A stretch of DNA of 64,000 nt. Source: a virus. Its lineage: Duplodnaviria; Caudoviricetes. The stretch covers positions 1 through 64,000 of IMG/VR virus record IMGVR_UViG_3300012007_000015; one strand, given 5' to 3'. The notes beneath the pieces were generated by a model, which worked only from the letters and a program-made list of their open reading frames with translations, did no database searches and was not told where the DNA came from. The translations under genes and the position numbers were made by a program. Position 1 is the stretch's first letter. Each line of letters begins with the position of its first letter. Positions 1 through 64,000 of this stretch are shown piece after piece.

Positions 1-377
1 AAAGACACAATAAATAGGTAACTATCTGAAAATCAAGAACTTATGATGGTGGGGGGGGGTAAAAACCGCCAAAATCCATATGGTGCCTATAATCAAATTT
101 TCAAAAAAAATAAAAATAAAAAAGAAAAAAGCGATTTTAAGGCCCGTGGAGCTCATTTTTCGTCTTTGGTGGATAAGTTATCCGTCTTTGGTATAAAAAT
201 CGTTTCTCGTCAAAATAAACGCTATTTTCTGGCACATTCTGTGATATTTATGGTTTCTGGGTTGAAAATTACGCGCGTTTGCGTGTGTATGTATGCGTAG
301 TTACGTATCATAGAGAGGTATATACCATAGAGAGGTATACTTCTATTGTTAAGAATGTCTAAAATTTGGGTTAGAAA

Positions 378-409
378 TTTGGAGTTATTGGTTTGAATAT
401 GTAAATTTG
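378..409 (+). promoter_or_regulatory. Bacteroidetes sigma-A type promoter for the left early operon
   Basis: TTTG (378-381), 20-nt spacer, TAAATTTG (402-409), upstream of the ATG at 451. Confidence 0.75.
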
Positions 410-450
410 CGGTCGAAAATTGATTATTATCTTAATAAAAGAAAGTTATT

Positions 451-741
451 ATGGGGAATTTATATGACGATTTATGTTTGGCTTTTATCTCTGGTACGGA
501 GGTATTGGATGATTATTTCAAGGTTTCCGACCGTTGTTTTTGCACAGCGATAGACACCACGAGTCTTGTTATGGCCAATCGTGCCACCAGTGAGATGTTG
601 TATTGTGCGAGTCATTATTTTTCGTCAAGTATATTCACCCGTTTGTACTGGCGTTATCGTTTATGGCGTGCTCACAAGCGTGCTGAGAAGGTTCTTAGTG
701 TTGCGGAGGAGTTGCAGTCGTTGAAAGCCGAGTGTTGTTAA
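451..741 (+). CDS. Hypothetical early protein
   Basis: 96-aa ORF with an AT-rich leader, directly after the promoter. Confidence 0.65.
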   Translation: MGNLYDDLCLAFISGTEVLDDYFKVSDRCFCTAIDTTSLVMANRATSEMLYCASHYFSSSIFTRLYWRYRLWRAHKRAEKVLSVAEELQSLKAECC

Positions 742-792
742 TGAGTGGTTATAATTTTGTTTTATATATTTATTCACAAATCAGTTATTTTT

Positions 793-1068
793 ATGGAGAT
801 TACCGTAAGGATTATTAAAATTCTCCCCGCGCAGTCTGGTGTCAAGCGCGACGGCAGTGAGTGGGAGAAGTTTTTCTTTGTTGGCGAGACCAACGAGCAG
901 TACAAGAAGCAGATATGTTTCTCTGCTTTTGGCAGGGAGTTGTTCGAGAAGCTTGACGTGAAGCTCGGCAGCACTTACAGCATTTCGTTTGATGTAGAGT
1001 CTCATGAGCACAATGGCCGTTACTACACCGAGGTTCGTCCTTGGAAGGCGGTTTTGGTAAGTCAGTAA
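793..1068 (+). CDS. DUF3127-like OB-fold protein
   Basis: MEITVRIIKILPAQSGVKRDGSEWEKFFFVGET...ISFDVESHEHNGRYYTEVRPWK resembles Bacteroidetes DUF3127. Start reassigned to the ATG at 793. Confidence 0.75.
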   Translation: MEITVRIIKILPAQSGVKRDGSEWEKFFFVGETNEQYKKQICFSAFGRELFEKLDVKLGSTYSISFDVESHEHNGRYYTEVRPWKAVLVSQ

Positions 1069-1085
1069 CAGGAAGGAGGTATATT

Positions 1086-1451
1086 ATGAGTGAGCTTTAT
1101 TGGATTTCTGTGTTAGGCAACCTTAATATTGTGGGGACAATCTCGTTAGTTCTCCTGTTTATAGCATTGGTAATCATTGTCGTCTGGTGTATCGTCAACG
1201 ATGACGACTATTGCGATGAGACACGCGGTAAGTGTATCCGTTGCATGAGGGCTCTTGTCATCCCCTTTGTCCTTTCGTTGGCTATCGTGGTCTTCGTGCC
1301 TACAACAAAAGAGCTCTACCTTATCTACGGACTTGGCTCTACCATCGACTATGTGAAGAGCAACGACAAGGCGAAGCAGGTTCCCGACAAGGCTGTTGAG
1401 GCTTTGAACAGGTACCTTGACAGCATCAATAAGGACAAGAAGGAGGATTAG
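1086..1451 (+). CDS. Membrane protein with two predicted TM segments
   Basis: Two long hydrophobic stretches and a charged C-terminus. Start reassigned to MSELYW. Confidence 0.75.
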   Translation: MSELYWISVLGNLNIVGTISLVLLFIALVIIVVWCIVNDDDYCDETRGKCIRCMRALVIPFVLSLAIVVFVPTTKELYLIYGLGSTIDYVKSNDKAKQVPDKAVEALNRYLDSINKDKKED

Positions 1452-1488
1452 TTATTATTTATTCACAAACCGATAAAAGAAAGTTATT

Positions 1489-1692
1489 ATGAGTGAGAAG
1501 AAAGAGCAGATTATCGCTGGTATCTGTGACCAGCTGTCCGAGGAGGAGATGAACGTCCTCGTAGTGAAGCACCTGAAGACCCTTTCCAAGTGGGATTTGA
1601 AGCGTGTCCTGTGTTCCGTCCTCGATGTGGACTACATGGACGACCGTTGTCTTGCGAAGGAGTTCCAGACGTTAGTATCCGCCGTACGATGA
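1489..1692 (+). CDS. Hypothetical protein
   Basis: 67-aa ORF with the same 19-nt leader as the gene at 451; ATGA overlap with the next gene. Confidence 0.7.
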   Translation: MSEKKEQIIAGICDQLSEEEMNVLVVKHLKTLSKWDLKRVLCSVLDVDYMDDRCLAKEFQTLVSAVR

Positions 1693-2030
1693 GGAGCCAG
1701 AGTCGGGACAGGCGTAATGACAGGCTGCAGTCCTTGTGCAGGTATTACCTCGGCAGGCTGCGCTACATGGCCCGCAAGCATGGTCTTGGCGGCTTCGTAG
1801 ATACCACCATTAGGGCGAACCTCCGCAAGGAGTGTGAGGGAACCCAGAAGGAGGTAGAGATGCTTGCCAGACTGTGTGACGAGGAGCGCCTGTCCCGCTC
1901 GGAGGTTCCAGAAGTCCTCGGTAAGAGCTACCGCCAGTGTGTTGATGACGGTGATTTCGACCGTATCAAGAAGCTCCCGAGGGCTGGAATCTATTCAAGG
2001 GTAAGCACATTATTAAGCAAAAGAGACTGA
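1689..2030 (+). CDS. Hypothetical protein, possibly DNA-binding
   Basis: Coupled ORF (MRSQSRD...). The C-terminal LSRSEVPEVLGKSYRQ segment looks like a helix-turn-helix. Confidence 0.6.
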   Translation: MRSQSRDRRNDRLQSLCRYYLGRLRYMARKHGLGGFVDTTIRANLRKECEGTQKEVEMLARLCDEERLSRSEVPEVLGKSYRQCVDDGDFDRIKKLPRAGIYSRVSTLLSKRD

Positions 2031-2031
2031 T

Positions 2032-2229
2032 ATGACGAAGCAAGACGTTCTGAGCGGCATTGACAAGCTGTGTGCAGAGATAGACGGCGCTGTCTACGAC
2101 CTCGTTGACGCGAGGGTAAAGAAAAGTGACCACGAGCTTTGTATTGCCGAGGCCAAGATAGAGCAGCTCATCGTCGGGGCACACCAGCAGTTGAGCTTTC
2201 TGAGGGAATATATCAACGACAATTGCTAA
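2032..2229 (+). CDS. Hypothetical protein
   Basis: 65-aa ORF tightly packed in the operon. Confidence 0.6.
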   Translation: MTKQDVLSGIDKLCAEIDGAVYDLVDARVKKSDHELCIAEAKIEQLIVGAHQQLSFLREYINDNC

Positions 2230-2254
2230 GAACAACCACAAATACCGAGTTACT

Positions 2255-2329
2255 ATGACGCTACATTTGTATATTGCCGTCGCAGGCCTGCTAATCGGCA
2301 TGGTTCTTGGCCTGCTGACAAAGGAATAA
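2255..2329 (+). CDS. Small hydrophobic peptide (24 aa)
   Basis: Read by hand: MTLHLYIAVAGLLIGMVLGLLTKE*. It fills the intergenic gap and has one TM-like stretch. Confidence 0.4.
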   Translation: MTLHLYIAVAGLLIGMVLGLLTKE

Positions 2330-2341
2330 CACCGAGAGACT

Positions 2342-2689
2342 ATGAAGAAGGAAGAAGCAATAGGAATACTGAAGGAGATGAGCGGCTATGCGTCCGCGAT
2401 GGGCCAGACGAAGCGCCATGAGGCTCTTACAATGGCCACAGAGTCCCTTCTTGGCGGTATGCACTGTCCCAAGTGCGGCGGCGAACTCATCTTGGATTCG
2501 TCGATGTCCCTCTGCGATGTCTATGACAATGCCGAGGGCGACACAGAAGGTATCGTTGACTACTACACCTGCTCAAAGTGTGGCAGGGAATATGAGATTT
2601 GCGACCCCAACAAGGACGAGCGTGATGGAGAATATAGCGACTACTGGCATGGCGGACACACAGACGATAGATTCACAGGAGCCTCATAA
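2342..2689 (+). CDS. Zinc-ribbon protein
   Basis: CPKC...CSKC motif pair. Confidence 0.65.
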   Translation: MKKEEAIGILKEMSGYASAMGQTKRHEALTMATESLLGGMHCPKCGGELILDSSMSLCDVYDNAEGDTEGIVDYYTCSKCGREYEICDPNKDERDGEYSDYWHGGHTDDRFTGAS

Positions 2690-2837
2690 GGTCAGTGAGG
2701 TCATCTGCGTCATGTGCGGCCACAGATGGATTGCCGTACGTCCAGAGAGAACCCGTCTCGTGCAGCTTGAGTGCCCTGCCTGTCACCGTCAGGGGTTTGC
2801 CATAGAGACGGGAGAGACGTTCGACGATATAACTTAA
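2649..2837 (+). CDS. Small zinc-ribbon protein
   Basis: CVMC...CPAC. This is the 3' part of ORF 2388-2837, starting at the ATG at 2649. Confidence 0.55.
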   Translation: MADTQTIDSQEPHKVSEVICVMCGHRWIAVRPERTRLVQLECPACHRQGFAIETGETFDDIT

Positions 2838-2919
2838 CTCGTAAACTTTACAACTTACTATAAGCAACGGTTATGAAAGACAATTACAGATGGATTATTT
2901 ACTAATAAAGGTTAAAAAA

Positions 2920-2951
2920 TTTGGATAAACGGCAAATTATTCTTATCTTTG
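2920..2951 (+). promoter_or_regulatory. Promoter for the HNH endonuclease and replication genes
   Basis: TTTG (2920-2923), 20 nt, TATCTTTG (2944-2951). Confidence 0.75.
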
Positions 2952-3066
2952 CACTCAGAAAATTCATTCGATGCGGTGTGTCCTACTAAAAGCCGCAAAG
3001 ATTAATGATAAAATACTTGCAGGCGTGATGAACGGGTAGTAGGACACCTTAGTAGTCACGCTTGCA

Positions 3067-3852
3067 ATGTTTATAAAGAATATGGAAGAAACATGGAGAA
3101 ATGTAGTTGGCTATGAGGGAATATATGTTGTGTCTTCTTTTGGGAGGGTAAAATCTCTGCCAAAGGAGTATAAAACCCGTCAAAAAGTCGTTTTCTTATC
3201 TAAAGAACGGATTCTGTCGCCGTATCAAATGCCAAACGGATATTTGAAAGTTAATTTATACAAGAACGGAAAGAGAAAGTCATCATACGTCCACAGACTT
3301 GTCGCTAACGCCTTTTTGGGTGTTAATGATGAAATGACTGTAAATCATAAGGACGAAAATAAAACAAATAATAATATTGAAAATCTTGAATACTTAACAA
3401 GAGGAGACAATATTAGATATAGTGCAGGTAGGCACAAAAAAGAGCGTATTGGAAAGTCGCACAATTCAATACCAGTAAATCAATATACATTAGAAGGGAA
3501 ATTTGTTGCGAGATACAAAAGTGCGAACTTGGCGGCTAACAATGTCGGTTTGAAGCGAGATTTAACAATTCTCATGTGCTGTAGAAGAGAAAGGAATGTT
3601 GCTGGTGGGTATTTGTGGCGTTTTGACGGAGATATTGATTTGTCTCATGGGCATATAATGAAGCAAAGAAAAGTTGTACAATTTGATTTAGAAGGTAATT
3701 TTATAGCAAAGTTTGATACAATAAAAGAAGCAGCCTTGCTAACAAATACAAACAATGGACATATTAGTTCTTGTTGTGGTGGAAAAATAAAAACTGCAAA
3801 TGGATTTAGGTGGATGTACGAAGAAGATTATAACAATTTAAAACGGTCATAA
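3067..3852 (+). CDS. NUMOD4-HNH homing endonuclease with C-terminal NUMOD1-like repeats
   Basis: ETWRNVVGYEGIYVVSSFGRVKS (NUMOD4), VHRLVANAF...VNHKDENKTNNNIENLEY (HNH), and two VxQY/F-LEG...CC..GGY.W repeats. AT-rich relative to its neighbours. Confidence 0.92.
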   Translation: MFIKNMEETWRNVVGYEGIYVVSSFGRVKSLPKEYKTRQKVVFLSKERILSPYQMPNGYLKVNLYKNGKRKSSYVHRLVANAFLGVNDEMTVNHKDENKTNNNIENLEYLTRGDNIRYSAGRHKKERIGKSHNSIPVNQYTLEGKFVARYKSANLAANNVGLKRDLTILMCCRRERNVAGGYLWRFDGDIDLSHGHIMKQRKVVQFDLEGNFIAKFDTIKEAALLTNTNNGHISSCCGGKIKTANGFRWMYEEDYNNLKRS

Positions 3853-3854
3853 TT

Positions 3855-4601
3855 ATGCTACAAGCGAAAACAGAAGAACAAAAGAAATGGGTTGAAGAGT
3901 TTATTAACTCATTACCTTATTTTGACAAGGAAAGAAGATTTTCACCATGCCTATATTGTTCCGATGTAACAAACGATGGAATTAGTATCGTGCGTAAATA
4001 TTCAGAAGGCTCTGGTTGGGACGAAAAATCAAGAAGTGTAACTACATATATAAGTTTTGACAACATAGAACAAATTGTAGACCACCTACGTTCTGTCAAC
4101 AAGCCAAAGAAATCTCTTTTATTAGACTTGTCAATCGTTGCACCCAATATGCTTGAGCCAGTAGAAACATGGCTTGCGTATAAGAGAGAAAAAGGGCAGA
4201 CGTACAAGCAAAAGGGGTTTAGTGTGTTCTATAAGCGACTGCTGCAGATAAGCGACAATAACCCAGAAATAGCCAAGATTATAATCGAGAAGTCCATGGC
4301 ATGCAACTATTCTGGTATTTTTCCGTTAAAGGACGAAGAAAAGAAATCCATACAGACTCCTGCTGCCGAGATGACCATAAAGGAGAAATTCGAGAATTTC
4401 CTCAAATGGCTCCATGCCAAGCGCGGAGACCGAGCCATGATGTCCTATAGGATTACCATGAATGATTTCTGTGAGATGATAAAGGCTTATCCGTCCTCGG
4501 CAACTCTGTGTTTAATTGTACTTAATATAACAGAGCAGCCGATAGAGCCTAACGAGAAGCTTATCGACGTGTTCCGCAGATACCGCAATGCACATCCATG
4601 A
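3855..4601 (+). CDS. Putative replication initiator-like protein
   Basis: ETWLAYKREKGQTYK...IIEKSMACNYSGIF resembles phage initiator C-terminal domains, and the gene lies just upstream of the helicase genes. Confidence 0.5.
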   Translation: MLQAKTEEQKKWVEEFINSLPYFDKERRFSPCLYCSDVTNDGISIVRKYSEGSGWDEKSRSVTTYISFDNIEQIVDHLRSVNKPKKSLLLDLSIVAPNMLEPVETWLAYKREKGQTYKQKGFSVFYKRLLQISDNNPEIAKIIIEKSMACNYSGIFPLKDEEKKSIQTPAAEMTIKEKFENFLKWLHAKRGDRAMMSYRITMNDFCEMIKAYPSSATLCLIVLNITEQPIEPNEKLIDVFRRYRNAHP

Positions 4602-4993
4602 ACAGACGCCAGTACATAGAGTTGTTCATCATCGCTTCCCTGATGTCAGTTGAGGATACTGCAGGAGCCAGCGCATATAACATGTGCAGGGACTTCCTGC
4701 TGCCAGACATGTTCAAGGACGCCAAGAACAGGTGGGTGTACGGGATTATCTGCGAGATGCGAGGTAAGGGATACGCCAAGACCTGCGAGGATGACATCTT
4801 CCAGTATCTTTGCACCGAGAAGAATATTCCCGCGTCCAAGATGAGCGGTATCTGCTGCTGGCTCATAGAGGTGTATCTTCATTTCTGCAACATAACAAAC
4901 CCTGTCACAGGGGTGCGATGGACGGTCGGCGAGGCCGTTGACGAATTAATCAAACTGTCAGATACGGACGAATGGGAAACGCTAACGAAATAG
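4598..4993 (+). CDS. Hypothetical protein, possible helicase accessory
   Basis: Coupled between the initiator-like gene and dnaB. Confidence 0.45.
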   Translation: MNRRQYIELFIIASLMSVEDTAGASAYNMCRDFLLPDMFKDAKNRWVYGIICEMRGKGYAKTCEDDIFQYLCTEKNIPASKMSGICCWLIEVYLHFCNITNPVTGVRWTVGEAVDELIKLSDTDEWETLTK

Positions 4994-6384
4994 TCATACT
5001 ATCCAACGAGTCGGTAGAACGCTCTGTCATAGGTTCCATACTAAGGCATAACGAGCTGTATACCCAGAACAGGGACATCCTCTCCGCCGAGCTCTTCCGT
5101 GGAGAGAACGTAAGGGTGTTCTCTGCCATCAAGCGCATCATCAACAATGGGGGCGTGGCAACACCAGTAAGCGTGTCCGCCGAGCTCAGTGACTCTGGCG
5201 TGGAAGGGAACAGGTTCGAGCTGCAGCGCTATGTGGCCCTTGCTGATGCGGACTCGTTCCAGTCAAATGTTAAGAAGCTTGACGACTACTACAAGAGGAA
5301 TGCCGCTCGGCTCATATTCCTGCAGATGGCAGACGAGGCCGTCAAGATGGGTACCAGACTCGACGACACCATAGAGAGGGCCGACAAGGACACCAAGAAC
5401 CTCATGCGCTCAGACTCCACGGACGGTATTATCTCTGCGTCAGAGGCCATGCGCATGATGAAGCAGCACGTAATGGATGTCCGTGACGGAAAGGCGAGCC
5501 AAGGCATCATGACGGGCTTCAGGGCTTTCGACAGCCATTACGGCATACATGAAGACCAACTCGTCATCATCGCCGCCCGTACTGGTGTCGGCAAGACAGC
5601 CTTGGCCATGAACATCTCCGCCAATGTCGCAAAAAGGGGAGTGCCAGTTTCCTACTACTCGTCCGAGATGGGTGCCCTTGAGCTGTGGGCCCGTATCATG
5701 AGCTATGGCATGGAGATGCGCTCAGTGGATATTCTCCACAATAAGCTGTCAGACCATGAGATAAACCGCATGGCTGCTGTCGCCGACAACTACGAGAAAT
5801 ATCCGCTCTATATTGACGAGGAGGCGTCTGTGTCATTCGACAGGATGATGCGCTCCATACGCAAGATGGTTACGGAATACGGCGTCAAGGTTGTAGTCGT
5901 TGACTATCTGCAAATCGTCAGAATCGGCAAGAAATTCGACTCTGAGTCCCAGAAGTTCGCATACATCGCCAGAGAGCTCAAGAATATCGCCAAGGAACTG
6001 CACATCGTCGTCATAGCACTTAGTCAGCTCAACCGTGTAGGTGTCAAGGAGGGCGTAATATCTAAGTCCTCGCTGAGAAACTCTGGCGAACTGGAGGAGG
6101 CTGCAGACACCATCCTGCTCATAGACAGGCCAGACGCAGACCTCAACACCAAGGGCCGAAAGTTCGAGGGCGAGTTCGCTTGGGTCGGTGACACCACCAA
6201 CAAGGCAGTCTTCAAGATTGACAAGGGCAGAAGTACTGGCTGCGCGGAGTACCTCGTCGACTTTATACCAGAGTACACCATGTTCCTCGACAATGCCAGT
6301 GCGGGATACGACATCGCGTACGAGGGAGAAACCTACAATACAGACCTGACAGGTGATGATTACGGCGAACAACTGCCTTTTTGA
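4972..6384 (+). CDS. dnaB: Replicative DnaB-like helicase
   Basis: N-terminal ERSVIGSIL, Walker A AARTGVGKT, SSEM, VVVDYLQI, ALSQLNR, LRNSGELEEAAD. Confidence 0.95.
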   Translation: MGNANEIVILSNESVERSVIGSILRHNELYTQNRDILSAELFRGENVRVFSAIKRIINNGGVATPVSVSAELSDSGVEGNRFELQRYVALADADSFQSNVKKLDDYYKRNAARLIFLQMADEAVKMGTRLDDTIERADKDTKNLMRSDSTDGIISASEAMRMMKQHVMDVRDGKASQGIMTGFRAFDSHYGIHEDQLVIIAARTGVGKTALAMNISANVAKRGVPVSYYSSEMGALELWARIMSYGMEMRSVDILHNKLSDHEINRMAAVADNYEKYPLYIDEEASVSFDRMMRSIRKMVTEYGVKVVVVDYLQIVRIGKKFDSESQKFAYIARELKNIAKELHIVVIALSQLNRVGVKEGVISKSSLRNSGELEEAADTILLIDRPDADLNTKGRKFEGEFAWVGDTTNKAVFKIDKGRSTGCAEYLVDFIPEYTMFLDNASAGYDIAYEGETYNTDLTGDDYGEQLPF

Positions 6385-6402
6385 CAAAAAATCCTTAAAT
6401 TA

Positions 6403-6434
6403 TTTGCATATTCAAACTTAAATAACTATATTTG
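6403..6434 (+). promoter_or_regulatory. Promoter with a palindromic -33 region
   Basis: TTTGCATATTCAAA (6403-6416), then TATATTTG (6427-6434). Confidence 0.75.
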
Positions 6435-6459
6435 CAACGATTTTTAAAAACAAAGAAAC

Positions 6460-6906
6460 ATGAAAAGGAAAAACATCGAGAATCTGAAGAAAGTTGAGAG
6501 CCTTATGGACTCTTTTACGGAGAAGCGCGACACGGCACTCGTCATCGCGTCCTGTGGAAGCATCAGCGCCGTATCGTTCGTTGGTAATCCCCAACGCCTC
6601 ACACCTGCATTCTATGCCATTCTCAAGGGTGGTCTGGAGAAGGGGGCTTCAGAGGAGCGCAAGGCCGTGCTCATTTCCATTCTTGACGGCATCAGACTCC
6701 TTCTTGACGAGGACAGCCACGAGTCGGAGGTTCTTGCAGACATCCTCGTGGACGCCATCAACGGCGACGACGATGGGAAAGATGTCCACGAATTTGACCC
6801 CAGAAGTTCCGAGTGTATCAACTGCAATGACTTTTCAACTTGTCTCAAGAATTTCCTCAAGCGGAACCGCAAGGACGTCAAAGTAACCACCATTAATGGA
6901 AAATAG
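6460..6906 (+). CDS. Hypothetical protein
   Basis: 148-aa ORF after the promoter, with a C-terminal CINC...C segment. Confidence 0.7.
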   Translation: MKRKNIENLKKVESLMDSFTEKRDTALVIASCGSISAVSFVGNPQRLTPAFYAILKGGLEKGASEERKAVLISILDGIRLLLDEDSHESEVLADILVDAINGDDDGKDVHEFDPRSSECINCNDFSTCLKNFLKRNRKDVKVTTINGK

Positions 6907-7039
6907 CATCTCTATCTGCTGCAAAGTCCAGTGCCCAGAGAGGTTCTCTTGTGCGAAATTCTCAAGGGCTCTGGATGTCAACAGCGGGAAGATAGCTGCG
7001 GGATATTACGAGGTTGAAAAATGCGAGTACGAAAAATAA
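6896..7039 (+). CDS. Small Cys-rich protein (47 aa)
   Basis: Read by hand: MENSISICCKVQCPERFSCAK...CEYEK*. Overlaps the previous stop. Confidence 0.45.
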   Translation: MENSISICCKVQCPERFSCAKFSRALDVNSGKIAAGYYEVEKCEYEK

Positions 7040-7136
7040 AGCCCGAAGGCGCATCAAAATAACCAAGGTAGTCAACTATACCACGAAGGGTACAAAATGC
7101 TCACAGTTGGCTTAAAAAGCGGCTTAAATCGAAAGT

Positions 7137-7544
7137 ATGGCATCATTTCAGATAAACGGAATAATAGACAACATCAAATATCTGCACAATCAGGGCGGAT
7201 GTATGGTGTATGTCTCAGAGTTCAAGAAAGGATACAAGAAGTCCAATGGAGAGATTGTCGACGACAAGTATGAGAAGTGGAAGATTCTCTTCAAGCAGGG
7301 GCTTGTCAACTACATCAACAACCACTTCAACATAGGGATGGTCGTAGAGATAAAGGGAGAAGTTCTTCCGTATGCCGTCAACCACGGAACGATAATGGAC
7401 GGATACTCGGTTCTCGGCCAGACCATTAACATGTTCTCTTTTCCGAGGGCCAACGCTCTGCACGAGCTCGGCATGATAAAGGAAAGCCAGCTGCACGGAG
7501 AGGGAACACCCGATTTAGACGAATACAATAAACCCGATTTTTAA
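7137..7544 (+). CDS. SSB-like OB-fold protein
   Basis: Beta-rich sequence, GMVVEIKGEV motif, acidic C-terminus ending in F. Confidence 0.6.
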   Translation: MASFQINGIIDNIKYLHNQGGCMVYVSEFKKGYKKSNGEIVDDKYEKWKILFKQGLVNYINNHFNIGMVVEIKGEVLPYAVNHGTIMDGYSVLGQTINMFSFPRANALHELGMIKESQLHGEGTPDLDEYNKPDF

Positions 7545-7561
7545 CTTAATAACCGAAAATT

Positions 7562-7927
7562 ATGGCAAAAAAGATTAGTGACATGACAGATGCGGAGCTG
7601 AGACTGGAAGTCCGCAGGCTTAGAGTAATGTTGTCTGGATATAAGACCAGCAACGGCAACTACAAGTCGGCCATCGCGTCCGTCAGGGAGGAGCTTAAGT
7701 CTTCCCAGCAGGAATGTCTGGCTCAGAAAAAGCGCGCAGACGACATGCAGGAGACATGCAGGTTGAACCTTGCAAGCCACGAGAAAGAGAAAATCCGTCT
7801 CAAGAACGAGCTGCATTCGACCATCATGCGTCGCGACGAGTTCGAGAAAGAAATGAACAAGTACAAGGAGGACTACGAGAGAATCCTCGCTCTTCCTTGG
7901 TACAAGCGTATTTTCCTGAAGAGCTAA
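7562..7927 (+). CDS. Coiled-coil protein
   Basis: Heptad-rich sequence ending in LPWYKRIF. Confidence 0.65.
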   Translation: MAKKISDMTDAELRLEVRRLRVMLSGYKTSNGNYKSAIASVREELKSSQQECLAQKKRADDMQETCRLNLASHEKEKIRLKNELHSTIMRRDEFEKEMNKYKEDYERILALPWYKRIFLKS

Positions 7928-7937
7928 TGGCCCGTAC

Positions 7938-7986
7938 AAAAAGAATCGGTGGCTGCTATCCTCACGGACTGCAGTCACCTTTTTTT
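7938..7986. terminator. Probable bidirectional intrinsic terminator
   Basis: GGTGGCTGC...GCAGTCACC stem followed by T7, with an A-run upstream, between convergent operons. Confidence 0.7.
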
Positions 7987-8007
7987 ATGAAGAAACCGCA
8001 AAATATA

Positions 8008-8934
8008 TTATGTCTCTGGAGCATCAAGCGTATGTAGCTTGACGGTTCCGATAATCCACGAATCTTCTCCTCTCTGCAGCTTGGCGGTCGTCGGCTTATA
8101 TTCGTCAAGGCAGACGCAGTGTACGTACTTGTTGTTGACGTATGCCGATTTTATCCATACGTCGGAACCAGTGATGTATTCGATGAACGCATCATGCACG
8201 GATTGTACGTCAATGAAACGTGAGGCGTACTTTTGTCTAACAATGAACGTTACCTCTACATCCACGTTCTCCCTTATAACCTTGGGAGTGTAGTTTACCG
8301 TCTGCATCGATATGTGTATTCCATAGAAGTCCGTGGGTTCAGAGCCTGTTGCGATAATATCGACATAACCGACATGCGCATCAACATGTGTTACATGGTA
8401 AGTATTCATTTGAGACCTTTCTGCTTCAACTCCGCCAACGGTATATTGGCAATCGGCGCTATAGGTAACTGTCGTGATGGTGTCTCCGACGCTACGCACG
8501 GGAACCCTTATTCTTGACTCTGGGCTTACTTCTAAGTGGCCGTTATTATATACAACACTCACATTCACGTCGCTACGTATGCCGTCTACGAGTAGTGATA
8601 TACCTGTAACGTCTGTCTGTATAGTTCCTGTAGCGCCAACACCCTCAATATCGGTTGACTCTAAAGATATTGGAACGGGAGGGTTACTTGTGTTACTGCA
8701 TTGAATCTTAGCTGTCACGGCAGGCAGGGCATTCTGTTCACTAAAAGAAGTTATCATGAAGTCCTCCTCCTGTGAGCCGAACCATTGTGCCGTATAGATG
8801 TTTACTGGCTTCCCCTTGGCGAGGAACCCGTCCACCTTGAGGATGCGTAGACCATCGAAGAGTGCCGTCACGTCAGCGAAAGTTCCTCCCGCTGTATTCT
8901 TTACGAAATATTTTCCTGTTAAATCCTGTGCCAT
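8008..8934 (-). CDS. Distal-tail (Dit)-like protein with an internal inserted domain
   Basis: Last gene of the tail operon, downstream of the tape measure gene. A central T/V/S-rich beta segment separates the N- and C-terminal parts. Confidence 0.5.
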   Translation of the reverse strand: MAQDLTGKYFVKNTAGGTFADVTALFDGLRILKVDGFLAKGKPVNIYTAQWFGSQEEDFMITSFSEQNALPAVTAKIQCSNTSNPPVPISLESTDIEGVGATGTIQTDVTGISLLVDGIRSDVNVSVVYNNGHLEVSPESRIRVPVRSVGDTITTVTYSADCQYTVGGVEAERSQMNTYHVTHVDAHVGYVDIIATGSEPTDFYGIHISMQTVNYTPKVIRENVDVEVTFIVRQKYASRFIDVQSVHDAFIEYITGSDVWIKSAYVNNKYVHCVCLDEYKPTTAKLQRGEDSWIIGTVKLHTLDAPET

Positions 8935-8938
8935 AATC

Positions 8939-9535
8939 TTAAAGTTTTAGTTTCTTTGTAAACTGGTTTACTTTTGCGAAGCAGTACTTGCCAATCTCCA
9001 CACTCGCCTTGTCGGAGTATTTGAATACCGTGACCGTACTGTCTTCATCCGCATCATCGATGATAACCTTGCTGTCATCGAAGAGATATACACTTGGGCT
9101 GTTGTAGCCGTCAAGTGACAGATGTATCGTGGAGCCGTTACTGACGTATATCCTGCCGCACTTGGTCTTCGGCATCGTAATGTCGCAGTCGCACCACATC
9201 ATCGCAATAACGTCCGACTTAATATCGAACGGCTTGCGGTGGCCCACGTACAATTCGTATGTGTACCCCTTGACACCTTCAACGTCAGAGAACACCCTGT
9301 TTCCGTTGATGAACTCTCCGAAGTTGTTTACGATGTAGTCCTTCGTGACTCCCATCTTAGTATAGCAGGCGTGAGATAGGAACGGGAGCGACTGTTGGCT
9401 TAGCGCAAGCCTTACCAACATTTCCTTGTCGTTCCCACAAGACCTCCATGCAGCTTTGTAGTCGCTGCACAGAGGTTGTCCGCTTATGTTGCCCAAAAGG
9501 GCGTTCTTTTGAAAATCCAATAATTCTTTATCCAT
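8939..9535 (-). CDS. Tail-operon hypothetical protein
   Basis: 198-aa ORF directly after the tape measure gene, with a beta-rich C-terminus. Confidence 0.6.
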   Translation of the reverse strand: MDKELLDFQKNALLGNISGQPLCSDYKAAWRSCGNDKEMLVRLALSQQSLPFLSHACYTKMGVTKDYIVNNFGEFINGNRVFSDVEGVKGYTYELYVGHRKPFDIKSDVIAMMWCDCDITMPKTKCGRIYVSNGSTIHLSLDGYNSPSVYLFDDSKVIIDDADEDSTVTVFKYSDKASVEIGKYCFAKVNQFTKKLKL

Positions 9536-9540
9536 TTCTG

Positions 9541-12500
9541 TTATGAGTTAAGTTCAACGACGAATGCCCGTCCGCTCGGGTTGAGTACCCCAGCAAGTAT
9601 TCCCTGTATGGCCATCTGGACGGCGTAGCTCTGCTGTAGCTGCAGGAGAATCTGGGCCTGTGTAGCAAGCTGCACGTCAGCGTTAAGGCCCACAACGGCA
9701 TCGCGAATCTGTGTAAGCAAGTCACTCTGCAGGTATACCTGCTGGCTTACTCCGTTCATGTATGCTTCCAACGCCCCTGCTGTATCTTCGGTAATCCCCT
9801 GAATGCCTTGCTGTAATGCCGACAATGTTTTGTTAGACTGGTCTTCAAACAAGCCGTATCTCTCCAACAAAGCGTTCAAATCGTCGTCAGACGACTGTAA
9901 TAGCGGTAGTAAATCTTTACCAGACTGAGCAACTAAGTCTAAGTCGTTTATCGTTGGCATCGTGGCCTTGTCGAGAGCCTTCTTAGAATCAGAAACAACC
10001 TTCTCTCCCTCTGCTCTATATGCGTCAATCTCTTCTTGAGTTACAGTGTCAACACCCCAAAGAGCATTTCGGTAATTAAGTTGTGCAATTTGATACCATC
10101 CACGATAAAGTGAAGATTTTTCTGCTTTTTTCTGTGTTTCTTCCATTTCTTTATATCTTTCATCTATTACGTCTTGATGGTTTTTGGCAAGTTCTCTACG
10201 AATTTCATCATCACTTAATTTAGAGCGTTTTGTTTGTTCCTCTACGGCTTTCTCATACGCATTGGCTTCGGTTTTTGAACGTTCAGATATTCTTTTGTTC
10301 ATGTCGTCAACAAGAGCCTCCAACTGTGGGCCGATAACTTTTGTTACCCACAACTGCTTAATCATGTTGGCAATCATTTCTTTCCAACTGCCAGTGAATG
10401 CCTTTTGCGCATCCTCTCCCTTTCTTAATGCACTTATGTAGGCATCCATGAAACTTAATGCGGCATCACCAACACTTGAAATGCCAAGAAGTTCGGTTGT
10501 AATTTCCTGCATAGAACGCTTTATATCGTTTTGCAGGTCTATAATTTGACCTTGAAGTTCAACTATTTTGTCTTCGTCACGGTCTTTACCGTCGCGTGAT
10601 TTTTCAAGTGCAAGTTGCCTGTTTAGTTCTGCAAGTTGCAATTCTTTATTGGCAATGGCTGCTTGCTTTGCACCAATCACATTTGCACCATAGGCATTTT
10701 CAATGGCAAATTCGAGGTTCTTGTATGCAAGTTCAAGTTGCTTTACGGCACGTTCAGAATCCTTGATTTGTTGAAGAATTTCTTTATCTCCATTATCGAA
10801 CCACGTTCCAATAGCACTTGACAGTCCGCTAATAACGCTCATAGCACCTCCAATGTAGTCGCCAGAAGCTATTTGACCAATACCTTTTGCAGCAGTGTTT
10901 ACACCTTGCATAGATGTGGCAATATCGTGTAATGCTTCGGACGTTGCGTCATATTCGTTTGGATTCCCGAACATATCATAGACGTTTCCTATAGTGTCAA
11001 CCAAATCACCGACCTGTCCGATTGCTTCTCCTATATTTTCTATGCCACCAACCCAATCAATAATTCCATCCTCGCCTTTTGTTAATGACTCTTTGATTTT
11101 TTTGAATACGTTGTCCGTTTTTCCGAGTTCCTTGTTGGCGTTCTTTATTTCCTTTCCAAGTCGCTCTTTAGTGACAGATGCACTCTTTCCGTTTACAGGG
11201 TCTATAACTGTGTATGTTCCGCCTGGGTTTTTTCCGCGTTTCTGCGCGTCGACAAGCATATTCTTGTAGTCCCTTGCAAGTTTTCTTGTCATAGCTGCAC
11301 TGTGCTCAGCTACTTCTCCAAAAAGCCTATTGTAAGTTGGTAGTAATTGAAGGATTTCTTCTTTGAGTTTATTTATCGCGTTCTGTTGGTCTTGAATCTG
11401 CAATTCAAGAAGTGCTTTTTGCTTATCATTTGTCTCTTGTGCAAGTCTTTGGCGTAGAACTGCAAGTTTTTCTTCTTCAATAGCAATCTTTGCGTTATTG
11501 TCTGCAAGTTTATATTGCAAGTCTTGCGTTGACTTCAAGGTATCTTGCGCCCACTTCTTTGCAACATTTTGCGCTTCTTTGAATTTAGGTGTAAGTATGT
11601 CAAGAGCATCTGTATTCTTATTAATGACATTGCCGTTTTCGTCAAGCACGTCAACGACAAGACCGACTTGTCTTCCCCACTCTTCCCATTCTTTGTTACC
11701 AGCCTTGAAGATATTGAGAGGTGCGCTAAAGTTTCTATCCTTTCGCATCTTGTCAAATTCTTGTTGTACACGGCTCATGTACTCGTCAATGGTCTTTGGA
11801 AATCCTGTTGTGTCAAGACCGAACATCTTTGTGAACATATCGCCCAATTCGGGATTAGCGTCCAATTCGATAGCCAACTCGTACTCGTCCTTTATCTTTC
11901 CAAGCTCGTTGTTCAAGCCCTTGGTAATCATGTCGAGGTTGTAGGTCTTTGCAGACAGCGTAAACTTATCAACAACAGCCTCAAGTACTTTTGAACGCTC
12001 CAGCGTTAGCATACCTTTGCTTACAAGCGTGTCGAGAGTTTGCTTAAAGTGCGCAAGAGCCTTATTCGGGTCTTTGCCTGTAATTAGTTGCGAAATGTCA
12101 ATCTGTGGTAATCCGTATGACTGCAATTGCGTGTTGAGCAATCGAATTGTCTTACCATACGCACCACGAATAGTGTCGAGCGCATCAGCCTGTGACGCAC
12201 CACTCTTCGACAGTTTGTCGTAGTCGGACTGCAACTTCTCGACAAGGCTTATCTCTTGCTTCAAAGCGTCGAGCAATGGGTCTTTCTTAGAACCTTTGCG
12301 TCCTTTTTCCTTCTCTTCTTGGTAGAGTTTTTCATAATTCCAAGCCTCTTGTGCGGCAGACTTTCTGTCTTTTGCCGCTTGTTCTTCTTGTACGGCAGAC
12401 AAATATCTTGCGTCTGTTTTTCTTTCTTCTAATGAAAGTTCTGCCTCAAGAGACTCCCTTGCGTGTTTAGCTGCTTTTTCTTCCGCGTCTGCCGCTTTTA

Positions 12501-15500
12501 TTTCATCGTTTACACGCTTTGCCCACTTTGCTCGTGTTTCGTCATTCTTTTTATTGAAATCTCCGTACTTTGCGACATACTCAGCACGCTTTGCCTCCCA
12601 TTCCGCATTCTTCTGGTTGTACTCAACCATTTCTTTTTCGTGCTTTTCTTGTGCAGCGGCAAACTTATCGTAGTCTCCTTTGTAGTCACCCCAAAGACTA
12701 CCAACATCTTTCGGTCTTGTTGGTTTTTCTCCAATGTTTGCATCGTAAAAGTGCTTCTCGTAGTCTTTTTGAATTGAGTCGCGAATTTGCTGCTCTCCAG
12801 CTTGCAACAACAGAACCCTAAGAGTTAGAGGATTCTCATCCATCTGTTTTTGCAGTTTAGAGATGAGGTCTTGAGATTCAGCAGGAAGTTCGTCTTTTAA
12901 TTTATCCCAAGCCTTGCTTATTGCGCCAAGGACGTCATCGTCAAGTTCTTTGGACGTGTCAAGAATATCGTCAGACAATCTGCGTAATGCAGCACCAGAG
13001 TCATGCTTTATATGCTCTATGAATTGAGATTGAATAGATGATAGCTCGTTGTAAACTCCACCAAATCTCTCTGCCATCATTCTGTCAACCTCGACATCAA
13101 ACCACTTTTTGACTTCACCCTTTATCTGAGGATTGGCAGCAATAACCTCTTTTTTGACTCGCTCGATAGCTTCCTTTAGTTGAACGGCATCCTTGACTCC
13201 TGCGCCAAGACGGTCTCTTATTATCGTCTCGGCATCGTTGGCGAAAGCGGTCAGTTCATCCATTGCTTCCTTGCGTTCTCCTGCTGCAAAATATCGGCTT
13301 CCTATATTAGCACCGTTTTTGCGCCCTCTTTGCACGGCTTCTATGTAATCTTCCAAGTCTTCTGCGAGTCCTTCACCAAAAGCACCCCACAGCCAACTGT
13401 CTTGGCTTACTTTAAGCGCCTCGCTGTTTAGGCCAGCCATCGCATTTGTCGCTTCTCTTATGCTCTCTGCTACATCAAACCCTTCTTTTACTCTCTTGTT
13501 AATATCCTCTTCCTCAAGGAGCTTTGATATAAACACAGAGGCTGCGTCGCTTGATAATTCTATTTGCTCGCGAATAGACTCCCACGCTTTTTGTCCTTCA
13601 CTAACAGATAGAACGCCTTGTGCGGCTTTTGCTCTATTGCCAATGTTTACGCTATCTTTCAGATAATCACCAATTGCTTCTGACGCTTCTTTTGCGTTGT
13701 CTGCAATAGCTTTGTTCATCTCTGCTGTTTTTTCGGCAATCTGGTTGTAGTACAATAGTGCATCAACAAGAGCCATAGCTGCTGTAATCGTCAAGAATAC
13801 AGGATTTGTAACAATTGACAACATTGCCTTTCCAAGCATTTCCATGCCAACAGCCGCACCTCTCACAACAGAAGCAAGACCAAAGAAGTTGGTTTTCATT
13901 ACCCTTCCGAGCCATCCCATTCTCACTCCAAGAACAGTTGTGCTTGCAGCAGCATTTGCCTCTTCTACAGTCAATAGTTTCATGTTCACCATTGCTGCTC
14001 TCAATGCAACATTTGACCTATTGGTTGATACGAGCCAACGTGCTTCCGCTTTGCTTAGATTTGATTTTGACAATGCGTTTTCGTACATGGCAGCAGTATT
14101 ACCCTCTATTGCTGAAATGTTTTTTATTGCAGCAAGAGTGCCTTTCCCAAACGACATGTTGAGAAGTAGTTGCGCTGCCTTTGCTGTGCCAATGGTTACT
14201 GCAAGGTTGGTTAGTATTCTATCGAGGTCTTTCCAATGTAAGAATAATTCCTTTAATGCTCCTATTCCGCCTGTAAGAAGTCCTTGCTGCGAATTACCTA
14301 AATCGTTCAGCATGTTATTCCATGCCAAAGTGAGGTTTGCAAGTTGAACCTTGAGAGTGTCTGCCATTTTAGCTTGGAAGTCGTAGAACTTGCCACCTTC
14401 GTCAGTCATCTCGTTCATTACTTGCATTACGTCGTTGTAATCAATAGCCTTTTTCTTGATTCTGTCATAAACGTCTGCCGTTGATACAAGGCGACCCTCA
14501 AGCGTCGTATAGTGGTCTGCAAGTTCTTTTACAAGCGGAATGCCTGCATTCGCAAACATACGGGCATCGCGGCTATTCAAGTAGCCGTAAGCCTTAATCT
14601 GCCCAAGTGCATAGGTTAGTCGCTCGACAGGAACACCGACTGCCGAAGCCATATCTGCTAAACGTCTTGTAGTGTCAACAACATCTTTTGCTGCAACATC
14701 GTATGCCGTAAGCTGTTTTGCGGCACTTGAAAGTTCGATTAGCGTATATGGAGATACCAATGCCATATCAGAAAGCTCTCTAAATATCTGAGTACCACGT
14801 TCAGCAGAGTCTACAAGAATACCAAGAGCGCGTTCGTTCATCTCGTACTGGGAGCGAACTTCGATAAGATTCTTTATAAATTGCGTAGATGCGCCAACAG
14901 TAAAGTAGAAAGCCAGACGGTTCTTCATGTAGTTCCAAGAGCGACCAAGGGCTGTGTTAGAAGAAATCATCTGAGAGTTTTTCTGCATTACCTCATCCAT
15001 CTTCTTTTTAAGTACGTCGTACTCGTAATTAACTCTACGTATCTCATTGTGTTGCGCATTTGTATCAAGTCCACTACGGTAAGAAGAAAGACGCTGCATC
15101 TTGTAAGCAATATCATCAAGCGTTTTTTCGTCAAGTCCCATAACAGACTTCAAACTTGTTGGTCTTGTCTGTGTTGCCTGTAGTTTTTGCAAAGCACGCT
15201 GTACTCTCTGTATTTCATCTGCAATAGCAGTCCCATCACCTTTTGCTATGCGAGACGCACTCAGTTTACTGTATGCTGATTGCAACATTTTTAACTCTTT
15301 TGAAAGCTGCTCACTTGAGGCTTTTTCTGCATCAAAAAGACGAACATTTTCAGATTGAACGCCAAGGACACTTGATATTGATTGACGTAAAGATGAAAAT
15401 TGGTCTGTTGCGGCAGATGTTTGCTTTTTTGATATTTGCTGGGCAATGCTTTGTAACAATTCTGTTCTTTGACGCTGCAATTCAGAAATTGACTTAGAAA

Positions 15501-16557
15501 TACCAAGACCTTGTTCGCTTTTCTTGGCCTCTTCGTTCATTAAAGCATAAGAAGTTTTAAGTTTTTGCAGCTGCTCTTCAATAGTTTGGTATTGCTTTAC
15601 TTGTTCATTTGTAACGTCTTGTGTGTATTTTACACCAAAACCAGAAAGACTCATCTGTAAGTCCGTCTTGTAAGAAACAGACTTAATTGTGTTTGCTGCT
15701 TCTTTTGTTGCCTGCGCTTGCTGTCTCTTTGCTTTGGCAGCAGCAAGTGCTTCTTGAGCCTCTTTTTGTTGTGCTTGAACAATCTGTTCTTCAAGTGACA
15801 AAAGAAGTTGCTTATCCCTCTTTGAGACATTTGCACGCTCCTTGTCGTAGTAGTTTACATCGCCAAATAAGACATGACCTTTTTCCTGCCACTCCTTTGT
15901 AGCTCTGATAGCGGCGGCTTGCTTGCGAATTTCCTCTGTGTAGCGTTGAGCTGTTTGTATCTGTTGCTCGGTTGCCTTTGTTGTTTGCAGAACAGATATT
16001 GCTACCTGTTTCTGCTCAGAGTTGGCTACAGAAACCCCTTGTGTGATTTCTCTAATTTTTGCTCTTATTGCATCTGCCTGTTGGTCATAAGGCATTGCGA
16101 ACAAAGAACCAAAATTTTTTGCCGCTTTTGCTTTTTCTGATTCGATAAACTGTAGTTGAGCACGCAGATTATTGAGGATTTCAATACTGTTTCTTGACAT
16201 GGATTGCGACTGCACTGCTACCTGCTGCGCCTTTGCGAAATTATCAAAGGATGTTGCAACTTCTTGGTTCTTTTTAACCTGTTTGTCTTGTGCAGCAACA
16301 GTCCTTTCAATAGCCTCCGTCACCTTGTCTTGCTCCTTTGTACGTTTTGACGCACCGCTATCTGAAGATTCATTGGTGTCAAACTTCGTCTTGCCGATTT
16401 TCTGGAGCTCGTTCTGTATTGATTGGACGGTACTCTGGGTCTTTGCGACCATACCCTCTAACGATTTGTTAAAGTGCTCAACCATCTGGTTAACAGAGTC
16501 CTTTAGCTGTTGGTCATCCAGTTTCGCTGTGACTATTGTGGGTGAAGTGTTGGACAT
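9541..16557 (-). CDS. Tail tape measure protein (2338 aa)
   Basis: Very long Ala/Gln/Lys-rich helical ORF after the chaperones. Contains the tape-measure motif SPYTLIELSSAAKQLTAY...LGQIKAYGYLNSRDARMFANAGIPLVKELA. Confidence 0.93.
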   Translation of the reverse strand: MSNTSPTIVTAKLDDQQLKDSVNQMVEHFNKSLEGMVAKTQSTVQSIQNELQKIGKTKFDTNESSDSGASKRTKEQDKVTEAIERTVAAQDKQVKKNQEVATSFDNFAKAQQVAVQSQSMSRNSIEILNNLRAQLQFIESEKAKAAKNFGSLFAMPYDQQADAIRAKIREITQGVSVANSEQKQVAISVLQTTKATEQQIQTAQRYTEEIRKQAAAIRATKEWQEKGHVLFGDVNYYDKERANVSKRDKQLLLSLEEQIVQAQQKEAQEALAAAKAKRQQAQATKEAANTIKSVSYKTDLQMSLSGFGVKYTQDVTNEQVKQYQTIEEQLQKLKTSYALMNEEAKKSEQGLGISKSISELQRQRTELLQSIAQQISKKQTSAATDQFSSLRQSISSVLGVQSENVRLFDAEKASSEQLSKELKMLQSAYSKLSASRIAKGDGTAIADEIQRVQRALQKLQATQTRPTSLKSVMGLDEKTLDDIAYKMQRLSSYRSGLDTNAQHNEIRRVNYEYDVLKKKMDEVMQKNSQMISSNTALGRSWNYMKNRLAFYFTVGASTQFIKNLIEVRSQYEMNERALGILVDSAERGTQIFRELSDMALVSPYTLIELSSAAKQLTAYDVAAKDVVDTTRRLADMASAVGVPVERLTYALGQIKAYGYLNSRDARMFANAGIPLVKELADHYTTLEGRLVSTADVYDRIKKKAIDYNDVMQVMNEMTDEGGKFYDFQAKMADTLKVQLANLTLAWNNMLNDLGNSQQGLLTGGIGALKELFLHWKDLDRILTNLAVTIGTAKAAQLLLNMSFGKGTLAAIKNISAIEGNTAAMYENALSKSNLSKAEARWLVSTNRSNVALRAAMVNMKLLTVEEANAAASTTVLGVRMGWLGRVMKTNFFGLASVVRGAAVGMEMLGKAMLSIVTNPVFLTITAAMALVDALLYYNQIAEKTAEMNKAIADNAKEASEAIGDYLKDSVNIGNRAKAAQGVLSVSEGQKAWESIREQIELSSDAASVFISKLLEEEDINKRVKEGFDVAESIREATNAMAGLNSEALKVSQDSWLWGAFGEGLAEDLEDYIEAVQRGRKNGANIGSRYFAAGERKEAMDELTAFANDAETIIRDRLGAGVKDAVQLKEAIERVKKEVIAANPQIKGEVKKWFDVEVDRMMAERFGGVYNELSSIQSQFIEHIKHDSGAALRRLSDDILDTSKELDDDVLGAISKAWDKLKDELPAESQDLISKLQKQMDENPLTLRVLLLQAGEQQIRDSIQKDYEKHFYDANIGEKPTRPKDVGSLWGDYKGDYDKFAAAQEKHEKEMVEYNQKNAEWEAKRAEYVAKYGDFNKKNDETRAKWAKRVNDEIKAADAEEKAAKHARESLEAELSLEERKTDARYLSAVQEEQAAKDRKSAAQEAWNYEKLYQEEKEKGRKGSKKDPLLDALKQEISLVEKLQSDYDKLSKSGASQADALDTIRGAYGKTIRLLNTQLQSYGLPQIDISQLITGKDPNKALAHFKQTLDTLVSKGMLTLERSKVLEAVVDKFTLSAKTYNLDMITKGLNNELGKIKDEYELAIELDANPELGDMFTKMFGLDTTGFPKTIDEYMSRVQQEFDKMRKDRNFSAPLNIFKAGNKEWEEWGRQVGLVVDVLDENGNVINKNTDALDILTPKFKEAQNVAKKWAQDTLKSTQDLQYKLADNNAKIAIEEEKLAVLRQRLAQETNDKQKALLELQIQDQQNAINKLKEEILQLLPTYNRLFGEVAEHSAAMTRKLARDYKNMLVDAQKRGKNPGGTYTVIDPVNGKSASVTKERLGKEIKNANKELGKTDNVFKKIKESLTKGEDGIIDWVGGIENIGEAIGQVGDLVDTIGNVYDMFGNPNEYDATSEALHDIATSMQGVNTAAKGIGQIASGDYIGGAMSVISGLSSAIGTWFDNGDKEILQQIKDSERAVKQLELAYKNLEFAIENAYGANVIGAKQAAIANKELQLAELNRQLALEKSRDGKDRDEDKIVELQGQIIDLQNDIKRSMQEITTELLGISSVGDAALSFMDAYISALRKGEDAQKAFTGSWKEMIANMIKQLWVTKVIGPQLEALVDDMNKRISERSKTEANAYEKAVEEQTKRSKLSDDEIRRELAKNHQDVIDERYKEMEETQKKAEKSSLYRGWYQIAQLNYRNALWGVDTVTQEEIDAYRAEGEKVVSDSKKALDKATMPTINDLDLVAQSGKDLLPLLQSSDDDLNALLERYGLFEDQSNKTLSALQQGIQGITEDTAGALEAYMNGVSQQVYLQSDLLTQIRDAVVGLNADVQLATQAQILLQLQQSYAVQMAIQGILAGVLNPSGRAFVVELNS

Positions 16558-16575
16558 AATATATTGTGATTTTTG

Positions 16576-16962
16576 TTATTTCTTCTGTTGTTTCTGCTCT
16601 TTGTGGACGGGGATTTCTATTTCCTCTCCAGCTTTGAGCTCCATGGGCGCGCCGAGTCCAGACATGAAGTTTTCGAGCTTCTGTTGTGCCTCGTACGCCG
16701 ATTTGAAGTCATTCCAAGCCTTCTTGTCGGCACCCTTGAGGTACTTTGTGTGCGTATTGTCTACCGACATGAACTGTATCTGGGCGATACTGAGACCGTA
16801 GAGATAATCGTCTAATCGGTATTGTGTGAAGGCTCGGAGGAAGTCTGCGGCATCCGCAATGACTGTGCTTCCGTAAACAGTGATGCTGTCTCCTCCGATT
16901 TCCTCTTCCGAGTCAGAAGTGAATCCGTAAGCGTACTCACCGATTTTCTGAGTAAAAAAAAA
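16576..16962 (-). CDS. Tail assembly chaperone T part (reached by -1 frameshift)
   Basis: The -1 frame stays open from the T9 run (16954-16962) to 16576 and lies directly upstream of the tape measure gene. Confidence 0.75.
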   Translation of the reverse strand, partial: FFFTQKIGEYAYGFTSDSEEEIGGDSITVYGSTVIADAADFLRAFTQYRLDDYLYGLSIAQIQFMSVDNTHTKYLKGADKKAWNDFKSAYEAQQKLENFMSGLGAPMELKAGEEIEIPVHKEQKQQKK

Positions 16963-17429
16963 CCAGACAAGTCGATGGACTTTATTGCACCGAGAATGAT
17001 AGCCGCCCACTGGTTTGTGTCGAATGTGGAGTTCATTACCTTTGCCTTCATGACAGATACGAGCTTGTCGTTCCTCGACATTACTTCGTCAACATCTTCA
17101 TAAGTCTTAATGCCCTCTGGAGTAAACAGGTGGTTGCAAAGGATGATGGCCATAATCTCGCACATGGCATCGAGGTCTGTGCAAAGGGCCGTTATTACCT
17201 TGTTGTCATCATCGAGTGAGCTGTCTGTGGCACGCATATCCATGACGAGCCTGCAGATGCGGAACAGCGAATAGTAGCGCATATTCTTAACCCTGTATTC
17301 CTTGTCTCCAAGAAACACCAGAGACGGGCTGTCGTTGATAATATCCACAATGTCACGCTTGACATCTATCGGGAAATCCTTCATTCCCTCCTCTTCGTCC
17401 TTTTTCTTATTGTCTGTATCTTTCTTCAT
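16812..17429 (-). CDS. Tail assembly chaperone G
   Basis: Lies between the tail tube and tape measure genes and contains a slippery site. Start reassigned to MKKDTD. Confidence 0.75.
   Translation of the reverse strand: MKKDTDNKKKDEEEGMKDFPIDVKRDIVDIINDSPSLVFLGDKEYRVKNMRYYSLFRICRLVMDMRATDSSLDDDNKVITALCTDLDAMCEIMAIILCNHLFTPEGIKTYEDVDEVMSRNDKLVSVMKAKVMNSTFDTNQWAAIILGAIKSIDLSGFFLLRKSVSTLTDSLLTRKRKSEETASLFTEAQSLRMPQTSSEPSHNTD
16954..16962 (-). promoter_or_regulatory. Programmed -1 ribosomal frameshift site
   Basis: Minus strand TCT GGT TTT TTT TTA (SGFFL) versus -1 frame TGG TTT TTT TTT ACT (WFFFT); contains the heptamer U-UUU-UUA. Confidence 0.75.
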
Positions 17430-17474
17430 AACTCTTGTTCTTCTGATTGGAATCGGTTTCTTCTTTAATCTAAA

Positions 17475-17546
17475 TGGGGATGCGTCGGCGGGCGTATGAT
17501 AACCCAACAACGCACCCCCACGTTACGGCAGTCTTGTACGAGACTG
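17475..17546 (-). terminator. Two stem-loops between tail tube and chaperone (attenuator or mRNA-stabilising hairpins)
   Basis: Minus strand CAGTCT/AGACTG stem, then TGGGGGTGCGT...ACGCATCCCCA stem, with only a short U tail. Confidence 0.45.
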
Positions 17547-18056
17547 TTAGCTTGCAGCGCGTCCTACCAGCTTGTACATGTGGTCGACAGCCTCGGCACC
17601 AGTGCCAGTGGTATGAACCAGAGCAGTGATGGTCACGCTGTAGTTCAGAGCACCGTCGGCATCCTTCTTCAAGGTACCGATGGTCAGACCACGGTAGATG
17701 TACAGGGCTGCATGGCCACGACCGAAGTCAAGCTGCCAAGAGTGCTCACTGGTGTAAGCGCTGGCTGCGCCCTCATAGCTCTCGGGGGTCTGGCCAGAAG
17801 CGGCGGTATAGGTGCCACCGAACAGGTCAGGCAGCTCTGACAGCTCATAGTTGGCCAGCTCGAACGTCATGGTTACGGGGTTGCCATCATAGAAGATGTC
17901 AAAGGGGCTGTCATAGAACTCGGCCTCAATCTCGGTAGCCTCGGGCTCGTCCTGACCGATAGTCAGACCCTTCAAGACACCCATGAGCTTGGTGGAAGCA
18001 GCAGCACCAACGTTTCCATACATAAGGCTAATTGCCTTTACAGTTGTCTTTCCCAT
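17547..18056 (-). CDS. Major tail tube protein (copy A)
   Basis: Canonical position after the tail terminator and before the chaperones; 169 aa, beta-rich and acidic. Confidence 0.8.
   Translation of the reverse strand: MGKTTVKAISLMYGNVGAAASTKLMGVLKGLTIGQDEPEATEIEAEFYDSPFDIFYDGNPVTMTFELANYELSELPDLFGGTYTAASGQTPESYEGAASAYTSEHSWQLDFGRGHAALYIYRGLTIGTLKKDADGALNYSVTITALVHTTGTGAEAVDHMYKLVGRAAS
17859..17960 (-). repeat. 102-bp perfect inverted repeat, arm 1 (partner at 28157-28258)
   Basis: Base-by-base comparison: ATCGGTCAGGACGAG...ATGACGTTCGAG is identical in both tube genes. Confidence 0.95.
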
Positions 18057-18092
18057 AGTTTTTTCCTTTCTATTGATTAATTGATAAATGAA

Positions 18093-18530
18093 TTATTGAT
18101 TGCCGTCTACTATAACGACGAACGATTTAACGAACATGTAGTACGCATTGTTGGCGTTTTCTTCCTCGCCAAGGTCTGCAGAGATGAAGCTGTCTGGTTG
18201 AATCCAGTACGTTCCAGTATTGTCAGACTCGCTTGCAGTCTTGATGGCCGCATTGATGTCGTTCTCGAACTTCTCGTACTTCTCAACGTCGAGACGTCCT
18301 CTCGTGATGGGAGGAACATAGCATTGAACGTATACGCGCGCCATGCCATAGGCCTCATCTTGAAACTCGCTCGCATCGACAAAGTCACCAACAACGATGA
18401 CTATGAAGCCGTCCTCTGCGTCGGACTGCAGAAGCTCCTGCGGCTCGTTCATCAGATATACGTTTTCGGTTACACTCTCAAGTATCTCCTCGACGTACTT
18501 GTATATGCCTATTCTCGATTCGTTGACCAT
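18093..18530 (-). CDS. Tail terminator / completion protein
   Basis: Acidic 145-aa ORF directly upstream of the tail tube gene; called from synteny. Confidence 0.6.
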   Translation of the reverse strand: MVNESRIGIYKYVEEILESVTENVYLMNEPQELLQSDAEDGFIVIVVGDFVDASEFQDEAYGMARVYVQCYVPPITRGRLDVEKYEKFENDINAAIKTASESDNTGTYWIQPDSFISADLGEEENANNAYYMFVKSFVVIVDGNQ

Positions 18531-18533
18531 AAA

Positions 18534-19238
18534 CTATCTTTCTCTACCGATAACTGGTATTCCTTTTCTATTCTTGAACTTCCTCTTCCACTTATTGCTG
18601 GTATAGATGTACTTCGGAACATAGACCGTCAGTCGGCTCTCTTTAGGCTTCAGCGCAACTCTTACATCGTCGTATATATGCGACATGACTTGGAACTGTC
18701 TGAATCCTGCATTGAAACTCGGAGTTACAATGTTGCCAGCTTTGTTCCCTCTTGCGCCCATGGTGTATTTGCCTCCACCGCCTTTCATGGTGAATCCGCT
18801 CTCCCAGTAGCCCCAATAGGGTGCGAGAATAGCGAAGAACACTACCCATCCGTGGTACTCGGTCTTATAGGAAGCCAGAAACTTACTTGCCATCTCGTGA
18901 CCATCAACGTTCTCCATGTCGTTTGAAAAGAACTCATGGAGCCATGACTGTGAGCTGCCACCCATACCTTTGTCATGATACACTGGTTCCCTATAATATC
19001 CGTATGCTTTGCGCTTTCCGTTGTAGAAAACACCCCAGCAGAGGGAGTTTAGAAGATTTCCAGTCCTATCCATGTGATTCCTACTGTTGTAGGTCTGAAT
19101 AATATCTCCAAGAACCTTTATCTCCTTCTCGGCATATTCGATAAGACGCTGCGTCTGCAGTTCAATGGAGTTGTCTTCCACCTCCTTGCGGAAAGCGGCA
19201 GGGTTCCAACCGATGAGCATTGTCTTACCTATAGCCAT
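18534..19238 (-). CDS. Neck / tail-completion protein
   Basis: Position in the head-tail connector block; contains DRTGNLLNSL, similar to the RTGNL motif of HK97 gp10-like proteins. Confidence 0.55.
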   Translation of the reverse strand: MAIGKTMLIGWNPAAFRKEVEDNSIELQTQRLIEYAEKEIKVLGDIIQTYNSRNHMDRTGNLLNSLCWGVFYNGKRKAYGYYREPVYHDKGMGGSSQSWLHEFFSNDMENVDGHEMASKFLASYKTEYHGWVVFFAILAPYWGYWESGFTMKGGGGKYTMGARGNKAGNIVTPSFNAGFRQFQVMSHIYDDVRVALKPKESRLTVYVPKYIYTSNKWKRKFKNRKGIPVIGRER

Positions 19239-19240
19239 AG

Positions 19241-19576
19241 TTACCAGCTGTTACGTGATGCGTAGATGCTTACGCCGCCGAGTTGTGACGGCTCCGCATT
19301 GTCGACCGTGAGCTTGAAGGTCTCACCGTAGCGGGTAATGGTAATCTTGTCTCCCTTGCGGGGTACAATCCACTCGTTATCGGTGTTCTTTACGAGGGGG
19401 ATGCTGATGATGTATGAGGATGTCTGCAGGGTCTTGCCCTCTTCGTCCGTCACCATGTGCTCGTCCATCACGCCCTCGTAAAGCAAGACCTCTGAGTCCT
19501 GCTTACTCCCTTTGCCTTGTATCACACGCATTATGGTGCCTGTGTAGGGGTATTCGAGTATCTCTTCTCGCTCCAT
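19241..19576 (-). CDS. Head-closure (stopper) protein
   Basis: 111-aa beta-rich ORF in the connector block; called from synteny. Confidence 0.55.
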   Translation of the reverse strand: MEREEILEYPYTGTIMRVIQGKGSKQDSEVLLYEGVMDEHMVTDEEGKTLQTSSYIISIPLVKNTDNEWIVPRKGDKITITRYGETFKLTVDNAEPSQLGGVSIYASRNSW

Positions 19577-19580
19577 GGAA

Positions 19581-19967
19581 TTATAATCGGTCTACGTCTT
19601 CGATGGGGATGAATGTTATCTTCTTCTTGGAGTTCTCCAGAATCTTCGCACGTTCGTCGTCGTATTTGTTGTAAATATCGATAGCATACTTGATTTTATC
19701 GTTCTGGTAGTAGTCTTGTTCCTGTCCGATGGTCTTTTGGAAACCATTGTGGCTTTGTGACAAAGACGCGGTATTTGAGGGCGAAAGCAATACTGCCGTG
19801 AAGATGATGTCTGCCGTCATGAGCTCCCTGTCGCGTAACGTGACCTTAGTCTCGTCGTACACGTCGTCAGTCGGATTAACACCTCTGTCGCCAGCAATCT
19901 TGATAAAATTCTTTTCGCTAAAGCGAGAATACGTCGTTGAAGCTTCCAACCACTCAAGTACCGTCAT
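19581..19967 (-). CDS. Head-tail adaptor protein
   Basis: First gene after the capsid gene; contains SLSQSHNGFQKTIG; called from synteny. Confidence 0.55.
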   Translation of the reverse strand: MTVLEWLEASTTYSRFSEKNFIKIAGDRGVNPTDDVYDETKVTLRDRELMTADIIFTAVLLSPSNTASLSQSHNGFQKTIGQEQDYYQNDKIKYAIDIYNKYDDERAKILENSKKKITFIPIEDVDRL

Positions 19968-20017
19968 CTTTGTACAAACTTTAAAACTACTAACCTAAAA
20001 CATGAAAATTACCAAGC

Positions 20018-21283
20018 CTATGCTGTTCTTGTGATGTCTACGACTACGTGGTACGGAGCCTCGTCCAGAACGGTAGCATAACGACCGATAACGTCCGTGT
20101 GGTATGCCTTCAGCATGCCGTTGGGCGTAACCTTGTTGATGACGTTCAGGAAGTTCTGCACCTTGGCCAGAGAGAACTGGATGCCGTTGTTGACCTCGCC
20201 AGACTTCATCAGCTCAACATCAGCGACCTGTGCATGCACGAGGACACCTGCGAAGCCGAGAGGACGGAGAACAACCACGTCGGGGTTCCAGCCGCTAACA
20301 GTGTGATAGGTCGTAATACCCTGCACAGTCTGCTGCTCGCGGACGATACGGATGGGCGAAATCTTCGAGATGGGCGAACGGCTATAGGCCACCAGCTGCT
20401 CCCAAGTGATAGTGTCTACGTTGGTGGTAGAGCTACCGTTGGTGACGACAATCACCTTGTCGGGTGCATAGAGCGAGATATAGCGGTTAACCTCCTTGAC
20501 GAAGGCGGCGTTCTTCAACAGGACGTTGATAACGGTGGCCCAAGGAATGTTCCACTCGAACGGGGTGCTCTCGGGGATGTACTTCGACATCTTGAAGTCG
20601 TACTCAATCTTGCGCATCTGCTCGGGGATGTCGGCGTTGGGGTCAGTCCAGACGTCGTTGATGGCAGTCTTGAAGTTCTCCAGAGGGATATAGGCGCTCT
20701 GTGCGGTAGTTACGCCGCTAAAGCCCTTGGTGGTCTTACCGCCGCCAAGGTCGATGGTATTACCATACTGACCGCCGCGAGACAGCGTCATAGCGGCCAT
20801 GTTGGATACGGTGAGGTTGTGAGACTTGACCAAGTCTGCAACGCCGCGTACGAAACCAGTCACGAGGTTCTCATCGCTGCCGAGCTCGCGAAGACGGGCC
20901 TGCAACTCCAGCTTAGACATAGAGGTCTCGAACAGTCCCTTACCATACTGGTAGATGGAACCAGTCTTCTCCTCCATACCCTCAGCGTCGAGCTGCATAG
21001 TCTCCGACAGGGGAGCCATAGAGTCAGCCATGGGAACGGTGCGGTTAATCTTCTGACGGACAGTCCACGCGGGATTCTTCTTCAGGTCAGCCACGTCTAC
21101 TTGGTACTCGGCGCCCTCCACACGGAAGTGCTCCTGCCAGAAGAAAGCATTCTCCTCAATCTCGATGGTGTTGTCGATGAGGGTCTGTAAGAAGCCCTTG
21201 TTGGCACCATCCATGAAGCCTTTCTGGTAAAGCTTCTCAATCGCCTCGTCGGGCGACCATTGATATTTCAGTGCATTTGACAT
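20018..21283 (-). CDS. Major capsid protein
   Basis: 421 aa, strong codon bias, located after the scaffold and decoration genes and before the adaptor. Confidence 0.8.
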   Translation of the reverse strand: MSNALKYQWSPDEAIEKLYQKGFMDGANKGFLQTLIDNTIEIEENAFFWQEHFRVEGAEYQVDVADLKKNPAWTVRQKINRTVPMADSMAPLSETMQLDAEGMEEKTGSIYQYGKGLFETSMSKLELQARLRELGSDENLVTGFVRGVADLVKSHNLTVSNMAAMTLSRGGQYGNTIDLGGGKTTKGFSGVTTAQSAYIPLENFKTAINDVWTDPNADIPEQMRKIEYDFKMSKYIPESTPFEWNIPWATVINVLLKNAAFVKEVNRYISLYAPDKVIVVTNGSSTTNVDTITWEQLVAYSRSPISKISPIRIVREQQTVQGITTYHTVSGWNPDVVVLRPLGFAGVLVHAQVADVELMKSGEVNNGIQFSLAKVQNFLNVINKVTPNGMLKAYHTDVIGRYATVLDEAPYHVVVDITRTA

Positions 21284-21311
21284 ATCTTGTTTCCTTTCCT
21301 TACTTTAGTGA

Positions 21312-21986
21312 TTACATCCAGAAGATGCCTTCGATGTACGAACGGTTCTTCGCGAGGACGTACTTCGGCAGGGGCTGCATACGCGGAATCCAAGCCTGCT
21401 TGTCATAGACAGCGGAGATGGAGTAGTTAGCAGTGCCGTCGATACCATATCCCTCAGTGGGCATAAGGTCACGGTCAGCCTCGATGAACGTGTTGGGGTT
21501 GGGTACGAGCACCACGGCGTCAGCGGCCTTCTCGGTGCCAGCAGCCTCTACGAGGATAGCACCAGCGGTCAGTTCGCCAAGGGTGTTGTCGAGAGTCACG
21601 GTGAATTTCTCGTTGGCCTTGTCGTAGACAACGTTGGTAATCTTTGCAGACTGACCAGTTTCCTCGACATTGTCAGGAGCGACCATAAGCAGCATGCCCA
21701 CTTCGGGAGCATCGCTGTAGCCATCACCGTTCAGAACGTACTCGGTTGCAGCTGCGGCAGCATTGGCCTTGAGCTCAAACGAGCGGAAAATCAGACATCC
21801 CTTCTCGGGGGTGTACTGTACGAGCTGTGCGGCATACAGATGGTCGAAGCCCTTCTTGGGATTCAGAATAGTACCGCCGAGGAGCACGTTCTTGCGGCTC
21901 TCACCGTTGCTGTCCTTAACCCAGACCCACTTACCACCACGCAGTTTTCGCGAAGCCTCGTAGAAATACGCTAAGTTTGTTACCAT
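21312..21986 (-). CDS. Head decoration / minor capsid protein
   Basis: Between scaffold and capsid genes, with the same codon bias as the capsid gene. Confidence 0.55.
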   Translation of the reverse strand: MVTNLAYFYEASRKLRGGKWVWVKDSNGESRKNVLLGGTILNPKKGFDHLYAAQLVQYTPEKGCLIFRSFELKANAAAAATEYVLNGDGYSDAPEVGMLLMVAPDNVEETGQSAKITNVVYDKANEKFTVTLDNTLGELTAGAILVEAAGTEKAADAVVLVPNPNTFIEADRDLMPTEGYGIDGTANYSISAVYDKQAWIPRMQPLPKYVLAKNRSYIEGIFWM

Positions 21987-22009
21987 AATAGTTTTACTTT
22001 AAATGAAGT

Positions 22010-22645
22010 TTAACTTGTTACTTTTACCTTCTTCATTGACTGAAGGAACTCCTCGTCACGCTGCTTGGTTGCTTGAGGCGCAAGGGGTCTGATGTTTCCG
22101 TAGCTCGGGGCCATAATGTCTTGGTAACGGCTAACGAGCGTATCAGCCTGCTCCTTCGTGTCGGCATCCAGCTTGACTTCGTAGTCCTGTGCAAACTTCT
22201 CGAAAGAGGTGTGCAGGTCGGGCTGGATGTTTTTCTTGGCAAGCGCAATGATAGCCTTGAACTTTTCTTGTTTAGACTGTGCCGTCTTGAACTCCTTGAG
22301 CTCTTCCAGCTGACTCTTGATTTCGTCGGGGATTTCAACAGTCGGCGTAGCGGCAGGCTTACCAATCTTTTTGTTTAACTCTGCAATCTGAGCCTTGTAG
22401 TCGTTTTCTTTCGTCTGGAACTCAGTTGCCTTGACCGTAGCCAGTTCCGATGCGCTCGAAAAAGCCGTGTTGAGCGCGAACTTGAGCGAGTTGAGAATGG
22501 CCTCGTCGCTGACATCTCCTTCTGGGTCGGCCTTCTGGAAGTGGTCTGCGAACTTGTCCTTAAACGCATCGGTAAGAGTTGCTGTTGTGTACTGTTTCTC
22601 GGTACAATAGTCGTTTACTTTCTGTAAAACTTCTTCTTTTGTCAT
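22010..22645 (-). CDS. Capsid scaffolding protein
   Basis: Charged, helical 211-aa protein at the start of the head operon. Confidence 0.65.
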   Translation of the reverse strand: MTKEEVLQKVNDYCTEKQYTTATLTDAFKDKFADHFQKADPEGDVSDEAILNSLKFALNTAFSSASELATVKATEFQTKENDYKAQIAELNKKIGKPAATPTVEIPDEIKSQLEELKEFKTAQSKQEKFKAIIALAKKNIQPDLHTSFEKFAQDYEVKLDADTKEQADTLVSRYQDIMAPSYGNIRPLAPQATKQRDEEFLQSMKKVKVTS

Positions 22646-22684
22646 AGTTTTCTACTATAAAATAAGGTGAAAAAATGTTCGCTG

Positions 22685-22692
22685 CAAAAATA
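22685..22692 (-). promoter_or_regulatory. -7 element of the leftward head-tail promoter
   Basis: TATTTTTG on the minus strand, about 40 nt before the scaffold start; no clear -33 TTTG. Confidence 0.55.
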
Positions 22693-22777
22693 CCACAAAA
22701 AATATAGAGTAAAAAAATATTACAGACGGAAGTTTGGCATAATATACCAAAATATAAATAACTTCCGCTTGTATGGC

Positions 22778-22808
22778 TTTGAAACGATAAGTTTTAACTC
22801 TATCTTTG
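22778..22808 (+). promoter_or_regulatory. Rightward promoter for the terminase operon
   Basis: TTTG (22778-22781), 19 nt, TATCTTTG (22801-22808). Confidence 0.7.
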
Positions 22809-22832
22809 CACCGAGAAATTTCTTAACACAGC

Positions 22833-25649
22833 ATGGCAAAAAAGAGAAACGACATAGTATTGGCTCCGTTGGAGGATGGCAACCAAAAGCATGCCATTCG
22901 CTCCAACGCAGACATTGTCGCGTTCGTCGGGCAAACTGGTTCGGGGAAACAAAACCCCATTGATGAGCCTGTTTTAACGGTCAACGGATGGGTTAAAATG
23001 GGTGATTTGAAGATTGGTGATGAACTATTCTCGCCGCTCAATACAGAACCGTCTTTTGTTACTGGTATTTATCCGCAGGGTGTCAAACCAGTATATAAAG
23101 TAACGACAAGCGACGGTCGTGTTTCTCGCTGCGGACTTGAGCATCTGTGGATGGTTCGTACAGAAAAGCAAGTGGAGAATTGGAGAAAAGGAAAAGGTTC
23201 TGCATACATTAAGACGACAAGAGAAATATTAGACGAATATATTTCCAAGGGAAAGAATATATTCATCCCACTTGCGAGACCTTACGACGGAAAGGAGAAA
23301 GAACTTCCGATTGACCCTTATGTCCTTGGCGTTTGGCTTGGAGATGGTTGTTCACATCATGATTCTTTTGTGATTTCTGGAGACGAAATTGATGTTATAA
23401 AAAAAGTTTCAGACAAACTAAAAACAACGTTTCGTTTTCATAGCAGCGAGAACTATAGCAACATGATACACCAGAACGAAAAAGTCTCTTCCGTCAAAAA
23501 ATATATTAGAGAGTCTGGACTGGATGTGTACTCGCACGAAAGGTTTATCCCAGAAGAGTATCTGCACGCTTCTGTTGAGCAGCGTATGGAACTGTTGAAA
23601 GGATTGATGGATAGCGACGGAAATATTGAAGAAAAGAACCGTTACTCTTTCTCTACGACAAGTCCTAAGTTGAAGCGATGTTTCATTGAACTTTGCAGAG
23701 GACTTGGTTATATCGTCGGAGAAAATAAAGACAGCCGAACACGCTATAAGAGCGGAGAGTGTTGGAAGATAACAATCCAGACGAACGACATAATCTTCAG
23801 CAGCAAGAAGCACCTCGACAAATACCGCGCGAACTTGGAGAAATACAAGAACAAGAATCGTGAGTACAAGCATGACCATGTGCGCATTATAAATATAGAA
23901 TATGTGGGAGACATGGAGTGTCAATGTATAATGGTTTCCAACAGAGACCACTTATACTGCACACATGACTATATTGTGACACATAACACAATTGCTTTAT
24001 ATTACGCCCCGATTGAGTACCTTGCCATGAATGACAACGCCAAGGCTGTGTGCTTCATGCGTAACGTCGCGGACTTCTGGGCCACTGGTAAGGTCGCGGA
24101 CACTGTTAAGCAGATGTATCCGCTCGTTGACAGAGGCGCAGGAAAGAAGCAGCCGCATGACCCGATAGGAGAAATCCGAAGAGGACAGGAGGACATGGGC
24201 GTCAAGTTCTACAACGGCTCCGAGATTAAGTTCCAGCAGCTTGACAACGAGAGTCCTATCGTGATTGATAAGATTACGAAGGGTCTGCAGGCGAAGATAC
24301 TTATTTTCGATGAGTGCAACAAGTTCCTCTGGAGAACCATATCGGCATTCTTCCCGCGCATGCGTTCCGATTCTTCTGGTAAGGCACAGGTGTTCCTTGC
24401 ACAGAACCCAGAGCGCGAGTGCTTCATGCGACAGATGTGTGGAAAGGGAGAGCACGGCGGAGGATGGATTAATGACGACGGCTCTATAGACAAGGATATG
24501 GACGGCGTAGTCATGTTCGTGTTCTTTCCAGACGGTGACTACGAAAGAGCAGTCTGGGGCCGAACTAAGAAAGAAGTATACGAGAAAGGCAAGGAGTGTA
24601 TAGACAAGCTGCTCGCAATAGACCAAGATATGTCCTACGAGGACTTTATCCTGTCGTTCGCCTTCTTTACGTTCGATGTGAGAGACAACAAGAAGATGCT
24701 CTCAAAGAACAAGAAGTATCGCGGTCTTGCAGCTAACTCGACGACAGCAAAGTCTTCCTATGAGAACAACTGGAACTACTCTCTCGAAGACGAAAAGGGA
24801 GATGCCGAAGACCTCGCGAACGTACAGCTAAGTAATACGGACGTTGAGCGCATGTTCAGACATATAGAGATTCCCTACGAGAGCCAGTGCATCAAGAAGT
24901 TCATGACTGTAGACTATGCTACAACGGGATTCGATAACTTTGTAATGAAGTATTGGGAGCTGTGGGAGCACTACGGCTTTATCTGCAAGGATATTCAGTT
25001 TTCCATGAAGAACTCCAATAAGGAGGCCGTGATTATGATGATTGACTTCCGCGACCGTCATGGACTTCAGGAAAAGGAGATGATTATCGACGTGCAGGGC
25101 TCCACGTTCCTGCGCGACTGCTTCCCAAGAGCCATCAACTTTGCAGGTGCATCACAGCCTACGGAGCGCTCGAAGGCCCAGTACAAGACTCGCAAAGACG
25201 AGGCTGCACACCTCTGCATGGAGATGATACAGGCTGGACTCATACACTACGACCCGAAGCTCGCAGATGCAAGGTACAATCACCAGAATATGAAGAGAGA
25301 GGGTGCGACCACCGTACTCCGCCACATGAAGTTCGAGAGCGTCATCTTCCAGTTTGGAAAGACACCGAACGGGCGCATCACCATGCTCGACAAGGAGAAA
25401 CAGAAAACCTTCCTCAAAGGTATGTCTCCAGACCTGTTCGACAATGTCATCATGCTTTGCGGAGGTCTGTATCACACGTGCTATAATATGCTGCGTGACG
25501 ATGCAGGCATAATGCGCAAGAAGATGCAGGCGGAAGACATGCTCAGCCTCCTCAACGTAAACGGACGCGAAGAGGTTGACACGAGAATACACCGTGTTAG
25601 GAAGATTAGGAATGCAAGCGAAATATTAAACGTTTTAAGTACGATATAA
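22833..25649 (+). CDS. terL: Terminase large subunit with intein
   Basis: Walker A GQTGSGK/T split by an intein, Walker B ILIFDE, AQNP coupling motif, nuclease acidic motifs (VDYATTGFD, PDLFD); upstream of the portal gene. Confidence 0.92.
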   Translation: MAKKRNDIVLAPLEDGNQKHAIRSNADIVAFVGQTGSGKQNPIDEPVLTVNGWVKMGDLKIGDELFSPLNTEPSFVTGIYPQGVKPVYKVTTSDGRVSRCGLEHLWMVRTEKQVENWRKGKGSAYIKTTREILDEYISKGKNIFIPLARPYDGKEKELPIDPYVLGVWLGDGCSHHDSFVISGDEIDVIKKVSDKLKTTFRFHSSENYSNMIHQNEKVSSVKKYIRESGLDVYSHERFIPEEYLHASVEQRMELLKGLMDSDGNIEEKNRYSFSTTSPKLKRCFIELCRGLGYIVGENKDSRTRYKSGECWKITIQTNDIIFSSKKHLDKYRANLEKYKNKNREYKHDHVRIINIEYVGDMECQCIMVSNRDHLYCTHDYIVTHNTIALYYAPIEYLAMNDNAKAVCFMRNVADFWATGKVADTVKQMYPLVDRGAGKKQPHDPIGEIRRGQEDMGVKFYNGSEIKFQQLDNESPIVIDKITKGLQAKILIFDECNKFLWRTISAFFPRMRSDSSGKAQVFLAQNPERECFMRQMCGKGEHGGGWINDDGSIDKDMDGVVMFVFFPDGDYERAVWGRTKKEVYEKGKECIDKLLAIDQDMSYEDFILSFAFFTFDVRDNKKMLSKNKKYRGLAANSTTAKSSYENNWNYSLEDEKGDAEDLANVQLSNTDVERMFRHIEIPYESQCIKKFMTVDYATTGFDNFVMKYWELWEHYGFICKDIQFSMKNSNKEAVIMMIDFRDRHGLQEKEMIIDVQGSTFLRDCFPRAINFAGASQPTERSKAQYKTRKDEAAHLCMEMIQAGLIHYDPKLADARYNHQNMKREGATTVLRHMKFESVIFQFGKTPNGRITMLDKEKQKTFLKGMSPDLFDNVIMLCGGLYHTCYNMLRDDAGIMRKKMQAEDMLSLLNVNGREEVDTRIHRVRKIRNASEILNVLSTI
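22950..23987 (+). mobile_element. Intein (346 aa) with LAGLIDADG homing endonuclease, class-3-like
   Basis: Starts QNPIDEPVLTVNGW; block B CGLEHLW; LAGLIDADG motifs YVLGVWLGDG and LLKGLMDSDG; block F QCIMV; ends IVTHN followed by Thr. AT-richer than the exteins. Confidence 0.92.
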
Positions 25650-25653
25650 AAAG

Positions 25654-27171
25654 ATGATTAGACTGAAAGATATTAACTGGTATCTCAGCGAACCCACGAG
25701 GCTGTTACAGATGAAGCCGTTCGTCCGTGGTGGCAAGATGAACTCCCATGGATGGGAGATGGAACCGCTTCCGAACAACACAACGATTGAGACTGGCTTC
25801 TGCAACCTCGACCTCGTCCCAATCTCGCAGGACACCTATATCACGGAATACAAGCCGTCGCTACATACCATACTGATGAATAAGTCGATTCCGCACATCA
25901 AGGTAACAATCGACGGAATGCCGCTTAACATTGGCATGATGGACATGACGCAGACGGGCTCGTTCCAGAAGCTCATTCATAGTGCGCACGTACGTTCGCT
26001 TACATCTAACCCGCTGGAGTTCAACCTTGGAAAGACGGATGCAGACGGAGGCGGCATGAAGCCGTTCGAGTATGTCAAGGATGAGTGGAACTCGCGCAAC
26101 ATGGACTGGTGGCTTTCGAGGGCCATCAACGCACAGAAGATGGTCGGTAACTGCGGTCTGCTGTTCTCATTCGACAAGGAGACAAACAAGAGCATGGTTA
26201 CTTGCTTGTCGTACGAGGACGGATACCAGATTATCCCGAACTACGACGAGTACGGCTCCGAGATTGCACGCTCTCTCGCATACCAGATTGACAACAAGAT
26301 AGTCATCGATACGTATGACAACACAAAGCACTACCGCTGTATGCAGAAAGACAATGGCTGGGAGACACAGTATGAGTTACACGGATACTCAAGGTGCCCG
26401 CTGCTGCACCAGAGGGGAACCGTCGCTTGGGAGTACGCGGAGAGTTCCTGCGAGATGTGGGAGCTGATGACAAACATCAATAATATCGCACTCAAGCGTT
26501 TCGGTACGTTTGCCCTTGTATTCACAGGTGATATGGATAAGGATTCCTTCAAGAGGGATTCCAGTACGCTCATCATCAACCTTTCAAGCGACAACACCAA
26601 CGGAAAGCAGAGTGCAGACGTTCTGAAGTTCCCAGAGCCAACAACAATGAACGAGTACCTAAAGACTCTGGAGGAGAAAATATCCCTGTTCTCGTCTACT
26701 TCCTTCATTACGCCGAAGGATATTACAGCAACTAATAGCGGCGGCAACGGCATAGCCCTCGCCATGTCTAACGACTATGCCCTCGCTACGCAGTCCGCTC
26801 TTGACTGGCGTAAGTTCGTCAACGACATGGTGTACCTGCACCAAGAGGGCCTCGACCTTGAGACGAACGGCGCAGAAAAGTATGCACAGTTACGTGTAGG
26901 CGCAAAGATTGTTCCTTGGTCTCTTGAGACGAACAATACGAAGATTACGAACCTCGCCATGGAAGCCAAGTGGCTGTCTATGCAGACTATCATCGAGAAG
27001 TCTCCAGATGCAGCTCCCGACGAGGCAGACCGCATCATCAAGGAGCGAGGCTCACTCATTCCGCAGGGCGCAAGCGACATCGACGAAGGCACCGACAAGG
27101 CACAGCGCATCAGTATAAACCGCAACAACACAATACGTGACAATGTTGCAAAAACAGGAGAGGAGGAGTAG
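25654..27171 (+). CDS. Portal protein
   Basis: 505 aa, directly after terL; C-terminal LAMEAKWLSMQTIIEK segment resembles SPP1-type portals. Confidence 0.8.
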   Translation: MIRLKDINWYLSEPTRLLQMKPFVRGGKMNSHGWEMEPLPNNTTIETGFCNLDLVPISQDTYITEYKPSLHTILMNKSIPHIKVTIDGMPLNIGMMDMTQTGSFQKLIHSAHVRSLTSNPLEFNLGKTDADGGGMKPFEYVKDEWNSRNMDWWLSRAINAQKMVGNCGLLFSFDKETNKSMVTCLSYEDGYQIIPNYDEYGSEIARSLAYQIDNKIVIDTYDNTKHYRCMQKDNGWETQYELHGYSRCPLLHQRGTVAWEYAESSCEMWELMTNINNIALKRFGTFALVFTGDMDKDSFKRDSSTLIINLSSDNTNGKQSADVLKFPEPTTMNEYLKTLEEKISLFSSTSFITPKDITATNSGGNGIALAMSNDYALATQSALDWRKFVNDMVYLHQEGLDLETNGAEKYAQLRVGAKIVPWSLETNNTKITNLAMEAKWLSMQTIIEKSPDAAPDEADRIIKERGSLIPQGASDIDEGTDKAQRISINRNNTIRDNVAKTGEEE

Positions 27172-27174
27172 ACT

Positions 27175-27552
27175 ATGGGCTGGATGGAATTTGTACTTGG
27201 CATGGCAACACTTGTACTCGGTACTGGCTGGCTGTTTACATACCACTCTCACAAGAAGAAAGAAGAGGGCGAGGCAACACAATCTGAGGCAAACGGTTGG
27301 CTCAAGCAGCAGGAGGTGTACCAACACACCATTGAAGACCTTGAGAAAGCCTGTGACTTCATACGTAACGACCGTAACCAGCTACGTGAGGAGAACTCGC
27401 GACTTATCTCTGAGAACAACGAGCTAAGACGCACAGTGGTCGAGTTGCAAAACACTGTATTCGACCTCAAGAAAGAGGTTTCACGCCTCGGAAGACGTGT
27501 CGACGCCATGAGTGAGAAAAAGAAGAAAAACGACAAAAATACGGAAGGATAA
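27175..27552 (+). CDS. Holin-like membrane protein (one TM plus coiled coil)
   Basis: N-terminal TM segment, basic C-terminus, stop overlaps the lysozyme start. Confidence 0.5.
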   Translation: MGWMEFVLGMATLVLGTGWLFTYHSHKKKEEGEATQSEANGWLKQQEVYQHTIEDLEKACDFIRNDRNQLREENSRLISENNELRRTVVELQNTVFDLKKEVSRLGRRVDAMSEKKKKNDKNTEG

Positions 27553-28031
27553 TGACGCTTATGAAGACATCCCAGAAAGGCATTGACCTTATCAAGAAGT
27601 TCGAGGGCTGCAAGTTGTACGCCTATCGTGATTCTGTTGGCATCCCGACCGTTGGCTATGGCCACACAAGCGGCGTCAAGATGGGCATGGCTATCACGCA
27701 GGCACAGGCAGACAAGTTCCTCGCCGAAGACCTTGCTGCAGTTGAGTCCGTCCTTAACAAGATGAACATTAACTTCAAGCAGAATCAGTTCGATGCTCTG
27801 GCCGCTTGGATATTCAACCTTGGCGAGGGTAAGTTCAAGGGTTCCACGTTGTACAAGAAAATCGTTGCACGCGCCACTGACCTTGAAATCACTGACCAGA
27901 TAGTCCGATGGATTAACGCTGGCGGCAAGCCGTCTCTTGGATTAAAGCGCCGCCGCGTCGCAGAGGCCAACATGTTCTTGGGACGAGACGAATATCGTAT
28001 TGATGCACAAGGAAATATAAACAAGAAATAA
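27552..28031 (+). CDS. Endolysin, GH24 phage lysozyme
   Basis: FEGCKLYAYRDSVGIPTVGYGHT carries the E-x8-D-x5-T triad; also QNQFDAL...FNLG and GLKRRRVAE. Confidence 0.93.
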   Translation: MTLMKTSQKGIDLIKKFEGCKLYAYRDSVGIPTVGYGHTSGVKMGMAITQAQADKFLAEDLAAVESVLNKMNINFKQNQFDALAAWIFNLGEGKFKGSTLYKKIVARATDLEITDQIVRWINAGGKPSLGLKRRRVAEANMFLGRDEYRIDAQGNINKK

Positions 28032-28057
28032 TTTATTTACTTTAAGATTGTAAGATT

Positions 28058-28840
28058 ATGGGAAAAACTACAGTAAAACCAATCAGCCTTGGATACAGGG
28101 ATGTTGGTAGTTCTGGTAACTACAGGATGCTGATGGGTGTCCTTAAAGGCCTTACCATCGGTCAGGACGAGCCCGAGGCTACCGAGATTGAGGCCGAGTT
28201 CTATGACAGCCCCTTTGACATCTTCTATGATGGCAACCCCGTAACCATGACGTTCGAGTTGGCCAACTACACTTTGGATGAACTGCCTGATTTGTTCGGC
28301 GGAGCGTACGAGCAGGTTGACGACGAGTACGATGGAGAGGCGAATGTCTACACTTCCGAGCACGAGTGGAAGCTTGATTTCTCACGTGGCTACGCATCTC
28401 TTGTCCTCTATCGTGGCCTTACGATAGGAACCATCAAAAAGGACGCTGACGGTGCCCTTAATTTCTCTGTGACAATTACTGCTCTTATATACGAGGACGG
28501 CGACGAGAGTCACATGTACAAGATTGTTGGTGCTCCTCTTCCTCCTCCCGAGCCAGAGATTGTCAGCGTTAACAACGTTGAGAACGGCGGCAACTCGTTC
28601 GCTGTAATATCCTCTAACTGGTATCCGATTGTCGTCAACGTTCCAGTATCCGTTGTCGGTGCGGCAAGCGTGAAGATTAACAACGTTTCCGTAGATGCCA
28701 TCGGCGAGACCTCTGGTACAAGCGGAGACGTGACGGACAAGACGACGTTCTATTTCCGTCCTACGGCGTACACAACCGTCACATCAGTCAAAGTGACAAC
28801 CGTTGGCGGAGACGTTCTCACGGCAACTTTCGGAAGCTAA
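28058..28840 (+). CDS. Tail tube paralogue (copy B) with a C-terminal beta-sandwich extension
   Basis: The N-terminal ~160 aa closely match 17547-18056; a PLPPPEPE linker is followed by about 90 aa rich in V/T/S. Confidence 0.85.
   Translation: MGKTTVKPISLGYRDVGSSGNYRMLMGVLKGLTIGQDEPEATEIEAEFYDSPFDIFYDGNPVTMTFELANYTLDELPDLFGGAYEQVDDEYDGEANVYTSEHEWKLDFSRGYASLVLYRGLTIGTIKKDADGALNFSVTITALIYEDGDESHMYKIVGAPLPPPEPEIVSVNNVENGGNSFAVISSNWYPIVVNVPVSVVGAASVKINNVSVDAIGETSGTSGDVTDKTTFYFRPTAYTTVTSVKVTTVGGDVLTATFGS
28157..28258 (+). repeat. 102-bp perfect inverted repeat, arm 2 (partner at 17859-17960)
   Basis: Identical to the reverse complement of 17859-17960; after one mismatch, 10 more bases match. 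Confidence 0.95.
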
Positions 28841-28866
28841 ATATTCATCATTAAACACATATTATT

Positions 28867-30039
28867 ATGAAGTACGTAAAGATTTATAACGAGAAGATGC
28901 AGCTCACTGGAGTTGCCGACATCGACAAGAACTACGACAAGACTGGCTATGTCAAGTGTTTCGACAAGGACATGAAGTTCATTGGCGTAATGGACGTCGA
29001 CACCATCCCCGAGTCTGGCGATGATATTCCCTACGTTGAGATGTTCGACGAGAACATGAACTTCGCTGGGGCTGTCACGGCAGACAATATCCGTCATTCC
29101 GATGGTTATCTTATCAAGTTGCAGAAAGACCCGTCTACTACTGGTAGTGTAAGTGGCGGCGGTCGCTTTGTCGAAGGTACGGAAGTCACCGTTGTAGCTA
29201 CTCCTGATTCTGAAGGCGATTATACCGCATTCGACGGCTGGTACGAGGGCGAGAATAAAGTTTCAAGGAACGCTTCGTACACATTCACAGTAAGCGGAGC
29301 GCGTACGTTGGTTGCGAAGTTCCTTAATCCTAATACAGTCATAACCTATACTGCCACAGAAAAGATAAGCGTAGGAAATAATTTTGGCAGTGCGCATATA
29401 ACATCCCACACGTTTGAGGATGGTCTTGGTATGATAAAATTTGACAACAGTGTAACAAGCATCGGAGACAACGCGTTCAAAGGTTGCTCTGGCTTGACGA
29501 GCATTGAGATTCCGAGCGGCGTAACAAGCATCGGAAGCAACGTGTTCAACGGTTGCTCTGGCTTGGCGAGCAATGAGATTCAGGGCGGCGTAACAAGCAT
29601 CGGAAGCAACGTGTTCAACGGTTGTACTGGTCTGGCGAACATCTCTGTTGATAGCAATAACACTAAATACGACTCTCGTGATAACTGTAACGCTATCATA
29701 GAGACGAGTACAAATACATTGAAGTTCGGTTGTAAGAGTACTGTTATTCCGAGCAGCGTAACAAGCATCGGAGGCAGTGCGTTCTACGGTTGTTCTGGCT
29801 TGACGAGCATTGAGATTCCGAGCAGCGTAACAAGCATCGGAGGCAGTGCGTTCTACGGTTGTTCTGGCCTCGCAAGTGTTGTTTGTAATCCAACAACGCC
29901 TCCGACTCTTAGCTCTTCTGCGTTTAACAACAATGCCGCTGGCAGAAAGATTTATGTACCTGCTGCAAGTGTAGACACCTACAAGGCAGCGTCTGTGTGG
30001 AGCACTTACGCAGATGACATTGAGGCAATACCGCAGTAA
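28867..30039 (+). CDS. BspA-like leucine-rich repeat (LRR_5) protein with an InlB B-repeat-like domain
   Basis: Repeats of IPSSVTSIGxxAFxGCSGLTSI; an upstream VSGGG...TVVATP...FDGWYEG...YTFTV...LVAKF module; three N-terminal YVxxF/YDxxMxxxG repeats. Confidence 0.88.
   Translation: MKYVKIYNEKMQLTGVADIDKNYDKTGYVKCFDKDMKFIGVMDVDTIPESGDDIPYVEMFDENMNFAGAVTADNIRHSDGYLIKLQKDPSTTGSVSGGGRFVEGTEVTVVATPDSEGDYTAFDGWYEGENKVSRNASYTFTVSGARTLVAKFLNPNTVITYTATEKISVGNNFGSAHITSHTFEDGLGMIKFDNSVTSIGDNAFKGCSGLTSIEIPSGVTSIGSNVFNGCSGLASNEIQGGVTSIGSNVFNGCTGLANISVDSNNTKYDSRDNCNAIIETSTNTLKFGCKSTVIPSSVTSIGGSAFYGCSGLTSIEIPSSVTSIGGSAFYGCSGLASVVCNPTTPPTLSSSAFNNNAAGRKIYVPAASVDTYKAASVWSTYADDIEAIPQ
29746..29868 (+). repeat. 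54-bp exact direct repeat within the LRR coding region (69-bp period)
   Basis: 29746-29799 is identical to 29815-29868. Confidence 0.9.
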
Positions 30040-30041
30040 AG

Positions 30042-30500
30042 ATGACCAAGGAAGAGTATTTTGTAGAAGTATGGCAGAGGAGTATGCGCAACCAAGGATG
30101 CTTATCGGTGGTTGCGTGTATCCTCGTCGCCTTTATTCTGATGCTGTCTTCCTGTGCCACTAAGACAAGAATCGAGTATCGTGACCGCGTTGTAGACCAC
30201 TATAATACGGTCACGGTACACGATACCTTAAAGATACATGATAAGGACAGTGTGTATCATCTTATAAGGGTTGTAAACGATACGGTTTATGATACCAAGG
30301 TAATTGAGAAGACAAGATGGAGAGACCACGTTATCACAAAGACAGACACCTGTTTTCGAGATAGCGTGCAGACCGAATATAAGGAAACCGTTAAAGAGGT
30401 TGTAAAATTTCCAAAGACATACTGGTACGCAGTAGGGTTTTCGATACTTTTCTTTATCCTCGTTGCGTACAAGCTTTACGTATTTATAAAAAGATTCTAA
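30042..30500 (+). CDS. Unimolecular spanin-like lipoprotein
   Basis: Lipobox LSSC after a hydrophobic signal, beta-rich periplasmic part, C-terminal TM followed by a basic tail. Confidence 0.75.
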   Translation: MTKEEYFVEVWQRSMRNQGCLSVVACILVAFILMLSSCATKTRIEYRDRVVDHYNTVTVHDTLKIHDKDSVYHLIRVVNDTVYDTKVIEKTRWRDHVITKTDTCFRDSVQTEYKETVKEVVKFPKTYWYAVGFSILFFILVAYKLYVFIKRF

Positions 30501-33500
30501 TGAAGATTCCCTACGACATATACAAGACGATGATTACACGGGGCCTTACGCCTGTGGAGTACATCGAGAACACTGGCAACGACGCTTATATAGATACAGG
30601 CATAAAGCCTACAGAGATTCACTCGCTGTACGTAGAGTACAAAGCCTCCGAGATTACGTACGACAGGCCGATGTATATTGCTGGTGCCCTGCGAACAGTT
30701 AGTGCCGACACGTTCGCCATAGTGTTCAAGGATGCAAGACATGAGGACTCGTACGCAAGATTCGGAAGCGAGTCGTACGAGTATGCCGAGTGCGACACAA
30801 ACAAGCATTCTGTCATGCTTGACGACACGAAGCTGTACTATGACGGAGAGCTTGTCAATACATTCTCTGGTCAGAAGGGTACGTGCAGGTACAACATCTT
30901 CCTGTTCCACGTAAACTACTATGGCTCGGCGCTTAGTGACAGATGTCTTGTCGGTAGGATTTACAGAGCGAGACTTTGCGATAATGCAGGGAACTCTGTA
31001 AAGGACTACTATCCATGTATAAACGCGAGCGGAGATGTTGGTATGTTCGATGCTGTCAGCAAGGCTTTTGTAGGTTCTGCAAACAGCGATACGTTTACCG
31101 CTGGTAATGTCGTAAGGGATGTATACGACGAGCTTCCGATTATCGCAAACGGCTCTTCGTTCCACAACCTCGCGCTGAGAAAGTATACCGTTGACTCGGT
31201 TGTTATGTCTCTCGGCGACAAGATTACTGGCGATATTGTTTGGAAGGACACTTCTCTCGTATTCTCCATGCAGGAGTATGTCGTCTATGCAGGAACGAAA
31301 TACGTTCTTGTGAATCCGCCTACGGTTGTCCGTGAGGGAATGGTAGCCGACAATAGCGAACTAAAGGGTGCTGCAAAGTATTCCTTAACGTTCTATCATC
31401 CGATGTACATGCTCGGTAATTTCCCGTTTACGGATATTGCTGTTACTGATGACGAGCAGAAATACCTGTCAGAGAGTAAGACCTTCTCGTGGATAGGCAC
31501 ACTGTTTGACTTCATCGCAAAGCTAAACGCCAACCTGCAGGGTACGGAATGGGTCGTAAGGGCCAACATTCCTCATTATGAGCAGGATGGCGAGACTGTG
31601 ACCTCTCAGTGGCAAAAAGCATCCACGACAAGTGAAGTCATGTCGTTCGACAAGAACTACATCAGCGAGGCCCTAAAGAAAGCCTACGACGAATGGGAGA
31701 TTCCGTTTACCATAACCGACGCAACGAATATCGCAGGCAAGAAGTATGTCATCGAGTTCGGCCTTCCGTCGCAGGAGATATACGGAGATGATGGTGTAAC
31801 ACCATACGTATTCCGATTCGGGCAGGGCGTGGGATTGAAGAACAACTCCAAGACCCCTCGAAACAACAAAATAATTACCCGTATTGTGGGTTGTGGCGCA
31901 GAGCGCAACGTGCCATACGGCTATCCGCAGATTCCTTGGTATGGAGACCAGACATGGAACTACACGATAAACAACGCCAGCGGTATGCAGCCGATAACGG
32001 TAGGCGGCGTGACGATACAGGCGATGTCCTATCCCATCTACGACGGTGTTGTAGGCGGTCAGCCAACCAAGCTTATAAAGCATCCGTTTACACGCAAGAC
32101 CCTTATGCCGTCCATATACGGACAGACCTTGTTCAACAAGGTAAGCCCATATCTTTCCGATGGTACGGCAAACCCAAACTACAATCCGAATACTACACTC
32201 GTTGACTACTACGACGCCATTGACGAGCTTGGCGGTATCCAGTATCCTAACAACATCAATCCTTTGGCACCTTCTGTAGAGCACCATCAGTTCGAGAAGG
32301 TATACCCGAAGCTTGGTGACAAGACGTTGGTAAACGTGCTTCCGTATGACGATAAGACGTATATCAGCTGGAATACCTTTTACTCAGAGATAAATTCGTA
32401 TATCGCAAACTCAAACAACGACAACGAAAAATCGTTTCTTAACAGCTGCAGAGAGGCTGTGTATCACTGCGACTATGGGCTGAGTTTCGACATCGAAAGT
32501 CGAGGAGGAAGCTATACTGGCAAATCTGTAGGACAGTCATACAAATATGGTGGCGGCTGGTGGGTTGATGTCTCATACACGTCTGACAACGTAAACTTCA
32601 AGAGGAATGTTTATCTCGGCTCATATAATCCTTCTAAAGTCGTTGAATGGGACGACACCTATGACTCCGAGAAAGACGAGTACAAGCAGTCTTATTTCAA
32701 GATGCGGCTTCCGTTGCTCGACTTCGACCTCTATGCGTGTGCTATCTACAACGAGGAGATGAAGATAAACATGCGTAGTGGTGCTTGTATCGGCTGCTCG
32801 TTCCCCATACAGATAGACTGGGACGATTACAAGGCCAACTTCTACACTCCAGACGGAACATTCGCTCCAGACGGAGAGCAGAGAAACACTATAAAGTATC
32901 CGAAGTCGAATGTGTCTCAAATCGCGGTTGTTTGCAAGAAAGAGGTTGAAACGTTCGGAACCCTTATGCCGAACATATACCAGCAGCCTGCTACGGGAGA
33001 CCTGTTTACAATACTCGGTATAAACCTACCTAATTCCTATATCAGCTCCGCACAGACAGAGCTGGACGGCGACATGAAGGAGTACATGCTGGAGAACAAC
33101 GTACACTACTTCGACTATCCTTTGAAGTTTGACGAACTCTTCCTCAAGAAAAGGCAGGCCATACTCGACCAAATCAAGAATAACTGCATCGTTCGGTTCG
33201 AGTCTGACAGCACGGAGATTGCCTTGTATATAAAGCAGATTACAAAGAAATACGGCGAAAGCCCGCTGCCGAAGTACGACATCACCCTCGCAGACGACAT
33301 TGAGATTGTACTCAACTCTATAGGACAGGTCACTGACGATGTTAGCAGGATGCGTGTACAGATGTCTGACATCCAGAAGTACTATTCCGAGTCTATTATA
33401 CGCGAGATAAAGAACAAACTGAGCCGTATAGAGGATGACATCTGCAGTGGCCGCATTACGTTCCAGCAGGGCCTGTCATCTATCGGAGAGATAATCCTGT

Positions 33501-36055
33501 ATGGCGGTATACGTAGCGATATTTTCGTGAGCGGACTGTATACAGGACGAGGATGGAAGGTCGATGAACTTGGCAACGCAGAGTTTGAGTCTCTTCGTGT
33601 ACGCTCTTTCCTTGAAATCGTAGAGCTTCTTGTCAACCGCATGCAGGCACAGGAAGGTGATACCATGTTTACGGACAACGACGTGATAGACAAGGTCACT
33701 CCGTACGACCTTACGGCAGTCTCTGCTTTAGATTCTGATAATCCAAGTCTATACGGGTGGTACGAACTCGTCGATAACGAATATGTGCTTTCTGGCGACA
33801 GGCGAGTAGTCTCTGGGAAAACATACTACAAGGCGTCTTCGTTAATTCTTTCCCTCAAGGAAAAGTACAACGGATACTACACGTCTCAGAAACTCGGCAA
33901 CATTCTTAGGGGTGTCATTAATATTCAGGCGGCTGTTGACTCTGGACTTGTTAAAGACCAAGACACCCGAGATATGGTCTTCTATACATCTTGGATGAAG
34001 GTCATACAGACTGCTACCGAGTCTACAGGCTCTGGTAATCCAACTCTGACTACCAACCAGATTCGGGTTGAGCTGTACTACGACGACGAAGTTCCTGGTG
34101 GCAGAAACTTTGCTCCTTGTGAGCTGATGACCATAGCACGCTGGGGAAATATTCTTGACCCACAAGAGCAGGGCATCTCTGATGCCGAGAAGAGGCGCAG
34201 GCTTGCTCTGTGCTCGTCATTCTATATCAGTACTACCGACGGACGTATAACCAAGCTCAACAACGTTCGGGCACCGATACTGACCGACGACAACTATGGA
34301 ACTACGCTCGGCATCCTTCCTGAGTTTGTGCAGCAGTATACCTCCATCGCCCCTCGTATCGCAGACGGGCAAGACTACCTGTATGCGCAGGGTGTCGTCG
34401 TGCAGGACTTCATAAAGATTGACCGCAATGGCAATGTGGTTTCCGAGGGCAACACCGAAAAGGAAAAGACAATATACAAGTGGGCGGACACAAAGCCTGC
34501 AACACCGACAGGAACAAACATTCCTCCTGCAGGGTGGTCTGAATCTCCCAACGTAACATTCCCAGACATCGAGCTTGACGGCCCAGAGCCAGAAGGCCAA
34601 TACACAAAGGTCGTGCAGAGAATAGACTTCTATGCTACGGAAGGCAACGCAACACTCACACTGAATGCCGCTGTGTCAAGTGAGGCCGACTATGATTTCC
34701 TTCTTATCGGAAAACTCGATAAGGATGATTTATATAACCTTCCTGCAGTTGATATTTGGAATGACGTTGACAACACTGGTGATTACTATGTACTCGCTTT
34801 GAGCGGAGAAAACTCACGTTCGTACACGTTTAGCGGTATATCTGCTGGAAGTCATCACGTATACGTCGCATTTGTCAGCGACAGAAACACAATACATGGA
34901 GCAAACAACGGAATCATCTCTTACGTTAGCTCAACCAATGTTACCCCTGCCAAGCACCTGTGGGTTAGCAAGGGAGACCTTGTCAACGGTGCTCTTTCTG
35001 GAAGCTGGAGCGAACCGATACAAGAGAACGGTGTAGACGGACAAGACGGACAAGACGGACAAGATGGCGCGAGGGGTAAGGTCGGTAGATTCTTCTACTA
35101 TGCAGGAGACTTCTCTCTGCAAGACCAAACAAACTACGTCATCAATGACGCTCAGGCTCCATACTTCTCCCATGTGGAGGACGGTCAGACATTGTACCAT
35201 GTGTTCAACCCAGAAACAAATCCGTCTGGTGGCACGATGACAACCTCGCAGATGTGGGCCGCAAGTAGTAATAACTGGAACAATGCTCCGTGGGAGGTGA
35301 TGACCAACGACTTCAAGTACATTATCACGGAAGCGTTATTCGCAAACTTCGCACTGCTTGGTAGCTTTGTCGTAAACCTCGACTTCTTCTTGTCGCAGTA
35401 CGGAACGCTGATAAGCAACAGTGGTGGCACAATCACAAGGACTACGATTGACGCCACAAACTATCATACTCTCGTTGATGGTGCTTTGCCGTACACATAC
35501 TTTGATGCGAGCGACCCAGAGGGAGAAACCGACCCTGCTTCTGGCGGTCATAAGTTCGTTCCGTCACTGTATCAGAATGCCAAGACAGGAAGAATTGTCG
35601 GCGATAATTGCAAGTTTATAAATATGGTCGCTAAAGGCGGCACATTCGATGGTATAACTGCAACCAACGCAGACATATCTGGAATACTAAGGTCTCCAGT
35701 CGTTTATTCCCCATTTTACGAAGTTGGAGGCGGCGATGTTGTCGATTTGAATGCGTCACTTGTTGCCACAAGATTTACGGAAGCAGGAATCGCTGGTATT
35801 GCAACTATCTATCTTCCTGCAGCGAGGGATTGTAACGGACTTGAGTTGAACTTCTTTTCTCCAAGGTTTACAAGGAGTGTGATGACAACAATAAAGATAA
35901 AGGCGAGTGGGAGTGATTTTTTATTGATACCAGACGGAAGTGGATATTATTCGGACTGCCCGAATGGGGCTGTAGTAGACATAAACATTTTTGTAACTAT
36001 AGTTTCTATCGGAAACAACTGGGTTCTGCTAAACGGAACTGTGACACCTTTATAA
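30500..36055 (+). CDS. Large tail tip / central fibre protein (1851 aa)
   Basis: N-terminal EYIENTGNDAYIDTG lectin-like domain, FRFGQGVGLK...KIITRIVGCG hub-like motif, LRVRSFLEIVELLVNRMQAQEGD motif, and a short collagen-like GQD repeat. Confidence 0.8.
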   Translation: MKIPYDIYKTMITRGLTPVEYIENTGNDAYIDTGIKPTEIHSLYVEYKASEITYDRPMYIAGALRTVSADTFAIVFKDARHEDSYARFGSESYEYAECDTNKHSVMLDDTKLYYDGELVNTFSGQKGTCRYNIFLFHVNYYGSALSDRCLVGRIYRARLCDNAGNSVKDYYPCINASGDVGMFDAVSKAFVGSANSDTFTAGNVVRDVYDELPIIANGSSFHNLALRKYTVDSVVMSLGDKITGDIVWKDTSLVFSMQEYVVYAGTKYVLVNPPTVVREGMVADNSELKGAAKYSLTFYHPMYMLGNFPFTDIAVTDDEQKYLSESKTFSWIGTLFDFIAKLNANLQGTEWVVRANIPHYEQDGETVTSQWQKASTTSEVMSFDKNYISEALKKAYDEWEIPFTITDATNIAGKKYVIEFGLPSQEIYGDDGVTPYVFRFGQGVGLKNNSKTPRNNKIITRIVGCGAERNVPYGYPQIPWYGDQTWNYTINNASGMQPITVGGVTIQAMSYPIYDGVVGGQPTKLIKHPFTRKTLMPSIYGQTLFNKVSPYLSDGTANPNYNPNTTLVDYYDAIDELGGIQYPNNINPLAPSVEHHQFEKVYPKLGDKTLVNVLPYDDKTYISWNTFYSEINSYIANSNNDNEKSFLNSCREAVYHCDYGLSFDIESRGGSYTGKSVGQSYKYGGGWWVDVSYTSDNVNFKRNVYLGSYNPSKVVEWDDTYDSEKDEYKQSYFKMRLPLLDFDLYACAIYNEEMKINMRSGACIGCSFPIQIDWDDYKANFYTPDGTFAPDGEQRNTIKYPKSNVSQIAVVCKKEVETFGTLMPNIYQQPATGDLFTILGINLPNSYISSAQTELDGDMKEYMLENNVHYFDYPLKFDELFLKKRQAILDQIKNNCIVRFESDSTEIALYIKQITKKYGESPLPKYDITLADDIEIVLNSIGQVTDDVSRMRVQMSDIQKYYSESIIREIKNKLSRIEDDICSGRITFQQGLSSIGEIILYGGIRSDIFVSGLYTGRGWKVDELGNAEFESLRVRSFLEIVELLVNRMQAQEGDTMFTDNDVIDKVTPYDLTAVSALDSDNPSLYGWYELVDNEYVLSGDRRVVSGKTYYKASSLILSLKEKYNGYYTSQKLGNILRGVINIQAAVDSGLVKDQDTRDMVFYTSWMKVIQTATESTGSGNPTLTTNQIRVELYYDDEVPGGRNFAPCELMTIARWGNILDPQEQGISDAEKRRRLALCSSFYISTTDGRITKLNNVRAPILTDDNYGTTLGILPEFVQQYTSIAPRIADGQDYLYAQGVVVQDFIKIDRNGNVVSEGNTEKEKTIYKWADTKPATPTGTNIPPAGWSESPNVTFPDIELDGPEPEGQYTKVVQRIDFYATEGNATLTLNAAVSSEADYDFLLIGKLDKDDLYNLPAVDIWNDVDNTGDYYVLALSGENSRSYTFSGISAGSHHVYVAFVSDRNTIHGANNGIISYVSSTNVTPAKHLWVSKGDLVNGALSGSWSEPIQENGVDGQDGQDGQDGARGKVGRFFYYAGDFSLQDQTNYVINDAQAPYFSHVEDGQTLYHVFNPETNPSGGTMTTSQMWAASSNNWNNAPWEVMTNDFKYIITEALFANFALLGSFVVNLDFFLSQYGTLISNSGGTITRTTIDATNYHTLVDGALPYTYFDASDPEGETDPASGGHKFVPSLYQNAKTGRIVGDNCKFINMVAKGGTFDGITATNADISGILRSPVVYSPFYEVGGGDVVDLNASLVATRFTEAGIAGIATIYLPAARDCNGLELNFFSPRFTRSVMTTIKIKASGSDFLLIPDGSGYYSDCPNGAVVDINIFVTIVSIGNNWVLLNGTVTPL
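35036..35062 (+). repeat. 9-bp tandem repeat (GACGGACAA x3) encoding a collagen-like DGQ run
   Basis: Read directly from the sequence. Confidence 0.85.
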
Positions 36056-36067
36056 ACAATAACGACT

Positions 36068-36493
36068 ATGAAGATAATATTCAACGATTACATACCCTTT
36101 AAGGGTTTCAGCGCGATAACGGTATATCCGTTTGTATTCGTGCGCGACGATGCCAAGATTAATAACAGGGTTATCAACCACGAGAACATCCATGCTCATC
36201 AGCAGGTGGAGACAATCTGTCTGACTGCAGCGGTTGTTGTTTGCGGTATCATCACGAGGATTCTGTCTCCGTGGTTCCTGCTTGCAATACCGATTTCGTA
36301 CTATGTGTTCTACGTGCTTGAATACGCCATCAGGTATATTCTGTACGGATTCAACCATGACGCAGCGTACAAAAACATCTCGTCCGAGCAGGAGGCGTAC
36401 CTCAACGACTTCGACCTGACGTACCTTGACAGGAGAAAGAGATTTGATAATCTAAAGTATCTGTTCAAGCGTACATACAGGCCGAAACAGTAA
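36068..36493 (+). CDS. Membrane-associated HExxH (zincin-like) protein
   Basis: HENIHAHQQ, a hydrophobic segment, then EQEAY. Confidence 0.6.
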   Translation: MKIIFNDYIPFKGFSAITVYPFVFVRDDAKINNRVINHENIHAHQQVETICLTAAVVVCGIITRILSPWFLLAIPISYYVFYVLEYAIRYILYGFNHDAAYKNISSEQEAYLNDFDLTYLDRRKRFDNLKYLFKRTYRPKQ

Positions 36494-36512
36494 CAAAACA
36501 AATACCTATTTT

Positions 36513-36544
36513 AAACGCCTCGGTGAAAATCGGGGCGTTTTTTT
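36513..36544 (+). terminator. Intrinsic terminator ending the terminase-tail operon
   Basis: AAACGCCTCG...CGGGGCGTTT stem followed by a T-run. Confidence 0.8.
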
Positions 36545-36702
36545 ATGCAAAAAAAATCGCAAAGTTTCTTGTAACTAATTCAAGTTGAAACGGTTACAAG
36601 AAATTAAAGTTCCAAAAAACAGAAACAAAAATTATTTTGCCCCGCGAAAGCCTTTAAACAAAGGGCTTTAGAAAGTTGCATACGGACTTAAAAACGTTAG
36701 GT

Positions 36703-36748
36703 TTTGAACTACTTTCTTTGGTGCGTAACTTTGCTGCCGTAACGTTAC
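36703..36748 (+). promoter_or_regulatory. Promoter with the palindrome GTAACGTTAC at the start site
   Basis: TTTG (36703-36706), 19 nt, TAACTTTG (36726-36733), palindrome at 36739-36748. Confidence 0.75.
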
Positions 36749-36802
36749 AACAAAGCGAATTTATAACTAAAAGTTTAACAAATCTAAATCTTACTAAAAG
36801 TT

Positions 36803-37729
36803 ATGGCAGAGATTTATCAACTCCCAAGTGAAAATTCGGGAAACAATGGGGCAAACATCCCCTTCTCAATTCCCATCGGCTTCGGCGGCATGGGTAACAA
36901 CGGGTTCGGTTTCGGAAACGGAATGAACGGCATATACGACCTTCTTGGCGTAGCCATTATTGCATCATTGTTTGGATGGAACAATGGTGGCTTCGGCGGT
37001 TTTGGCGGTGGTTTCGGTGGCGCTGGTGGCGCAGGCTTTATCAGCAACCAACTGAACAATGATAGCGGTCGCGAGTTAATTATGAACGCTATTACCGCAC
37101 AGGGCGAGGCAGCACGCACAGCCATTCAGACTATGAGTACAATGGTTGGTCAAGACTTCAACCTCTTAAACGCAGGTATTCAGTCTGCTCAGAACACTCT
37201 GAATCAGATTGCCAACCAGCTTGGTATGTCTACCTTGCAGATGATTAACGCTGTACAGTCTGGTGACGCTAACGTAATTAGCACCTTGCAGAGCTGTTGC
37301 TGTCAGACGCAGAAGCAGATTATGGAACAGGGCTACCAGTCTCAGATTGCAACCCTCAACCAGACCAATCAGCTTGGCTCGCAGGCAGACCGCAACACCA
37401 ATTCGTTGCTGAACGCAATCAACGCACAGACCGTTGCAATGAACGACCAGTTCTGCGCAGCCCGTGAGCGTGATATGCAGGCTAAGATTGACACGCAGGC
37501 TGACATCATCACTCAGCTTCGTGGTCAAATAGACAATCAGGCACAGACAAACCAAATTATTGGATACGTCAACAGCGTTATTGCACCTTTGCAGAAAACT
37601 GTGACCGAGATTGCTGACAAGCAATTGCCGACTGTGCCTGTGGTTTATCCGAACATCCAAGCCATCAACAACACTCCGTACATGGGTGGTTTCTACGGCA
37701 ACGGGTGGAACGGTAATGTTGTATTTTAA
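36803..37729 (+). CDS. Gly-rich membrane/coiled-coil protein with a CCC motif, function unknown
   Basis: Gly/Phe-rich N-terminus, hydrophobic LLGVAIIASLFGW, long Q/N/A-rich helix, LQSCCCQTQ. Confidence 0.85.
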   Translation: MAEIYQLPSENSGNNGANIPFSIPIGFGGMGNNGFGFGNGMNGIYDLLGVAIIASLFGWNNGGFGGFGGGFGGAGGAGFISNQLNNDSGRELIMNAITAQGEAARTAIQTMSTMVGQDFNLLNAGIQSAQNTLNQIANQLGMSTLQMINAVQSGDANVISTLQSCCCQTQKQIMEQGYQSQIATLNQTNQLGSQADRNTNSLLNAINAQTVAMNDQFCAARERDMQAKIDTQADIITQLRGQIDNQAQTNQIIGYVNSVIAPLQKTVTEIADKQLPTVPVVYPNIQAINNTPYMGGFYGNGWNGNVVF

Positions 37730-37748
37730 CGCATAAGGAGGCTGGAAT

Positions 37749-38090
37749 ATGGGATGCGCTAATATAACAACTAACGCTGGAGGAATACCGTATCTGAGTA
37801 CGTCCAACGTGACGATTTCAACTACGTCGGTAGACCTCGCACTCGGCTGGAATCGGAGGGGTTTACCTCCTGTGGGTTTCTTTACCGTGAGAGTTGCTGA
37901 CGCTATACCTGCAGACACCACGACAACGCTGCCTGTTACGGTAACATTTAACGGTGTTACGCGTAACCTGACTCTGTTCGATGGAACACAGGTGACAGCA
38001 GCAGAAATCCTCAACGGCACAGGAGCCTTGCTTATCTTCAACGACAGGTTCAACAATCTGCTCCAGCTGATGAGCCGTACAACCGTCTAA
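37749..38090 (+). CDS. Beta-rich hypothetical protein
   Basis: 113 aa, T/V-rich, second gene of the operon. Confidence 0.75.
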   Translation: MGCANITTNAGGIPYLSTSNVTISTTSVDLALGWNRRGLPPVGFFTVRVADAIPADTTTTLPVTVTFNGVTRNLTLFDGTQVTAAEILNGTGALLIFNDRFNNLLQLMSRTTV

Positions 38091-38114
38091 TCACAAATCA
38101 AAAAAGTAAACATT

Positions 38115-38651
38115 ATGGACTTCAATTCATTAGGTAACGGTAATCCGTTCTACGTTCTCCGTAAGGGAGAAAAGCCATACCTTGAAGTTGGTGTGGTCAA
38201 GTCAAAGTCTCAGCCGAGGGCCCAGTATCCGATGCAGACTCCGAATCTCGGTATCGGCATGCAGATGCAACAGGTCGTCGATGTGACGGCAACCATCAAT
38301 GGCAAGGACGAGACATTCCAGAATCTTCCCATAAACGTTGAGATAGCATCAAGGGGTAACGACACGTTCAGCGGTTCGAGGGAGGCGATGCTGCAGGCCG
38401 TAGACGCTATGCTGCAGACTTCCAAGAAGGCCATCGAACAGGTTCCTTATCACAAGGGTGTCATCGCAGAGTCCGAGAAGATGCTCGAATTACTCAATCC
38501 TCAGTATGCGGAGAACAAGCAGAACGCGAGGGTTATCCAGTCCTTGCAGGAGAAGCAGAAGGCACAGGAGCAGCAGCTGGCAGAGCTAAAGGCCCAGAAC
38601 AGCGAAATGCTCACGATACTGCGACAGTTGAACGGTGGAGCCGCTACCTAA
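38115..38651 (+). CDS. Hypothetical protein with a C-terminal coiled coil
   Basis: 178 aa; beta-rich N-terminus and Q/E/K-rich helix. Confidence 0.75.
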   Translation: MDFNSLGNGNPFYVLRKGEKPYLEVGVVKSKSQPRAQYPMQTPNLGIGMQMQQVVDVTATINGKDETFQNLPINVEIASRGNDTFSGSREAMLQAVDAMLQTSKKAIEQVPYHKGVIAESEKMLELLNPQYAENKQNARVIQSLQEKQKAQEQQLAELKAQNSEMLTILRQLNGGAAT

Positions 38652-38687
38652 TGGTAGGAGCCCTGTAAACAAAGAAAGGAAAGTAAT

Positions 38688-38906
38688 ATGGGATATATTT
38701 TTGTAGACAGAGATGGCGATGGAATCCGCAACGAAATGCGGAGGAATATGCGCGAGTCCATGAAACATGACGGCTACAGTCCGATGATGCGCGGTGATTC
38801 CGAGAAGGAGCACTGGTATCGTATGGGCTACAAGGAAGGCTGGCATGACCACGAGGACGAGATGGATATGCGTCGCGCCCGTGACAGCAGAGGCAGGTTC
38901 ATCTGA
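38688..38906 (+). CDS. Small Met/Arg-rich protein ending RRARDSRGRFI
   Basis: 72-aa low-complexity charged ORF. Confidence 0.7.
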   Translation: MGYIFVDRDGDGIRNEMRRNMRESMKHDGYSPMMRGDSEKEHWYRMGYKEGWHDHEDEMDMRRARDSRGRFI

Positions 38907-39061
38907 TTTTCAAAATAAGGTTGGGGCGTCTTCGGATTCTCCGACCTTATTTAGAAAACAAGAAATGAAAAGTAGGTGTTTCCGCTTATTTTATATCAAA
39001 TTATTTAAATAAGCAGGCTAAAACATCCTTAATGTTCAACTTAAAAAGAAAACAAGAAAAT

Positions 39062-39460
39062 ATGAAATACTTAATGTCGGAAGAAGAAGCGGCCTATATG
39101 GACTTGTATCATGGTCATTTCAGCAGGAAGCTTGCTGCGTGGGCCATCGGGAACATGGTCATGGTAGACCCAGCTACGGGAAAGGAGAAGAGCGTCACCA
39201 TGCACTCTGTAGATGATGTTATGGAAATCCTTAAAACGAACGGCGTCAAGATTCCCGTCGAGAGCAAGATAGATGCTTGGTACCTTTACCACATGACACT
39301 TGCTGATTATCCAGAGTCACTTACTACGGACAAACAGAGGTCTATTTTTGTAGAAGAGACTATCTGCGACCCAGACGGAGAAGACACAAACATCCTCGCA
39401 TGCTTCGTGGCCAAGATGTGCAACAAAGGTGTGCCTATTTACTGGGAGGAGTTTGCATGA
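39062..39460 (+). CDS. Hypothetical protein
   Basis: MKYLMSEEE... ORF, coupled to the next gene. Confidence 0.7.
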   Translation: MKYLMSEEEAAYMDLYHGHFSRKLAAWAIGNMVMVDPATGKEKSVTMHSVDDVMEILKTNGVKIPVESKIDAWYLYHMTLADYPESLTTDKQRSIFVEETICDPDGEDTNILACFVAKMCNKGVPIYWEEFA

Positions 39461-39846
39461 AACAGGCTTATCTCAAATTTCCTCGTAACGAGTGGGGTGT
39501 CGTTGTAGTATGCGACTTTGATACGGACTTGGAGTATGATGAGATGTATGAGCAGCTCAGAAGCTTCGGAATGAGCCAGTACAACATCAAGAAAGCGTTG
39601 AACATACTTTCCGCATACAACACTGGTATGCACGTAAGCAATAACACGCTCAAGATGTCGGCCATATACATCTCTAATACGACAACGCCGAGCGAATGGT
39701 GGGACACTGCGGCCCATGAGCTTGCCCATACCGTAGTATCCATTATAGACCACTACAATGTGCCGTATTACTCTGAGGACGCGGCATATCTTGCTGGATT
39801 CTTAATGAAGCAGCTCGTGGAGCAAGTTGCGGAGCCATGCAAATAA
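39457..39846 (+). CDS. HExxH metallopeptidase-like protein
   Basis: AAHELAH followed by SEDAAYLAGF; ATGA overlap with the previous gene. Confidence 0.65.
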   Translation: MKQAYLKFPRNEWGVVVVCDFDTDLEYDEMYEQLRSFGMSQYNIKKALNILSAYNTGMHVSNNTLKMSAIYISNTTTPSEWWDTAAHELAHTVVSIIDHYNVPYYSEDAAYLAGFLMKQLVEQVAEPCK

Positions 39847-39870
39847 TTAACCAAACAAAACAGTAAAACT

Positions 39871-40215
39871 ATGGAAAGAGAAAAGCTATTGAAGGAGTAC
39901 GAGGCCACACTTGAGAGCCTTATCGAGAAGACGAAGTTCGTTTATTCTGAGGAGTTCTATACACTCGATGAAATCGAAAAACAGAAGTACACCAAGGACA
40001 AGCTGGCGACAGAGGGTCATCTTGGCACACTCTGTAATATCCTGTGGGGTAAGAATCAGTTCTCCATGGGCGGCATGTCAGACCTGTTTGCCTTGGGTAT
40101 CATCGGCTCTATGTTTGGAGGCGGTTGGGGCAATACTCCGTTACCCTCATTTGGTAGCGAAGGAACCCTCAAGAACGAGCTGAATGTTGGCGCCGATGAG
40201 CAAGAACGCAAATAA
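39871..40215 (+). CDS. Hypothetical protein
   Basis: 114-aa ORF with a hydrophobic Gly-rich segment near the C-terminus. Confidence 0.6.
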   Translation: MEREKLLKEYEATLESLIEKTKFVYSEEFYTLDEIEKQKYTKDKLATEGHLGTLCNILWGKNQFSMGGMSDLFALGIIGSMFGGGWGNTPLPSFGSEGTLKNELNVGADEQERK

Positions 40216-40270
40216 AGCCCGACAAGAGCGTTTCTTGGTGTCGGCGGATAAGTTCAGGGAGGATATGAAA

Positions 40271-40310
40271 AATCCCGTCAGAGGCAAATGAAATGGCCAA
40301 AGACGGGATT
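40271..40310. terminator. Stem-loop between convergent transcription units
   Basis: AATCCCGTC...GACGGGATT inverted repeat. Confidence 0.5.
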
Positions 40311-40330
40311 CTCCGTGTCGTTATGCCTCG

Positions 40331-40687
40331 TTAGATATGTAGTTCTTCCTTGATAAAATCCAAAAGGTTAAAAGCGGATTGTTTGTACGGCATCTTGTTA
40401 TCCAGCCTATTTTTCCGTGGAACCAAGAATACTCCGTACTCTATTCCGTTACACAAGTTGTATCGCGAGTCTATCTTCTCCTCTGACCACTGGTACTTCT
40501 CAAACGCTTCCGCGATTGAGATGTTTTCATGAACCGCCTGTTGCAGGTAAAGGAATGCGACCGTCTTCTTCTTTTTCTTTGCAATCTGTTCTGCGACGTC
40601 GTCCAGCAGAACATTCATCAGTTTATTAATCTGTTCTTTCGGATACACCGCATCAAGTATGTCTCGTAATTGTTCTTGTTTGCTCAT
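40331..40687 (-). CDS. Hypothetical protein
   Basis: 118-aa ORF in the leftward operon. Confidence 0.6.
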   Translation of the reverse strand: MSKQEQLRDILDAVYPKEQINKLMNVLLDDVAEQIAKKKKKTVAFLYLQQAVHENISIAEAFEKYQWSEEKIDSRYNLCNGIEYGVFLVPRKNRLDNKMPYKQSAFNLLDFIKEELHI

Positions 40688-40688
40688 A

Positions 40689-41051
40689 TTATCTTAGCAT
40701 TAGGTACATCTTCATCATGTCGTTCTCTACCTTGATGTCGTTGAAGCCGAGTTTATGGTACAAATCCATCACAAACGGCTCCTGTACGGAATTGAGGTCG
40801 ATTCGGAATATTCCCCTCTTGATACAGTAGTCTATCGCCATTGATAGCAGTTCCCTCGCATAGCCCTGCTGTCTGCACTCTGGAACCACGGACAGACCTG
40901 CAAGATAGCAAACGTTTGGGTCTACGTCCTCGAAGTACAGGTCTACCATAGCGGCACCATCATGCGTGATTATGGTTGCAGTCTCACCCCAACTCCATCT
41001 GTTCTTGTGTATATGTGTCATAATCCTTTCTGTTCTATTACGAATCTCCAA
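40689..41051 (-). CDS. GNAT-family acetyltransferase
   Basis: LAGLSVVPECRQQGYARELL (motif A) and LYHKLGF. Confidence 0.85.
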   Translation of the reverse strand: MEIRNRTERIMTHIHKNRWSWGETATIITHDGAAMVDLYFEDVDPNVCYLAGLSVVPECRQQGYARELLSMAIDYCIKRGIFRIDLNSVQEPFVMDLYHKLGFNDIKVENDMMKMYLMLR

Positions 41052-41254
41052 ACTTTATTAATCTCGTTCTGCACTGGCACATCAGTTGTTATGAGGCAAT
41101 TCAGGTTTTTGCCAGACATGATTATTACAGAGAGCGTCTTGAAAATACACTCGTAGGCATCAATCTTCTGCTGCATGCGTGCGACCTCGCTAATCTCGTT
41201 GTCATTTAGTCTTAGATTTTCCATATTCCTTACACTTATTATAGTAGTATTCAA
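41018..41254 (-). CDS. Hypothetical protein
   Basis: Short coupled ORF. Confidence 0.5.
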   Translation of the reverse strand: MNTTIISVRNMENLRLNDNEISEVARMQQKIDAYECIFKTLSVIIMSGKNLNCLITTDVPVQNEINKVWRFVIEQKGL

Positions 41255-41486
41255 GCAATTTTGTTAGCGCAAAGTCATTAACCCATTTGGGGTCTTCGAT
41301 AAATGTTAGAATTGTTGCAGAGTCTCGGTTGATGTCGTACAACATACTGTCAAGCGGCTGCTTGATAAATTCTTCTAACTTGATAGATTTCAATCCATCA
41401 ATGTCGGCATATACCAAATTGCCTTTGTCCCATTCTGCAAGCACCTTGTCACGGATGCTTTCAAACATTTCTTTTTCCAATTCCAT
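41202..41486 (-). CDS. Hypothetical protein
   Basis: 94-aa acidic ORF. Confidence 0.6.
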   Translation of the reverse strand: MELEKEMFESIRDKVLAEWDKGNLVYADIDGLKSIKLEEFIKQPLDSMLYDINRDSATILTFIEDPKWVNDFALTKLLEYYYNKCKEYGKSKTK

Positions 41487-41498
41487 AAGCGTTAAAGT

Positions 41499-43034
41499 TT
41501 AAAGGTGGTTTAATCTTTTTGTTAATATGTTTTCTATATTGTCAAATTCGGTATAAGGTATCTCGATAAGTTTTATCTTGTGTTCCTTACAATATTGGCG
41601 AACAGCATTATCCCTTTTTTGCTGGTGTGCAAATCTCTCTTCGTTGTCAACAAATCCAGTAGGACGATAATGTTGTTCTCCTTGGTATTCTATTGCAACA
41701 TTTAATGACGGAATAAAAAAGTCAAGATACATTCTTTTGTTTTCGCAAAACAAAGATTCATTATTTATCTTGTACTGCGTTTCGTAGTTTATACCAAATT
41801 TGTCTAAGCATAACATAACCTTTTCTTCGCCCCTTGATATACTACAACGTGGACAACCACTCCCCTGTAAATGAGCGTTTGCGATTTGTTGAAAATCACC
41901 ATGCTTTCGACAAGTTATAGTCACGGGCATATTGTCCTTTACGTATTCAGTATGCTCGTAAGAATACCTATCCCCATGTACCTTTTTTGCTTTTTCTATA
42001 AACATTTCTGTGGTATGTCTTAACGATAATGATTGTTCTAACAATGCACAATTCGGGCATCCACTACCCATTAAATGCGAATTTGGTGCTTGAAAAAAGT
42101 GCGTTCCGCATTTTTTGCAAATAATTTCAACAGGCTCTCTTGAATATTTGTAATCGACAAGCGAATAGTCATATTTGTCTCCATGTTTTTGTCTTGCTAA
42201 GTCAATAAAACGGCTGGTTGTATATTTGCCAAAACCGTCACATTGTGGACATCCGTAACCTCGCAAGAAATACTTCGGTTTTACAGAGAAATCTCCATGC
42301 TCTTTGCATACGACTATGATTGGCGTGTTGACATTTATGAAATCTGCTTTTGACATATCAAACCTATCTCCGTACAATTCGTTTACACGACGCAAAAACT
42401 CTTCTTTTGACATAGCCTTGGAATCATGCAGCAAATCGTATGCACATTGCGGGCACCCATTACCATTTAAGTGATTTATTGCTTTTTGACGAAACACTCC
42501 GTGAGAATGGCATATAATATCAACAAATGATGAAGCACCATTAAAGTTTTCTTTTGTAATCAAAGAGTAATCATATCTATCACCGTGTATTTCTTTGGCA
42601 CGTTCGATAAAGTTTTCATAAGTTATTCTAAAACTTTCTTTCATGCACTCCTTACATCCACACCCATGCAGGTGACTTTGTGCGTTCTGCAAAAAATCCC
42701 CGTGTTTTGGGCATGTAATACACACCTTTGTGCGCTTATTTACATACTCTGTCTTATCGTAATTATATTTATCACCATGAACAATCCTTGCCTGTGCAAC
42801 AAATTCATCGGTTGTTCTTCTTTGATGATTTGCACGTTCTTCTGTTCTGCATTTTATACACCCATGTCCCAGCAAATGATTGGTTGGCGTTTGCCAAAAA
42901 CTACCATGTTTAGGACAAATAATCTCTACTTCTACATGGCAACCTTTGTATTCAACCTTTGAATAGTCGTACTTATTACCATGCACTTTTATTGCATCGG
43001 CAATAAATTGTTCTTTTGTCTTTTTCCCTTTCAT
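41499..43034 (-). CDS. Repeat-containing endonuclease (six DUF723-like Zn repeats plus a PD-(D/E)xK/DUF559-like nuclease)
   Basis: Six units of FI.KA..VHGDKYDYS...C.KHG.F.Q....HL.G.GC..C; C-terminal RMYLDFFIPSLNVAIEYQGEQHY; AT-rich. Confidence 0.85.
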   Translation of the reverse strand: MKGKKTKEQFIADAIKVHGNKYDYSKVEYKGCHVEVEIICPKHGSFWQTPTNHLLGHGCIKCRTEERANHQRRTTDEFVAQARIVHGDKYNYDKTEYVNKRTKVCITCPKHGDFLQNAQSHLHGCGCKECMKESFRITYENFIERAKEIHGDRYDYSLITKENFNGASSFVDIICHSHGVFRQKAINHLNGNGCPQCAYDLLHDSKAMSKEEFLRRVNELYGDRFDMSKADFINVNTPIIVVCKEHGDFSVKPKYFLRGYGCPQCDGFGKYTTSRFIDLARQKHGDKYDYSLVDYKYSREPVEIICKKCGTHFFQAPNSHLMGSGCPNCALLEQSLSLRHTTEMFIEKAKKVHGDRYSYEHTEYVKDNMPVTITCRKHGDFQQIANAHLQGSGCPRCSISRGEEKVMLCLDKFGINYETQYKINNESLFCENKRMYLDFFIPSLNVAIEYQGEQHYRPTGFVDNEERFAHQQKRDNAVRQYCKEHKIKLIEIPYTEFDNIENILTKRLNHL

Positions 43035-43126
43035 ATTATACCGAAATTTGATATGCCGAAAGATTGCAAAGTGAACAGGGCTTTCGGCTTACCTTTTCGA
43101 TGGGACATGACCACACATCTATTTCA

Positions 43127-43159
43127 CTTTGCAAAGATAGTAATTTTTTTGGAACAAAC
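43127..43159 (-). promoter_or_regulatory. Promoter of the repeat endonuclease gene
   Basis: Minus strand TTTG...TATCTTTG upstream of a structured leader. Confidence 0.65.
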
Positions 43160-43170
43160 AAATAAATTAA

Positions 43171-43785
43171 CTATAATTTAGATAATTCGGGATAAAACCT
43201 ATTGTCCCTCCAATAGTACGTAGCCCCACAAGCGGGACATTTGTTGTCGCAGCCCTCAACCAAGTACATTTCTCTGTTACAATTTCTACAGATACAATCG
43301 TACTTCTTGGGTACGGTGATAAAATGACTTTGGAAAGAGTCTCCAGAGTCAAGCGCGCCAGAGTCGTACATACTCTTAATGAGGCTTACTATATCACGCA
43401 CACTGGCTTCGCTGAGTTCCTGCGACCTGTCATGAAGAAGGTTGTTGAGAATCTTCTGTACATCAGATGACGTAAACTTGAAGTCTTTGAGGTTGGAAGC
43501 CTTGGCCTGTATCTCAGACTGGTATTCCTGCTCAATATATTCTCTCAGGTGTCTACAGCTCTGCTGTTCGAGAAGCACGTCCGCGTCATGTATAAAGCGT
43601 GATAGGTACTCATCCTCATCCTCGCTCGGCACGTTTTTCTTAAACTCAACGCTGTCAAATACTGATGCGTATGCGACGGCTGGAGTCTCGCCAAAGGCTA
43701 CTTGCAAAACAAACATGTACTCCTGAAGAGTAAAGTCTATCTGCCTAACGTGCATGGCATTCAATGTATCTTGGTATGAAAGCAT
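43171..43785 (-). CDS. Hypothetical protein with a C-terminal zinc ribbon
   Basis: CICRNC...CPAC near the C-terminus. Confidence 0.65.
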   Translation of the reverse strand: MLSYQDTLNAMHVRQIDFTLQEYMFVLQVAFGETPAVAYASVFDSVEFKKNVPSEDEDEYLSRFIHDADVLLEQQSCRHLREYIEQEYQSEIQAKASNLKDFKFTSSDVQKILNNLLHDRSQELSEASVRDIVSLIKSMYDSGALDSGDSFQSHFITVPKKYDCICRNCNREMYLVEGCDNKCPACGATYYWRDNRFYPELSKL

Positions 43786-43786
43786 G

Positions 43787-44251
43787 TTATTTGTCCTCTG
43801 TTGTTGTTTTGTCCTTGTAGTAAATAACCTCTCTGAAAACCCACTGGCTGCGTCCTTTTGCGTTATGCTCGTATATTTTACGAATCATCAGCTTTCTACG
43901 CAGTACATAATCCTGTAGCTTGCTTGTCTGCTCGGACTTATATTCACAGCAGACATACACCTTTTTCTCGTTATCGTAGAAGGAGAAGTCGTTGTGATAC
44001 CCAGCATCCTGTTCAACGACTACGGTATCATATCTAACCTTTGTCTTGAGCTGTACAGGGACAATCTTCGTTGTCTGTGGTATGAGCACGAATGGGGTGT
44101 GTACCCTCAGTCCGCTAATCTTACCAACTCTCTGCAGGTGGCACAGGAGAATGTAGTAGTCTCGCTCCTTCCAGCTGTCGAACTCTATTCCCTTGTATTT
44201 AACCTTGTGGGCTCCGTATTTATTGGAAGTGCCGTAACCGAACCTCTTCAT
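43787..44251 (-). CDS. DUF1064-like endonuclease
   Basis: NKYGAHKVKYKGIEFDSWKERDYY...YHNDFSFYD...CEYK...YVLRRKLM. Confidence 0.75.
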   Translation of the reverse strand: MKRFGYGTSNKYGAHKVKYKGIEFDSWKERDYYILLCHLQRVGKISGLRVHTPFVLIPQTTKIVPVQLKTKVRYDTVVVEQDAGYHNDFSFYDNEKKVYVCCEYKSEQTSKLQDYVLRRKLMIRKIYEHNAKGRSQWVFREVIYYKDKTTTEDK

Positions 44252-44664
44252 CAGTACACGTCTACGATTCTGCTTTCCTTTAGGCCTACGAGTTCAAGGT
44301 TATAACCCTGTCTGAGGTACTCGCTAATGAACTTCTTGGCATCGTCGAAGTTCCTTGCAAACAGTAGCATGCTGTACTTCATCTCGGTCTTTGCGCCGTC
44401 TTCTGCTACAAAGAGGTCTCGTACTTCGGTGACGAACGCGCGGTCGTCGATGGATGATGGTTTGTTTGCCACCTCTCGAATCTTCGAGCGTTTGATGTCT
44501 GTAACGTCAAAATCCTCGAAGCTGTTAGAGTTAAGAACCACAAAAGCCTTGGCCTCTGCCTCTGTAAATGTGTTGCAGTCTTCGAGGATATGCCATTCCT
44601 TGTGCTGTTTCTGACTTCCGTCGTCCTCCAGTCTAAGATAAGATACTTTTACTTCGTGTAACAT
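44251..44664 (-). CDS. DUF4494-like protein
   Basis: HEVKVSYLRLEDDGSQK...TFTEAEAKA...IKRSKIREV pattern. Confidence 0.65.
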   Translation of the reverse strand: MLHEVKVSYLRLEDDGSQKQHKEWHILEDCNTFTEAEAKAFVVLNSNSFEDFDVTDIKRSKIREVANKPSSIDDRAFVTEVRDLFVAEDGAKTEMKYSMLLFARNFDDAKKFISEYLRQGYNLELVGLKESRIVDVY

Positions 44665-44666
44665 AA

Positions 44667-45170
44667 TTATTCGTCTTTAATTACTATATCGATTTTAATA
44701 TTCTTCGGTTTCTGTATGATGACCTTTACTGTCTGTTGCTCGTCGTTCGGAATCTCTATGGCGGTCTCCGTAGCGTCGTTGTATATGCGTATGATACGCT
44801 TGAGCATTATCCACCTCTTCTTCCAGATGGTATCTCCGCTTATAAGCATAGACATCTTGTTTACGGCGACCTGTATAGACATGGGATGAAACCCGTATCC
44901 GCTTTTTCCAAGACGCTCGGCCATTTTGTTGTAAGGCTCGTGTGTCATCTGTCGGTATGTATACCAATACAGCCACCGCGACTGGGAAACATGCAGACTT
45001 AGCTTCTTCTTCTCAAGCAAGTCCTCCTTGTTTACATCGCACATTGAAGCGACAATGTCTGCAAGACGAGACAGGATGTCTCTTCCCTGTTCCTTGAGCA
45101 TGTCGCACACGGCGCTAATATTCTCGGCCTCTGCAGACTCTATCTCTGCCTTAATCTTATCTTCGTTCAT
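44667..45170 (-). CDS. DnaA domain IV-like DNA-binding protein
   Basis: IVASMCDVNKEDLLEKKK...SRWLYWY...MAERLG...H..IQVAVNKM aligns by eye with DnaA domain IV. Confidence 0.6.
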   Translation of the reverse strand: MNEDKIKAEIESAEAENISAVCDMLKEQGRDILSRLADIVASMCDVNKEDLLEKKKLSLHVSQSRWLYWYTYRQMTHEPYNKMAERLGKSGYGFHPMSIQVAVNKMSMLISGDTIWKKRWIMLKRIIRIYNDATETAIEIPNDEQQTVKVIIQKPKNIKIDIVIKDE

Positions 45171-45588
45171 TTCTGTTTCGCTCGTTTATGCTGTTTATTA
45201 TTGTCTGTTGTGACATAGGAAGCCGTTCGACGTACAGGTTAAGTCTGTGTTGTCTCTCTCTGCCGAGGATGCTGTCCCATACTCCAGATATTGCAAATTT
45301 CCAATGCAGGAAAGTAAACTGGCCCTTAAACGCAACGGTGTCTCCATCCATACATTTCTCAAGGTAGCACTCCCACTTGGGCGTACGCTCTCTCTTCTTG
45401 TATTCCATGGACTTCTCGTCGTACTCAAGCAGTGGTTTTCTCTTGAGCCAGAGGTATGTGCGTCCCTCCTTCTTGAAGTACTGGCCCTCAATAGGTGAAA
45501 GGTTGACCTTCTCCACGGAGAGATTTCCCTCGTAGCGTCCGTCAGCCTTCCTTTCCAAGTGTCCGTTTGTATAACTGTCGTCGAACAT
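45157..45588 (-). CDS. Hypothetical protein
   Basis: 143-aa ORF directly after dnaN. Confidence 0.65.
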   Translation of the reverse strand: MFDDSYTNGHLERKADGRYEGNLSVEKVNLSPIEGQYFKKEGRTYLWLKRKPLLEYDEKSMEYKKRERTPKWECYLEKCMDGDTVAFKGQFTFLHWKFAISGVWDSILGRERQHRLNLYVERLPMSQQTIINSINERNRNERR

Positions 45589-45600
45589 ACAACTGGCTTC

Positions 45601-46749
45601 TTATATATCTAACAACATTGGCATGATAACTCCAGTGTACTCTGAGTCCTCTCCCTGAGTTTCTGGTGTTATCATTACTGGCTTTGTCTCTTCTGACATG
45701 AGAAGAGTTACATTGTCGTCCATGACGTTAGACAGCAGCCCAGCAAATACACTTCCCTTTACGCCGACGGAAAACTCTTCGCCCTGATAGTCGCAGCTGA
45801 TTTCCTCGTTTGCGGACTTGGAGAAGTCTAAGTCCTTCGTGCTAAGCGTGAGTTTTCCTTCTGTGAAATTAAGAGACACGCACTCGCTTGTCGTGTTTCC
45901 AAGCGGAAGGACTCTCTTCAGGGCGTTCAAAATGTCCTCCTTGCTTACTGTTGCTGTTTTTGTCGGCTTGGACTGCAGCAGCCTGTCATAATCTGGATAA
46001 TTCCCCTCAAGTATTCTCGCCGTCAGCTTGAAGTTGCTGCGTGAAAGAACAATCATGTGGTCGCATATTGTTAGCTTGACGTCGCCGTCTGTCTTCCCGA
46101 GGATAACGGATATTACGCGGGCTGTCTTGCTTGGAATCGTAAAGAAGCAGACATTACCATCGTCATTCGTCACAGTCCTGTTCGTATACTTGGACAATTT
46201 CTGATGGTCTAACGCTACGCTTACCATTCTGTCGGCGAAAAAGTCAAAGTGGATACCGCTCATGATTGGCCTTATTGCCGAGTTAGACATGGCAATCTCA
46301 GTAAGAACGATGGCGTTCAACAGAATGTCCGAGTCAATGAGTTTCTCCGTCTTCCCGTCATCTCCCATGGCTGGGCTTGGGAACTCGTCCGCATTGTCTG
46401 CAGGAAACACAAACTGTCCGTTCTCGTACTTTGCGCATACTGTCGGTTCACCATCCTCATACTCAAGCGAAACGACACGCCCAGAGAGATTCTTGAGGGC
46501 CTTGATGAAGTCGTGTACACCAACGGCAACAGCGAATCCTGTGTCGCCGCTGACAAGCTCTCCTTTCACTGCGAGCCATTGTTCTCCATCGCTGGCGTTA
46601 AACACAACAGAAGGCTTTCCTTCCTTGTCGACGAAACTCTTGATTACCACGTCTGACAAAATCGGCAGCGGACTTTTTGCTGCCACGACGCTGCTTGCCT
46701 GTATAATCTGTGGAAGAACGTCGCTAACATTGAATACAATTTGCTTCAT
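45601..46749 (-). CDS. dnaN: DNA polymerase III beta sliding clamp
   Basis: 382 aa; SPLPILSDV, IRPIMSGIHFDF, LEGNYPDYDRL and VIMPM motifs. Confidence 0.92.
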   Translation of the reverse strand: MKQIVFNVSDVLPQIIQASSVVAAKSPLPILSDVVIKSFVDKEGKPSVVFNASDGEQWLAVKGELVSGDTGFAVAVGVHDFIKALKNLSGRVVSLEYEDGEPTVCAKYENGQFVFPADNADEFPSPAMGDDGKTEKLIDSDILLNAIVLTEIAMSNSAIRPIMSGIHFDFFADRMVSVALDHQKLSKYTNRTVTNDDGNVCFFTIPSKTARVISVILGKTDGDVKLTICDHMIVLSRSNFKLTARILEGNYPDYDRLLQSKPTKTATVSKEDILNALKRVLPLGNTTSECVSLNFTEGKLTLSTKDLDFSKSANEEISCDYQGEEFSVGVKGSVFAGLLSNVMDDNVTLLMSEETKPVMITPETQGEDSEYTGVIMPMLLDI

Positions 46750-46778
46750 AATAACACTTTCTTTGTTAATACGTTTAG

Positions 46779-46851
46779 TGGGGAAGGGCGGACTCGAACC
46801 ACCATGGCCAGATTTTCAGTCTGGTGCATTGACCATCTTTGCTACTGCCCC
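46779..46851 (-). tRNA. tRNA-Phe(GAA)
   Basis: GGGGCAG/CTTCCCC acceptor stem (one mismatch), anticodon arm CCAGA-CTGAAAA-TCTGG, T arm GGTGG-TTCGAGT-CCGCC; CCA is not encoded. Confidence 0.9.
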
Positions 46852-46994
46852 AAAAGAAAACCTACTTCGTTTCACAACGTTTCGGTTGTTTATAACTATA
46901 AACAATTCAAACAATCCTTATAGAGCCTAACACATTTCACAACGTCTCAGCAGTACGTAAACAAAGTATTAACCTAAAATGAAATTCACGACCA

Positions 46995-47026
46995 CAAAGG
47001 TAATATATAAATTTTGAATATGCAAA
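46995..47026 (-). promoter_or_regulatory. Promoter for the tRNA-dnaN operon with a palindromic -33 region
   Basis: Minus strand TTTGCATATTCAAA (47026-47013) and TACCTTTG (47002-46995). Confidence 0.75.
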
Positions 47027-47040
47027 CAAATCTTAGGAAT

Positions 47041-47460
47041 TTAACCATTATTAATATTCCTCCAGATTACTCTGGCTCCTTTATAGGTTAAATATGAACT
47101 AACGAGCATGTTTGCCGCAGCTATCGCGTATATCTGCCATACTTCAAGTTCGATGTTAATACAGTATTTCTCTATTAAGCTAACGAACAAGAACGCGCAA
47201 GCAAGCTTATTCCATATACAGGTTTCTACGGCAACGGACAACACTACGAGAACAATCATTACAGTCCAATCGTATTCAAACAGGCTTGCTATGGCCCAAG
47301 ATATTGTTTTTACTGGAACGATGCTGCCGTTGAAGTAAGCGTACCTGCATGTCGCAACGGAGTATAGACTTTCGAAGTACGACACAAAAAGAATTAGGCA
47401 GAAAACAAATGGAAGGATTTTCGCAATTCGTATAAGAAGAACCCTGAATGCTCGTATCAC
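47041..47460 (-). CDS. Multi-pass membrane protein
   Basis: About four hydrophobic segments in 139 aa. Confidence 0.65.
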   Translation of the reverse strand: MIRAFRVLLIRIAKILPFVFCLILFVSYFESLYSVATCRYAYFNGSIVPVKTISWAIASLFEYDWTVMIVLVVLSVAVETCIWNKLACAFLFVSLIEKYCINIELEVWQIYAIAAANMLVSSYLTYKGARVIWRNINNG

Positions 47461-47605
47461 TTTCGCCTCATCTTAATTTTAAATGTAACGCCGTTATCTG
47501 GAACCCTTGTTGGCGCATTGGTAACTGAGTCGTTATTCTTCTTGGCAATCTTAGCCTTTGATGTTAACTTGACCTTTCCCTTGTTCTTGCGTGGCTTGCC
47601 CATAT

Positions 47606-48004
47606 CTAAAACTGCGACTTTTCCTTTTCAATACAATCATTCAGCTGTTTCTTCATAGCATCGAGCTTGTCAAACGATTCCTTAGGTACCCTTGGAGCTC
47701 CCTCGCAGTATGACTTAAGAGAAGGGGTGTCGAAATTATATTCATCACACTTCGTGATGTACTCTATAAACTCGAAGTATGTTTCTATACTTACGTTGTT
47801 CTCAACGCAGTATATGATTTCTTTCATGCTCATGCAGATGCCATCCCCGTGCGCGTATGCTTCTCCGACGTCTTCTCCGACCCACCATCCGTCTGATGCG
47901 TCAAGGTTCCAGATGTTAAGCAGCGTGTCTACGAACTGCTGACAAGCCTTCTCGTAGTTATCTCGGAGAATCTGTATGTGGTTTTTTGTTAGATTGTTGT
48001 TCAT
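47606..48004 (-). CDS. Hypothetical protein
   Basis: 132-aa ORF. Confidence 0.65.
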   Translation of the reverse strand: MNNNLTKNHIQILRDNYEKACQQFVDTLLNIWNLDASDGWWVGEDVGEAYAHGDGICMSMKEIIYCVENNVSIETYFEFIEYITKCDEYNFDTPSLKSYCEGAPRVPKESFDKLDAMKKQLNDCIEKEKSQF

Positions 48005-48127
48005 ATATTAAGAAGAAATGGAGTGTGCTTTTCTATCCATCTGGATAGGGCCTCATGTAAACCACACACACCACGCACATGAGAATTTTTGTAAGTGTTA
48101 TTTCTACTTGTTTTTCTTATCCTCTAC

Positions 48128-48400
48128 CTACTCCCTGAATTTAAAGTTCATTTCGTAGGTTGTGTCAGGCGCACCACTCCCGACATTAGGTGCATGCGTT
48201 GTTGCCAATGGTATAAAAGGCTGTGTCCGTTCCACACAAGAGAGGATTTGACTTGTGTCACTAAACACATCGATAGCGGATACATTGTCTTTGTTATCAA
48301 TAATCGCTACGACTTCCTCTACGGTGCAATCGAATTTTTGGTTCTGACCACCAGTCTGAATTTGAGGAATGCCCAACAACGCGAACAATAAAATAATCAT
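48128..48400 (-). CDS. Hypothetical protein with a hydrophobic N-terminus
   Basis: 90-aa ORF beginning MIILLFALLG. Confidence 0.45.
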   Translation of the reverse strand: MIILLFALLGIPQIQTGGQNQKFDCTVEEVVAIIDNKDNVSAIDVFSDTSQILSCVERTQPFIPLATTHAPNVGSGAPDTTYEMNFKFRE

Positions 48401-48412
48401 ATACTGAGATTT

Positions 48413-48700
48413 TTATTTCTTCTTTTTGCCTCCACGGGCGCGACGGTCTCCTGCCGTATCAGACTTGGAACCTCTGTTGACTGACTTGGACTTGTATACA
48501 AGTCCATGCGAAGTGTGGGACAAATCCTTCCCTTCTCTGGACTTCTTTCCATACTTTTTGTCGTGCTCTCGGTTCTTCTTCTTGAGCTCGACACGTTTCT
48601 TGACTTGTTCTGGCTTCTTGTTGAACTCAGAGTCGTACTCCGCCTTCTTCTTTCTCGCCTCGGGGTGCGTACGATAGTACTTTGCTGACCTACTAACCAT
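48413..48700 (-). CDS. Very basic small protein, possibly a degenerate HNH-like protein
   Basis: K/R-rich; GKDLSHTSHG...VNRG resembles minimal HNH remnants. Confidence 0.5.
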   Translation of the reverse strand: MVSRSAKYYRTHPEARKKKAEYDSEFNKKPEQVKKRVELKKKNREHDKKYGKKSREGKDLSHTSHGLVYKSKSVNRGSKSDTAGDRRARGGKKKK

Positions 48701-48702
48701 AA

Positions 48703-48861
48703 TTATTCTGATTTAGACCACAATAAAAGATAGCCGTTGTACAGCCCTCGTTTGAAGGACTTGTACTTAACCTTCCCTTGTTTGATGAGGGAGTATACGT
48801 AAGTAGTACTCTTGTGAATCCTGCTTGCGTACTCCGACGGTGAAATCCATTCCTGTTTCAT
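48703..48861 (-). CDS. Small excisionase-like helix-turn-helix protein (52 aa)
   Basis: Read by hand: MKQEWISPSEYASRIHKSTTYVYSLIKQGKV... Confidence 0.55.
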   Translation of the reverse strand: MKQEWISPSEYASRIHKSTTYVYSLIKQGKVKYKSFKRGLYNGYLLLWSKSE

Positions 48862-48866
48862 AGGCG

Positions 48867-49229
48867 TTATCTGAAATCACCGTTACCATCAATAACTCCG
48901 CGTTTCTGACGGTCTGCGAGCTTTTCAAGGTTTTCTTGGCAGATTTCCTCCAGAGACCATCCCATTGTGTGACACATGCCAGCCAGACCCCACATAACGT
49001 CTCCGAGCTCGGCTTTCATGGCTTTGTAGTCCTCTGCCGTCAGCCCCTCGTCGCCGTCTTCGCCGAGAAAGTTGCCGTTGATGATGGCTTTCTTCTTGCG
49101 GATATGTTTGGCAACCTTTCCGAAGAACTCTCCCATTTCGCTCATAATCTCGAACGACATGTACGAGAAGTTGTCGCAGCTATCCATACAGGTAGTCATG
49201 GCCCGCTCTTGGTATTCCTTAATTGTCAT
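48867..49229 (-). CDS. mazG: MazG-like nucleotide pyrophosphohydrolase
   Basis: MTIKEYQERA...EMGEFFGKVAK...AELGDVMW...NLEKLADR. Confidence 0.85.
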   Translation of the reverse strand: MTIKEYQERAMTTCMDSCDNFSYMSFEIMSEMGEFFGKVAKHIRKKKAIINGNFLGEDGDEGLTAEDYKAMKAELGDVMWGLAGMCHTMGWSLEEICQENLEKLADRQKRGVIDGNGDFR

Positions 49230-49257
49230 GGCTCGCCTCCTCTTCAATGTTTTTGTC

Positions 49258-49914
49258 TTACATCTCTGCCTGCATAGCCTCGACAATCTGCTGTGCGCGC
49301 TCCTCGTCAGAGAGAGCCTTGAACACAACCATCTCGGTCATTGTGTCCGTATACTCCTTCTCGCGTGCGAGTACGGCCTCTACGAACTGCTTGTTGGTCA
49401 TGTCCTCTTTCTTCTCGTCGAGGATGACGTGAAGACGTGCGATATTGTGCATGTAAGTCTCGTATAAAAGGAAAGCGTCCGTCTCGTTCTCGCCGAGCCC
49501 ATACAGGGGAGCGAAGATATTGTTGAGCCACTTGTCGACAATCCAAGCGATATTATACTCGGTGTCGTCCTGCTTCTCCTTGAGCACGTCCATCATCTTC
49601 TTGTATGAGCGCGTCGGATTGCCCTTGGCATCCTTGACCACACAGTCGTTTTCAAGGGCCATCTCAATCATGCGCTTGATATAGAGGTACGGTCTGGATA
49701 TACCAGAGGCCACTATACGATGGAATACGTGTGTATGAAACATTGTTCCAACGGTGGCAAAGTCATTGTTAACGTAAAGGCGGAGCCACTTGTCCCCGAA
49801 GAACACCTCCGACCCGTCACTCGTTCTCTCAACAACGATTAATGCGTTTCTGAGTCTGCGCTCAAGCTGAGCAGCCGTTGGTTTCTTCTCCTGTCTGATT
49901 GGTTTTGCTGTCAT
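49258..49914 (-). CDS. Hypothetical protein
   Basis: 218-aa ORF. Confidence 0.7.
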   Translation of the reverse strand: MTAKPIRQEKKPTAAQLERRLRNALIVVERTSDGSEVFFGDKWLRLYVNNDFATVGTMFHTHVFHRIVASGISRPYLYIKRMIEMALENDCVVKDAKGNPTRSYKKMMDVLKEKQDDTEYNIAWIVDKWLNNIFAPLYGLGENETDAFLLYETYMHNIARLHVILDEKKEDMTNKQFVEAVLAREKEYTDTMTEMVVFKALSDEERAQQIVEAMQAEM

Positions 49915-50083
49915 AATGATTATTGTGTTTCTTCTATATACTTGTCTATTTCTTTGATTCTTGCCTCCATCTGCCGTATGGCGTTTTCGATGGTAGCAGT
50001 AGGATAGCTTTCAAGAACGTCCTTCAAAACGACGACTTGTACGTAAAGCCTGTTCCTTGTAACTGCTATATTCTTCTTATCCA

Positions 50084-50623
50084 TTAGGCGTCTGGATTCT
50101 GCTGTGACTTCCAGATGGCCAGCAGCCGCAGCTTGATAGTCTCCTCGTTGGTAGGGAGCTTACCCTTAATCTTGTTTGTTTTGTTGTAGCTCTTGAGCCA
50201 AGCCACAGCCTCTTCAAGGTTTGTTATCTCTGGGAAGCACCACTCGTTTTCAGGAACGTCCTTTGCGCCAGCGTCTGCTCCGTCAGCCTCGATTTCTGCT
50301 GCTTCGTCAACAAGGGTTTGCGCGGCCTTGCGTGATTCCTCGTCGAGGTCGGCGTTTTCAATCTCCTCGGTATCCATGTATTCAGGAACGACGAAAATTT
50401 CTTCGATTTTCGAGAACGGCTCAAGCGAAAATGTCTTCTTGACCCTCGGTGCCTTATCTGTCGCTGCATCGTATGTCGCTACAGCGTACGCCCGATAACC
50501 ACCTCTCATCTCAAGAACAGCTACGCCATTCTTAAAAGACTTCTTTGGGTCTTCGTGCTTTTTTAACGGTATCGACGGAATATTCAGATACCGCAAAACT
50601 TCCTTTTCAAATTCTATTGTCAT
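50084..50623 (-). CDS. Hypothetical protein
   Basis: 179-aa ORF with an acidic linker, directly after a promoter. Confidence 0.7.
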   Translation of the reverse strand: MTIEFEKEVLRYLNIPSIPLKKHEDPKKSFKNGVAVLEMRGGYRAYAVATYDAATDKAPRVKKTFSLEPFSKIEEIFVVPEYMDTEEIENADLDEESRKAAQTLVDEAAEIEADGADAGAKDVPENEWCFPEITNLEEAVAWLKSYNKTNKIKGKLPTNEETIKLRLLAIWKSQQNPDA

Positions 50624-50726
50624 AATATATGGTTTTAATGATTTCTATAAAAAGCAACTACTTATTTTCCCAAACTTTCGTTGCAAAACCTAATAACATA
50701 AAAAAATAAGAACACTACTCTCGGTG

Positions 50727-50757
50727 CAAAGTTACGAATTACTTTGTATATGCCAAA
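50727..50757 (-). promoter_or_regulatory. Promoter with a palindromic -33 region
   Basis: Minus strand TTTGGCATATACAAA, then TAACTTTG (50734-50727). Confidence 0.7.
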
Positions 50758-50783
50758 ATAATTATATGTTTTTAACATAAAAA

Positions 50784-51017
50784 TTATTTGATTCCAAGGC
50801 TGCTCTTAACGGCGGCAATTTTCGTCAGCCCTTCTTTCGTGGGCTTTCCATCCTTGCCGAAAGGAACGAGAATCTGCAGGTTGTGATGTATCTGCACAAA
50901 CTTCCACCCGCTTTTGATTCGCTCTCGCTCCAGTTTCTTTACTTTTTCGAGGATGGTCTTTTCCTTGGACTTGTCGTCCACCCTCTTTTCCATTATCCAA
51001 TTTGTCGACGTTGCCAT
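50784..51017 (-). CDS. Hypothetical protein
   Basis: 77-aa basic ORF. Confidence 0.55.
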   Translation of the reverse strand: MATSTNWIMEKRVDDKSKEKTILEKVKKLERERIKSGWKFVQIHHNLQILVPFGKDGKPTKEGLTKIAAVKSSLGIK

Positions 51018-51022
51018 AATAA

Positions 51023-51781
51023 CTAATTACAAACCTTTACCGTTTTTCCTACTTGTTTGTTAGAAATGAAAGACTTAAACGGTGTGACTACCGTTTCCTT
51101 CTTCTCTACGTCAACAACCTGTGACGCCGTATAGACATTCTCTGTGTCTTCATCGCTGAGTCTCTTTGCGACCATAATTGCGCTTGCTTTATCCATGTTT
51201 GTCTCAACAGTATATTGCTTGTGCTCTTTCTGGTCGTATTTATTAACACACCAGCTCTCCCCAACGACAGAGGATTCCCTCTCGATTTCGCATTTGAACA
51301 GCCGAAGGGTTCTATCCTCGTCGCCAAAGTCTATTCTTATTACTGTATCAGTATCGTCCTCTATACGCTGCTGCCCTCCGAGTTGCCAAGCCTCTGGTAG
51401 CTGTGCCCATCGCATGATGTTATGGTACAGCGTCTCAGACTCTTCGTTCATCTCGTTTGTCCCGTAGCTTTCTGCGTAGAAATCAGACCAAAACTTAATG
51501 AATTGCTGATATGCCTTGTCGAGGTCGTTACATGCCTTTGCGATGTCATACCTGCGGCCACCAAAACTATCGAGAAGGGCTACAGCGTTGCCGAAGACCC
51601 TATATGCCGCCATGATGGATGCGTGATACGTCGTCAGAAGTTTGGATATTCGGTCGTACACGCCGAGCTCGCGAGCCTTCTCAAGACTAAGGCCCCTGAT
51701 GCCAGCGGCCTTAATCCTTTTATGCACATCTTCTGACACGTCTACGTTAAACGGCAGCTCTATCGTTTCATATTTGTCCAT
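51023..51781 (-). CDS. Hypothetical protein
   Basis: 252-aa ORF. Confidence 0.7.
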   Translation of the reverse strand: MDKYETIELPFNVDVSEDVHKRIKAAGIRGLSLEKARELGVYDRISKLLTTYHASIMAAYRVFGNAVALLDSFGGRRYDIAKACNDLDKAYQQFIKFWSDFYAESYGTNEMNEESETLYHNIMRWAQLPEAWQLGGQQRIEDDTDTVIRIDFGDEDRTLRLFKCEIERESSVVGESWCVNKYDQKEHKQYTVETNMDKASAIMVAKRLSDEDTENVYTASQVVDVEKKETVVTPFKSFISNKQVGKTVKVCN

Positions 51782-51831
51782 TTACTTCGATATAAGTTAA
51801 CCTCAGTGCGCCTATGTTTTCAAACATAATG

Positions 51832-52047
51832 CTAAGCGTTTAAATTCTTGAACAGTCCGCCATTCTTCACGAATGCCTTGATGGGCACCTTGCAATACGT
51901 TACACCTCCGTAAGAGACGTCCACAATCGGACAGTCAACGAACAGGTTCCTATACTTTACGTCAACAAGGACGACATACTTTGGCATGCGTAGCTCCCTT
52001 TCGAGCCCGCTATGCGAATGTAGTTGTACAACACCTACAGACATCAT
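51832..52047 (-). CDS. Hypothetical protein
   Basis: Short ORF coupled to recT. Confidence 0.5.
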   Translation of the reverse strand: MMSVGVVQLHSHSGLERELRMPKYVVLVDVKYRNLFVDCPIVDVSYGGVTYCKVPIKAFVKNGGLFKNLNA

Positions 52048-52916
52048 TTACCTCCTCTCTTTTTGCCGTTGTTATCCTCTTCTGCGTCATCGAAGTCTGC
52101 GAACTTTTCGGCAACCTCCTGAGCCTTCTGTGCGTCTGCAATCTGTTGCTGCATGTCTCCTTCGTTGTCTATATACTCGTACTTGTCCTTCTCGAATTGG
52201 ATGCTCTGGTCAGCTTTGATAGCGTCCTGCATCTCTACGGAAAGAGGGGCGTTGCGAGACAGGTTGAGTTTAATAACCGTCTTCTTGGCCATATCATCGA
52301 AATCGGTAGTCCACTTACTCTCCTGTCTTACGTTATCGTATTTCGAGTGGTATGTCTGGGAATAACGGAGAGCATGCGCCTCCATCTCCTCGATAGACAT
52401 GTAAAACGTGGACTCGGCACCGTTAAGAAGGCGGAAATAGCTTGCATAGCCTATGGTCTTTGCGTTGGCGCGTTCTGTGTCGTTGTCGATGAACTTGAAT
52501 ACGCACTCACCTGTAAGACGGTTCCTGCTTATCAGCTCGCCCTCCTTGATTTCTGTCGCATTAGGGATGATTGCAAACTGTCCGCTTCTGAGTGCGAGCT
52601 GCTTAACCCCTTTATAACCCAACTGGAACTGGGCCACAACGGTTCCCTGCTTATTGTTCTTGTACGGGATACAGAACGCCATACCGAGAGACTTGTCGAG
52701 CGGTAGGTTAAGTGCTGTTGCTTTAAGCGCTGCGAACACAATTGTTGCAGGGACACATTCCTGAAGCTTTACGTCTCCAGCGACAAGGGCTGTAACATTG
52801 TTTACGAAGGAACCCTTACGCTCCTTGAGAATGTCCTCAAGATACTTCTGCCACACAGGGCTTGTGATGGTCTGGTTAAACAGCTGCAGACCTGTCATTT
52901 TCTTTTCTTCTGCCAT
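52044..52916 (-). CDS. recT: RecT-family single-strand annealing protein
   Basis: ALKATALNLPLDKSLGMAFCIPY...QFQLGYKGVKQLALRSGQ...WTTDFDDMAKKTVIK. Confidence 0.9.
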   Translation of the reverse strand: MAEEKKMTGLQLFNQTITSPVWQKYLEDILKERKGSFVNNVTALVAGDVKLQECVPATIVFAALKATALNLPLDKSLGMAFCIPYKNNKQGTVVAQFQLGYKGVKQLALRSGQFAIIPNATEIKEGELISRNRLTGECVFKFIDNDTERANAKTIGYASYFRLLNGAESTFYMSIEEMEAHALRYSQTYHSKYDNVRQESKWTTDFDDMAKKTVIKLNLSRNAPLSVEMQDAIKADQSIQFEKDKYEYIDNEGDMQQQIADAQKAQEVAEKFADFDDAEEDNNGKKRGGK

Positions 52917-53080
52917 AGTCTGTTACTTTTGTTTCTTTAGTTTCTTACTCTTCAAATGGTTGTGACGCGCTTTTGTACTACCAATGTAATACATTCCGAA
53001 CCCATCTGGGTTTCCGTGCATAACTTTTGTTGTTACTCCAATGTACTTTCCCATAATTTTAAATTTTTAAAATGTTATTT

Positions 53081-54073
53081 TTATTTCTTGTTTACACCTA
53101 TTTTCACGTATGCCCCCTTAGACACGCGCTTCTCGTAGTCCTTGCGTAGTTTCTTCGCTTTACGAGGATGCTTGTCTCCGAGGTCTGCGAGGAACTTCTT
53201 GTGGTCAAACTGTACAGACTCAGATGCCTCTACGAGGGTAATACTCCACTCTTCGCTCTTGATGCTGCGGATGCCCTTCTGCTGCATAAAGTCAACCATC
53301 TTGGCCTTAAACTCGTCGATAGTCTTCTCTCGCTCCTTAATCTCTGCCAGCACCTGCGATATTGTGTCGAACTCTTTCTTGACTTTTTCTGGAAGATACT
53401 GTGCCTGTATATCTCCCTCGTCATCTGCATAACAGTCAAACGTCTGGAGAAATTCACTTGCAATCTTCATGGCGTTTGAGATGTCGAAGAGGTTTTCCTT
53501 CATACGGAGCTTGTGTACGGTCAGACGCGCAGGGTCGAACGTAAACTCTTCCTCCATGTTAACGCCAGACGTATCGTAATGAACGAGGAACATGTTGACC
53601 TTCCAGTCTTCACCCTTTGCTTTGACGATTTCCTTTGCAATCGTCCACTCGACGAACAGCTGGTTCTTGTAAGTGTCACGTGTCTGGTCTATCGAAAAGC
53701 GTGTGGCTTTAACCTCGTAGACGTTAAGAACCTTCTTCTCCTCGTCGAAGTACGCAATATCTGCATGGCAGATTAGCTTCAGTTCCTTGGTTGAATACTT
53801 GCCAGACACCCACAGAGGGTTGCTTTGTGCGCTCGGTTTAGTTGCCGCTAAATTGTCGTAGACAGCGTTCTCGATGAAGTCACCGAACTGCATCACACGT
53901 GTGGTTATGTTGTCATTCTCTATCAGTCCCTTCGCAACAGCGAGCCTCTTGTACGCACTACGTGGCACTTTTTCAAGAGATGCAATCTGCGAAAGGATAT
54001 TGGCGTCAGAGCCACCAAAACAGCCCTTTCTTGTGGAGTTTATATCCTCCTTGTATTCATACTGTTGTTCCAT
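53081..54073 (-). CDS. YqaJ / lambda-exonuclease-like recombination exonuclease
   Basis: RKGCFGGSDA...MQFGDFIE...CHAD...YEVKAT; adjacent to recT. Confidence 0.75.
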   Translation of the reverse strand: MEQQYEYKEDINSTRKGCFGGSDANILSQIASLEKVPRSAYKRLAVAKGLIENDNITTRVMQFGDFIENAVYDNLAATKPSAQSNPLWVSGKYSTKELKLICHADIAYFDEEKKVLNVYEVKATRFSIDQTRDTYKNQLFVEWTIAKEIVKAKGEDWKVNMFLVHYDTSGVNMEEEFTFDPARLTVHKLRMKENLFDISNAMKIASEFLQTFDCYADDEGDIQAQYLPEKVKKEFDTISQVLAEIKEREKTIDEFKAKMVDFMQQKGIRSIKSEEWSITLVEASESVQFDHKKFLADLGDKHPRKAKKLRKDYEKRVSKGAYVKIGVNKK

Positions 54074-54079
54074 ATAGAT

Positions 54080-54430
54080 TTAATTGTTACTGTTTGATAA
54101 TATTTCAAAACTCTTGATTTGTACGAACAACTGAAGTACCGCCATACCCCTGTAATCCGTTTTCGAGGTCTGGAGCCTTCCTTCTACCTCGATGTGCATT
54201 CCCCTCTTGAGTCCTGCCTCCTTGAGTTCATCGACAAGTTTTCTCTTCCTCTGGTTAAAAACCATGATTCTGATGAAGTTTCTCGATTCAGAGACGATGT
54301 CGCTTTCGTATTCTTTTGAGTCGCTGGTTATAATCTGGAAACTGCAGTACTCCCTACCAGTTACAGCAGTACCCCAGATTACCTTGTCGCCAACATATCC
54401 TCTCAATTTTACGTGATTTTCAAACTTCAT
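54080..54430 (-). CDS. ssb: Single-stranded DNA-binding protein (OB fold, no acidic tail)
   Basis: NHVKLRGYVG...LKRGMHIEVEGRLQT. Confidence 0.75.
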   Translation of the reverse strand: MKFENHVKLRGYVGDKVIWGTAVTGREYCSFQIITSDSKEYESDIVSESRNFIRIMVFNQRKRKLVDELKEAGLKRGMHIEVEGRLQTSKTDYRGMAVLQLFVQIKSFEILSNSNN

Positions 54431-54434
54431 GCTG

Positions 54435-54466
54435 CAAAGTTACAACTTTCGCTTGGAATATGCAAA
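54435..54466 (-). promoter_or_regulatory. Promoter of the ssb-yqaJ-recT operon
   Basis: Minus strand TTTGCATATTCCAA and TAACTTTG, only 4 nt before the ATG. Confidence 0.75.
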
Positions 54467-54570
54467 CCTATTAACGTTTTTAACAGTTCACGTACACTTG
54501 CATTATTCTAACGAGGATACGTCTCTCAGCAGCAGGCCGTTTGGCTGTCTTGCAATATATGCTCTCATCG

Positions 54571-54780
54571 TCAGTCCTCCTTATCATCAAACATCTTTAG
54601 TAGTTCCGTTAGCACATCCGACTTGCCAAGATAGAGCATAAAACTGGGGTCGAGCGATTTATCCTTCTTCTTTGGCTTGTATTTGTCAGCGGCCTTGCAA
54701 TAATGGTCACGCAGCTCCTCTATCTCTTGCCGTGTGAGCGTGATTTTATCGCCATCTATTGTACAATCATGCCATACCAT
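54571..54780 (-). CDS. Hypothetical protein
   Basis: 69-aa ORF at the end of the modular-gene operon. Confidence 0.55.
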   Translation of the reverse strand: MVWHDCTIDGDKITLTRQEIEELRDHYCKAADKYKPKKKDKSLDPSFMLYLGKSDVLTELLKMFDDKED

Positions 54781-54782
54781 AG

Positions 54783-55109
54783 TCAGTCCTCCTTCATTTT
54801 CTTAAAGCATTTCAATACTTCTTGACAGTACTCTTCTTCCGACATAGTTTTTAAGCGTTCCTCCATAGAATCGTCGTTAGCAATAACATCTGTGGCATCT
54901 AATATGTCAGCAATGTCCTTCCAAGTCAGTTCCAAGTCTTTCTCTGCTTGGTGTTCATCTGCCCATTCTGCACCCTTTATGAAAGCCTGACCAAGTAATA
55001 TGCAAAGATTTCTTCTAAATTCACCAGTAGGCTTTATGTCATCTAAATTATTAGCATAGTCTAATGCTGCCTGCATTATTTCTTTACTTCTTTCTTCTGC
55101 CTTACTCAT
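54783..55109 (-). CDS. Modular hypothetical protein (MSKAEE...HQAEKD)
   Basis: Shares its start and internal motifs with the neighbouring gene. Confidence 0.65.
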   Translation of the reverse strand: MSKAEERSKEIMQAALDYANNLDDIKPTGEFRRNLCILLGQAFIKGAEWADEHQAEKDLELTWKDIADILDATDVIANDDSMEERLKTMSEEEYCQEVLKCFKKMKED

Positions 55110-55377
55110 TTCCTATCGTTTTTATTTTGTTGTTAAACACCTCTACGAAATGTAGGATATGCGTGTCTGTGCTGTCATTTACACAATCCATCATAAACTC
55201 TCTAAAAAGTTTAGAAAGTTCCTCCTTAATATCTTTTTCTGCTTGGTGGTAGCCTTTCTCAAATGCGTTTCTTCTTTCTTGTTGAAGGTTTGTTTTGTCA
55301 TACCCCATTCTTTCACCAAATAGGATTGGAAACGTCTCTAATGCCTTTTTTGCGGCTTTATCTTCTGCCTTGCTCAT
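55102..55377 (-). CDS. Modular hypothetical protein (MSKAED...HQAEKD)
   Basis: Shares motifs with 54783-55109. Confidence 0.65.
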   Translation of the reverse strand: MSKAEDKAAKKALETFPILFGERMGYDKTNLQQERRNAFEKGYHQAEKDIKEELSKLFREFMMDCVNDSTDTHILHFVEVFNNKIKTIGNE

Positions 55378-55381
55378 AGTT

Positions 55382-56080
55382 CTATTTGTATTGTTTTAAC
55401 ACATCACTACATATCTCCAAGACTTTTACGACCTTATCAAGGTCAAACCAATCATCAGTCCTTACACCGCTTTCCATATCAATCCAGAAATCATCCACGT
55501 CATCACTTTCAAGTAGGTATGAGAGCTTGCCTGCCACGTTATCTGCATTGATGCCTCCAGCATATCCAATCTTATGTGGCAGATTCAATATCTCAATAGG
55601 CGTGTCGATGCCTTGTCCTCCACTGGCATCAAGAAGGCATGTAATGTGGCGACTTACTTTGCTGTTGAGGAATAATGGCACCTCACGAGCCGACTTCTGT
55701 TGTAAAATGACTTCGTCAAAATAATTGCAGATTTCGCCCGAATAGTCAAAACTCATGGGGTTGTTTTGTGATGTAGCTACGTTGAGTTGACAGCGGTTAA
55801 AAATGTAGCTATAACCACGCGCCCATTCTCTGAATGGTTCTATATCTCCTCTTACAGCCGCACGAGCTATGCTACCACAAAGATGTGCGGACAGATTGAG
55901 TCCGCGATTTTCTAAAGAGTCCAGATAACTTGGGTTGAAATAACGATTGCCGTTGTCCTTCCAGTTCTTAGCAACCAATACACCCCATTCCACCATCGGG
56001 TACTTCTGTTGAATTTCCCATAATGCACCGAGGTCAGTTTTACCATCGATGCCTGTAAATGTAATGTGTTGTAGTTTCAT
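55382..56080 (-). CDS. TrpF (PRAI)-like TIM-barrel protein
   Basis: LLDASGGQG, GYAGGINADNV, WIDMESGVR. Confidence 0.7.
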   Translation of the reverse strand: MKLQHITFTGIDGKTDLGALWEIQQKYPMVEWGVLVAKNWKDNGNRYFNPSYLDSLENRGLNLSAHLCGSIARAAVRGDIEPFREWARGYSYIFNRCQLNVATSQNNPMSFDYSGEICNYFDEVILQQKSAREVPLFLNSKVSRHITCLLDASGGQGIDTPIEILNLPHKIGYAGGINADNVAGKLSYLLESDDVDDFWIDMESGVRTDDWFDLDKVVKVLEICSDVLKQYK

Positions 56081-56083
56081 AAT

Positions 56084-56797
56084 TTATTTCTCCTTAGTTA
56101 CAATTACTTTAACCTTAGAACCCACAAGATAGTTATCTGCTGGTAATCTGAAAGAAAACAACGCAGCACCTTGGAATCCAAAACAATGAGCATCAATAGC
56201 CTTTGCCATCATCTGCTCCTCTCGTAACTTCATTCCATATTTTATAGCATCGTCAAAGGTTGGCTGTCGGTGTTCTTTTTCAATGATGCTCGTTACAAAG
56301 TCACGCTCTATCTCTGCTTCTTCCTGTGTCTGCTTGTCGCAAGCAGCAAGGCGGTTCTTTTCAAACTGCTCTTTCTGCCACTGAGCACCCAGTTTGCAAG
56401 CAGTTTTTACGTCCTTCCACTCTGGAGCTTCCTTTGCCCAGTCGTTAGATAAATCATAGGCACACTGGTAAGCGAACTCGTCAAGTGTATCTCTATGGCG
56501 TATGTGTGGCAAGATTGCATCCTTCTCTTTCTGCCACTCAGCACCTGCCTTAAAAGCTGCTTCTATCGCAAAATACACATCATTACCATATTCTTCATTA
56601 TCTGCATAGTTTCTACTTGCCTCTTCCAAGTCCTCGCTTACAGGTTCTTCTTGCAAGGAGTCAAGAAAAATGGATAGGGTGTTGATGATTTCCATTCTGC
56701 CTTGTTCAACGCCATTTTCGTGTTCCGACAAGCCAATAGATGTTTCTTCTTTCAGTCTTGCAAGCTCTTCTCGCATTTTCTGTACTTTGTCTGTCAT
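56084..56797 (-). CDS. Modular hypothetical protein with repeated GAxWQKE motifs
   Basis: AGAEWQKE and LGAQWQKE; a 20-nt repeat at DNA level. Confidence 0.7.
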   Translation of the reverse strand: MTDKVQKMREELARLKEETSIGLSEHENGVEQGRMEIINTLSIFLDSLQEEPVSEDLEEASRNYADNEEYGNDVYFAIEAAFKAGAEWQKEKDAILPHIRHRDTLDEFAYQCAYDLSNDWAKEAPEWKDVKTACKLGAQWQKEQFEKNRLAACDKQTQEEAEIERDFVTSIIEKEHRQPTFDDAIKYGMKLREEQMMAKAIDAHCFGFQGAALFSFRLPADNYLVGSKVKVIVTKEK

Positions 56798-56798
56798 A

Positions 56799-56984
56799 CT
56801 ATTCTCCTTTTAAATAATTTGGCCACTCACTATTACCTGCTGAAGATGTGGTGGCGGTAACCTCAATATAGTGCTTATCTGGACACACACAAGCTTCACA
56901 GTTTGCAGGGAAATACCCAAGCAAACACCCTTTTGTGAGCCCGCCATAATTAATAAAATGTGGACATTGTAATACTTTACTCAT
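56799..56984 (-). CDS. Small Cys-rich protein
   Basis: CPH...CLL...CEACVC. Confidence 0.5.
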   Translation of the reverse strand: MSKVLQCPHFINYGGLTKGCLLGYFPANCEACVCPDKHYIEVTATTSSAGNSEWPNYLKGE

Positions 56985-57005
56985 TGTTATTCTCCTTTCT
57001 GGGCT

Positions 57006-57404
57006 TTAAGTGATTTCTATCCATTTTACAATATCATCAACATTATCATAATTATCATTAACTCCATTTATATGTACGTTAATATGACCTTCATAATCTT
57101 CATCAAGACTTCCGTTAAACCTTTGGATTGTTCCATCTTTCATTATACATGCAAATGTGTAAAGACCCCAACCCTTAACTGCATCATATATATCTTCTTT
57201 TTCTTGCAAATGCCAAGTATCCACCTCTTTCACTTCAAGGGTGTTAAGGAAAGAAAGGATATTACTACATTCTTCTTTCTTGCCAATTATGTCATACACA
57301 AGATTATGTTGAAACGGGCTATACTTCCCAATTTCTTCCTTGTGTTTTTTTAATCTTCTTTCTATCTCCGCTAATAAAGCGTCTTTGTTAATGTAGTGTA
57401 CCAT
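57006..57404 (-). CDS. Modular hypothetical protein
   Basis: 132-aa ORF (YINKDALLAEIERR...). Confidence 0.65.
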   Translation of the reverse strand: MVHYINKDALLAEIERRLKKHKEEIGKYSPFQHNLVYDIIGKKEECSNILSFLNTLEVKEVDTWHLQEKEDIYDAVKGWGLYTFACIMKDGTIQRFNGSLDEDYEGHINVHINGVNDNYDNVDDIVKWIEIT

Positions 57405-57407
57405 ACC

Positions 57408-57659
57408 TCACTCTCCTTCCATATATTTTCTAAAATTCTCAATAAAACTTTTTGTTGCAAACAGTGGACACAAAGGTACATTACACGTTTTATCTTTCTT
57501 CATGTAATACTCAATATGTTCGCTAATATATTCACACGCCTTCTCAATAAAGGCATCAGTACGGACGTACTCAATAGAACCCTTTTCCTTATATCTGACC
57601 GTATTAGCCGCCAATATAGTGGGTATATAAATCATTTCTGGTGCTTCGTTTGCTTTCAT
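57408..57659 (-). CDS. Modular hypothetical protein (MKANEAP...)
   Basis: Start reassigned to the ATG at 57659; EYVRTDAFIEKACEYI motif. Confidence 0.55.
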   Translation of the reverse strand: MKANEAPEMIYIPTILAANTVRYKEKGSIEYVRTDAFIEKACEYISEHIEYYMKKDKTCNVPLCPLFATKSFIENFRKYMEGE

Positions 57660-57663
57660 TACT

Positions 57664-57846
57664 CTATGCTTTATTATATACTTTTTGCAAAAACAACTTA
57701 ACGCATTCTTTGTTGAGGTTTTGACAATTTTTCTCACAGTAGTCGCCAACATATTCCTCACACATCTGCTCACAGATATAGTCATTATCCTCTTGTGTTT
57801 CAACAATGAAATCAAGAGCTTTGTCTAACAATTCGTTTGCTTTCAT
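57664..57846 (-). CDS. Small Cys-containing protein (MKANEL...)
   Basis: 60-aa ORF. Confidence 0.5.
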   Translation of the reverse strand: MKANELLDKALDFIVETQEDNDYICEQMCEEYVGDYCEKNCQNLNKECVKLFLQKVYNKA

Positions 57847-58018
57847 AACTTTATTCTGTTGTAGTCAAAACATTGAATATAATTCGGAAGAGTTTTCCCT
57901 AAGAACTTAAAGTATCTTATTTTGTTAGCTTTATCAACATTAGTCATAGCTATATCTTCTTTTCTCTTTTGCCGAAGTTTCCAAAATCTTTTCTTCCTAC
58001 TATTCATAACTTTGTGTT

Positions 58019-58225
58019 TTAACCATCAATTAAATCAAGAAATTCACAACAGGAGGCTTCGCAACTAAAGGTGTCTGAATTTAAATCATTTCTTTGCCTA
58101 TAAATAGATAGCTCTTCCAACACCTCATGTGCAAGGTCTGCTGCTTGCTTAATAACATTGTTAATATCAAGTCCATCCAAAGTAACAATAGCAGTTGCAG
58201 TAGTTGTAACTTTGAGTTGTTTCAT
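58019..58225 (-). CDS. Hypothetical protein
   Basis: 68-aa coupled ORF. Confidence 0.5.
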   Translation of the reverse strand: MKQLKVTTTATAIVTLDGLDINNVIKQAADLAHEVLEELSIYRQRNDLNSDTFSCEASCCEFLDLIDG

Positions 58226-58644
58226 AACTGTTTCTCCCTTAGTTTCTTTAAGTCATTATACAAAGCAATCAATTCTTGTGCTTGTCCTACATAAGATAAA
58301 CCTCCAGTAACATTTATGGCATTAAGTGCTTTCATCTGATTGTCAGTAGGTTTCCATTGTGACTGGGGTCTGAGGGATTTGAGCCATTCTTGTAATTTCT
58401 TATAATATTTTGGATGGGCATTTCTATCTCCATCAAATGCTCTTTCTGTCTCCCTGATAATTAATATCTCAAGTGCTCCGATAATATTACATATATAATT
58501 TTCATCCTCTTCACTCCAAGCAGGGTTCTGCTCAATCTTTTTCAACTGCTTGTGTTCCGCATCCCACTTATACCCAGCTTCACGCATCTTTTGGAATAAC
58601 TGAGTGAGCAAATTGTTTATGTCTTTTATAATTCTTTCTTCCAT
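58222..58644 (-). CDS. Modular hypothetical protein (WSEEDE family)
   Basis: LFQKMREAGYKWDAE...NPAWSEEDE...WLKSLRPQSQWKP. Confidence 0.65.
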   Translation of the reverse strand: MEERIIKDINNLLTQLFQKMREAGYKWDAEHKQLKKIEQNPAWSEEDENYICNIIGALEILIIRETERAFDGDRNAHPKYYKKLQEWLKSLRPQSQWKPTDNQMKALNAINVTGGLSYVGQAQELIALYNDLKKLREKQL

Positions 58645-59429
58645 ATAAATCCTCCTGCTGATTTTTTCTTTCCAGTGAAACATTGACAAATACTTGAATG
58701 ATGCACACCTGTATCTTCTGATGCTTCAGCTACACTATTGTATGAACATATCAAAGTGCCGTCTTGTGAATATTTGTTTATCATTGGCAAATTTAATATT
58801 CGCTTATCACTACTTTTATATTTCCATTGATACCCACCAACTATAGAATACTTTTTACTACCATTACAGCACCTTGTAATACTGCTTGTTGGAAATCCCA
58901 AGAACCTTGACACTTCTGCAACAGACGGAAACTCTTTTATAAAATTTCCTTTTCTATCATACTGCTCTACAACCTTACTTCTTAGACCATTTGTTAGCTT
59001 GTAAGAAATGCGTTGCCCATTTGTACCATAGTTACTATTATACTTCTGGTCGCACCACTCTAAATTATCTATACAATTATTTGACGGATTCTCATCTTTA
59101 TGATTAACTTGTGGTAGATTGTAAGGATTAGGAATAAACGCCTCCGCTACAAGCCTATGAACAAGTTTCGTATATACTTTACCTTTGTATGATAATGATA
59201 CATGATAATAACCGCCAACCCTTAATTGCGGTTTTAATATATGAGCCTTCCTAAATGAGTTTACTCCATTGAAAATATTGAAGTTAAAAGCCTTACGCTT
59301 TATTCTGCCAAGATTACTTACTTGAAAAGCATCTTCAAACCCAATGACATCTTTCCATATTTCATTCGAAAAATCTGCTATATCCATCCACTTGCCTATA
59401 TCTGTTTGTGGTAAAAACACTTCTTTCAT
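58626..59429 (-). CDS. NUMOD4-HNH homing endonuclease with NUMOD1-like repeats
   Basis: EIWKDVIGFEDAFQVSNLGRIK, VHRLVAEAFIPNPYNLPQVNHKDENPSNNCIDNLEWC. Confidence 0.92.
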   Translation of the reverse strand: MKEVFLPQTDIGKWMDIADFSNEIWKDVIGFEDAFQVSNLGRIKRKAFNFNIFNGVNSFRKAHILKPQLRVGGYYHVSLSYKGKVYTKLVHRLVAEAFIPNPYNLPQVNHKDENPSNNCIDNLEWCDQKYNSNYGTNGQRISYKLTNGLRSKVVEQYDRKGNFIKEFPSVAEVSRFLGFPTSSITRCCNGSKKYSIVGGYQWKYKSSDKRILNLPMINKYSQDGTLICSYNSVAEASEDTGVHHSSICQCFTGKKKSAGGFIWKKEL

Positions 59430-60484
59430 ATTTTTTCCAATTTAAGTTTTTCTTTATCCCATCTGTAACCAGCATTAGTCATAGCGCTTTCAAGAGTGTC
59501 ACGCTGTTCTTTGGTTGCTGGAGTAACAAGCTCTAAATCTGTGATGCAATCTGGACCGCATACACCGAAACCATCATCATTATCTTCATAACTACAATAG
59601 GCAACTGCTGCGTCTTTGTGACACACATTGTCATTAGTTATTTCTTGGAATATAAATGTAAGGTTTTCAATTCTAAGCACATCACCATCCTTTGCATCTT
59701 GGATAGTCCAAAGTTTTGCATCATTTTCCAACGAATAATGTGTACAAGAATACTCTTTACCTTCATTTGTCTTATAGGTATAAGTATTACCTAATACTTT
59801 CACTATTTGAAATATCGTGCCATCTTCATTATCTATGCACCAATCGCCAATCTTAAACTTTGGTTCAACCTTATCAGCAGGCTTCTGCTTGCCTTGCTTT
59901 TCAAGCCAAATTTCGTCTCTTTCTTCGGTTGCTAAACTATTATATCCATGTGTATGATATAATCTTTCAGCATTACTATCCTTTTTTGTTTTTAACCTAA
60001 TAGTATGGCAATTCAGACTTTTAGCTACTTCATCTGTAACTTCAAGTATTTTAGTCCCAATTCCTTTATTACGATATTCATCATTCACATATAGTCCTGC
60101 TAAATATAGTATATTAGGCTCATCTTTATATGAATAAAAACTAAACCTATACAATATATCTGCATCTTCATTATTATTTTGCTCACCTTGCTTTTCAAGC
60201 CAAGCAATCCAAATTTTATACTTCTCTCTCACCTCATCAAAAGAACTACCTTCTATTCCCTTAGCGAAGTGCGATATTATGTCTTTTCTTATCCTATCAT
60301 CCTCGTTCTCTTTGAGTTCGGGGAACATTTCTTCAAGGTCGTTTCTGTTTATAACTGTTGAGCCGTTGTCATAAACCTTTTCAGCTATTTTCTTAACAGC
60401 TTCTTCGTTTACTTTATATGTATTTACATTGTTCATAATCACAACAAATTTAATTCGTTTAACTTTAATATAAGTTTGTAGCAA
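59426..60484 (-). CDS. Modular protein with an embedded GNAT domain
   Basis: LAGLYVNDEYRNKGIGTKIL...AERLYHTHGY lies between two WLEKQG motifs. Confidence 0.75.
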   Translation of the reverse strand: MLQTYIKVKRIKFVVIMNNVNTYKVNEEAVKKIAEKVYDNGSTVINRNDLEEMFPELKENEDDRIRKDIISHFAKGIEGSSFDEVREKYKIWIAWLEKQGEQNNNEDADILYRFSFYSYKDEPNILYLAGLYVNDEYRNKGIGTKILEVTDEVAKSLNCHTIRLKTKKDSNAERLYHTHGYNSLATEERDEIWLEKQGKQKPADKVEPKFKIGDWCIDNEDGTIFQIVKVLGNTYTYKTNEGKEYSCTHYSLENDAKLWTIQDAKDGDVLRIENLTFIFQEITNDNVCHKDAAVAYCSYEDNDDGFGVCGPDCITDLELVTPATKEQRDTLESAMTNAGYRWDKEKLKLEKI

Positions 60485-60819
60485 GCATCAACAAAATGCT
60501 CATGTCTATCAGTTTCTATACTTTCATATATCCCGTAAGGGTCTGTATATGCAAGTTGGTACACATCATCCTCTTTGTCAATTTGCAAGTACGATGAATT
60601 ACCATCGTCATCACACAACTCATAAGGAAGTTCTTCCAACAACGCTGCAAGACTCCAACAAGCGCAAAGTTCTTCTGGGTCTCCCTTAACAGGTATTGTT
60701 CTTGCAAAAGGTTTGCCTAAACCATTACTAACCCAAGACATATCCGCACTTTCAAGCGGCAGTATCTCTGCTAACTTACGACTTTGTTCAATGGTTGTGT
60801 ATGCTCTAATTGTTGCCAT
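60439..60819 (-). CDS. Hypothetical protein
   Basis: 126-aa ORF (YTTIEQSRKL...CWSLAALLEELP). Confidence 0.7.
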   Translation of the reverse strand: MATIRAYTTIEQSRKLAEILPLESADMSWVSNGLGKPFARTIPVKGDPEELCACWSLAALLEELPYELCDDDGNSSYLQIDKEDDVYQLAYTDPYGIYESIETDRHEHFVDACYKLILKLNELNLL

Positions 60820-61558
60820 AGTTATTCTCCTTTGGTAGCTTGTCTAAAAGTTCGTCAACACTGATAGCGTGTCCTTTGTAGTATAAGACACCCTCTTGTA
60901 TATAAGGCGTAGGACAGGAGACCATCGTTTTCTTAAATGTAGGAACGTCTTTAAGAGCATCAGAGTGCCCCTTGTCGTAGCCCCTGTTGTAGATTACCTC
61001 GTCTTTGTGTTTGAATGCTGTGTCCAGCTCTTCTGCAAACTGCTTGTACATATCCGTAAGCGCCATTCTATAGGCATCCTCTTCTATGGTAGTAACGCAG
61101 CCTCCGTTTTCTTTAAAACGATTTTTCCATAGCGTGACCATATTATTTATAAGACCCTCGTCCACCTTTGTAGCGTTGTACTTCGGTTGGAGTTCTTTGC
61201 GAGCGAGTTCAAGGAGTACAGCTGCCTCTTCCTTGGCGGCGTCATACATTTCCTCGTTAGACATTGTCTCTGGGTAGTAGTCTTTTATGCAGCAAAGAAC
61301 AACTTCTTCAAACTCAGTCAGCTTTGGCTCTGGAGTGACGATAATAAGGTCGTCGTCATTGTGCATGTAGCAGTGGCCTTCCACTGTGTATCTCTTCGGG
61401 ATGCCATAGTCCTCTATAAGAGCGATAATAGGATACTTCGTGTTTGTTGCGGCATCCCAGCAGATGATTCTTGCTGAGCGTCCACTGTTCTTCTCTTGAA
61501 CCTTATACTCTCCGCTCTCTATCTGCTGTCTCATGCTGATGTCAAATTGCTTTCTCAT
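60806..61558 (-). CDS. Modular hypothetical protein
   Basis: 250-aa ORF (SGRSARIICWD...KLTEFE). Confidence 0.7.
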   Translation of the reverse strand: MRKQFDISMRQQIESGEYKVQEKNSGRSARIICWDAATNTKYPIIALIEDYGIPKRYTVEGHCYMHNDDDLIIVTPEPKLTEFEEVVLCCIKDYYPETMSNEEMYDAAKEEAAVLLELARKELQPKYNATKVDEGLINNMVTLWKNRFKENGGCVTTIEEDAYRMALTDMYKQFAEELDTAFKHKDEVIYNRGYDKGHSDALKDVPTFKKTMVSCPTPYIQEGVLYYKGHAISVDELLDKLPKENNYGNN

Positions 61559-61766
61559 CTTCTATAATCTCTATGGTTATTTTTATTTTCTTTCTTCTGA
61601 GGTTGCTCAAGTCCATCTTTTGAGGAAGATTCCTATTCCATGGGAACACAACCTCTGACGGTGCTGAATACGGGTCTTGTCCGTGCCACTCTGCTCTTAA
61701 TGTAAGTCCTACGGATGAGTCGAACTCCATGCCGCAAAGTCGTCCTGTTGTTTCTGATACTACCAT
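61542..61766 (-). CDS. Hypothetical protein
   Basis: 74-aa ORF. Confidence 0.55.
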   Translation of the reverse strand: MVVSETTGRLCGMEFDSSVGLTLRAEWHGQDPYSAPSEVVFPWNRNLPQKMDLSNLRRKKIKITIEIIEDEKAI

Positions 61767-61784
61767 AATTATTCTACGTTACTT

Positions 61785-61952
61785 CTATATCTTGTAAGCC
61801 AAATAGTTGAAGATACTGATGGTTGCCCAGAACGTAGCGTGATGTATGTCTCCGAAAAAGAAACACCCGAAACCTGCTATCATACTGAGAAAACACGCGA
61901 TGGCATTTAACGCCCGTCTGTGGAACCTTGGTAAAAGAAATCTGATTTTCAT
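61785..61952 (-). CDS. Small membrane protein (55 aa)
   Basis: Read by hand: MKIRFLLPRFHRRALNAIACFLSMIAGFGCFFFG...; two hydrophobic stretches, directly after a promoter. Confidence 0.55.
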   Translation of the reverse strand: MKIRFLLPRFHRRALNAIACFLSMIAGFGCFFFGDIHHATFWATISIFNYLAYKI

Positions 61953-61977
61953 AATTGTAGATGGTTTTAATTTTGTG

Positions 61978-62008
61978 CAAAGATAACTATTTAGTTTGAA
62001 TATTCAAA
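61978..62008 (-). promoter_or_regulatory. Promoter with the perfect palindrome TTTGAATATTCAAA
   Basis: Palindrome at 61995-62008; TATCTTTG at 61985-61978. Confidence 0.8.
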
Positions 62009-62023
62009 GTGTTTTAATAAAGT

Positions 62024-62332
62024 TTAAGTTAAAGATTGTATAAGCTTGTTAAGCTCCTCTCTTCTTGCAAACGTAAGATACGCCCTTTGTCTGAAGATAT
62101 TGACAAGTCTCTCCTTGTCGCTGATAATATTAACGTGGTCGTGGTAGAATTTCCTCACAAACCTCTTCGTGTCCTCAATAGTGCTCTTAAGCTCCACCTT
62201 ACGGCCATCGTTGGTATCGAATATAATACGCCATACGATGTCGTCGGAAGTTATTATTGTCGCGCTCTTTACTCCGTACTTCTCGTGGAACTCGATTAAT
62301 GAGTCAGGTAGCCTACTTGTTTCCATAGTCAT
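62024..62332 (-). CDS. Hypothetical protein
   Basis: 102-aa ORF coupled to the regulator gene. Confidence 0.6.
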   Translation of the reverse strand: MTMETSRLPDSLIEFHEKYGVKSATIITSDDIVWRIIFDTNDGRKVELKSTIEDTKRFVRKFYHDHVNIISDKERLVNIFRQRAYLTFARREELNKLIQSLT

Positions 62333-63275
62333 TACAATTATTATTGGATAGGAGTGAAAGGCACCTTACCTTGCGGCGTCTTATGTGTTCCACATCTGTG
62401 TTGAAGCCGAGTTTCATATTATCAAGCATATCCTCTATTTCGTGCAGCGATTTTATTCCCATGTTGCGCATCTTCAGAAGGCTCAATCTGTCTAACTGCA
62501 CCAAGTCTTCGAGCGTGCGCACTCCTGCAGCATTTATACTGTTAAGAGAGCGTACAGACAGGTCGATGTCTGCGATTGGAGTCTTCAACAGGTTAAGTAT
62601 CCTGTCGCATTCATCGGCCTCTCGCTGAAGTATGGCTTTCTCGTCGGCACCTCCTTGAAGCTCTGGGTGAAGTTCTCTTGTCAGTCTGGCAACCTCGGAC
62701 TTCAAGCTCTCGTTATCCCTCTTGACGCTATCAAGCTCGCTGACTGTATCCTCGAACTTGTTCATGCGAATCAGCAGGCCAACGACCTCTGACGCTTTCT
62801 TGCAGCCCCTGCCGAATATCTGAAAAATGCGAGAGCTGGTAAGGAAGTATTTATCTGCGATGTCACGTATGTCGGTGCCGTCTATCACGTCGAGCATAAT
62901 CTGCATCTCCCTGTAGTTTATTACATTGAGGTTGTGCAGCATAGCAGGTATCGTCTTGTAGAAGTTCTTCTGGCTGACACTTGCCCCGATTTTTCTGACA
63001 ATAAATAACTCCCTGTTGACATCGTGCAGAATCTTCTGCTCTTCTTCAAGGAGAGAGGATATTTCCTTGCGAACACTCTCCAGTTTGGTCTTGGCTTGCT
63101 CTACATCCGCAGCAGTATCAGAAATTGCGTTGATGGTATCCAAGTCTACCCAGTGTGCGTTCTCCGTACTTCCTGCCTTATGAATCTTGATGATTCCAGA
63201 CCTACCCCAGTTCTCAAGCGTCTGTCTGGTGATGCCGAGCATTTCTGCTGCCTCTTTTACTCTGATTTTCTTCAT
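62313..63275 (-). CDS. Transcription regulator: MerR-like HTH + sigma-4-like HTH + RNA polymerase alpha-CTD-like domain
   Basis: VKEAAEMLGITRQTLENW; REMQIM...IRDIADKYFLTSSRIFQI; PIADIDLSVRSLNSINAAGVRTLEDLVQL...KMRNMGIKSLHEIEDML. Confidence 0.8.
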   Translation of the reverse strand: MKKIRVKEAAEMLGITRQTLENWGRSGIIKIHKAGSTENAHWVDLDTINAISDTAADVEQAKTKLESVRKEISSLLEEEQKILHDVNRELFIVRKIGASVSQKNFYKTIPAMLHNLNVINYREMQIMLDVIDGTDIRDIADKYFLTSSRIFQIFGRGCKKASEVVGLLIRMNKFEDTVSELDSVKRDNESLKSEVARLTRELHPELQGGADEKAILQREADECDRILNLLKTPIADIDLSVRSLNSINAAGVRTLEDLVQLDRLSLLKMRNMGIKSLHEIEDMLDNMKLGFNTDVEHIRRRKVRCLSLLSNNNCNDYGNK

Positions 63276-63347
63276 AGTTATTTCTCCTTTAATCTCGTTT
63301 GTATATCATTGCATTATAAGCTCCTGCAAATGCTCCTCCAATACCTA

Positions 63348-63378
63348 CAAAGATAAAATTATTTGTATGTATTCCAAA
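63348..63378 (-). promoter_or_regulatory. Promoter of the alpha-CTD regulator gene
   Basis: Minus strand TTTGGAATACATACAAA, then TATCTTTG (63355-63348). Confidence 0.7.
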
Positions 63379-63746
63379 TGCTATAAACAAAATAGCAGTA
63401 CACAATAAAATAGTTGTTAAAGACATTTTCATAGTTATTTCTTTAGTTGTTTGATAATATAATTAAGCCGCCATGTAGGAATAGTCATTGACTTATTTTC
63501 AATAGCACTATTAACTATTCGCTCAATCTCATCAAGCACATAGTGGAATACGCTGTAGTCATGGTCTTTCTTCATATATGTTTCACTTTTTCCATAGTTT
63601 AAAATGGTCTATCTTGTCATTACACGGAGAGCCTATCTCGTCTGGGCAGTATTTATCCAACGAACAACTTTCGCACCCTTTTCCTCTTTTACATGGAACA
63701 TGTCTAACTCCGTCGATTTCAATTACAATATCTTTCATACTCTTAC

Positions 63747-63977
63747 TTATTTATGTTTATCAATATCTTCGTGTGTGGTATTTATGCGTCCCTTGTCAAG
63801 CAGGTAGTGCATGATGTCCTTGAGGTTTTTATCACGGTCTTTCTTTGTTCCAGACCACATTGTAACAACCTTGCTTTGCAATTCAAAATACGCCTCCGAT
63901 TGTCCTTTGCGTAACATATCAAGGTATTGTACATACGCCTGCGTGATGTCTTCGTAGGAAATCTTCTGGTCTTTCAT
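63747..63977 (-). CDS. Hypothetical protein
   Basis: 76-aa ORF. Confidence 0.55.
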   Translation of the reverse strand: MKDQKISYEDITQAYVQYLDMLRKGQSEAYFELQSKVVTMWSGTKKDRDKNLKDIMHYLLDKGRINTTHEDIDKHK

Positions 63978-64000
63978 CAGTTCAAGGATGATAACCTGTA

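Follow-up and report, generated by a model that had tools for sequence, protein, structure and literature searches.

Two tail-tube genes and the block between them

The window considered here is a stretch of 64,000 nucleotides (positions 1 to 64,000 of IMG/VR record IMGVR_UViG_3300012007_000015, Duplodnaviria; Caudoviricetes) from an animal-gut siphophage with a genome of ~81 kb. It carries two tail-tube genes, tube A and tube B, each at one edge of a 10.2-kb block. The layout is as described in the first-pass annotation of this sequence, with two divergent late operons and with head, terminase, portal and lysis genes lying between two repeat arms, one in each tube gene. No megablast match to 16500-30100 was found among GenBank phages, and a scan of 16000-31000 for promoter and terminator consensus sequences gave nothing above shuffled controls and is thus uninformative on operon structure. 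The features of this region are:

17547-18056, minus strand: tube A, a plain major tail (tube) protein of 169 aa with a match to phrog_6767, A-type clade (support 0.995)
17859-17960, minus strand: arm A, within tube A (codons 33-66), an exact match to arm B and the candidate conversion donor sequence
17961-28156, both strands: the 10.2-kb block between the arms, in the same order and orientation in the ENA re-assembly and in relatives; minus-strand genes p145, p234, p111, p128, putative capsid (421 aa), p224 and p211; plus-strand genes large terminase (938 aa), SPP1-type portal (505 aa), p125 and endolysin
28058-28840, plus strand: tube B, 260 aa, with a tube domain (residues 1-163), a proline-rich linker and a predicted C-terminal beta-sandwich of ~95 aa
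28157-28258, plus strand: arm B, codons 34-67 of tube B, which matches the reverse complement of arm A at every base
28867-30039, plus strand: BspA-type LRR protein, 390 aa (Pfam LRR_5, 1.1e-38; Flg_new_2, 1.1e-9)

Tube A follows the head-tail connector genes and precedes the overlapping chaperone frames and the tape measure gene, a synteny kept in 80 relatives. Tube B lies 3' of the endolysin in the terminase operon, away from the canonical tube position. The two proteins are 71% identical across 166 aa. An orthologous tube B of 260 aa is found in a sheep-gut strain of the same phage (Logan contig L099), between a lysin gene and an LRR gene; it clusters together with the window tube B and the second tandem tube copies of relatives in a B-type paralog clade (support 0.98), while tube A groups with A-type genes. 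Judged from their sequences, tubes A and B are old paralogs.

Structural comparison using VIA-align gave Z-scores of 8-11 for tube B residues 1-163 against the tube proteins of Chi, YSD1, Sf11, Bxb1, JBD30, SPR and lambda (gpV), with 125-148 residues aligned at an rmsd of 3.6-4.8. The alignment-based AF2 model has a core pLDDT of 70-84 and falls below 50 in the C-terminal part; a single-sequence model (pLDDT 48) was set aside. The top Foldseek matches were likewise all tube proteins, at E-values slightly over 1e-3, hence our use of VIA-align Z-scores. The C-terminal extension has no Pfam match, and an Atlas feature search with this domain returned no usable match; an ESM Atlas model of this part resembles Ig-like Big_5/CopC-type models (TM 0.53-0.72), in a region where our own model has a pLDDT below 50. 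The modelled fold of tube B, a Tube/Hcp-type beta-sandwich, and the gene position of tube A thus mark both as predicted siphophage tail-tube proteins.

Between the endolysin and p152, tube B and the LRR gene make up a two-gene insertion of 2 kb. L050, a relative, has the lysin gene directly next to p152, and the module is likewise absent from the other IMG/VR relatives. Proteins related to the LRR protein occur in IMG/VR (L083-L097) in unrelated phages with BspA-type repeats, and none has a tube B neighbour.

The 102-bp repeat and its bounded tract

The segments 17859-17960 and 28157-28258 are exact reverse complements over 102 bp, each lying within one tail-tube paralog and in identical codon phase, as the first base of both arms is codon position 1. 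A repeat finder and an alignment agree that the longest substring common to the two genes is exactly 102 nt (A nt 97-198, B nt 100-201). The genes differ at 28 of 93 sites upstream of the arm, at none of the 102 sites within it and at 115 of 285 sites downstream. The perfect inverted repeat and the diverged flanks noted in the first-pass annotation are both borne out.

Because the record is a metagenome-assembled contig, and each of two related contigs (L050 and L063) stops inside a tube gene, 402 nt along it, we considered whether the identical stretch or the orientation of the block might be the product of collapse or chimeric joining of similar regions or strains during assembly. We judge this very improbable, since the sequence agrees across three assemblies of the source data (IMG/VR, ENA scaffold and Logan) and the orientation is the same in strains with non-identical arms, where assembly is unambiguous. 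Logan contigs (k=31) of the probable source run do break exactly at both arms, with flank contigs reaching 30 nt into them, and orientation in that run is not resolvable from such contigs. However, these flank contigs link flanks specific to B with arm bases of A type, at flank depth, no native-B arm contig is present, and the arm itself forms a separate 102-nt contig with a depth of 24.5 compared to ~15 in the flanks (1.6x, not 2x). Assembly collapse, which the first-pass annotation had named as grounds for refuting its proposal, was thus not found, and the breaks, the separate contig and the flank joins support a real repeat.

If the arm segment had its native A/B divergence (24/102), 102 consecutive identities would arise with a probability of ~1e-12. 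The identity could also be maintained in the absence of copying if selection acted on the nucleotides themselves, for example on an RNA or DNA signal in both tube genes, and the arm is indeed the most conserved portion of the tube domain, with a nearly invariant consensus and a mean divergence of 23%, compared to 33% outside the arm, across 3403 pairs from 83 family members. However, only one of these 3403 pairs combines an identical arm with >10% divergence elsewhere, and that is the window pair; tandem tube paralogs of relatives differ at 22-29 of the 102 arm sites, and the orthologous tube B of L099 differs from that of the window at 24 arm sites, mostly synonymously. Selection on the nucleotides is therefore already contradicted, and we regard it as exceedingly improbable.

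The tube B of L099 differs from the window tube B at only 4 of 93 sites before the arm and 7 of 285 after it (11/378 outside the arm), compared to 24 of 102 inside. At each of the 24 sites the window tube B carries the tube A base. A classification of sites across the three genes yields an unbroken run of 25 sites (the 24 in the arm and nt 204) spanning B nt 102-204, at which the window tube B matches the window tube A and differs from L099; native-B sites flank this run at B nt 98 and nt 213, and none lies inside it. One private base change in tube B lies at 28259 (B nt 202). The tract is accordingly delimited as:

28156-28269 at most, 28159-28261 at least, plus strand: candidate A-to-B conversion tract in tube B, 103-114 bp, from three-way site classes

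As all 24 arm sites of the window tube B carry the tube A base while its flanks remain close to L099, the tract appears to be discrete and directed from A to B, a direction based on the single orthologous tube B available (L099). We propose, with a probability of roughly 85% and on the strength of these site patterns, that the repeat was left by a single recent and non-reciprocal A-to-B gene conversion of 103-114 bp, private to this strain. The recent recombination or gene conversion suggested in the first-pass annotation is supported by this bounded tract.

In such an event, 103-114 bp of the canonical tube A would have overwritten the matching stretch of its old, diverged paralog. In L099 the arms of tubes A and B differ at 24 of 102 sites and have no identical run of more than 15 bases; with no longer identity common to the two genes at this point before conversion, the exchange would have been homeologous. 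Arm A is nearest to A-type orthologs, at 12-17 differences, and the donor direction draws as well on the sheep-gut tube A, which is identical to that of the window at the five arm positions among the differences listed. A co-infecting relative was rejected as donor, as the nearest foreign arm has 12/102 differences compared to 0/102 for the phage's own tube A. Comparison of the arm peptides indicates that only two residues of tube B were altered by the patch, which may therefore have been able to persist without selection.

Orientation of the block

The first-pass annotation had proposed that the repeat drives recurrent flips of the 10.2-kb block, exchanging the late operon that serves each tube C-terminus and its downstream tail genes and so phase-varying plain and decorated tube subunits. 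Much about the locus would permit this. A crossover within the repeat would preserve the reading frame and cost no gene, as had been claimed and as the phase and sequence of the arms confirm, and a flip would leave every gene and the two central divergent promoter regions intact. The phage encodes RecT and an exonuclease, the repeat of 102 bp is longer than the minimal pairing segments required by RecA (31-34 bp) and Red-beta (23-27 bp; PMC3945230), and genome isomers of a 30-kb segment flanked by inverted repeats coexist in Anabaena cyanophages (bioRxiv 10.64898/2026.02.14.705889).

However, one orientation was found throughout. The ENA scaffold of the source sample is collinear with the record over 7547-38840 and free of N. 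Six runs hold the stretch or part of it, all of them examined as Logan contigs. Contigs of a bovine-gut strain span 16962-20921 and 27915-29486, and contigs of a sheep-gut strain span 17514-20469 and 27549-29388, crossing both arms in each case in the window orientation, which implies a single dominant form. No strand-changing joint is present among those listed for the Logan contigs. All 80 of the 80 IMG/VR relatives keep the order head (p145), tube, chaperones, tape measure, and at contig level the flipped arrangement is absent from these relatives and from two assemblies of the source sample. The comparison of relatives for either arrangement, which the first-pass annotation had suggested, thus returned the window orientation only, in the 80 relatives as in the bovine-gut and sheep-gut strains. 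Clusters at 90% identity among 15 billion proteins contain a single member for tube A and two for tube B (those of the window and L099), with no further member on record that could be an A/B chimera. Metagenome contigs were also scanned with an exact pattern for the inverted arrangement, in which the outer flank of A is followed by 102 N and then by the inner flank of B in reverse complement; this gave 0 matches, but so did the native-junction control, making the scan uninformative.

Conservation would also be expected of a switch, and the repeat does not display it. The inverted paralog pair is confined to the window and the bovine-gut and sheep-gut strains, and the perfect repeat to the window strain, the other two having non-identical arms in the same orientation. 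As the tube B and LRR module is absent from IMG/VR relatives, there is no conserved invertible architecture. A ~10-kb inversion switch is therefore not borne out by the assemblies and relatives examined, and we consider it improbable.

The repeat is instead a by-product and no designed recombination site, and the 10.2-kb block is in principle invertible by ordinary homologous recombination. There is a small chance that, in the window strain alone, the block is now flipped at a measurable rate by the RecT/RecE-like system or by host RecA. Lysates would in that case contain two genome isomers, together with chimeric A/B tube genes coding for 170 and 259 aa and exchanged operon partners. If true, this would be a newly arisen inversion polymorphism and not an evolved switch.

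Recombination genes and comparison with known systems

Two recombination genes lie in the right-hand part of the window:

52044-52916, minus strand: RecT-family single-strand annealing protein (Pfam RecT, 7.8e-34; phrog_148, 5.3e-55; six-frame search)
53081-54073, minus strand: RecE-like recombination exonuclease adjoining recT (phrog_434, 2.7e-8)

The first-pass annotation had described a RecT/YqaJ pair. RecT is present, but its partner is a RecE-like exonuclease, as Pfam YqaJ had no match in a six-frame search of the genome or in a direct scan of the exonuclease itself. The statement that no dedicated invertase is present holds within the window but not for the whole genome, which encodes one serine recombinase (273 aa, genome positions 68207-69028), outside the window, 40 kb from the repeat and with no inverted repeats around it. 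This gene is kept in 5/5 complete relatives, each with one tube gene or a tandem pair and none with an inverted pair; since it is conserved where the inverted pair is absent, it is not linked to that pair.

The phage's own RecT/RecE-like pair, acting among replicating genome copies, would be the most likely catalyst of the conversion, while host RecA or replication template switching could also give an identical tract. On substrates of 78% identity, such RecT/exonuclease pairs are ~100-fold more efficient than the RecA pathway (PMC3945230). The closest known process is interparalog (ectopic) gene conversion with homeologous recombination by Rad52-like recombinases of phages, such as lambda Red, RecT/RecE and Erf. 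At the present locus a short tract of 100% identity is embedded in sequence of 60-77% identity, in agreement with the published 'mosaic with flanking HR trace' (PMC3945230), and the phage likewise encodes a RecT/exonuclease pair; however, the published exchanges occurred between a phage and a prophage or second phage, whereas ours would lie within one genome, between inverted structural paralogs, with the enzyme deduced. The conversion fits the relaxed recombination described for enzymes of this type.

The inversion systems of Mu (G/Gin), P1 (C/Cin) and Salmonella (Hin) likewise have inverted repeats in tail-related genes and a small serine recombinase gene in the genome. In this phage, however, the recombinase lies far from the repeat and is kept in relatives lacking it, no segment-specific invertase is adjacent, the arms would represent a conversion tract confined to one strain rather than crossover sites under conservation (in L099 no identical run there exceeds 15 bases, and the relatives have no tube B at that place), and no inversion was seen. 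Herpesvirus segment inversion, in which a large block bracketed by inverted repeats is inverted by general recombination, may also be likened to the present block. The Anabaena cyanophages again have a large block between inverted repeats (10-30 kb across the compared cases) that is invertible by general recombination, but their repeats are 400-700 nt long and conserved in position among relatives, orientation varies between isolates, and both isomers are detected by PCR and reads (bioRxiv 10.64898/2026.02.14.705889), none of which was seen here in the contigs and relatives examined.

The striking repeat would thus have an ordinary cause, and the idea of a phase-variation switch is unsupported. 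The locus would instead provide a cleanly bounded case of intragenomic homeologous gene conversion in a phage, for which donor, recipient and unconverted ortholog are all available. There is also a practical warning, as such tracts fragment short-k assemblies and leave the orientation of the enclosed segment ambiguous.

The tube genes themselves recall SPP1 gp17.1/gp17.1* and further tube proteins decorated by Ig-like or FN3 domains (PMC8718954), in which a plain subunit is accompanied by a form bearing a C-terminal beta-sandwich on a linker. In SPP1 a programmed frameshift within one gene yields the long form, whereas here the putative long form, with its predicted C-terminal beta-sandwich, is encoded by a separate gene, 71% identical, in another operon 10 kb away. 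This animal-gut phage family repeatedly keeps two tube paralogs, the B type having varied C-terminal decorations and lying in tandem with the A type or moved to the other late operon. The tube duplication may therefore represent a gene-duplication route to the mixture of plain and decorated tube subunits that SPP1 obtains by frameshifting.

Tube genes A and B and the repeat they share

The window covers the opening 64 kb of an IMG/VR virus record of 80,926 bp, which CheckV rates as complete. Its two divergent tube genes carry a 102-bp perfect inverted repeat, which matches exactly where the first-pass annotation had placed it.

17547-18056, minus strand: tube A, 169 aa
17859-17960: arm A, tube A nt 97-198, the exact 102-nt stretch in common with tube B
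28058-28840, plus strand: tube B, 260 aa
28157-28258: arm B, tube B nt 100-201, the exact 102-nt stretch in common with tube A

Both arms start at codon position 1. The flanks differ at 28 of 93 aligned sites before the arm and 115 of 285 after it, the proteins are 71% identical, and at the native A/B divergence of the segment 102 straight identities have a probability of ~1e-12. Logan contigs (k=31) of the probable source run stop 30 nt within each arm, yielding an inner contig of 10,256 nt plus one of 102 nt that stands alone (depth 24.5 versus ~15 in the flanks); because flank contigs reach 30 nt into the arms, these data do join B-specific flanks to A-type arm bases. The 81,605-bp scaffold (L098, L102) of an ENA re-assembly, apparently made from the same sample, aligns collinearly to the record across 7547-38840; it shows four mismatches and no N there.

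Neither tube protein matched Pfam, while both matched phrog_6767 (function not annotated). An AF2 model of tube B (45-sequence alignment; core pLDDT 70-84) had siphophage tube proteins as all of its top Foldseek matches, and residues 1-163 gave VIA-align Z scores of 8-10.9 against the tubes of Chi, YSD1, Sf11, Bxb1, JBD30, SPR and lambda (gpV). The C-terminal 95 residues resemble Ig-like Big_5/CopC-type sandwiches (TM 0.53-0.72 with the Atlas model; pLDDT <50 there in our own). As a putative plain/decorated tube pair, A and B are like gp17.1/gp17.1* of SPP1, where the ratio is 3:1 and the FN3 domain is not essential (PMC8718954), but the SPP1 pair arises by frameshifting and this one by gene duplication.

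Tube A occupies the canonical place, between connector genes and two overlapping chaperone frames followed by a 2338-aa tape measure protein. The frames (16576-17510; 144 and 232 aa), both kept in relatives, have the layout usual for frameshifted tail assembly chaperones and are putatively assigned as such. Tube B is preceded by genes for the large terminase, an SPP1-type portal, p125 and endolysin, and followed by those for a BspA-type LRR protein, p152 and an 1851-aa protein. The LRR gene contains a 138-nt unit three times (29430-29873; 82-83% identity), at which source-run Logan contigs fragment; in one bovine-gut contig 70 nt are missing (29570-29641), a hint that repeat copy number varies between strains. 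The large terminase (22833-25649; 938 aa) is matched by most relatives over only ~590 aa, as two adjoining pieces, and at full length by the locus L075, consistent with an insertion present in some family members only.

Tube paralogs in the phage family

Among 80 IMG/VR loci with a tube homolog, all have one operon ordered p211, p224, putative capsid gene, p128, p111, p234, p145, tube, chaperones, tape measure (p, predicted protein named by length in aa), and a divergent operon ordered terminase, portal, p125, (lysin), p152, p1851, both oriented as in the window. Neither tube B nor the LRR gene follows the lysin in any of the 80. Since lysin and p152 directly adjoin in one of these loci (L050), tube B and the LRR gene form a 2-kb two-gene insertion. 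Just one tube gene is present in four complete relatives (77-88 kb), and four loci have a tandem pair ahead of the chaperones, A-type then B-type:

L011:3993-4982
L012:1708-2743
L017:4744-5773
L059:5-733, part of G005, a complete 79.5-kb genome

In a tree built with the arm columns left out, tube B clusters with the second tandem copies (support 0.98) and tube A sits apart, in an A-type clade (0.995); because of this placement the duplication behind the two genes is judged to be old. B-type copies differ in their C-terminal tails (179, 260 and 263 aa), those of the tandem pairs being either 179 aa long, ending in a low-complexity tail, or 263 aa long and carrying another domain. Tube proteins of the family fall into length classes of ~160-179, 204-221 and 260-263 aa. 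Two unrelated IMG/VR contigs stop exactly 402 nt into a tube gene (L050:10001-10402, L063:10001-10402), and the one of 79,508 bp begins within such a gene as well, which suggests that assemblies in this family are often broken by tube-gene repeats.

Gene conversion from tube A to tube B

Clustering of 15 billion proteins at 90% identity groups tube B with a single other sequence, encoded on a Logan contig of a sheep-gut run (L099; 2217 nt; order lysin, tube B, LRR). The two tube B genes differ at 42 sites in all, 24 of them within the 102-bp arm, compared to 4 of 93 before it and 7 of 285 after. In a three-way classification, window tube B agrees with tube A and not with L099 in an unbroken run over B nt 102-204, bounded by native-B sites at nt 98 and 213 and containing a private change of window tube B at nt 202. 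Within the arm L099 differs from tube A at 24 of 102 sites, the ordinary A/B divergence, and is nearest to the B-type copies of relatives. Since window tube B matches tube A across a bounded run where L099 does not, 103-114 bp were copied from tube A into tube B in the window's lineage, after its split from the sheep-gut strain. Comparison with this one ortholog demonstrates, at the sequence level, that A to B conversion made the repeat, and bears out the recent recombination or gene conversion first proposed. The conversion alters just two residues of tube B. Constraint at the nucleotide level as the cause of arm identity is excluded, because arms diverge by 23% family-wide, tandem paralogs of relatives differ at 22-29 of 102 arm sites, and no second pair with identical arm and diverged flanks was found among tube-gene pairs of the family.

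The tract agrees with the 'mosaic with flanking homology trace' described for relaxed recombination in phages (PMC3945230). Until the conversion, A and B matched perfectly over at most 15 nt, mid-arm, a length below the minimal pairing segments quoted for RecA (31-34 bp) and Red-beta (23-27 bp). Recombination of 78%-identical substrates was ~100-fold more efficient with RecT/RecE, Red and Erf pairs than through the RecA pathway (PMC3945230). The genome encodes these recombination proteins:

52044-52916: RecT
53081-54073: RecE-like exonuclease, adjoining RecT
genome 68207-69028 (L101:1099-1920), outside the window: serine recombinase, 273 aa (Pfam Resolvase 9e-26; best PHROG 'DNA invertase' 9e-31)

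We infer that RecT and the RecE-like exonuclease may have made the tract. Of the RecT/YqaJ pair previously named, RecT is present, but Pfam YqaJ had no match in a six-frame search of the genome or a direct scan of the exonuclease. That no dedicated invertase was seen holds for the window only; the serine recombinase gene lies beyond it. No inverted repeats lie within 1.5 kb of the serine recombinase gene, and it is kept in five complete relatives (40-63% identity), all without the inverted tube pair; on these grounds we regard it as unrelated to the 102-bp repeat.

Orientation of the 10.2-kb block

The first-pass annotation proposed that the repeat serves as a 10-kb inversion switch. Orientation was read from assembled contigs, which drop rare variants. 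In runs from two other studies, contigs span arm A and arm B in the window's orientation (bovine gut, 16962-20921 and 27915-29486; sheep gut, 17514-20469 and 27549-29388), traversing the arms because these are not identical in those strains; the bovine-gut strain has five differences within arm A. No strand-changing joints were listed in the contig matches of the runs examined, and the comparison with related genomes that had been suggested returned only the window's arrangement (80/80 loci), the orders lysin, tube, chaperones and p145, tube, LRR occurring in none. The 90% clusters hold one (tube A) and two (tube B) sequences, with no further candidate for a chimeric A/B protein. A pattern scan of metagenome contigs gave 0 matches to the flipped junction, as it did to the native-junction positive control.

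Large genome isomers flanked by inverted repeats are known in Anabaena cyanophages, where the repeats span 400-700 nt and are kept among relatives, and PCR and read mapping showed both isomers (bioRxiv 10.64898/2026.02.14.705889); judged from contigs here, the 102-bp repeat shares none of these properties. With one orientation in the contigs of the source and two other strains, the inversion switch finds no support and is unlikely, although inversion may occur at a low level, as a by-product, in the window's strain.

Follow-up and report, generated by a model that had tools for sequence, protein, structure and literature searches.

Organisation of the locus

We describe a cassette of seven genes (g1 to g7) in a complete 80.9-kb Bacteroidales phage genome, of which the window, the 64,000-nucleotide stretch that was analysed, covers 64 kb. 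The ORF check found all seven co-oriented on the plus strand at 36803-40215 (Table 1), and the coordinates, the hairpin energy and the promoter match bear out the preliminary description of such a gene set with its own promoter and an upstream terminator. Two gene starts shift: by family alignment, g6 starts at 39457 (MKQAYLKF) and not at 39400, so that its start codon overlaps the stop of g5 as ATGA, and g5 probably starts at 39062 and not at 39032, because its family alignment (A7) begins at MKYLMSE.

The terminator closes the upstream late operon, which runs from terminase to fibre, and insulates the cassette. At the 3' end lies a convergent junction, the next gene (40331-40687) being on the minus strand, and promoter, terminator and junction together support the claim that the transcription unit is self-contained. 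The Bacteroides-type promoter pattern TTTG-N18-21-TAnnTTTG has 14 matches in the window versus 1.08 expected, mostly at operon heads and oriented with transcription. A palindromic TTTGCATATTCAAA box, present at six other promoters, is missing from the cassette promoter and likewise from that of the terminase operon, which is of the same class. The hairpin between g4 and g5 is likely an attenuator or stabiliser that divides the operon into g1-g4 and g5-g7.

Table 1. Genes and transcription signals of the cassette, in window coordinates
Feature	Position	Strand	Details
Intrinsic terminator	36513-36540 (stem); 36513..36547 (with U-run)	+	12-bp stem, loop of 4, U7; -17.9 kcal/mol, z -3.4
Bacteroides-type promoter, TTTG-N19-TAACTTTG	36703..36733	+	perfect match; ~70 nt 5' of g1
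g1, lead protein, 308 aa	36803..37729	+	phrog_16490, 6e-33
g2, 113 aa	37749..38090	+	phrog_31654; always directly 3' of g1
g3, 178 aa	38115..38651	+	phrog_28898; AF2 pLDDT 86.8
g4, 72 aa, ends RDSRGRFI	38688..38906	+	alignment A6, 18 members
g4/g5 intergenic hairpin	38907..38958	+	-25.2 kcal/mol, z -5.4; 0/200 shuffles as stable; weak U-run
g5, DUF7841	39032..39460 (probable start 39062)	+	PF25223, 2e-10; phrog_38431
g6, minimal zincin-like metallopeptidase, 129 aa	39457..39846	+	HExxH...E (HELAH)
g7, optional, 114 aa	39871..40215	+	alignment A5
Closing hairpins, convergent intergenic region	40217..40327		-38.4 kcal/mol over 121 nt, z -2.8

The lead protein

The N-terminus of g1 is a Gly/Phe-rich disordered tail, followed by a hydrophobic anchor helix at about residues 44-58 and a Gly-rich hinge. 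Short helices (77-152) then lead into one continuous helix (156-273, ~118 residues), which carries CCC at its start (165-167), measures ~17 nm in the AF2 model and reaches pLDDT > 90 at residues 200-270; the helices are Q/N/A-rich. C167 is invariant in the family alignment and C165 and C166 are at least 90% conserved; the conserved C-tail is Pro-rich and Gly/aromatic, with aromatic residues ending the C-termini of the family. The Gly/Phe-rich N-terminus, hydrophobic segment, Q/N/A-rich helices and CCC reported earlier stand. The family is large: its members in public metagenomes form > 6000 clusters at 90% identity and 501 clusters at 50%.

In many members (alignment A1) an Arg lies 1-6 residues after the hydrophobic helix, which is preceded by acidic or neutral residues, so that by the positive-inside rule the rod, the ~250-residue C-terminal part, would be cytoplasmic. 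Counting against this predicted topology, the charges are read from alignment A1, the segment is moderately hydrophobic (19-residue Kyte-Doolittle mean 1.4) and modelled at low confidence, and the long charged N-terminal domain of T5.077, a protein of phage T5 discussed below, fits the opposite topology.

Searches of g1 returned no PDB fold or sequence match above coiled-coil noise. Profile matches to the class I viral fusion proteins influenza HA2 and coronavirus S2 (HR1) were not significant (E 0.003-0.2) and had no fold match, and these weak matches account for the 'spike/glycoprotein' labels in GenBank. The protein resembles the phiX174 DNA pilot protein H in its ~300-aa size, its Gly-rich hydrophobic N-part and a helix of ~120 residues. 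The structural match to H (4jpp_A; Z 7.5, rmsd 9.4, 125 residues aligned) is nevertheless equalled by those to dozens of unrelated coiled coils and does not reach the background that the tool states for long helices. Sequence comparison detected no relation, and no microvirus family was matched in Pfam (E <= 0.1) or PHROG (E <= 0.01).

The partner proteins

The g2 protein, which from its alternating beta-like pattern may be called beta-rich, has no signal peptide, and all 22 aligned members match phrog_31654 only. Its Cys at position 3 is not conserved, and it has no PDB profile match, the Atlas search returning only its own viral clusters. For g3, AF2 models residues 1-86 as an SH3/KOW-like barrel of six strands and 89-127 and 129-174 as two long helices; the best PDB match, EF-P/eIF5A domain I, has a Z of 7.1, which equals the background level, and BFVD matches at E <= 0.001 are uncharacterised viral proteins only, two of them from crAss-like phages. 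The g4 peptide is rich in Arg, Met, Tyr, Gly and Asp, carries the motifs MRxxMRRxMRGGYR, GYRxGYKHGWED and a C-terminal RRxRDSRGRF, and has no match in PHROG or Pfam.

With 41.2 bits versus a Pfam cut-off of 25.2, g5, predicted from sequence to be helical, is a DUF7841 member, and all 24 aligned relatives match PF25223 at E <= 0.1 (best 1.8e-28). Across 27 sequences of g6, W13, H87-E88-x-x-H91, E107 and G114 are invariant and a C-terminal CxxC is frequent, so that the HExxH of a zincin and its downstream third ligand are both present (H87, E88, H91, E107). Similarity to known zincin families is sub-threshold: four of the 27 members match Peptidase_M78/IrrE (best 0.0019) and five SprT-like (best 0.012), while the window's own g6 falls under the Pfam cut-offs (M78, 12.6 bits vs 22; SprT, 12.2 vs 25.6) and has no PDB profile match. 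Its homologue in the Bacteroides phage C3_41T2LP carries the annotation PolyVal metallopeptidase. Like IrrE/ImmA (Peptidase_M78), SprT-like and PolyVal domains, g6 is small and has an invariant HExxH and a downstream Glu; unlike them it stands alone at 129 aa, paired with DUF7841 and with no helix-turn-helix repressor partner. The g7 protein has a conserved helical N-domain, a hydrophobic helix with a Gly-rich segment, and an acidic tail; in the window its hydrophobic helix looks like that of g1 by eye, with no similarity at the profile level.

By sequence, g2-g6 have neither a signal peptide nor a strong hydrophobic segment, and no signal peptide or lipobox is found in any of g2-g7. None of the seven proteins matched a characterised family of lysis, virion, defence or replication proteins in PHROG, Pfam or PADLOC (PADLOC at E <= 0.01), in agreement with the earlier statement that no standard head, tail, lysis or replication gene is present.

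Distribution and gene order

We find that the order g1-g2-g3-(g4)-g5-g6-(g7) recurs in ~47 untruncated IMG/VR loci, which verifies, in fixed order, the recurrence in gut and rumen phages given in the preliminary description. Among 70 loci, g2 and g3 are each present in 65, g5 in 57, g6 in 54, g4 in 39 and g7 in 14. Read from the layouts, the core is present in every IMG/VR locus that reaches past g6 (~47), down to 32% g1 identity, and its order, g1-g2-g3-g5-g6, is kept across phages of unrelated virion types and a prophage. Carriers include Suoliviridae and Steigviridae crAss-like genomes, the 74-kb C3_41T2LP (host Bacteroides uniformis; five of the seven genes detected, the others inferred from ORF sizes), and a rumen Bacteroidaceae prophage in which the cassette adjoins the integrase. 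No g1, DUF7841 or g6 was found in crAss001, close kin of the carrier cr116_1, and the cassette is therefore an accessory unit that can pass between phages and no part of the core virion machinery.

The cassette is located in the late block of crAss-like carriers, and its genes in cr272_1 contain in-frame TAG codons, which according to a review (PMC10136315) crAss-like phages employ chiefly in genes for late structural and lysis proteins. It follows recombination genes (ssb-yqaJ-recT-type) in C3_41T2LP, stands between the endolysin and a gp31-like gene in cr116_1, and lies beside lysis genes in cr272_1, cr116_1, cr52_1, L009 and perhaps L080. The endolysin is ~9 kb away in this phage and anywhere between 1.1 and about 39 kb away in its relatives, so that the cassette has no fixed link to the lysis genes. 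The cassette has the features of a moron, namely its own promoter and terminator, a patchy occurrence among related phages, and a position at module junctions (the convergent junction in this phage, the prophage end in L080). It is a horizontally mobile, separately transcribed accessory module of Bacteroidales phages.

A probable relative in phage T5

T5.077 of Escherichia phage T5 (PHROG 8119) is a probable distant homologue of g1. In sequence profile comparisons by hhalign, g1 and the T5.077 family gave probabilities of 96.7% (E 4e-10) and 97.3% (E 2e-11), versus 0.7% for a control with the Gly-rich g7 family, and by hmmscan the CCC region of T5.077 hits the PHROG of g1 (E 0.007). CCC is invariant in both alignments. 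The confident alignment spans only 50-114 columns, and the relation is on that account a distant one. The order of the g1-like parts in T5.077 (321 aa) is a Gly-rich stretch, a hydrophobic helix, a GGFGGFG hinge and Q/N/A-rich helices, with CCC in a similar context; unlike g1, it has an extra charged His-rich N-domain and no Gly/aromatic C-tail.

Like g1, T5.077 comes first in a small operon that has a promoter and a terminator of its own (T5.077-T5.078-T5.079), which sits with replication genes in the early, non-structural region of T5. The partners differ from those of g1: T5.078 is rich in Q and has no relation to g3, and the Cys-rich T5.079 has 64 aa. Neither DUF7841 nor g6 was found in T5. 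In a genome-wide knock-down screen all three genes were 'Not Fit' (PMC11879866, supplementary files 8 and 16); because just 17 of 162 genes came out as 'Fit' in that screen, with the endolysin among those missed (PMC11879866), this is weak evidence for their dispensability. The adjoining T5.076 is annotated as counteracting retrons (PMC11879866, supplementary file 8).

Comparison with lysis accessory proteins

A single-pass membrane protein, a long coiled coil and conserved cysteines are shared by g1 with i-spanins of the Rz type, LysB/FtsL-like regulators and T4 holin T with RI/RIII, and phage lysis accessory proteins are often encoded near lysis genes and with late genes, as the cassette sometimes is. 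The cassette differs from them in having no lipoprotein partner, in partners that lack export signals, in the protease pair within the unit and in its variable distance from the endolysin. Compared with particular types, g1 has the membrane helix and coiled coil of the i-spanin layout, but the flanking charges of the family favour a cytoplasmic rod. A lipobox lipoprotein, the partner in a two-component spanin, occurs in none of g2-g7. A unimolecular spanin of the T1 gp11 type begins with a lipoprotein signal and ends with a membrane helix, a layout that g1 does not have. A holin is a small membrane protein whose C-terminus is charged and whose gene adjoins the endolysin, whereas g1 has 308 aa, a Gly/aromatic C-terminus and a position ~9 kb from the endolysin (1-39 kb in relatives).

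Possible functions of the cassette

Our best explanation, which we put forward tentatively as possible, is that the cassette encodes a membrane-attached complex, made late and kept out of the virion, which modulates an envelope event, for instance the timing of lysis or superinfection exclusion; this function is the weakest step of the explanation. In this model g1 would be a single-pass inner-membrane protein with its ~250-residue C-terminal part in the cytoplasm, and the ~17-nm helix that starts at the invariant Cys-Cys-Cys would form an oligomeric coiled coil with a thiol ring, as a metal or cross-link site. Encoded with g1 on what would be the high-output part of the transcript, g2, g3 and g4 would probably bind the g1 rod. 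The translationally coupled g5 and g6, located 3' of the hairpin, would be produced in smaller amounts should the hairpin act as an attenuator, and this putative pair would probably process or switch the complex, with g7 as an optional second membrane-anchored helper. The complex would be made with the late genes, left unpackaged and be dispensable for basic growth.

Counted for this explanation are the unit boundaries, the conservation of order, the portability, the absence from crAss001, the late setting and the promoter class shared with the terminase operon, as well as the anatomy of g1, the lack of export signals in g2-g6, the g6 motif, the homology to T5.077 with its self-contained operon, and the 'Not Fit' screen. 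Two observations count against a late role, the position of T5.077 in the T5 early region and that of the C3_41T2LP cassette after recombination genes, and the varying endolysin distance counts against a link to lysis.

The same two positions, T5.077 lying among replication genes, also speak for a membrane tether for replication, packaging or particle assembly, in which the g1 rod (a membrane helix plus a long helix) would bring phage DNA or intermediates of assembly to the membrane and the Arg/Tyr-rich g4 and the KOW/SH3-like barrel of g3 would serve as nucleic-acid or protein adaptors. The layout is presumably comparable to that of phi29 p16.7, in which a membrane helix at the N-terminus and a coiled coil are combined with a DNA-binding end, a likeness that is architectural only. 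We consider this unlikely, as a DNA-binding family was detected in no member and crAss-like carriers place the cassette in the late block with TAG-recoded genes.

Decidedly unlikely is that g1 is a lysis protein proper, a spanin-like fusion device or an unusually large holin, spanning the periplasm from an inner-membrane anchor, with CCC disulfide-cross-linked and the C-tail at the outer membrane. Its hydrophobic helix, ~17-nm helix and i-spanin-like conserved cysteines, the aromatic C-termini, the weak HA2 and S2 HR1 matches and the neighbouring lysis genes in the five carriers named above would suit such a role. The flanking charges favour a cytoplasmic rod, though, the cassette genes show no lipoprotein signal and g2-g6 no export signals, the endolysin distance is variable and crAss001 lyses its host without the cassette. 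This phage moreover has other lysis candidates: at 27175-27552, directly 5' of the endolysin, a membrane-helix and coiled-coil protein, and at 30042-30500 a protein whose lipobox and C-terminal membrane helix give it the layout of a unimolecular spanin.

Host takeover or counter-defence, with g6 and DUF7841 cleaving a host protein, g6 acting like the metallopeptidase domains of polyvalent phage proteins or IrrE/ImmA-type proteases, and g1-g4 acting against a membrane-based defence, strikes us as quite improbable. It draws on the HExxH...E of g6 with its weak IrrE and SprT similarity, the PolyVal label in C3_41T2LP, the moron-like position with its own promoter and, in the prophage, an integrase neighbour, and the annotation of T5.076 (PMC11879866). 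It would leave four abundant non-enzymatic proteins in fixed order unexplained, T5 has a g1 relative without g5 or g6, and PADLOC gave no match, its library being one of defence and not of counter-defence proteins.

The membrane or particle-associated assembly of the preliminary description survives in its membrane part, which is the most economical reading of the hydrophobic anchor and ~17-nm helix of g1. Its particle-associated, pilot-tube part is not supported: a virion-borne g1 that works as a phiX174 H-like tube or membrane-inserting ejected protein to help the genome cross the envelope is highly improbable. Size, Gly-rich hydrophobic N-part and ~118-residue helix parallel those of H, but the 125-residue 4jpp alignment is generic, and the genomic setting speaks against a virion role, the cassette being portable among tailed phages, podovirus-like crAss phages and others, as well as a prophage, being absent from crAss001 and having its T5 relative in an early, non-structural region.

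Biological implications

Phages of the crAss-like group are among the most abundant human gut viruses, and the g1 family is found in them as a large metagenome family. The probable homology of g1 and T5.077 shifts the question from uncultured gut phages to T5, an easily handled phage-host pair in which deletions, localisation studies and assays of lysis or exclusion are routine; a cultured carrier of the cassette is in turn available in C3_41T2LP with its host Bacteroides uniformis. A more specific picture, which we regard as doubtful, is that of an undescribed phage-made cell structure, in which an array of membrane-anchored ~17-nm coiled-coil rods with a cysteine ring would form a platform at the inner face of the host membrane, its coat made up of low-complexity partners, namely the Gly/Phe repeats of g1 together with Arg/Tyr-rich g4, its state being set by a dedicated small metalloprotease and a reduced form of it being shared with T5. 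Since a fixed unit of five to seven genes moves between unrelated phages, the benefit that it brings must be independent of virion type.

Recurrence and gene order of the cassette

We found that the seven-gene cassette (g1-g7) is a real, insulated and portable unit that keeps a fixed gene order, has no relation to described families and is absent from some close relatives of its carriers. A blastn search of its DNA against 50,697 phage records gave no match, and relatives of the cassette, as judged from sequence, exist at the protein level only. Relatives of the lead protein g1 occur in 28 GenBank phage records, mostly Crassvirales, and number more than 6000 among 90%-identity clusters and 501 among 50%-identity clusters. 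We searched the six-frame ORFs of 70 loci with iterated profiles of every cassette protein; in this set, whose 65 IMG/VR loci were retrieved by a single-protein g1 search and are thus biased towards relatives of the window's g1, g2 and g3 were detected in 65 of the 70 loci, g5 in 57, g6 in 54, g4 in 39 and g7 in 14. The cassette genes always lie on the same strand as g1 and in the same order, and the core (g1-g2-g3-g5-g6) is present in every IMG/VR locus extending past g6, with g1 identity down to 32%. Gene order is partly kept in the crAss-like carriers cr272_1, cr52_1 and cr116_1. Among the four cassette-bearing phage records inspected, the closest arrangement, and the sole cultured carrier, is Bacteroides phage C3_41T2LP (74 kb, host B. 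uniformis), in which profiles find g1, g3, g5 and g6, while two other annotated ORFs stand at the g2 and g4 positions. A rumen Bacteroidaceae genome (539-kb contig) carries a six-gene cassette as the last phage element, followed by a tyrosine integrase and then host genes; the prophage end beside an integrase is a classic site of lysogenic-conversion cargo. DUF5675 and DUF6549 proteins are encoded directly upstream of the cassette in this genome. The preliminary description had mentioned similar clusters in gut and rumen phages, and this recurrence is borne out by the fixed order in the IMG/VR loci, the crAss-like genomes, C3_41T2LP and the rumen genome; that the genes might not co-occur elsewhere is clearly contradicted by their fixed-order co-occurrence across loci.

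The virus record measures 80,926 bp, of which the window covers 64 kb, and is rated complete (CheckV); the window phage is not a crAss-like phage. Its late operon ends with the gene for a hydrophobic protein of 141 aa bearing a HENIH motif (phrog_15610, 'protease'), which we do not assign to the cassette because its relatives, found in 9 of the 70 loci, stand upstream at varying distances from the cassette. Several related phages carry an extra g6-type zincin on the opposite strand, either directly adjoining the cassette or up to about 2 kb downstream of it; the window holds no second g6-type copy.

Coordinates of the cassette and of associated features in the window and in compared loci
Sequence	Feature	Coordinates	Strand
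Window	TTTGCATATTCAAA box sites	392-405, 6403-6416, 47013-47026, 50743-50756, 54453-54466, 61995-62008	
Window	Large terminase subunit with insertion	22833-25649	+
Window	LysB/FtsL-like candidate	27175-27552	
Window	Lysozyme-type endolysin	27552-28031	+
Window	Unimolecular spanin-like candidate	30042-30500	
Window	Tail genes and 1851-aa fibre	30500-36055	+
Window	HENIH protein	36068-36493	
Window	g1 (lead, 308 aa)	36803-37729	+
Window	g2	37749-38090	+
Window	g3	38115-38651	+
Window	g4	38688-38906	+
Window	g5 (DUF7841)	39032 or 39062 to 39460	+
Window	g6 (zincin-like)	39457-39846	+
Window	g7 (optional)	39871-40215	+
Window	HNH endonuclease gene; further ORFs on same strand	41499-43034	-
L008	Extra g6-type zincin	12603-12998	-
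L009	Extra g6-type zincin	12224-12613	-
L014	Extra g6-type zincin	12930-13325	-
L020	Extra g6-type zincin	12062-12463	-
L037	Extra g6-type zincin	10983-11411	-
L051	Extra g6-type zincin	12394-12795	-
L001 (cr272_1)	In-frame TAG codons, g1 and g3 homologues	9562-9564, 10572-10574, 10800-10802	
L080 (rumen genome)	Six-gene cassette	6001-9010	
L080 (rumen genome)	Tyrosine integrase	9014-10114	
L072 (phage T5)	T5.079	4478-4672	

Transcription signals and gene starts

All seven ORFs are present as first described, and the same holds for the upstream terminator (12-bp stem with a U7 tail, -17.9 kcal/mol), which closes the preceding operon, and for the cassette's own promoter, TTTG-N19-TAACTTTG, located about 70 nt before g1, which we take to be of the two-box Bacteroides type. 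The promoter pattern occurs in 14 copies in the window, against 1.08 expected, mostly preceding operons and oriented with their transcription, with one copy preceding the terminase operon. A near-palindromic box, TTTGCATATTCAAA, lies over the -33 element in six of the 14 Bacteroides-type promoters and has nine strand-wise matches in the window, where 1.1 would be expected; it has the appearance of an operator marking one temporal promoter class. That the cassette and terminase promoters both lack this box is a weak hint that they may be regulated alike. Within the cassette, the g4-g5 gap holds a hairpin (-25.2 kcal/mol, z -5.4). Family alignments shift the g6 start to 39457, overlapping the g5 stop, and indicate 39062 as the probable true start of g5. 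The 3' boundary is a convergent junction.

Properties of the cassette proteins

The AF2 model of g1 (mean pLDDT 66) has disordered ends, a helix at residues 44-58, short helices at 77-152 and a single helix at 156-273, in which residues 200-270 exceed pLDDT 90 and whose length, reckoned at 0.15 nm per residue, is ~17 nm. Across 59 diverse members, the triple cysteine (CCC, residues 165-167) has an invariant C167, while C165 and C166 reach at least 90% conservation. In the family alignment the hydrophobic helix is far more hydrophobic in most members than in the window's g1. Reading the sequences by eye, we observe an Arg 1-6 residues after the helix in roughly a third of those printed, and in the six residues preceding it Lys/Arg in none and Asp/Glu in several; on these grounds the positive-inside rule places the g1 rod, as a prediction, in the cytoplasm, which agrees with the lack of export signals in g2-g6. 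The GenBank labels of g1 relatives in Crassvirales, 'spike protein/glycoprotein' or 'outer capsid protein/viral fiber', are explained by weak coiled-coil matches to HA2/S2, paramyxovirus F protein and syntaxin, which we rejected as composition-driven. The g1 model has no Foldseek match and only generic long-helix matches by VIA-align, and the ESM Atlas holds no named cluster for it. An anchor shared by g1 and g7, similar by eye in the window, was rejected upon profile comparison (0.7%).

Sequence and profile searches of g1, g2, g3, g5 and g6 against the PDB returned nothing significant, the ESM Atlas places g2 in its own viral clusters only, and PADLOC gives no match for the cassette proteins. 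The g3 model is confident (pLDDT 86.8) and joins a six-stranded SH3/KOW-like barrel to two long helices; its fold search reaches EF-P/eIF5A barrels at background level only, BFVD yields significant matches (E <= 0.001) to viral proteins that are uncharacterised, and the sole NCBIfam match of the cassette, to g3, is noise (15 bits against a cut-off of 449). The g4 product is a conserved peptide rich in Arg, Met, Tyr, Gly and Asp, and g5 classifies as a bona fide DUF7841. In g6 the HExxH is invariant, a Glu lies 16 residues past its second His, and a CxxC is frequent at the C-terminus; similarity to IrrE and SprT zincins is sub-threshold only. In the optional g7, a helical N-domain is accompanied by a hydrophobic helix. 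Apart from the zincin motif and the Pfam DUF, no cassette component maps in these searches to anything described, and DUF7841, C3_41T2LP and T5.077 (the candidate g1 relative of phage T5), searched by these names, have no mention in the main text of the papers covered.

Accessory status and expression timing

The cassette behaves as a self-sufficient unit that is accessory rather than core, since it is absent from crAss001, differs in position among carriers and varies in its distance from the endolysin. In crAss001, a close relative of the carrier cr116_1, the endolysin (gp30) is followed by gp31 and the capsid gene, and profile searches of the whole record find none of g1, DUF7841 and g6; in cr116_1 the cassette sits between the endolysin and a gp31-like gene. 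In the window it lies after the fibre gene; in cr272_1 it precedes the endolysin and terminase, in C3_41T2LP it follows recombination genes, and in the rumen genome it occupies the prophage end. Its distance from the endolysin ranges from 1.1 to ~39 kb in related genomes.

In crAss-like genomes the cassette falls within the late block, and the g1, g3 and g5 homologues of cr272_1 contain in-frame TAG codons; translation of the cr272_1 cassette follows the recoded code that this phage uses for late genes. Since alternative coding in crAss-like phages serves mostly late structural and lysis genes (review, PMC10136315), the late-block position and the TAG codons support late synthesis in these carriers. 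Counter to late timing, the T5 relative resides in an early gene cluster, where the T5 lysis genes are also found.

Comparison with phage T5

T5.077 (321 aa) opens with a charged N-domain, which is followed by a Gly-rich stretch, a hydrophobic helix and GGFGGFG; next come Q/N/A-rich helices and ECCCE, and a last helix closes the protein. With hhalign, the g1 family matches T5.077 at 96.7% (E 4e-10) and a 12-member T5.077 alignment at 97.3% (E 2e-11), the latter over only 50 columns; the T5.077 CCC region matches the PHROG of g1 (hmmscan, E 0.007), and g1 compared with g7, to control for Gly-rich bias, scores 0.7%. The CCC is invariant in the T5.077 family too, and T5.077-079, like the cassette, have their own annotated promoter (P12) and terminator, but T5 lacks g5 and g6. 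T5.078 was rejected as a g3 counterpart, no relation being found between them. T5.079 (64 aa) has four Cys-Cys pairs and a C-terminal SIWF that recalls the aromatic C-terminal tail of g1, whereas T5.077 has no such tail; T5.079 may be a split-off counterpart of it. In a genome-wide dCas13d knock-down screen, all three T5 genes are annotated 'unknown function' and scored 'Not Fit' (PMC11879866, supplementary files 8 and 16); as only 17 genes were called 'Fit' (PMC11879866), the result agrees with their being dispensable but is weak as evidence.

Possible function of the cassette

We propose that the cassette would form a coiled-coil complex anchored in the membrane on its cytoplasmic side, in which g1-g4 would be the abundant components and the coupled pair g5-g6 would serve in regulation or processing. 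The complex would be synthesised with the late genes, would have no role in the virion and, as a guess, might modulate a late event linked to the envelope, for instance the timing of lysis or the exclusion of superinfecting phage. Taken as a whole, this package is only tentative.

That the cassette serves as a membrane tether for replication or assembly is unlikely, and slightly more doubtful is that g1 is a true spanin- or holin-like lysis protein. The spanin reading was considered first and then demoted, because the window phage has separate lysis candidates, the lipoprotein partner is missing and the endolysin distance is variable. One candidate, of 125 aa, combines an N-terminal membrane helix with a coiled coil; it ends exactly at the endolysin start and has the layout that is annotated as 'LysB/FtsL-like lysis regulator' in crAss-like phages. 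The other, of 152 aa, resembles a unimolecular spanin in layout, as it has both a lipoprotein-type signal (…LMLSSC) and a membrane helix at the C-terminus; neither PHROG nor NCBIfam gives a match for it, and its gene is flanked by an LRR protein gene and the fibre gene. A host-takeover or counter-defence module is improbable, and virion-borne pilot proteins are more improbable still. The value of the cassette, for which we favour the non-virion membrane complex, lies in its breadth and in the T5 link, which makes it experimentally tractable.
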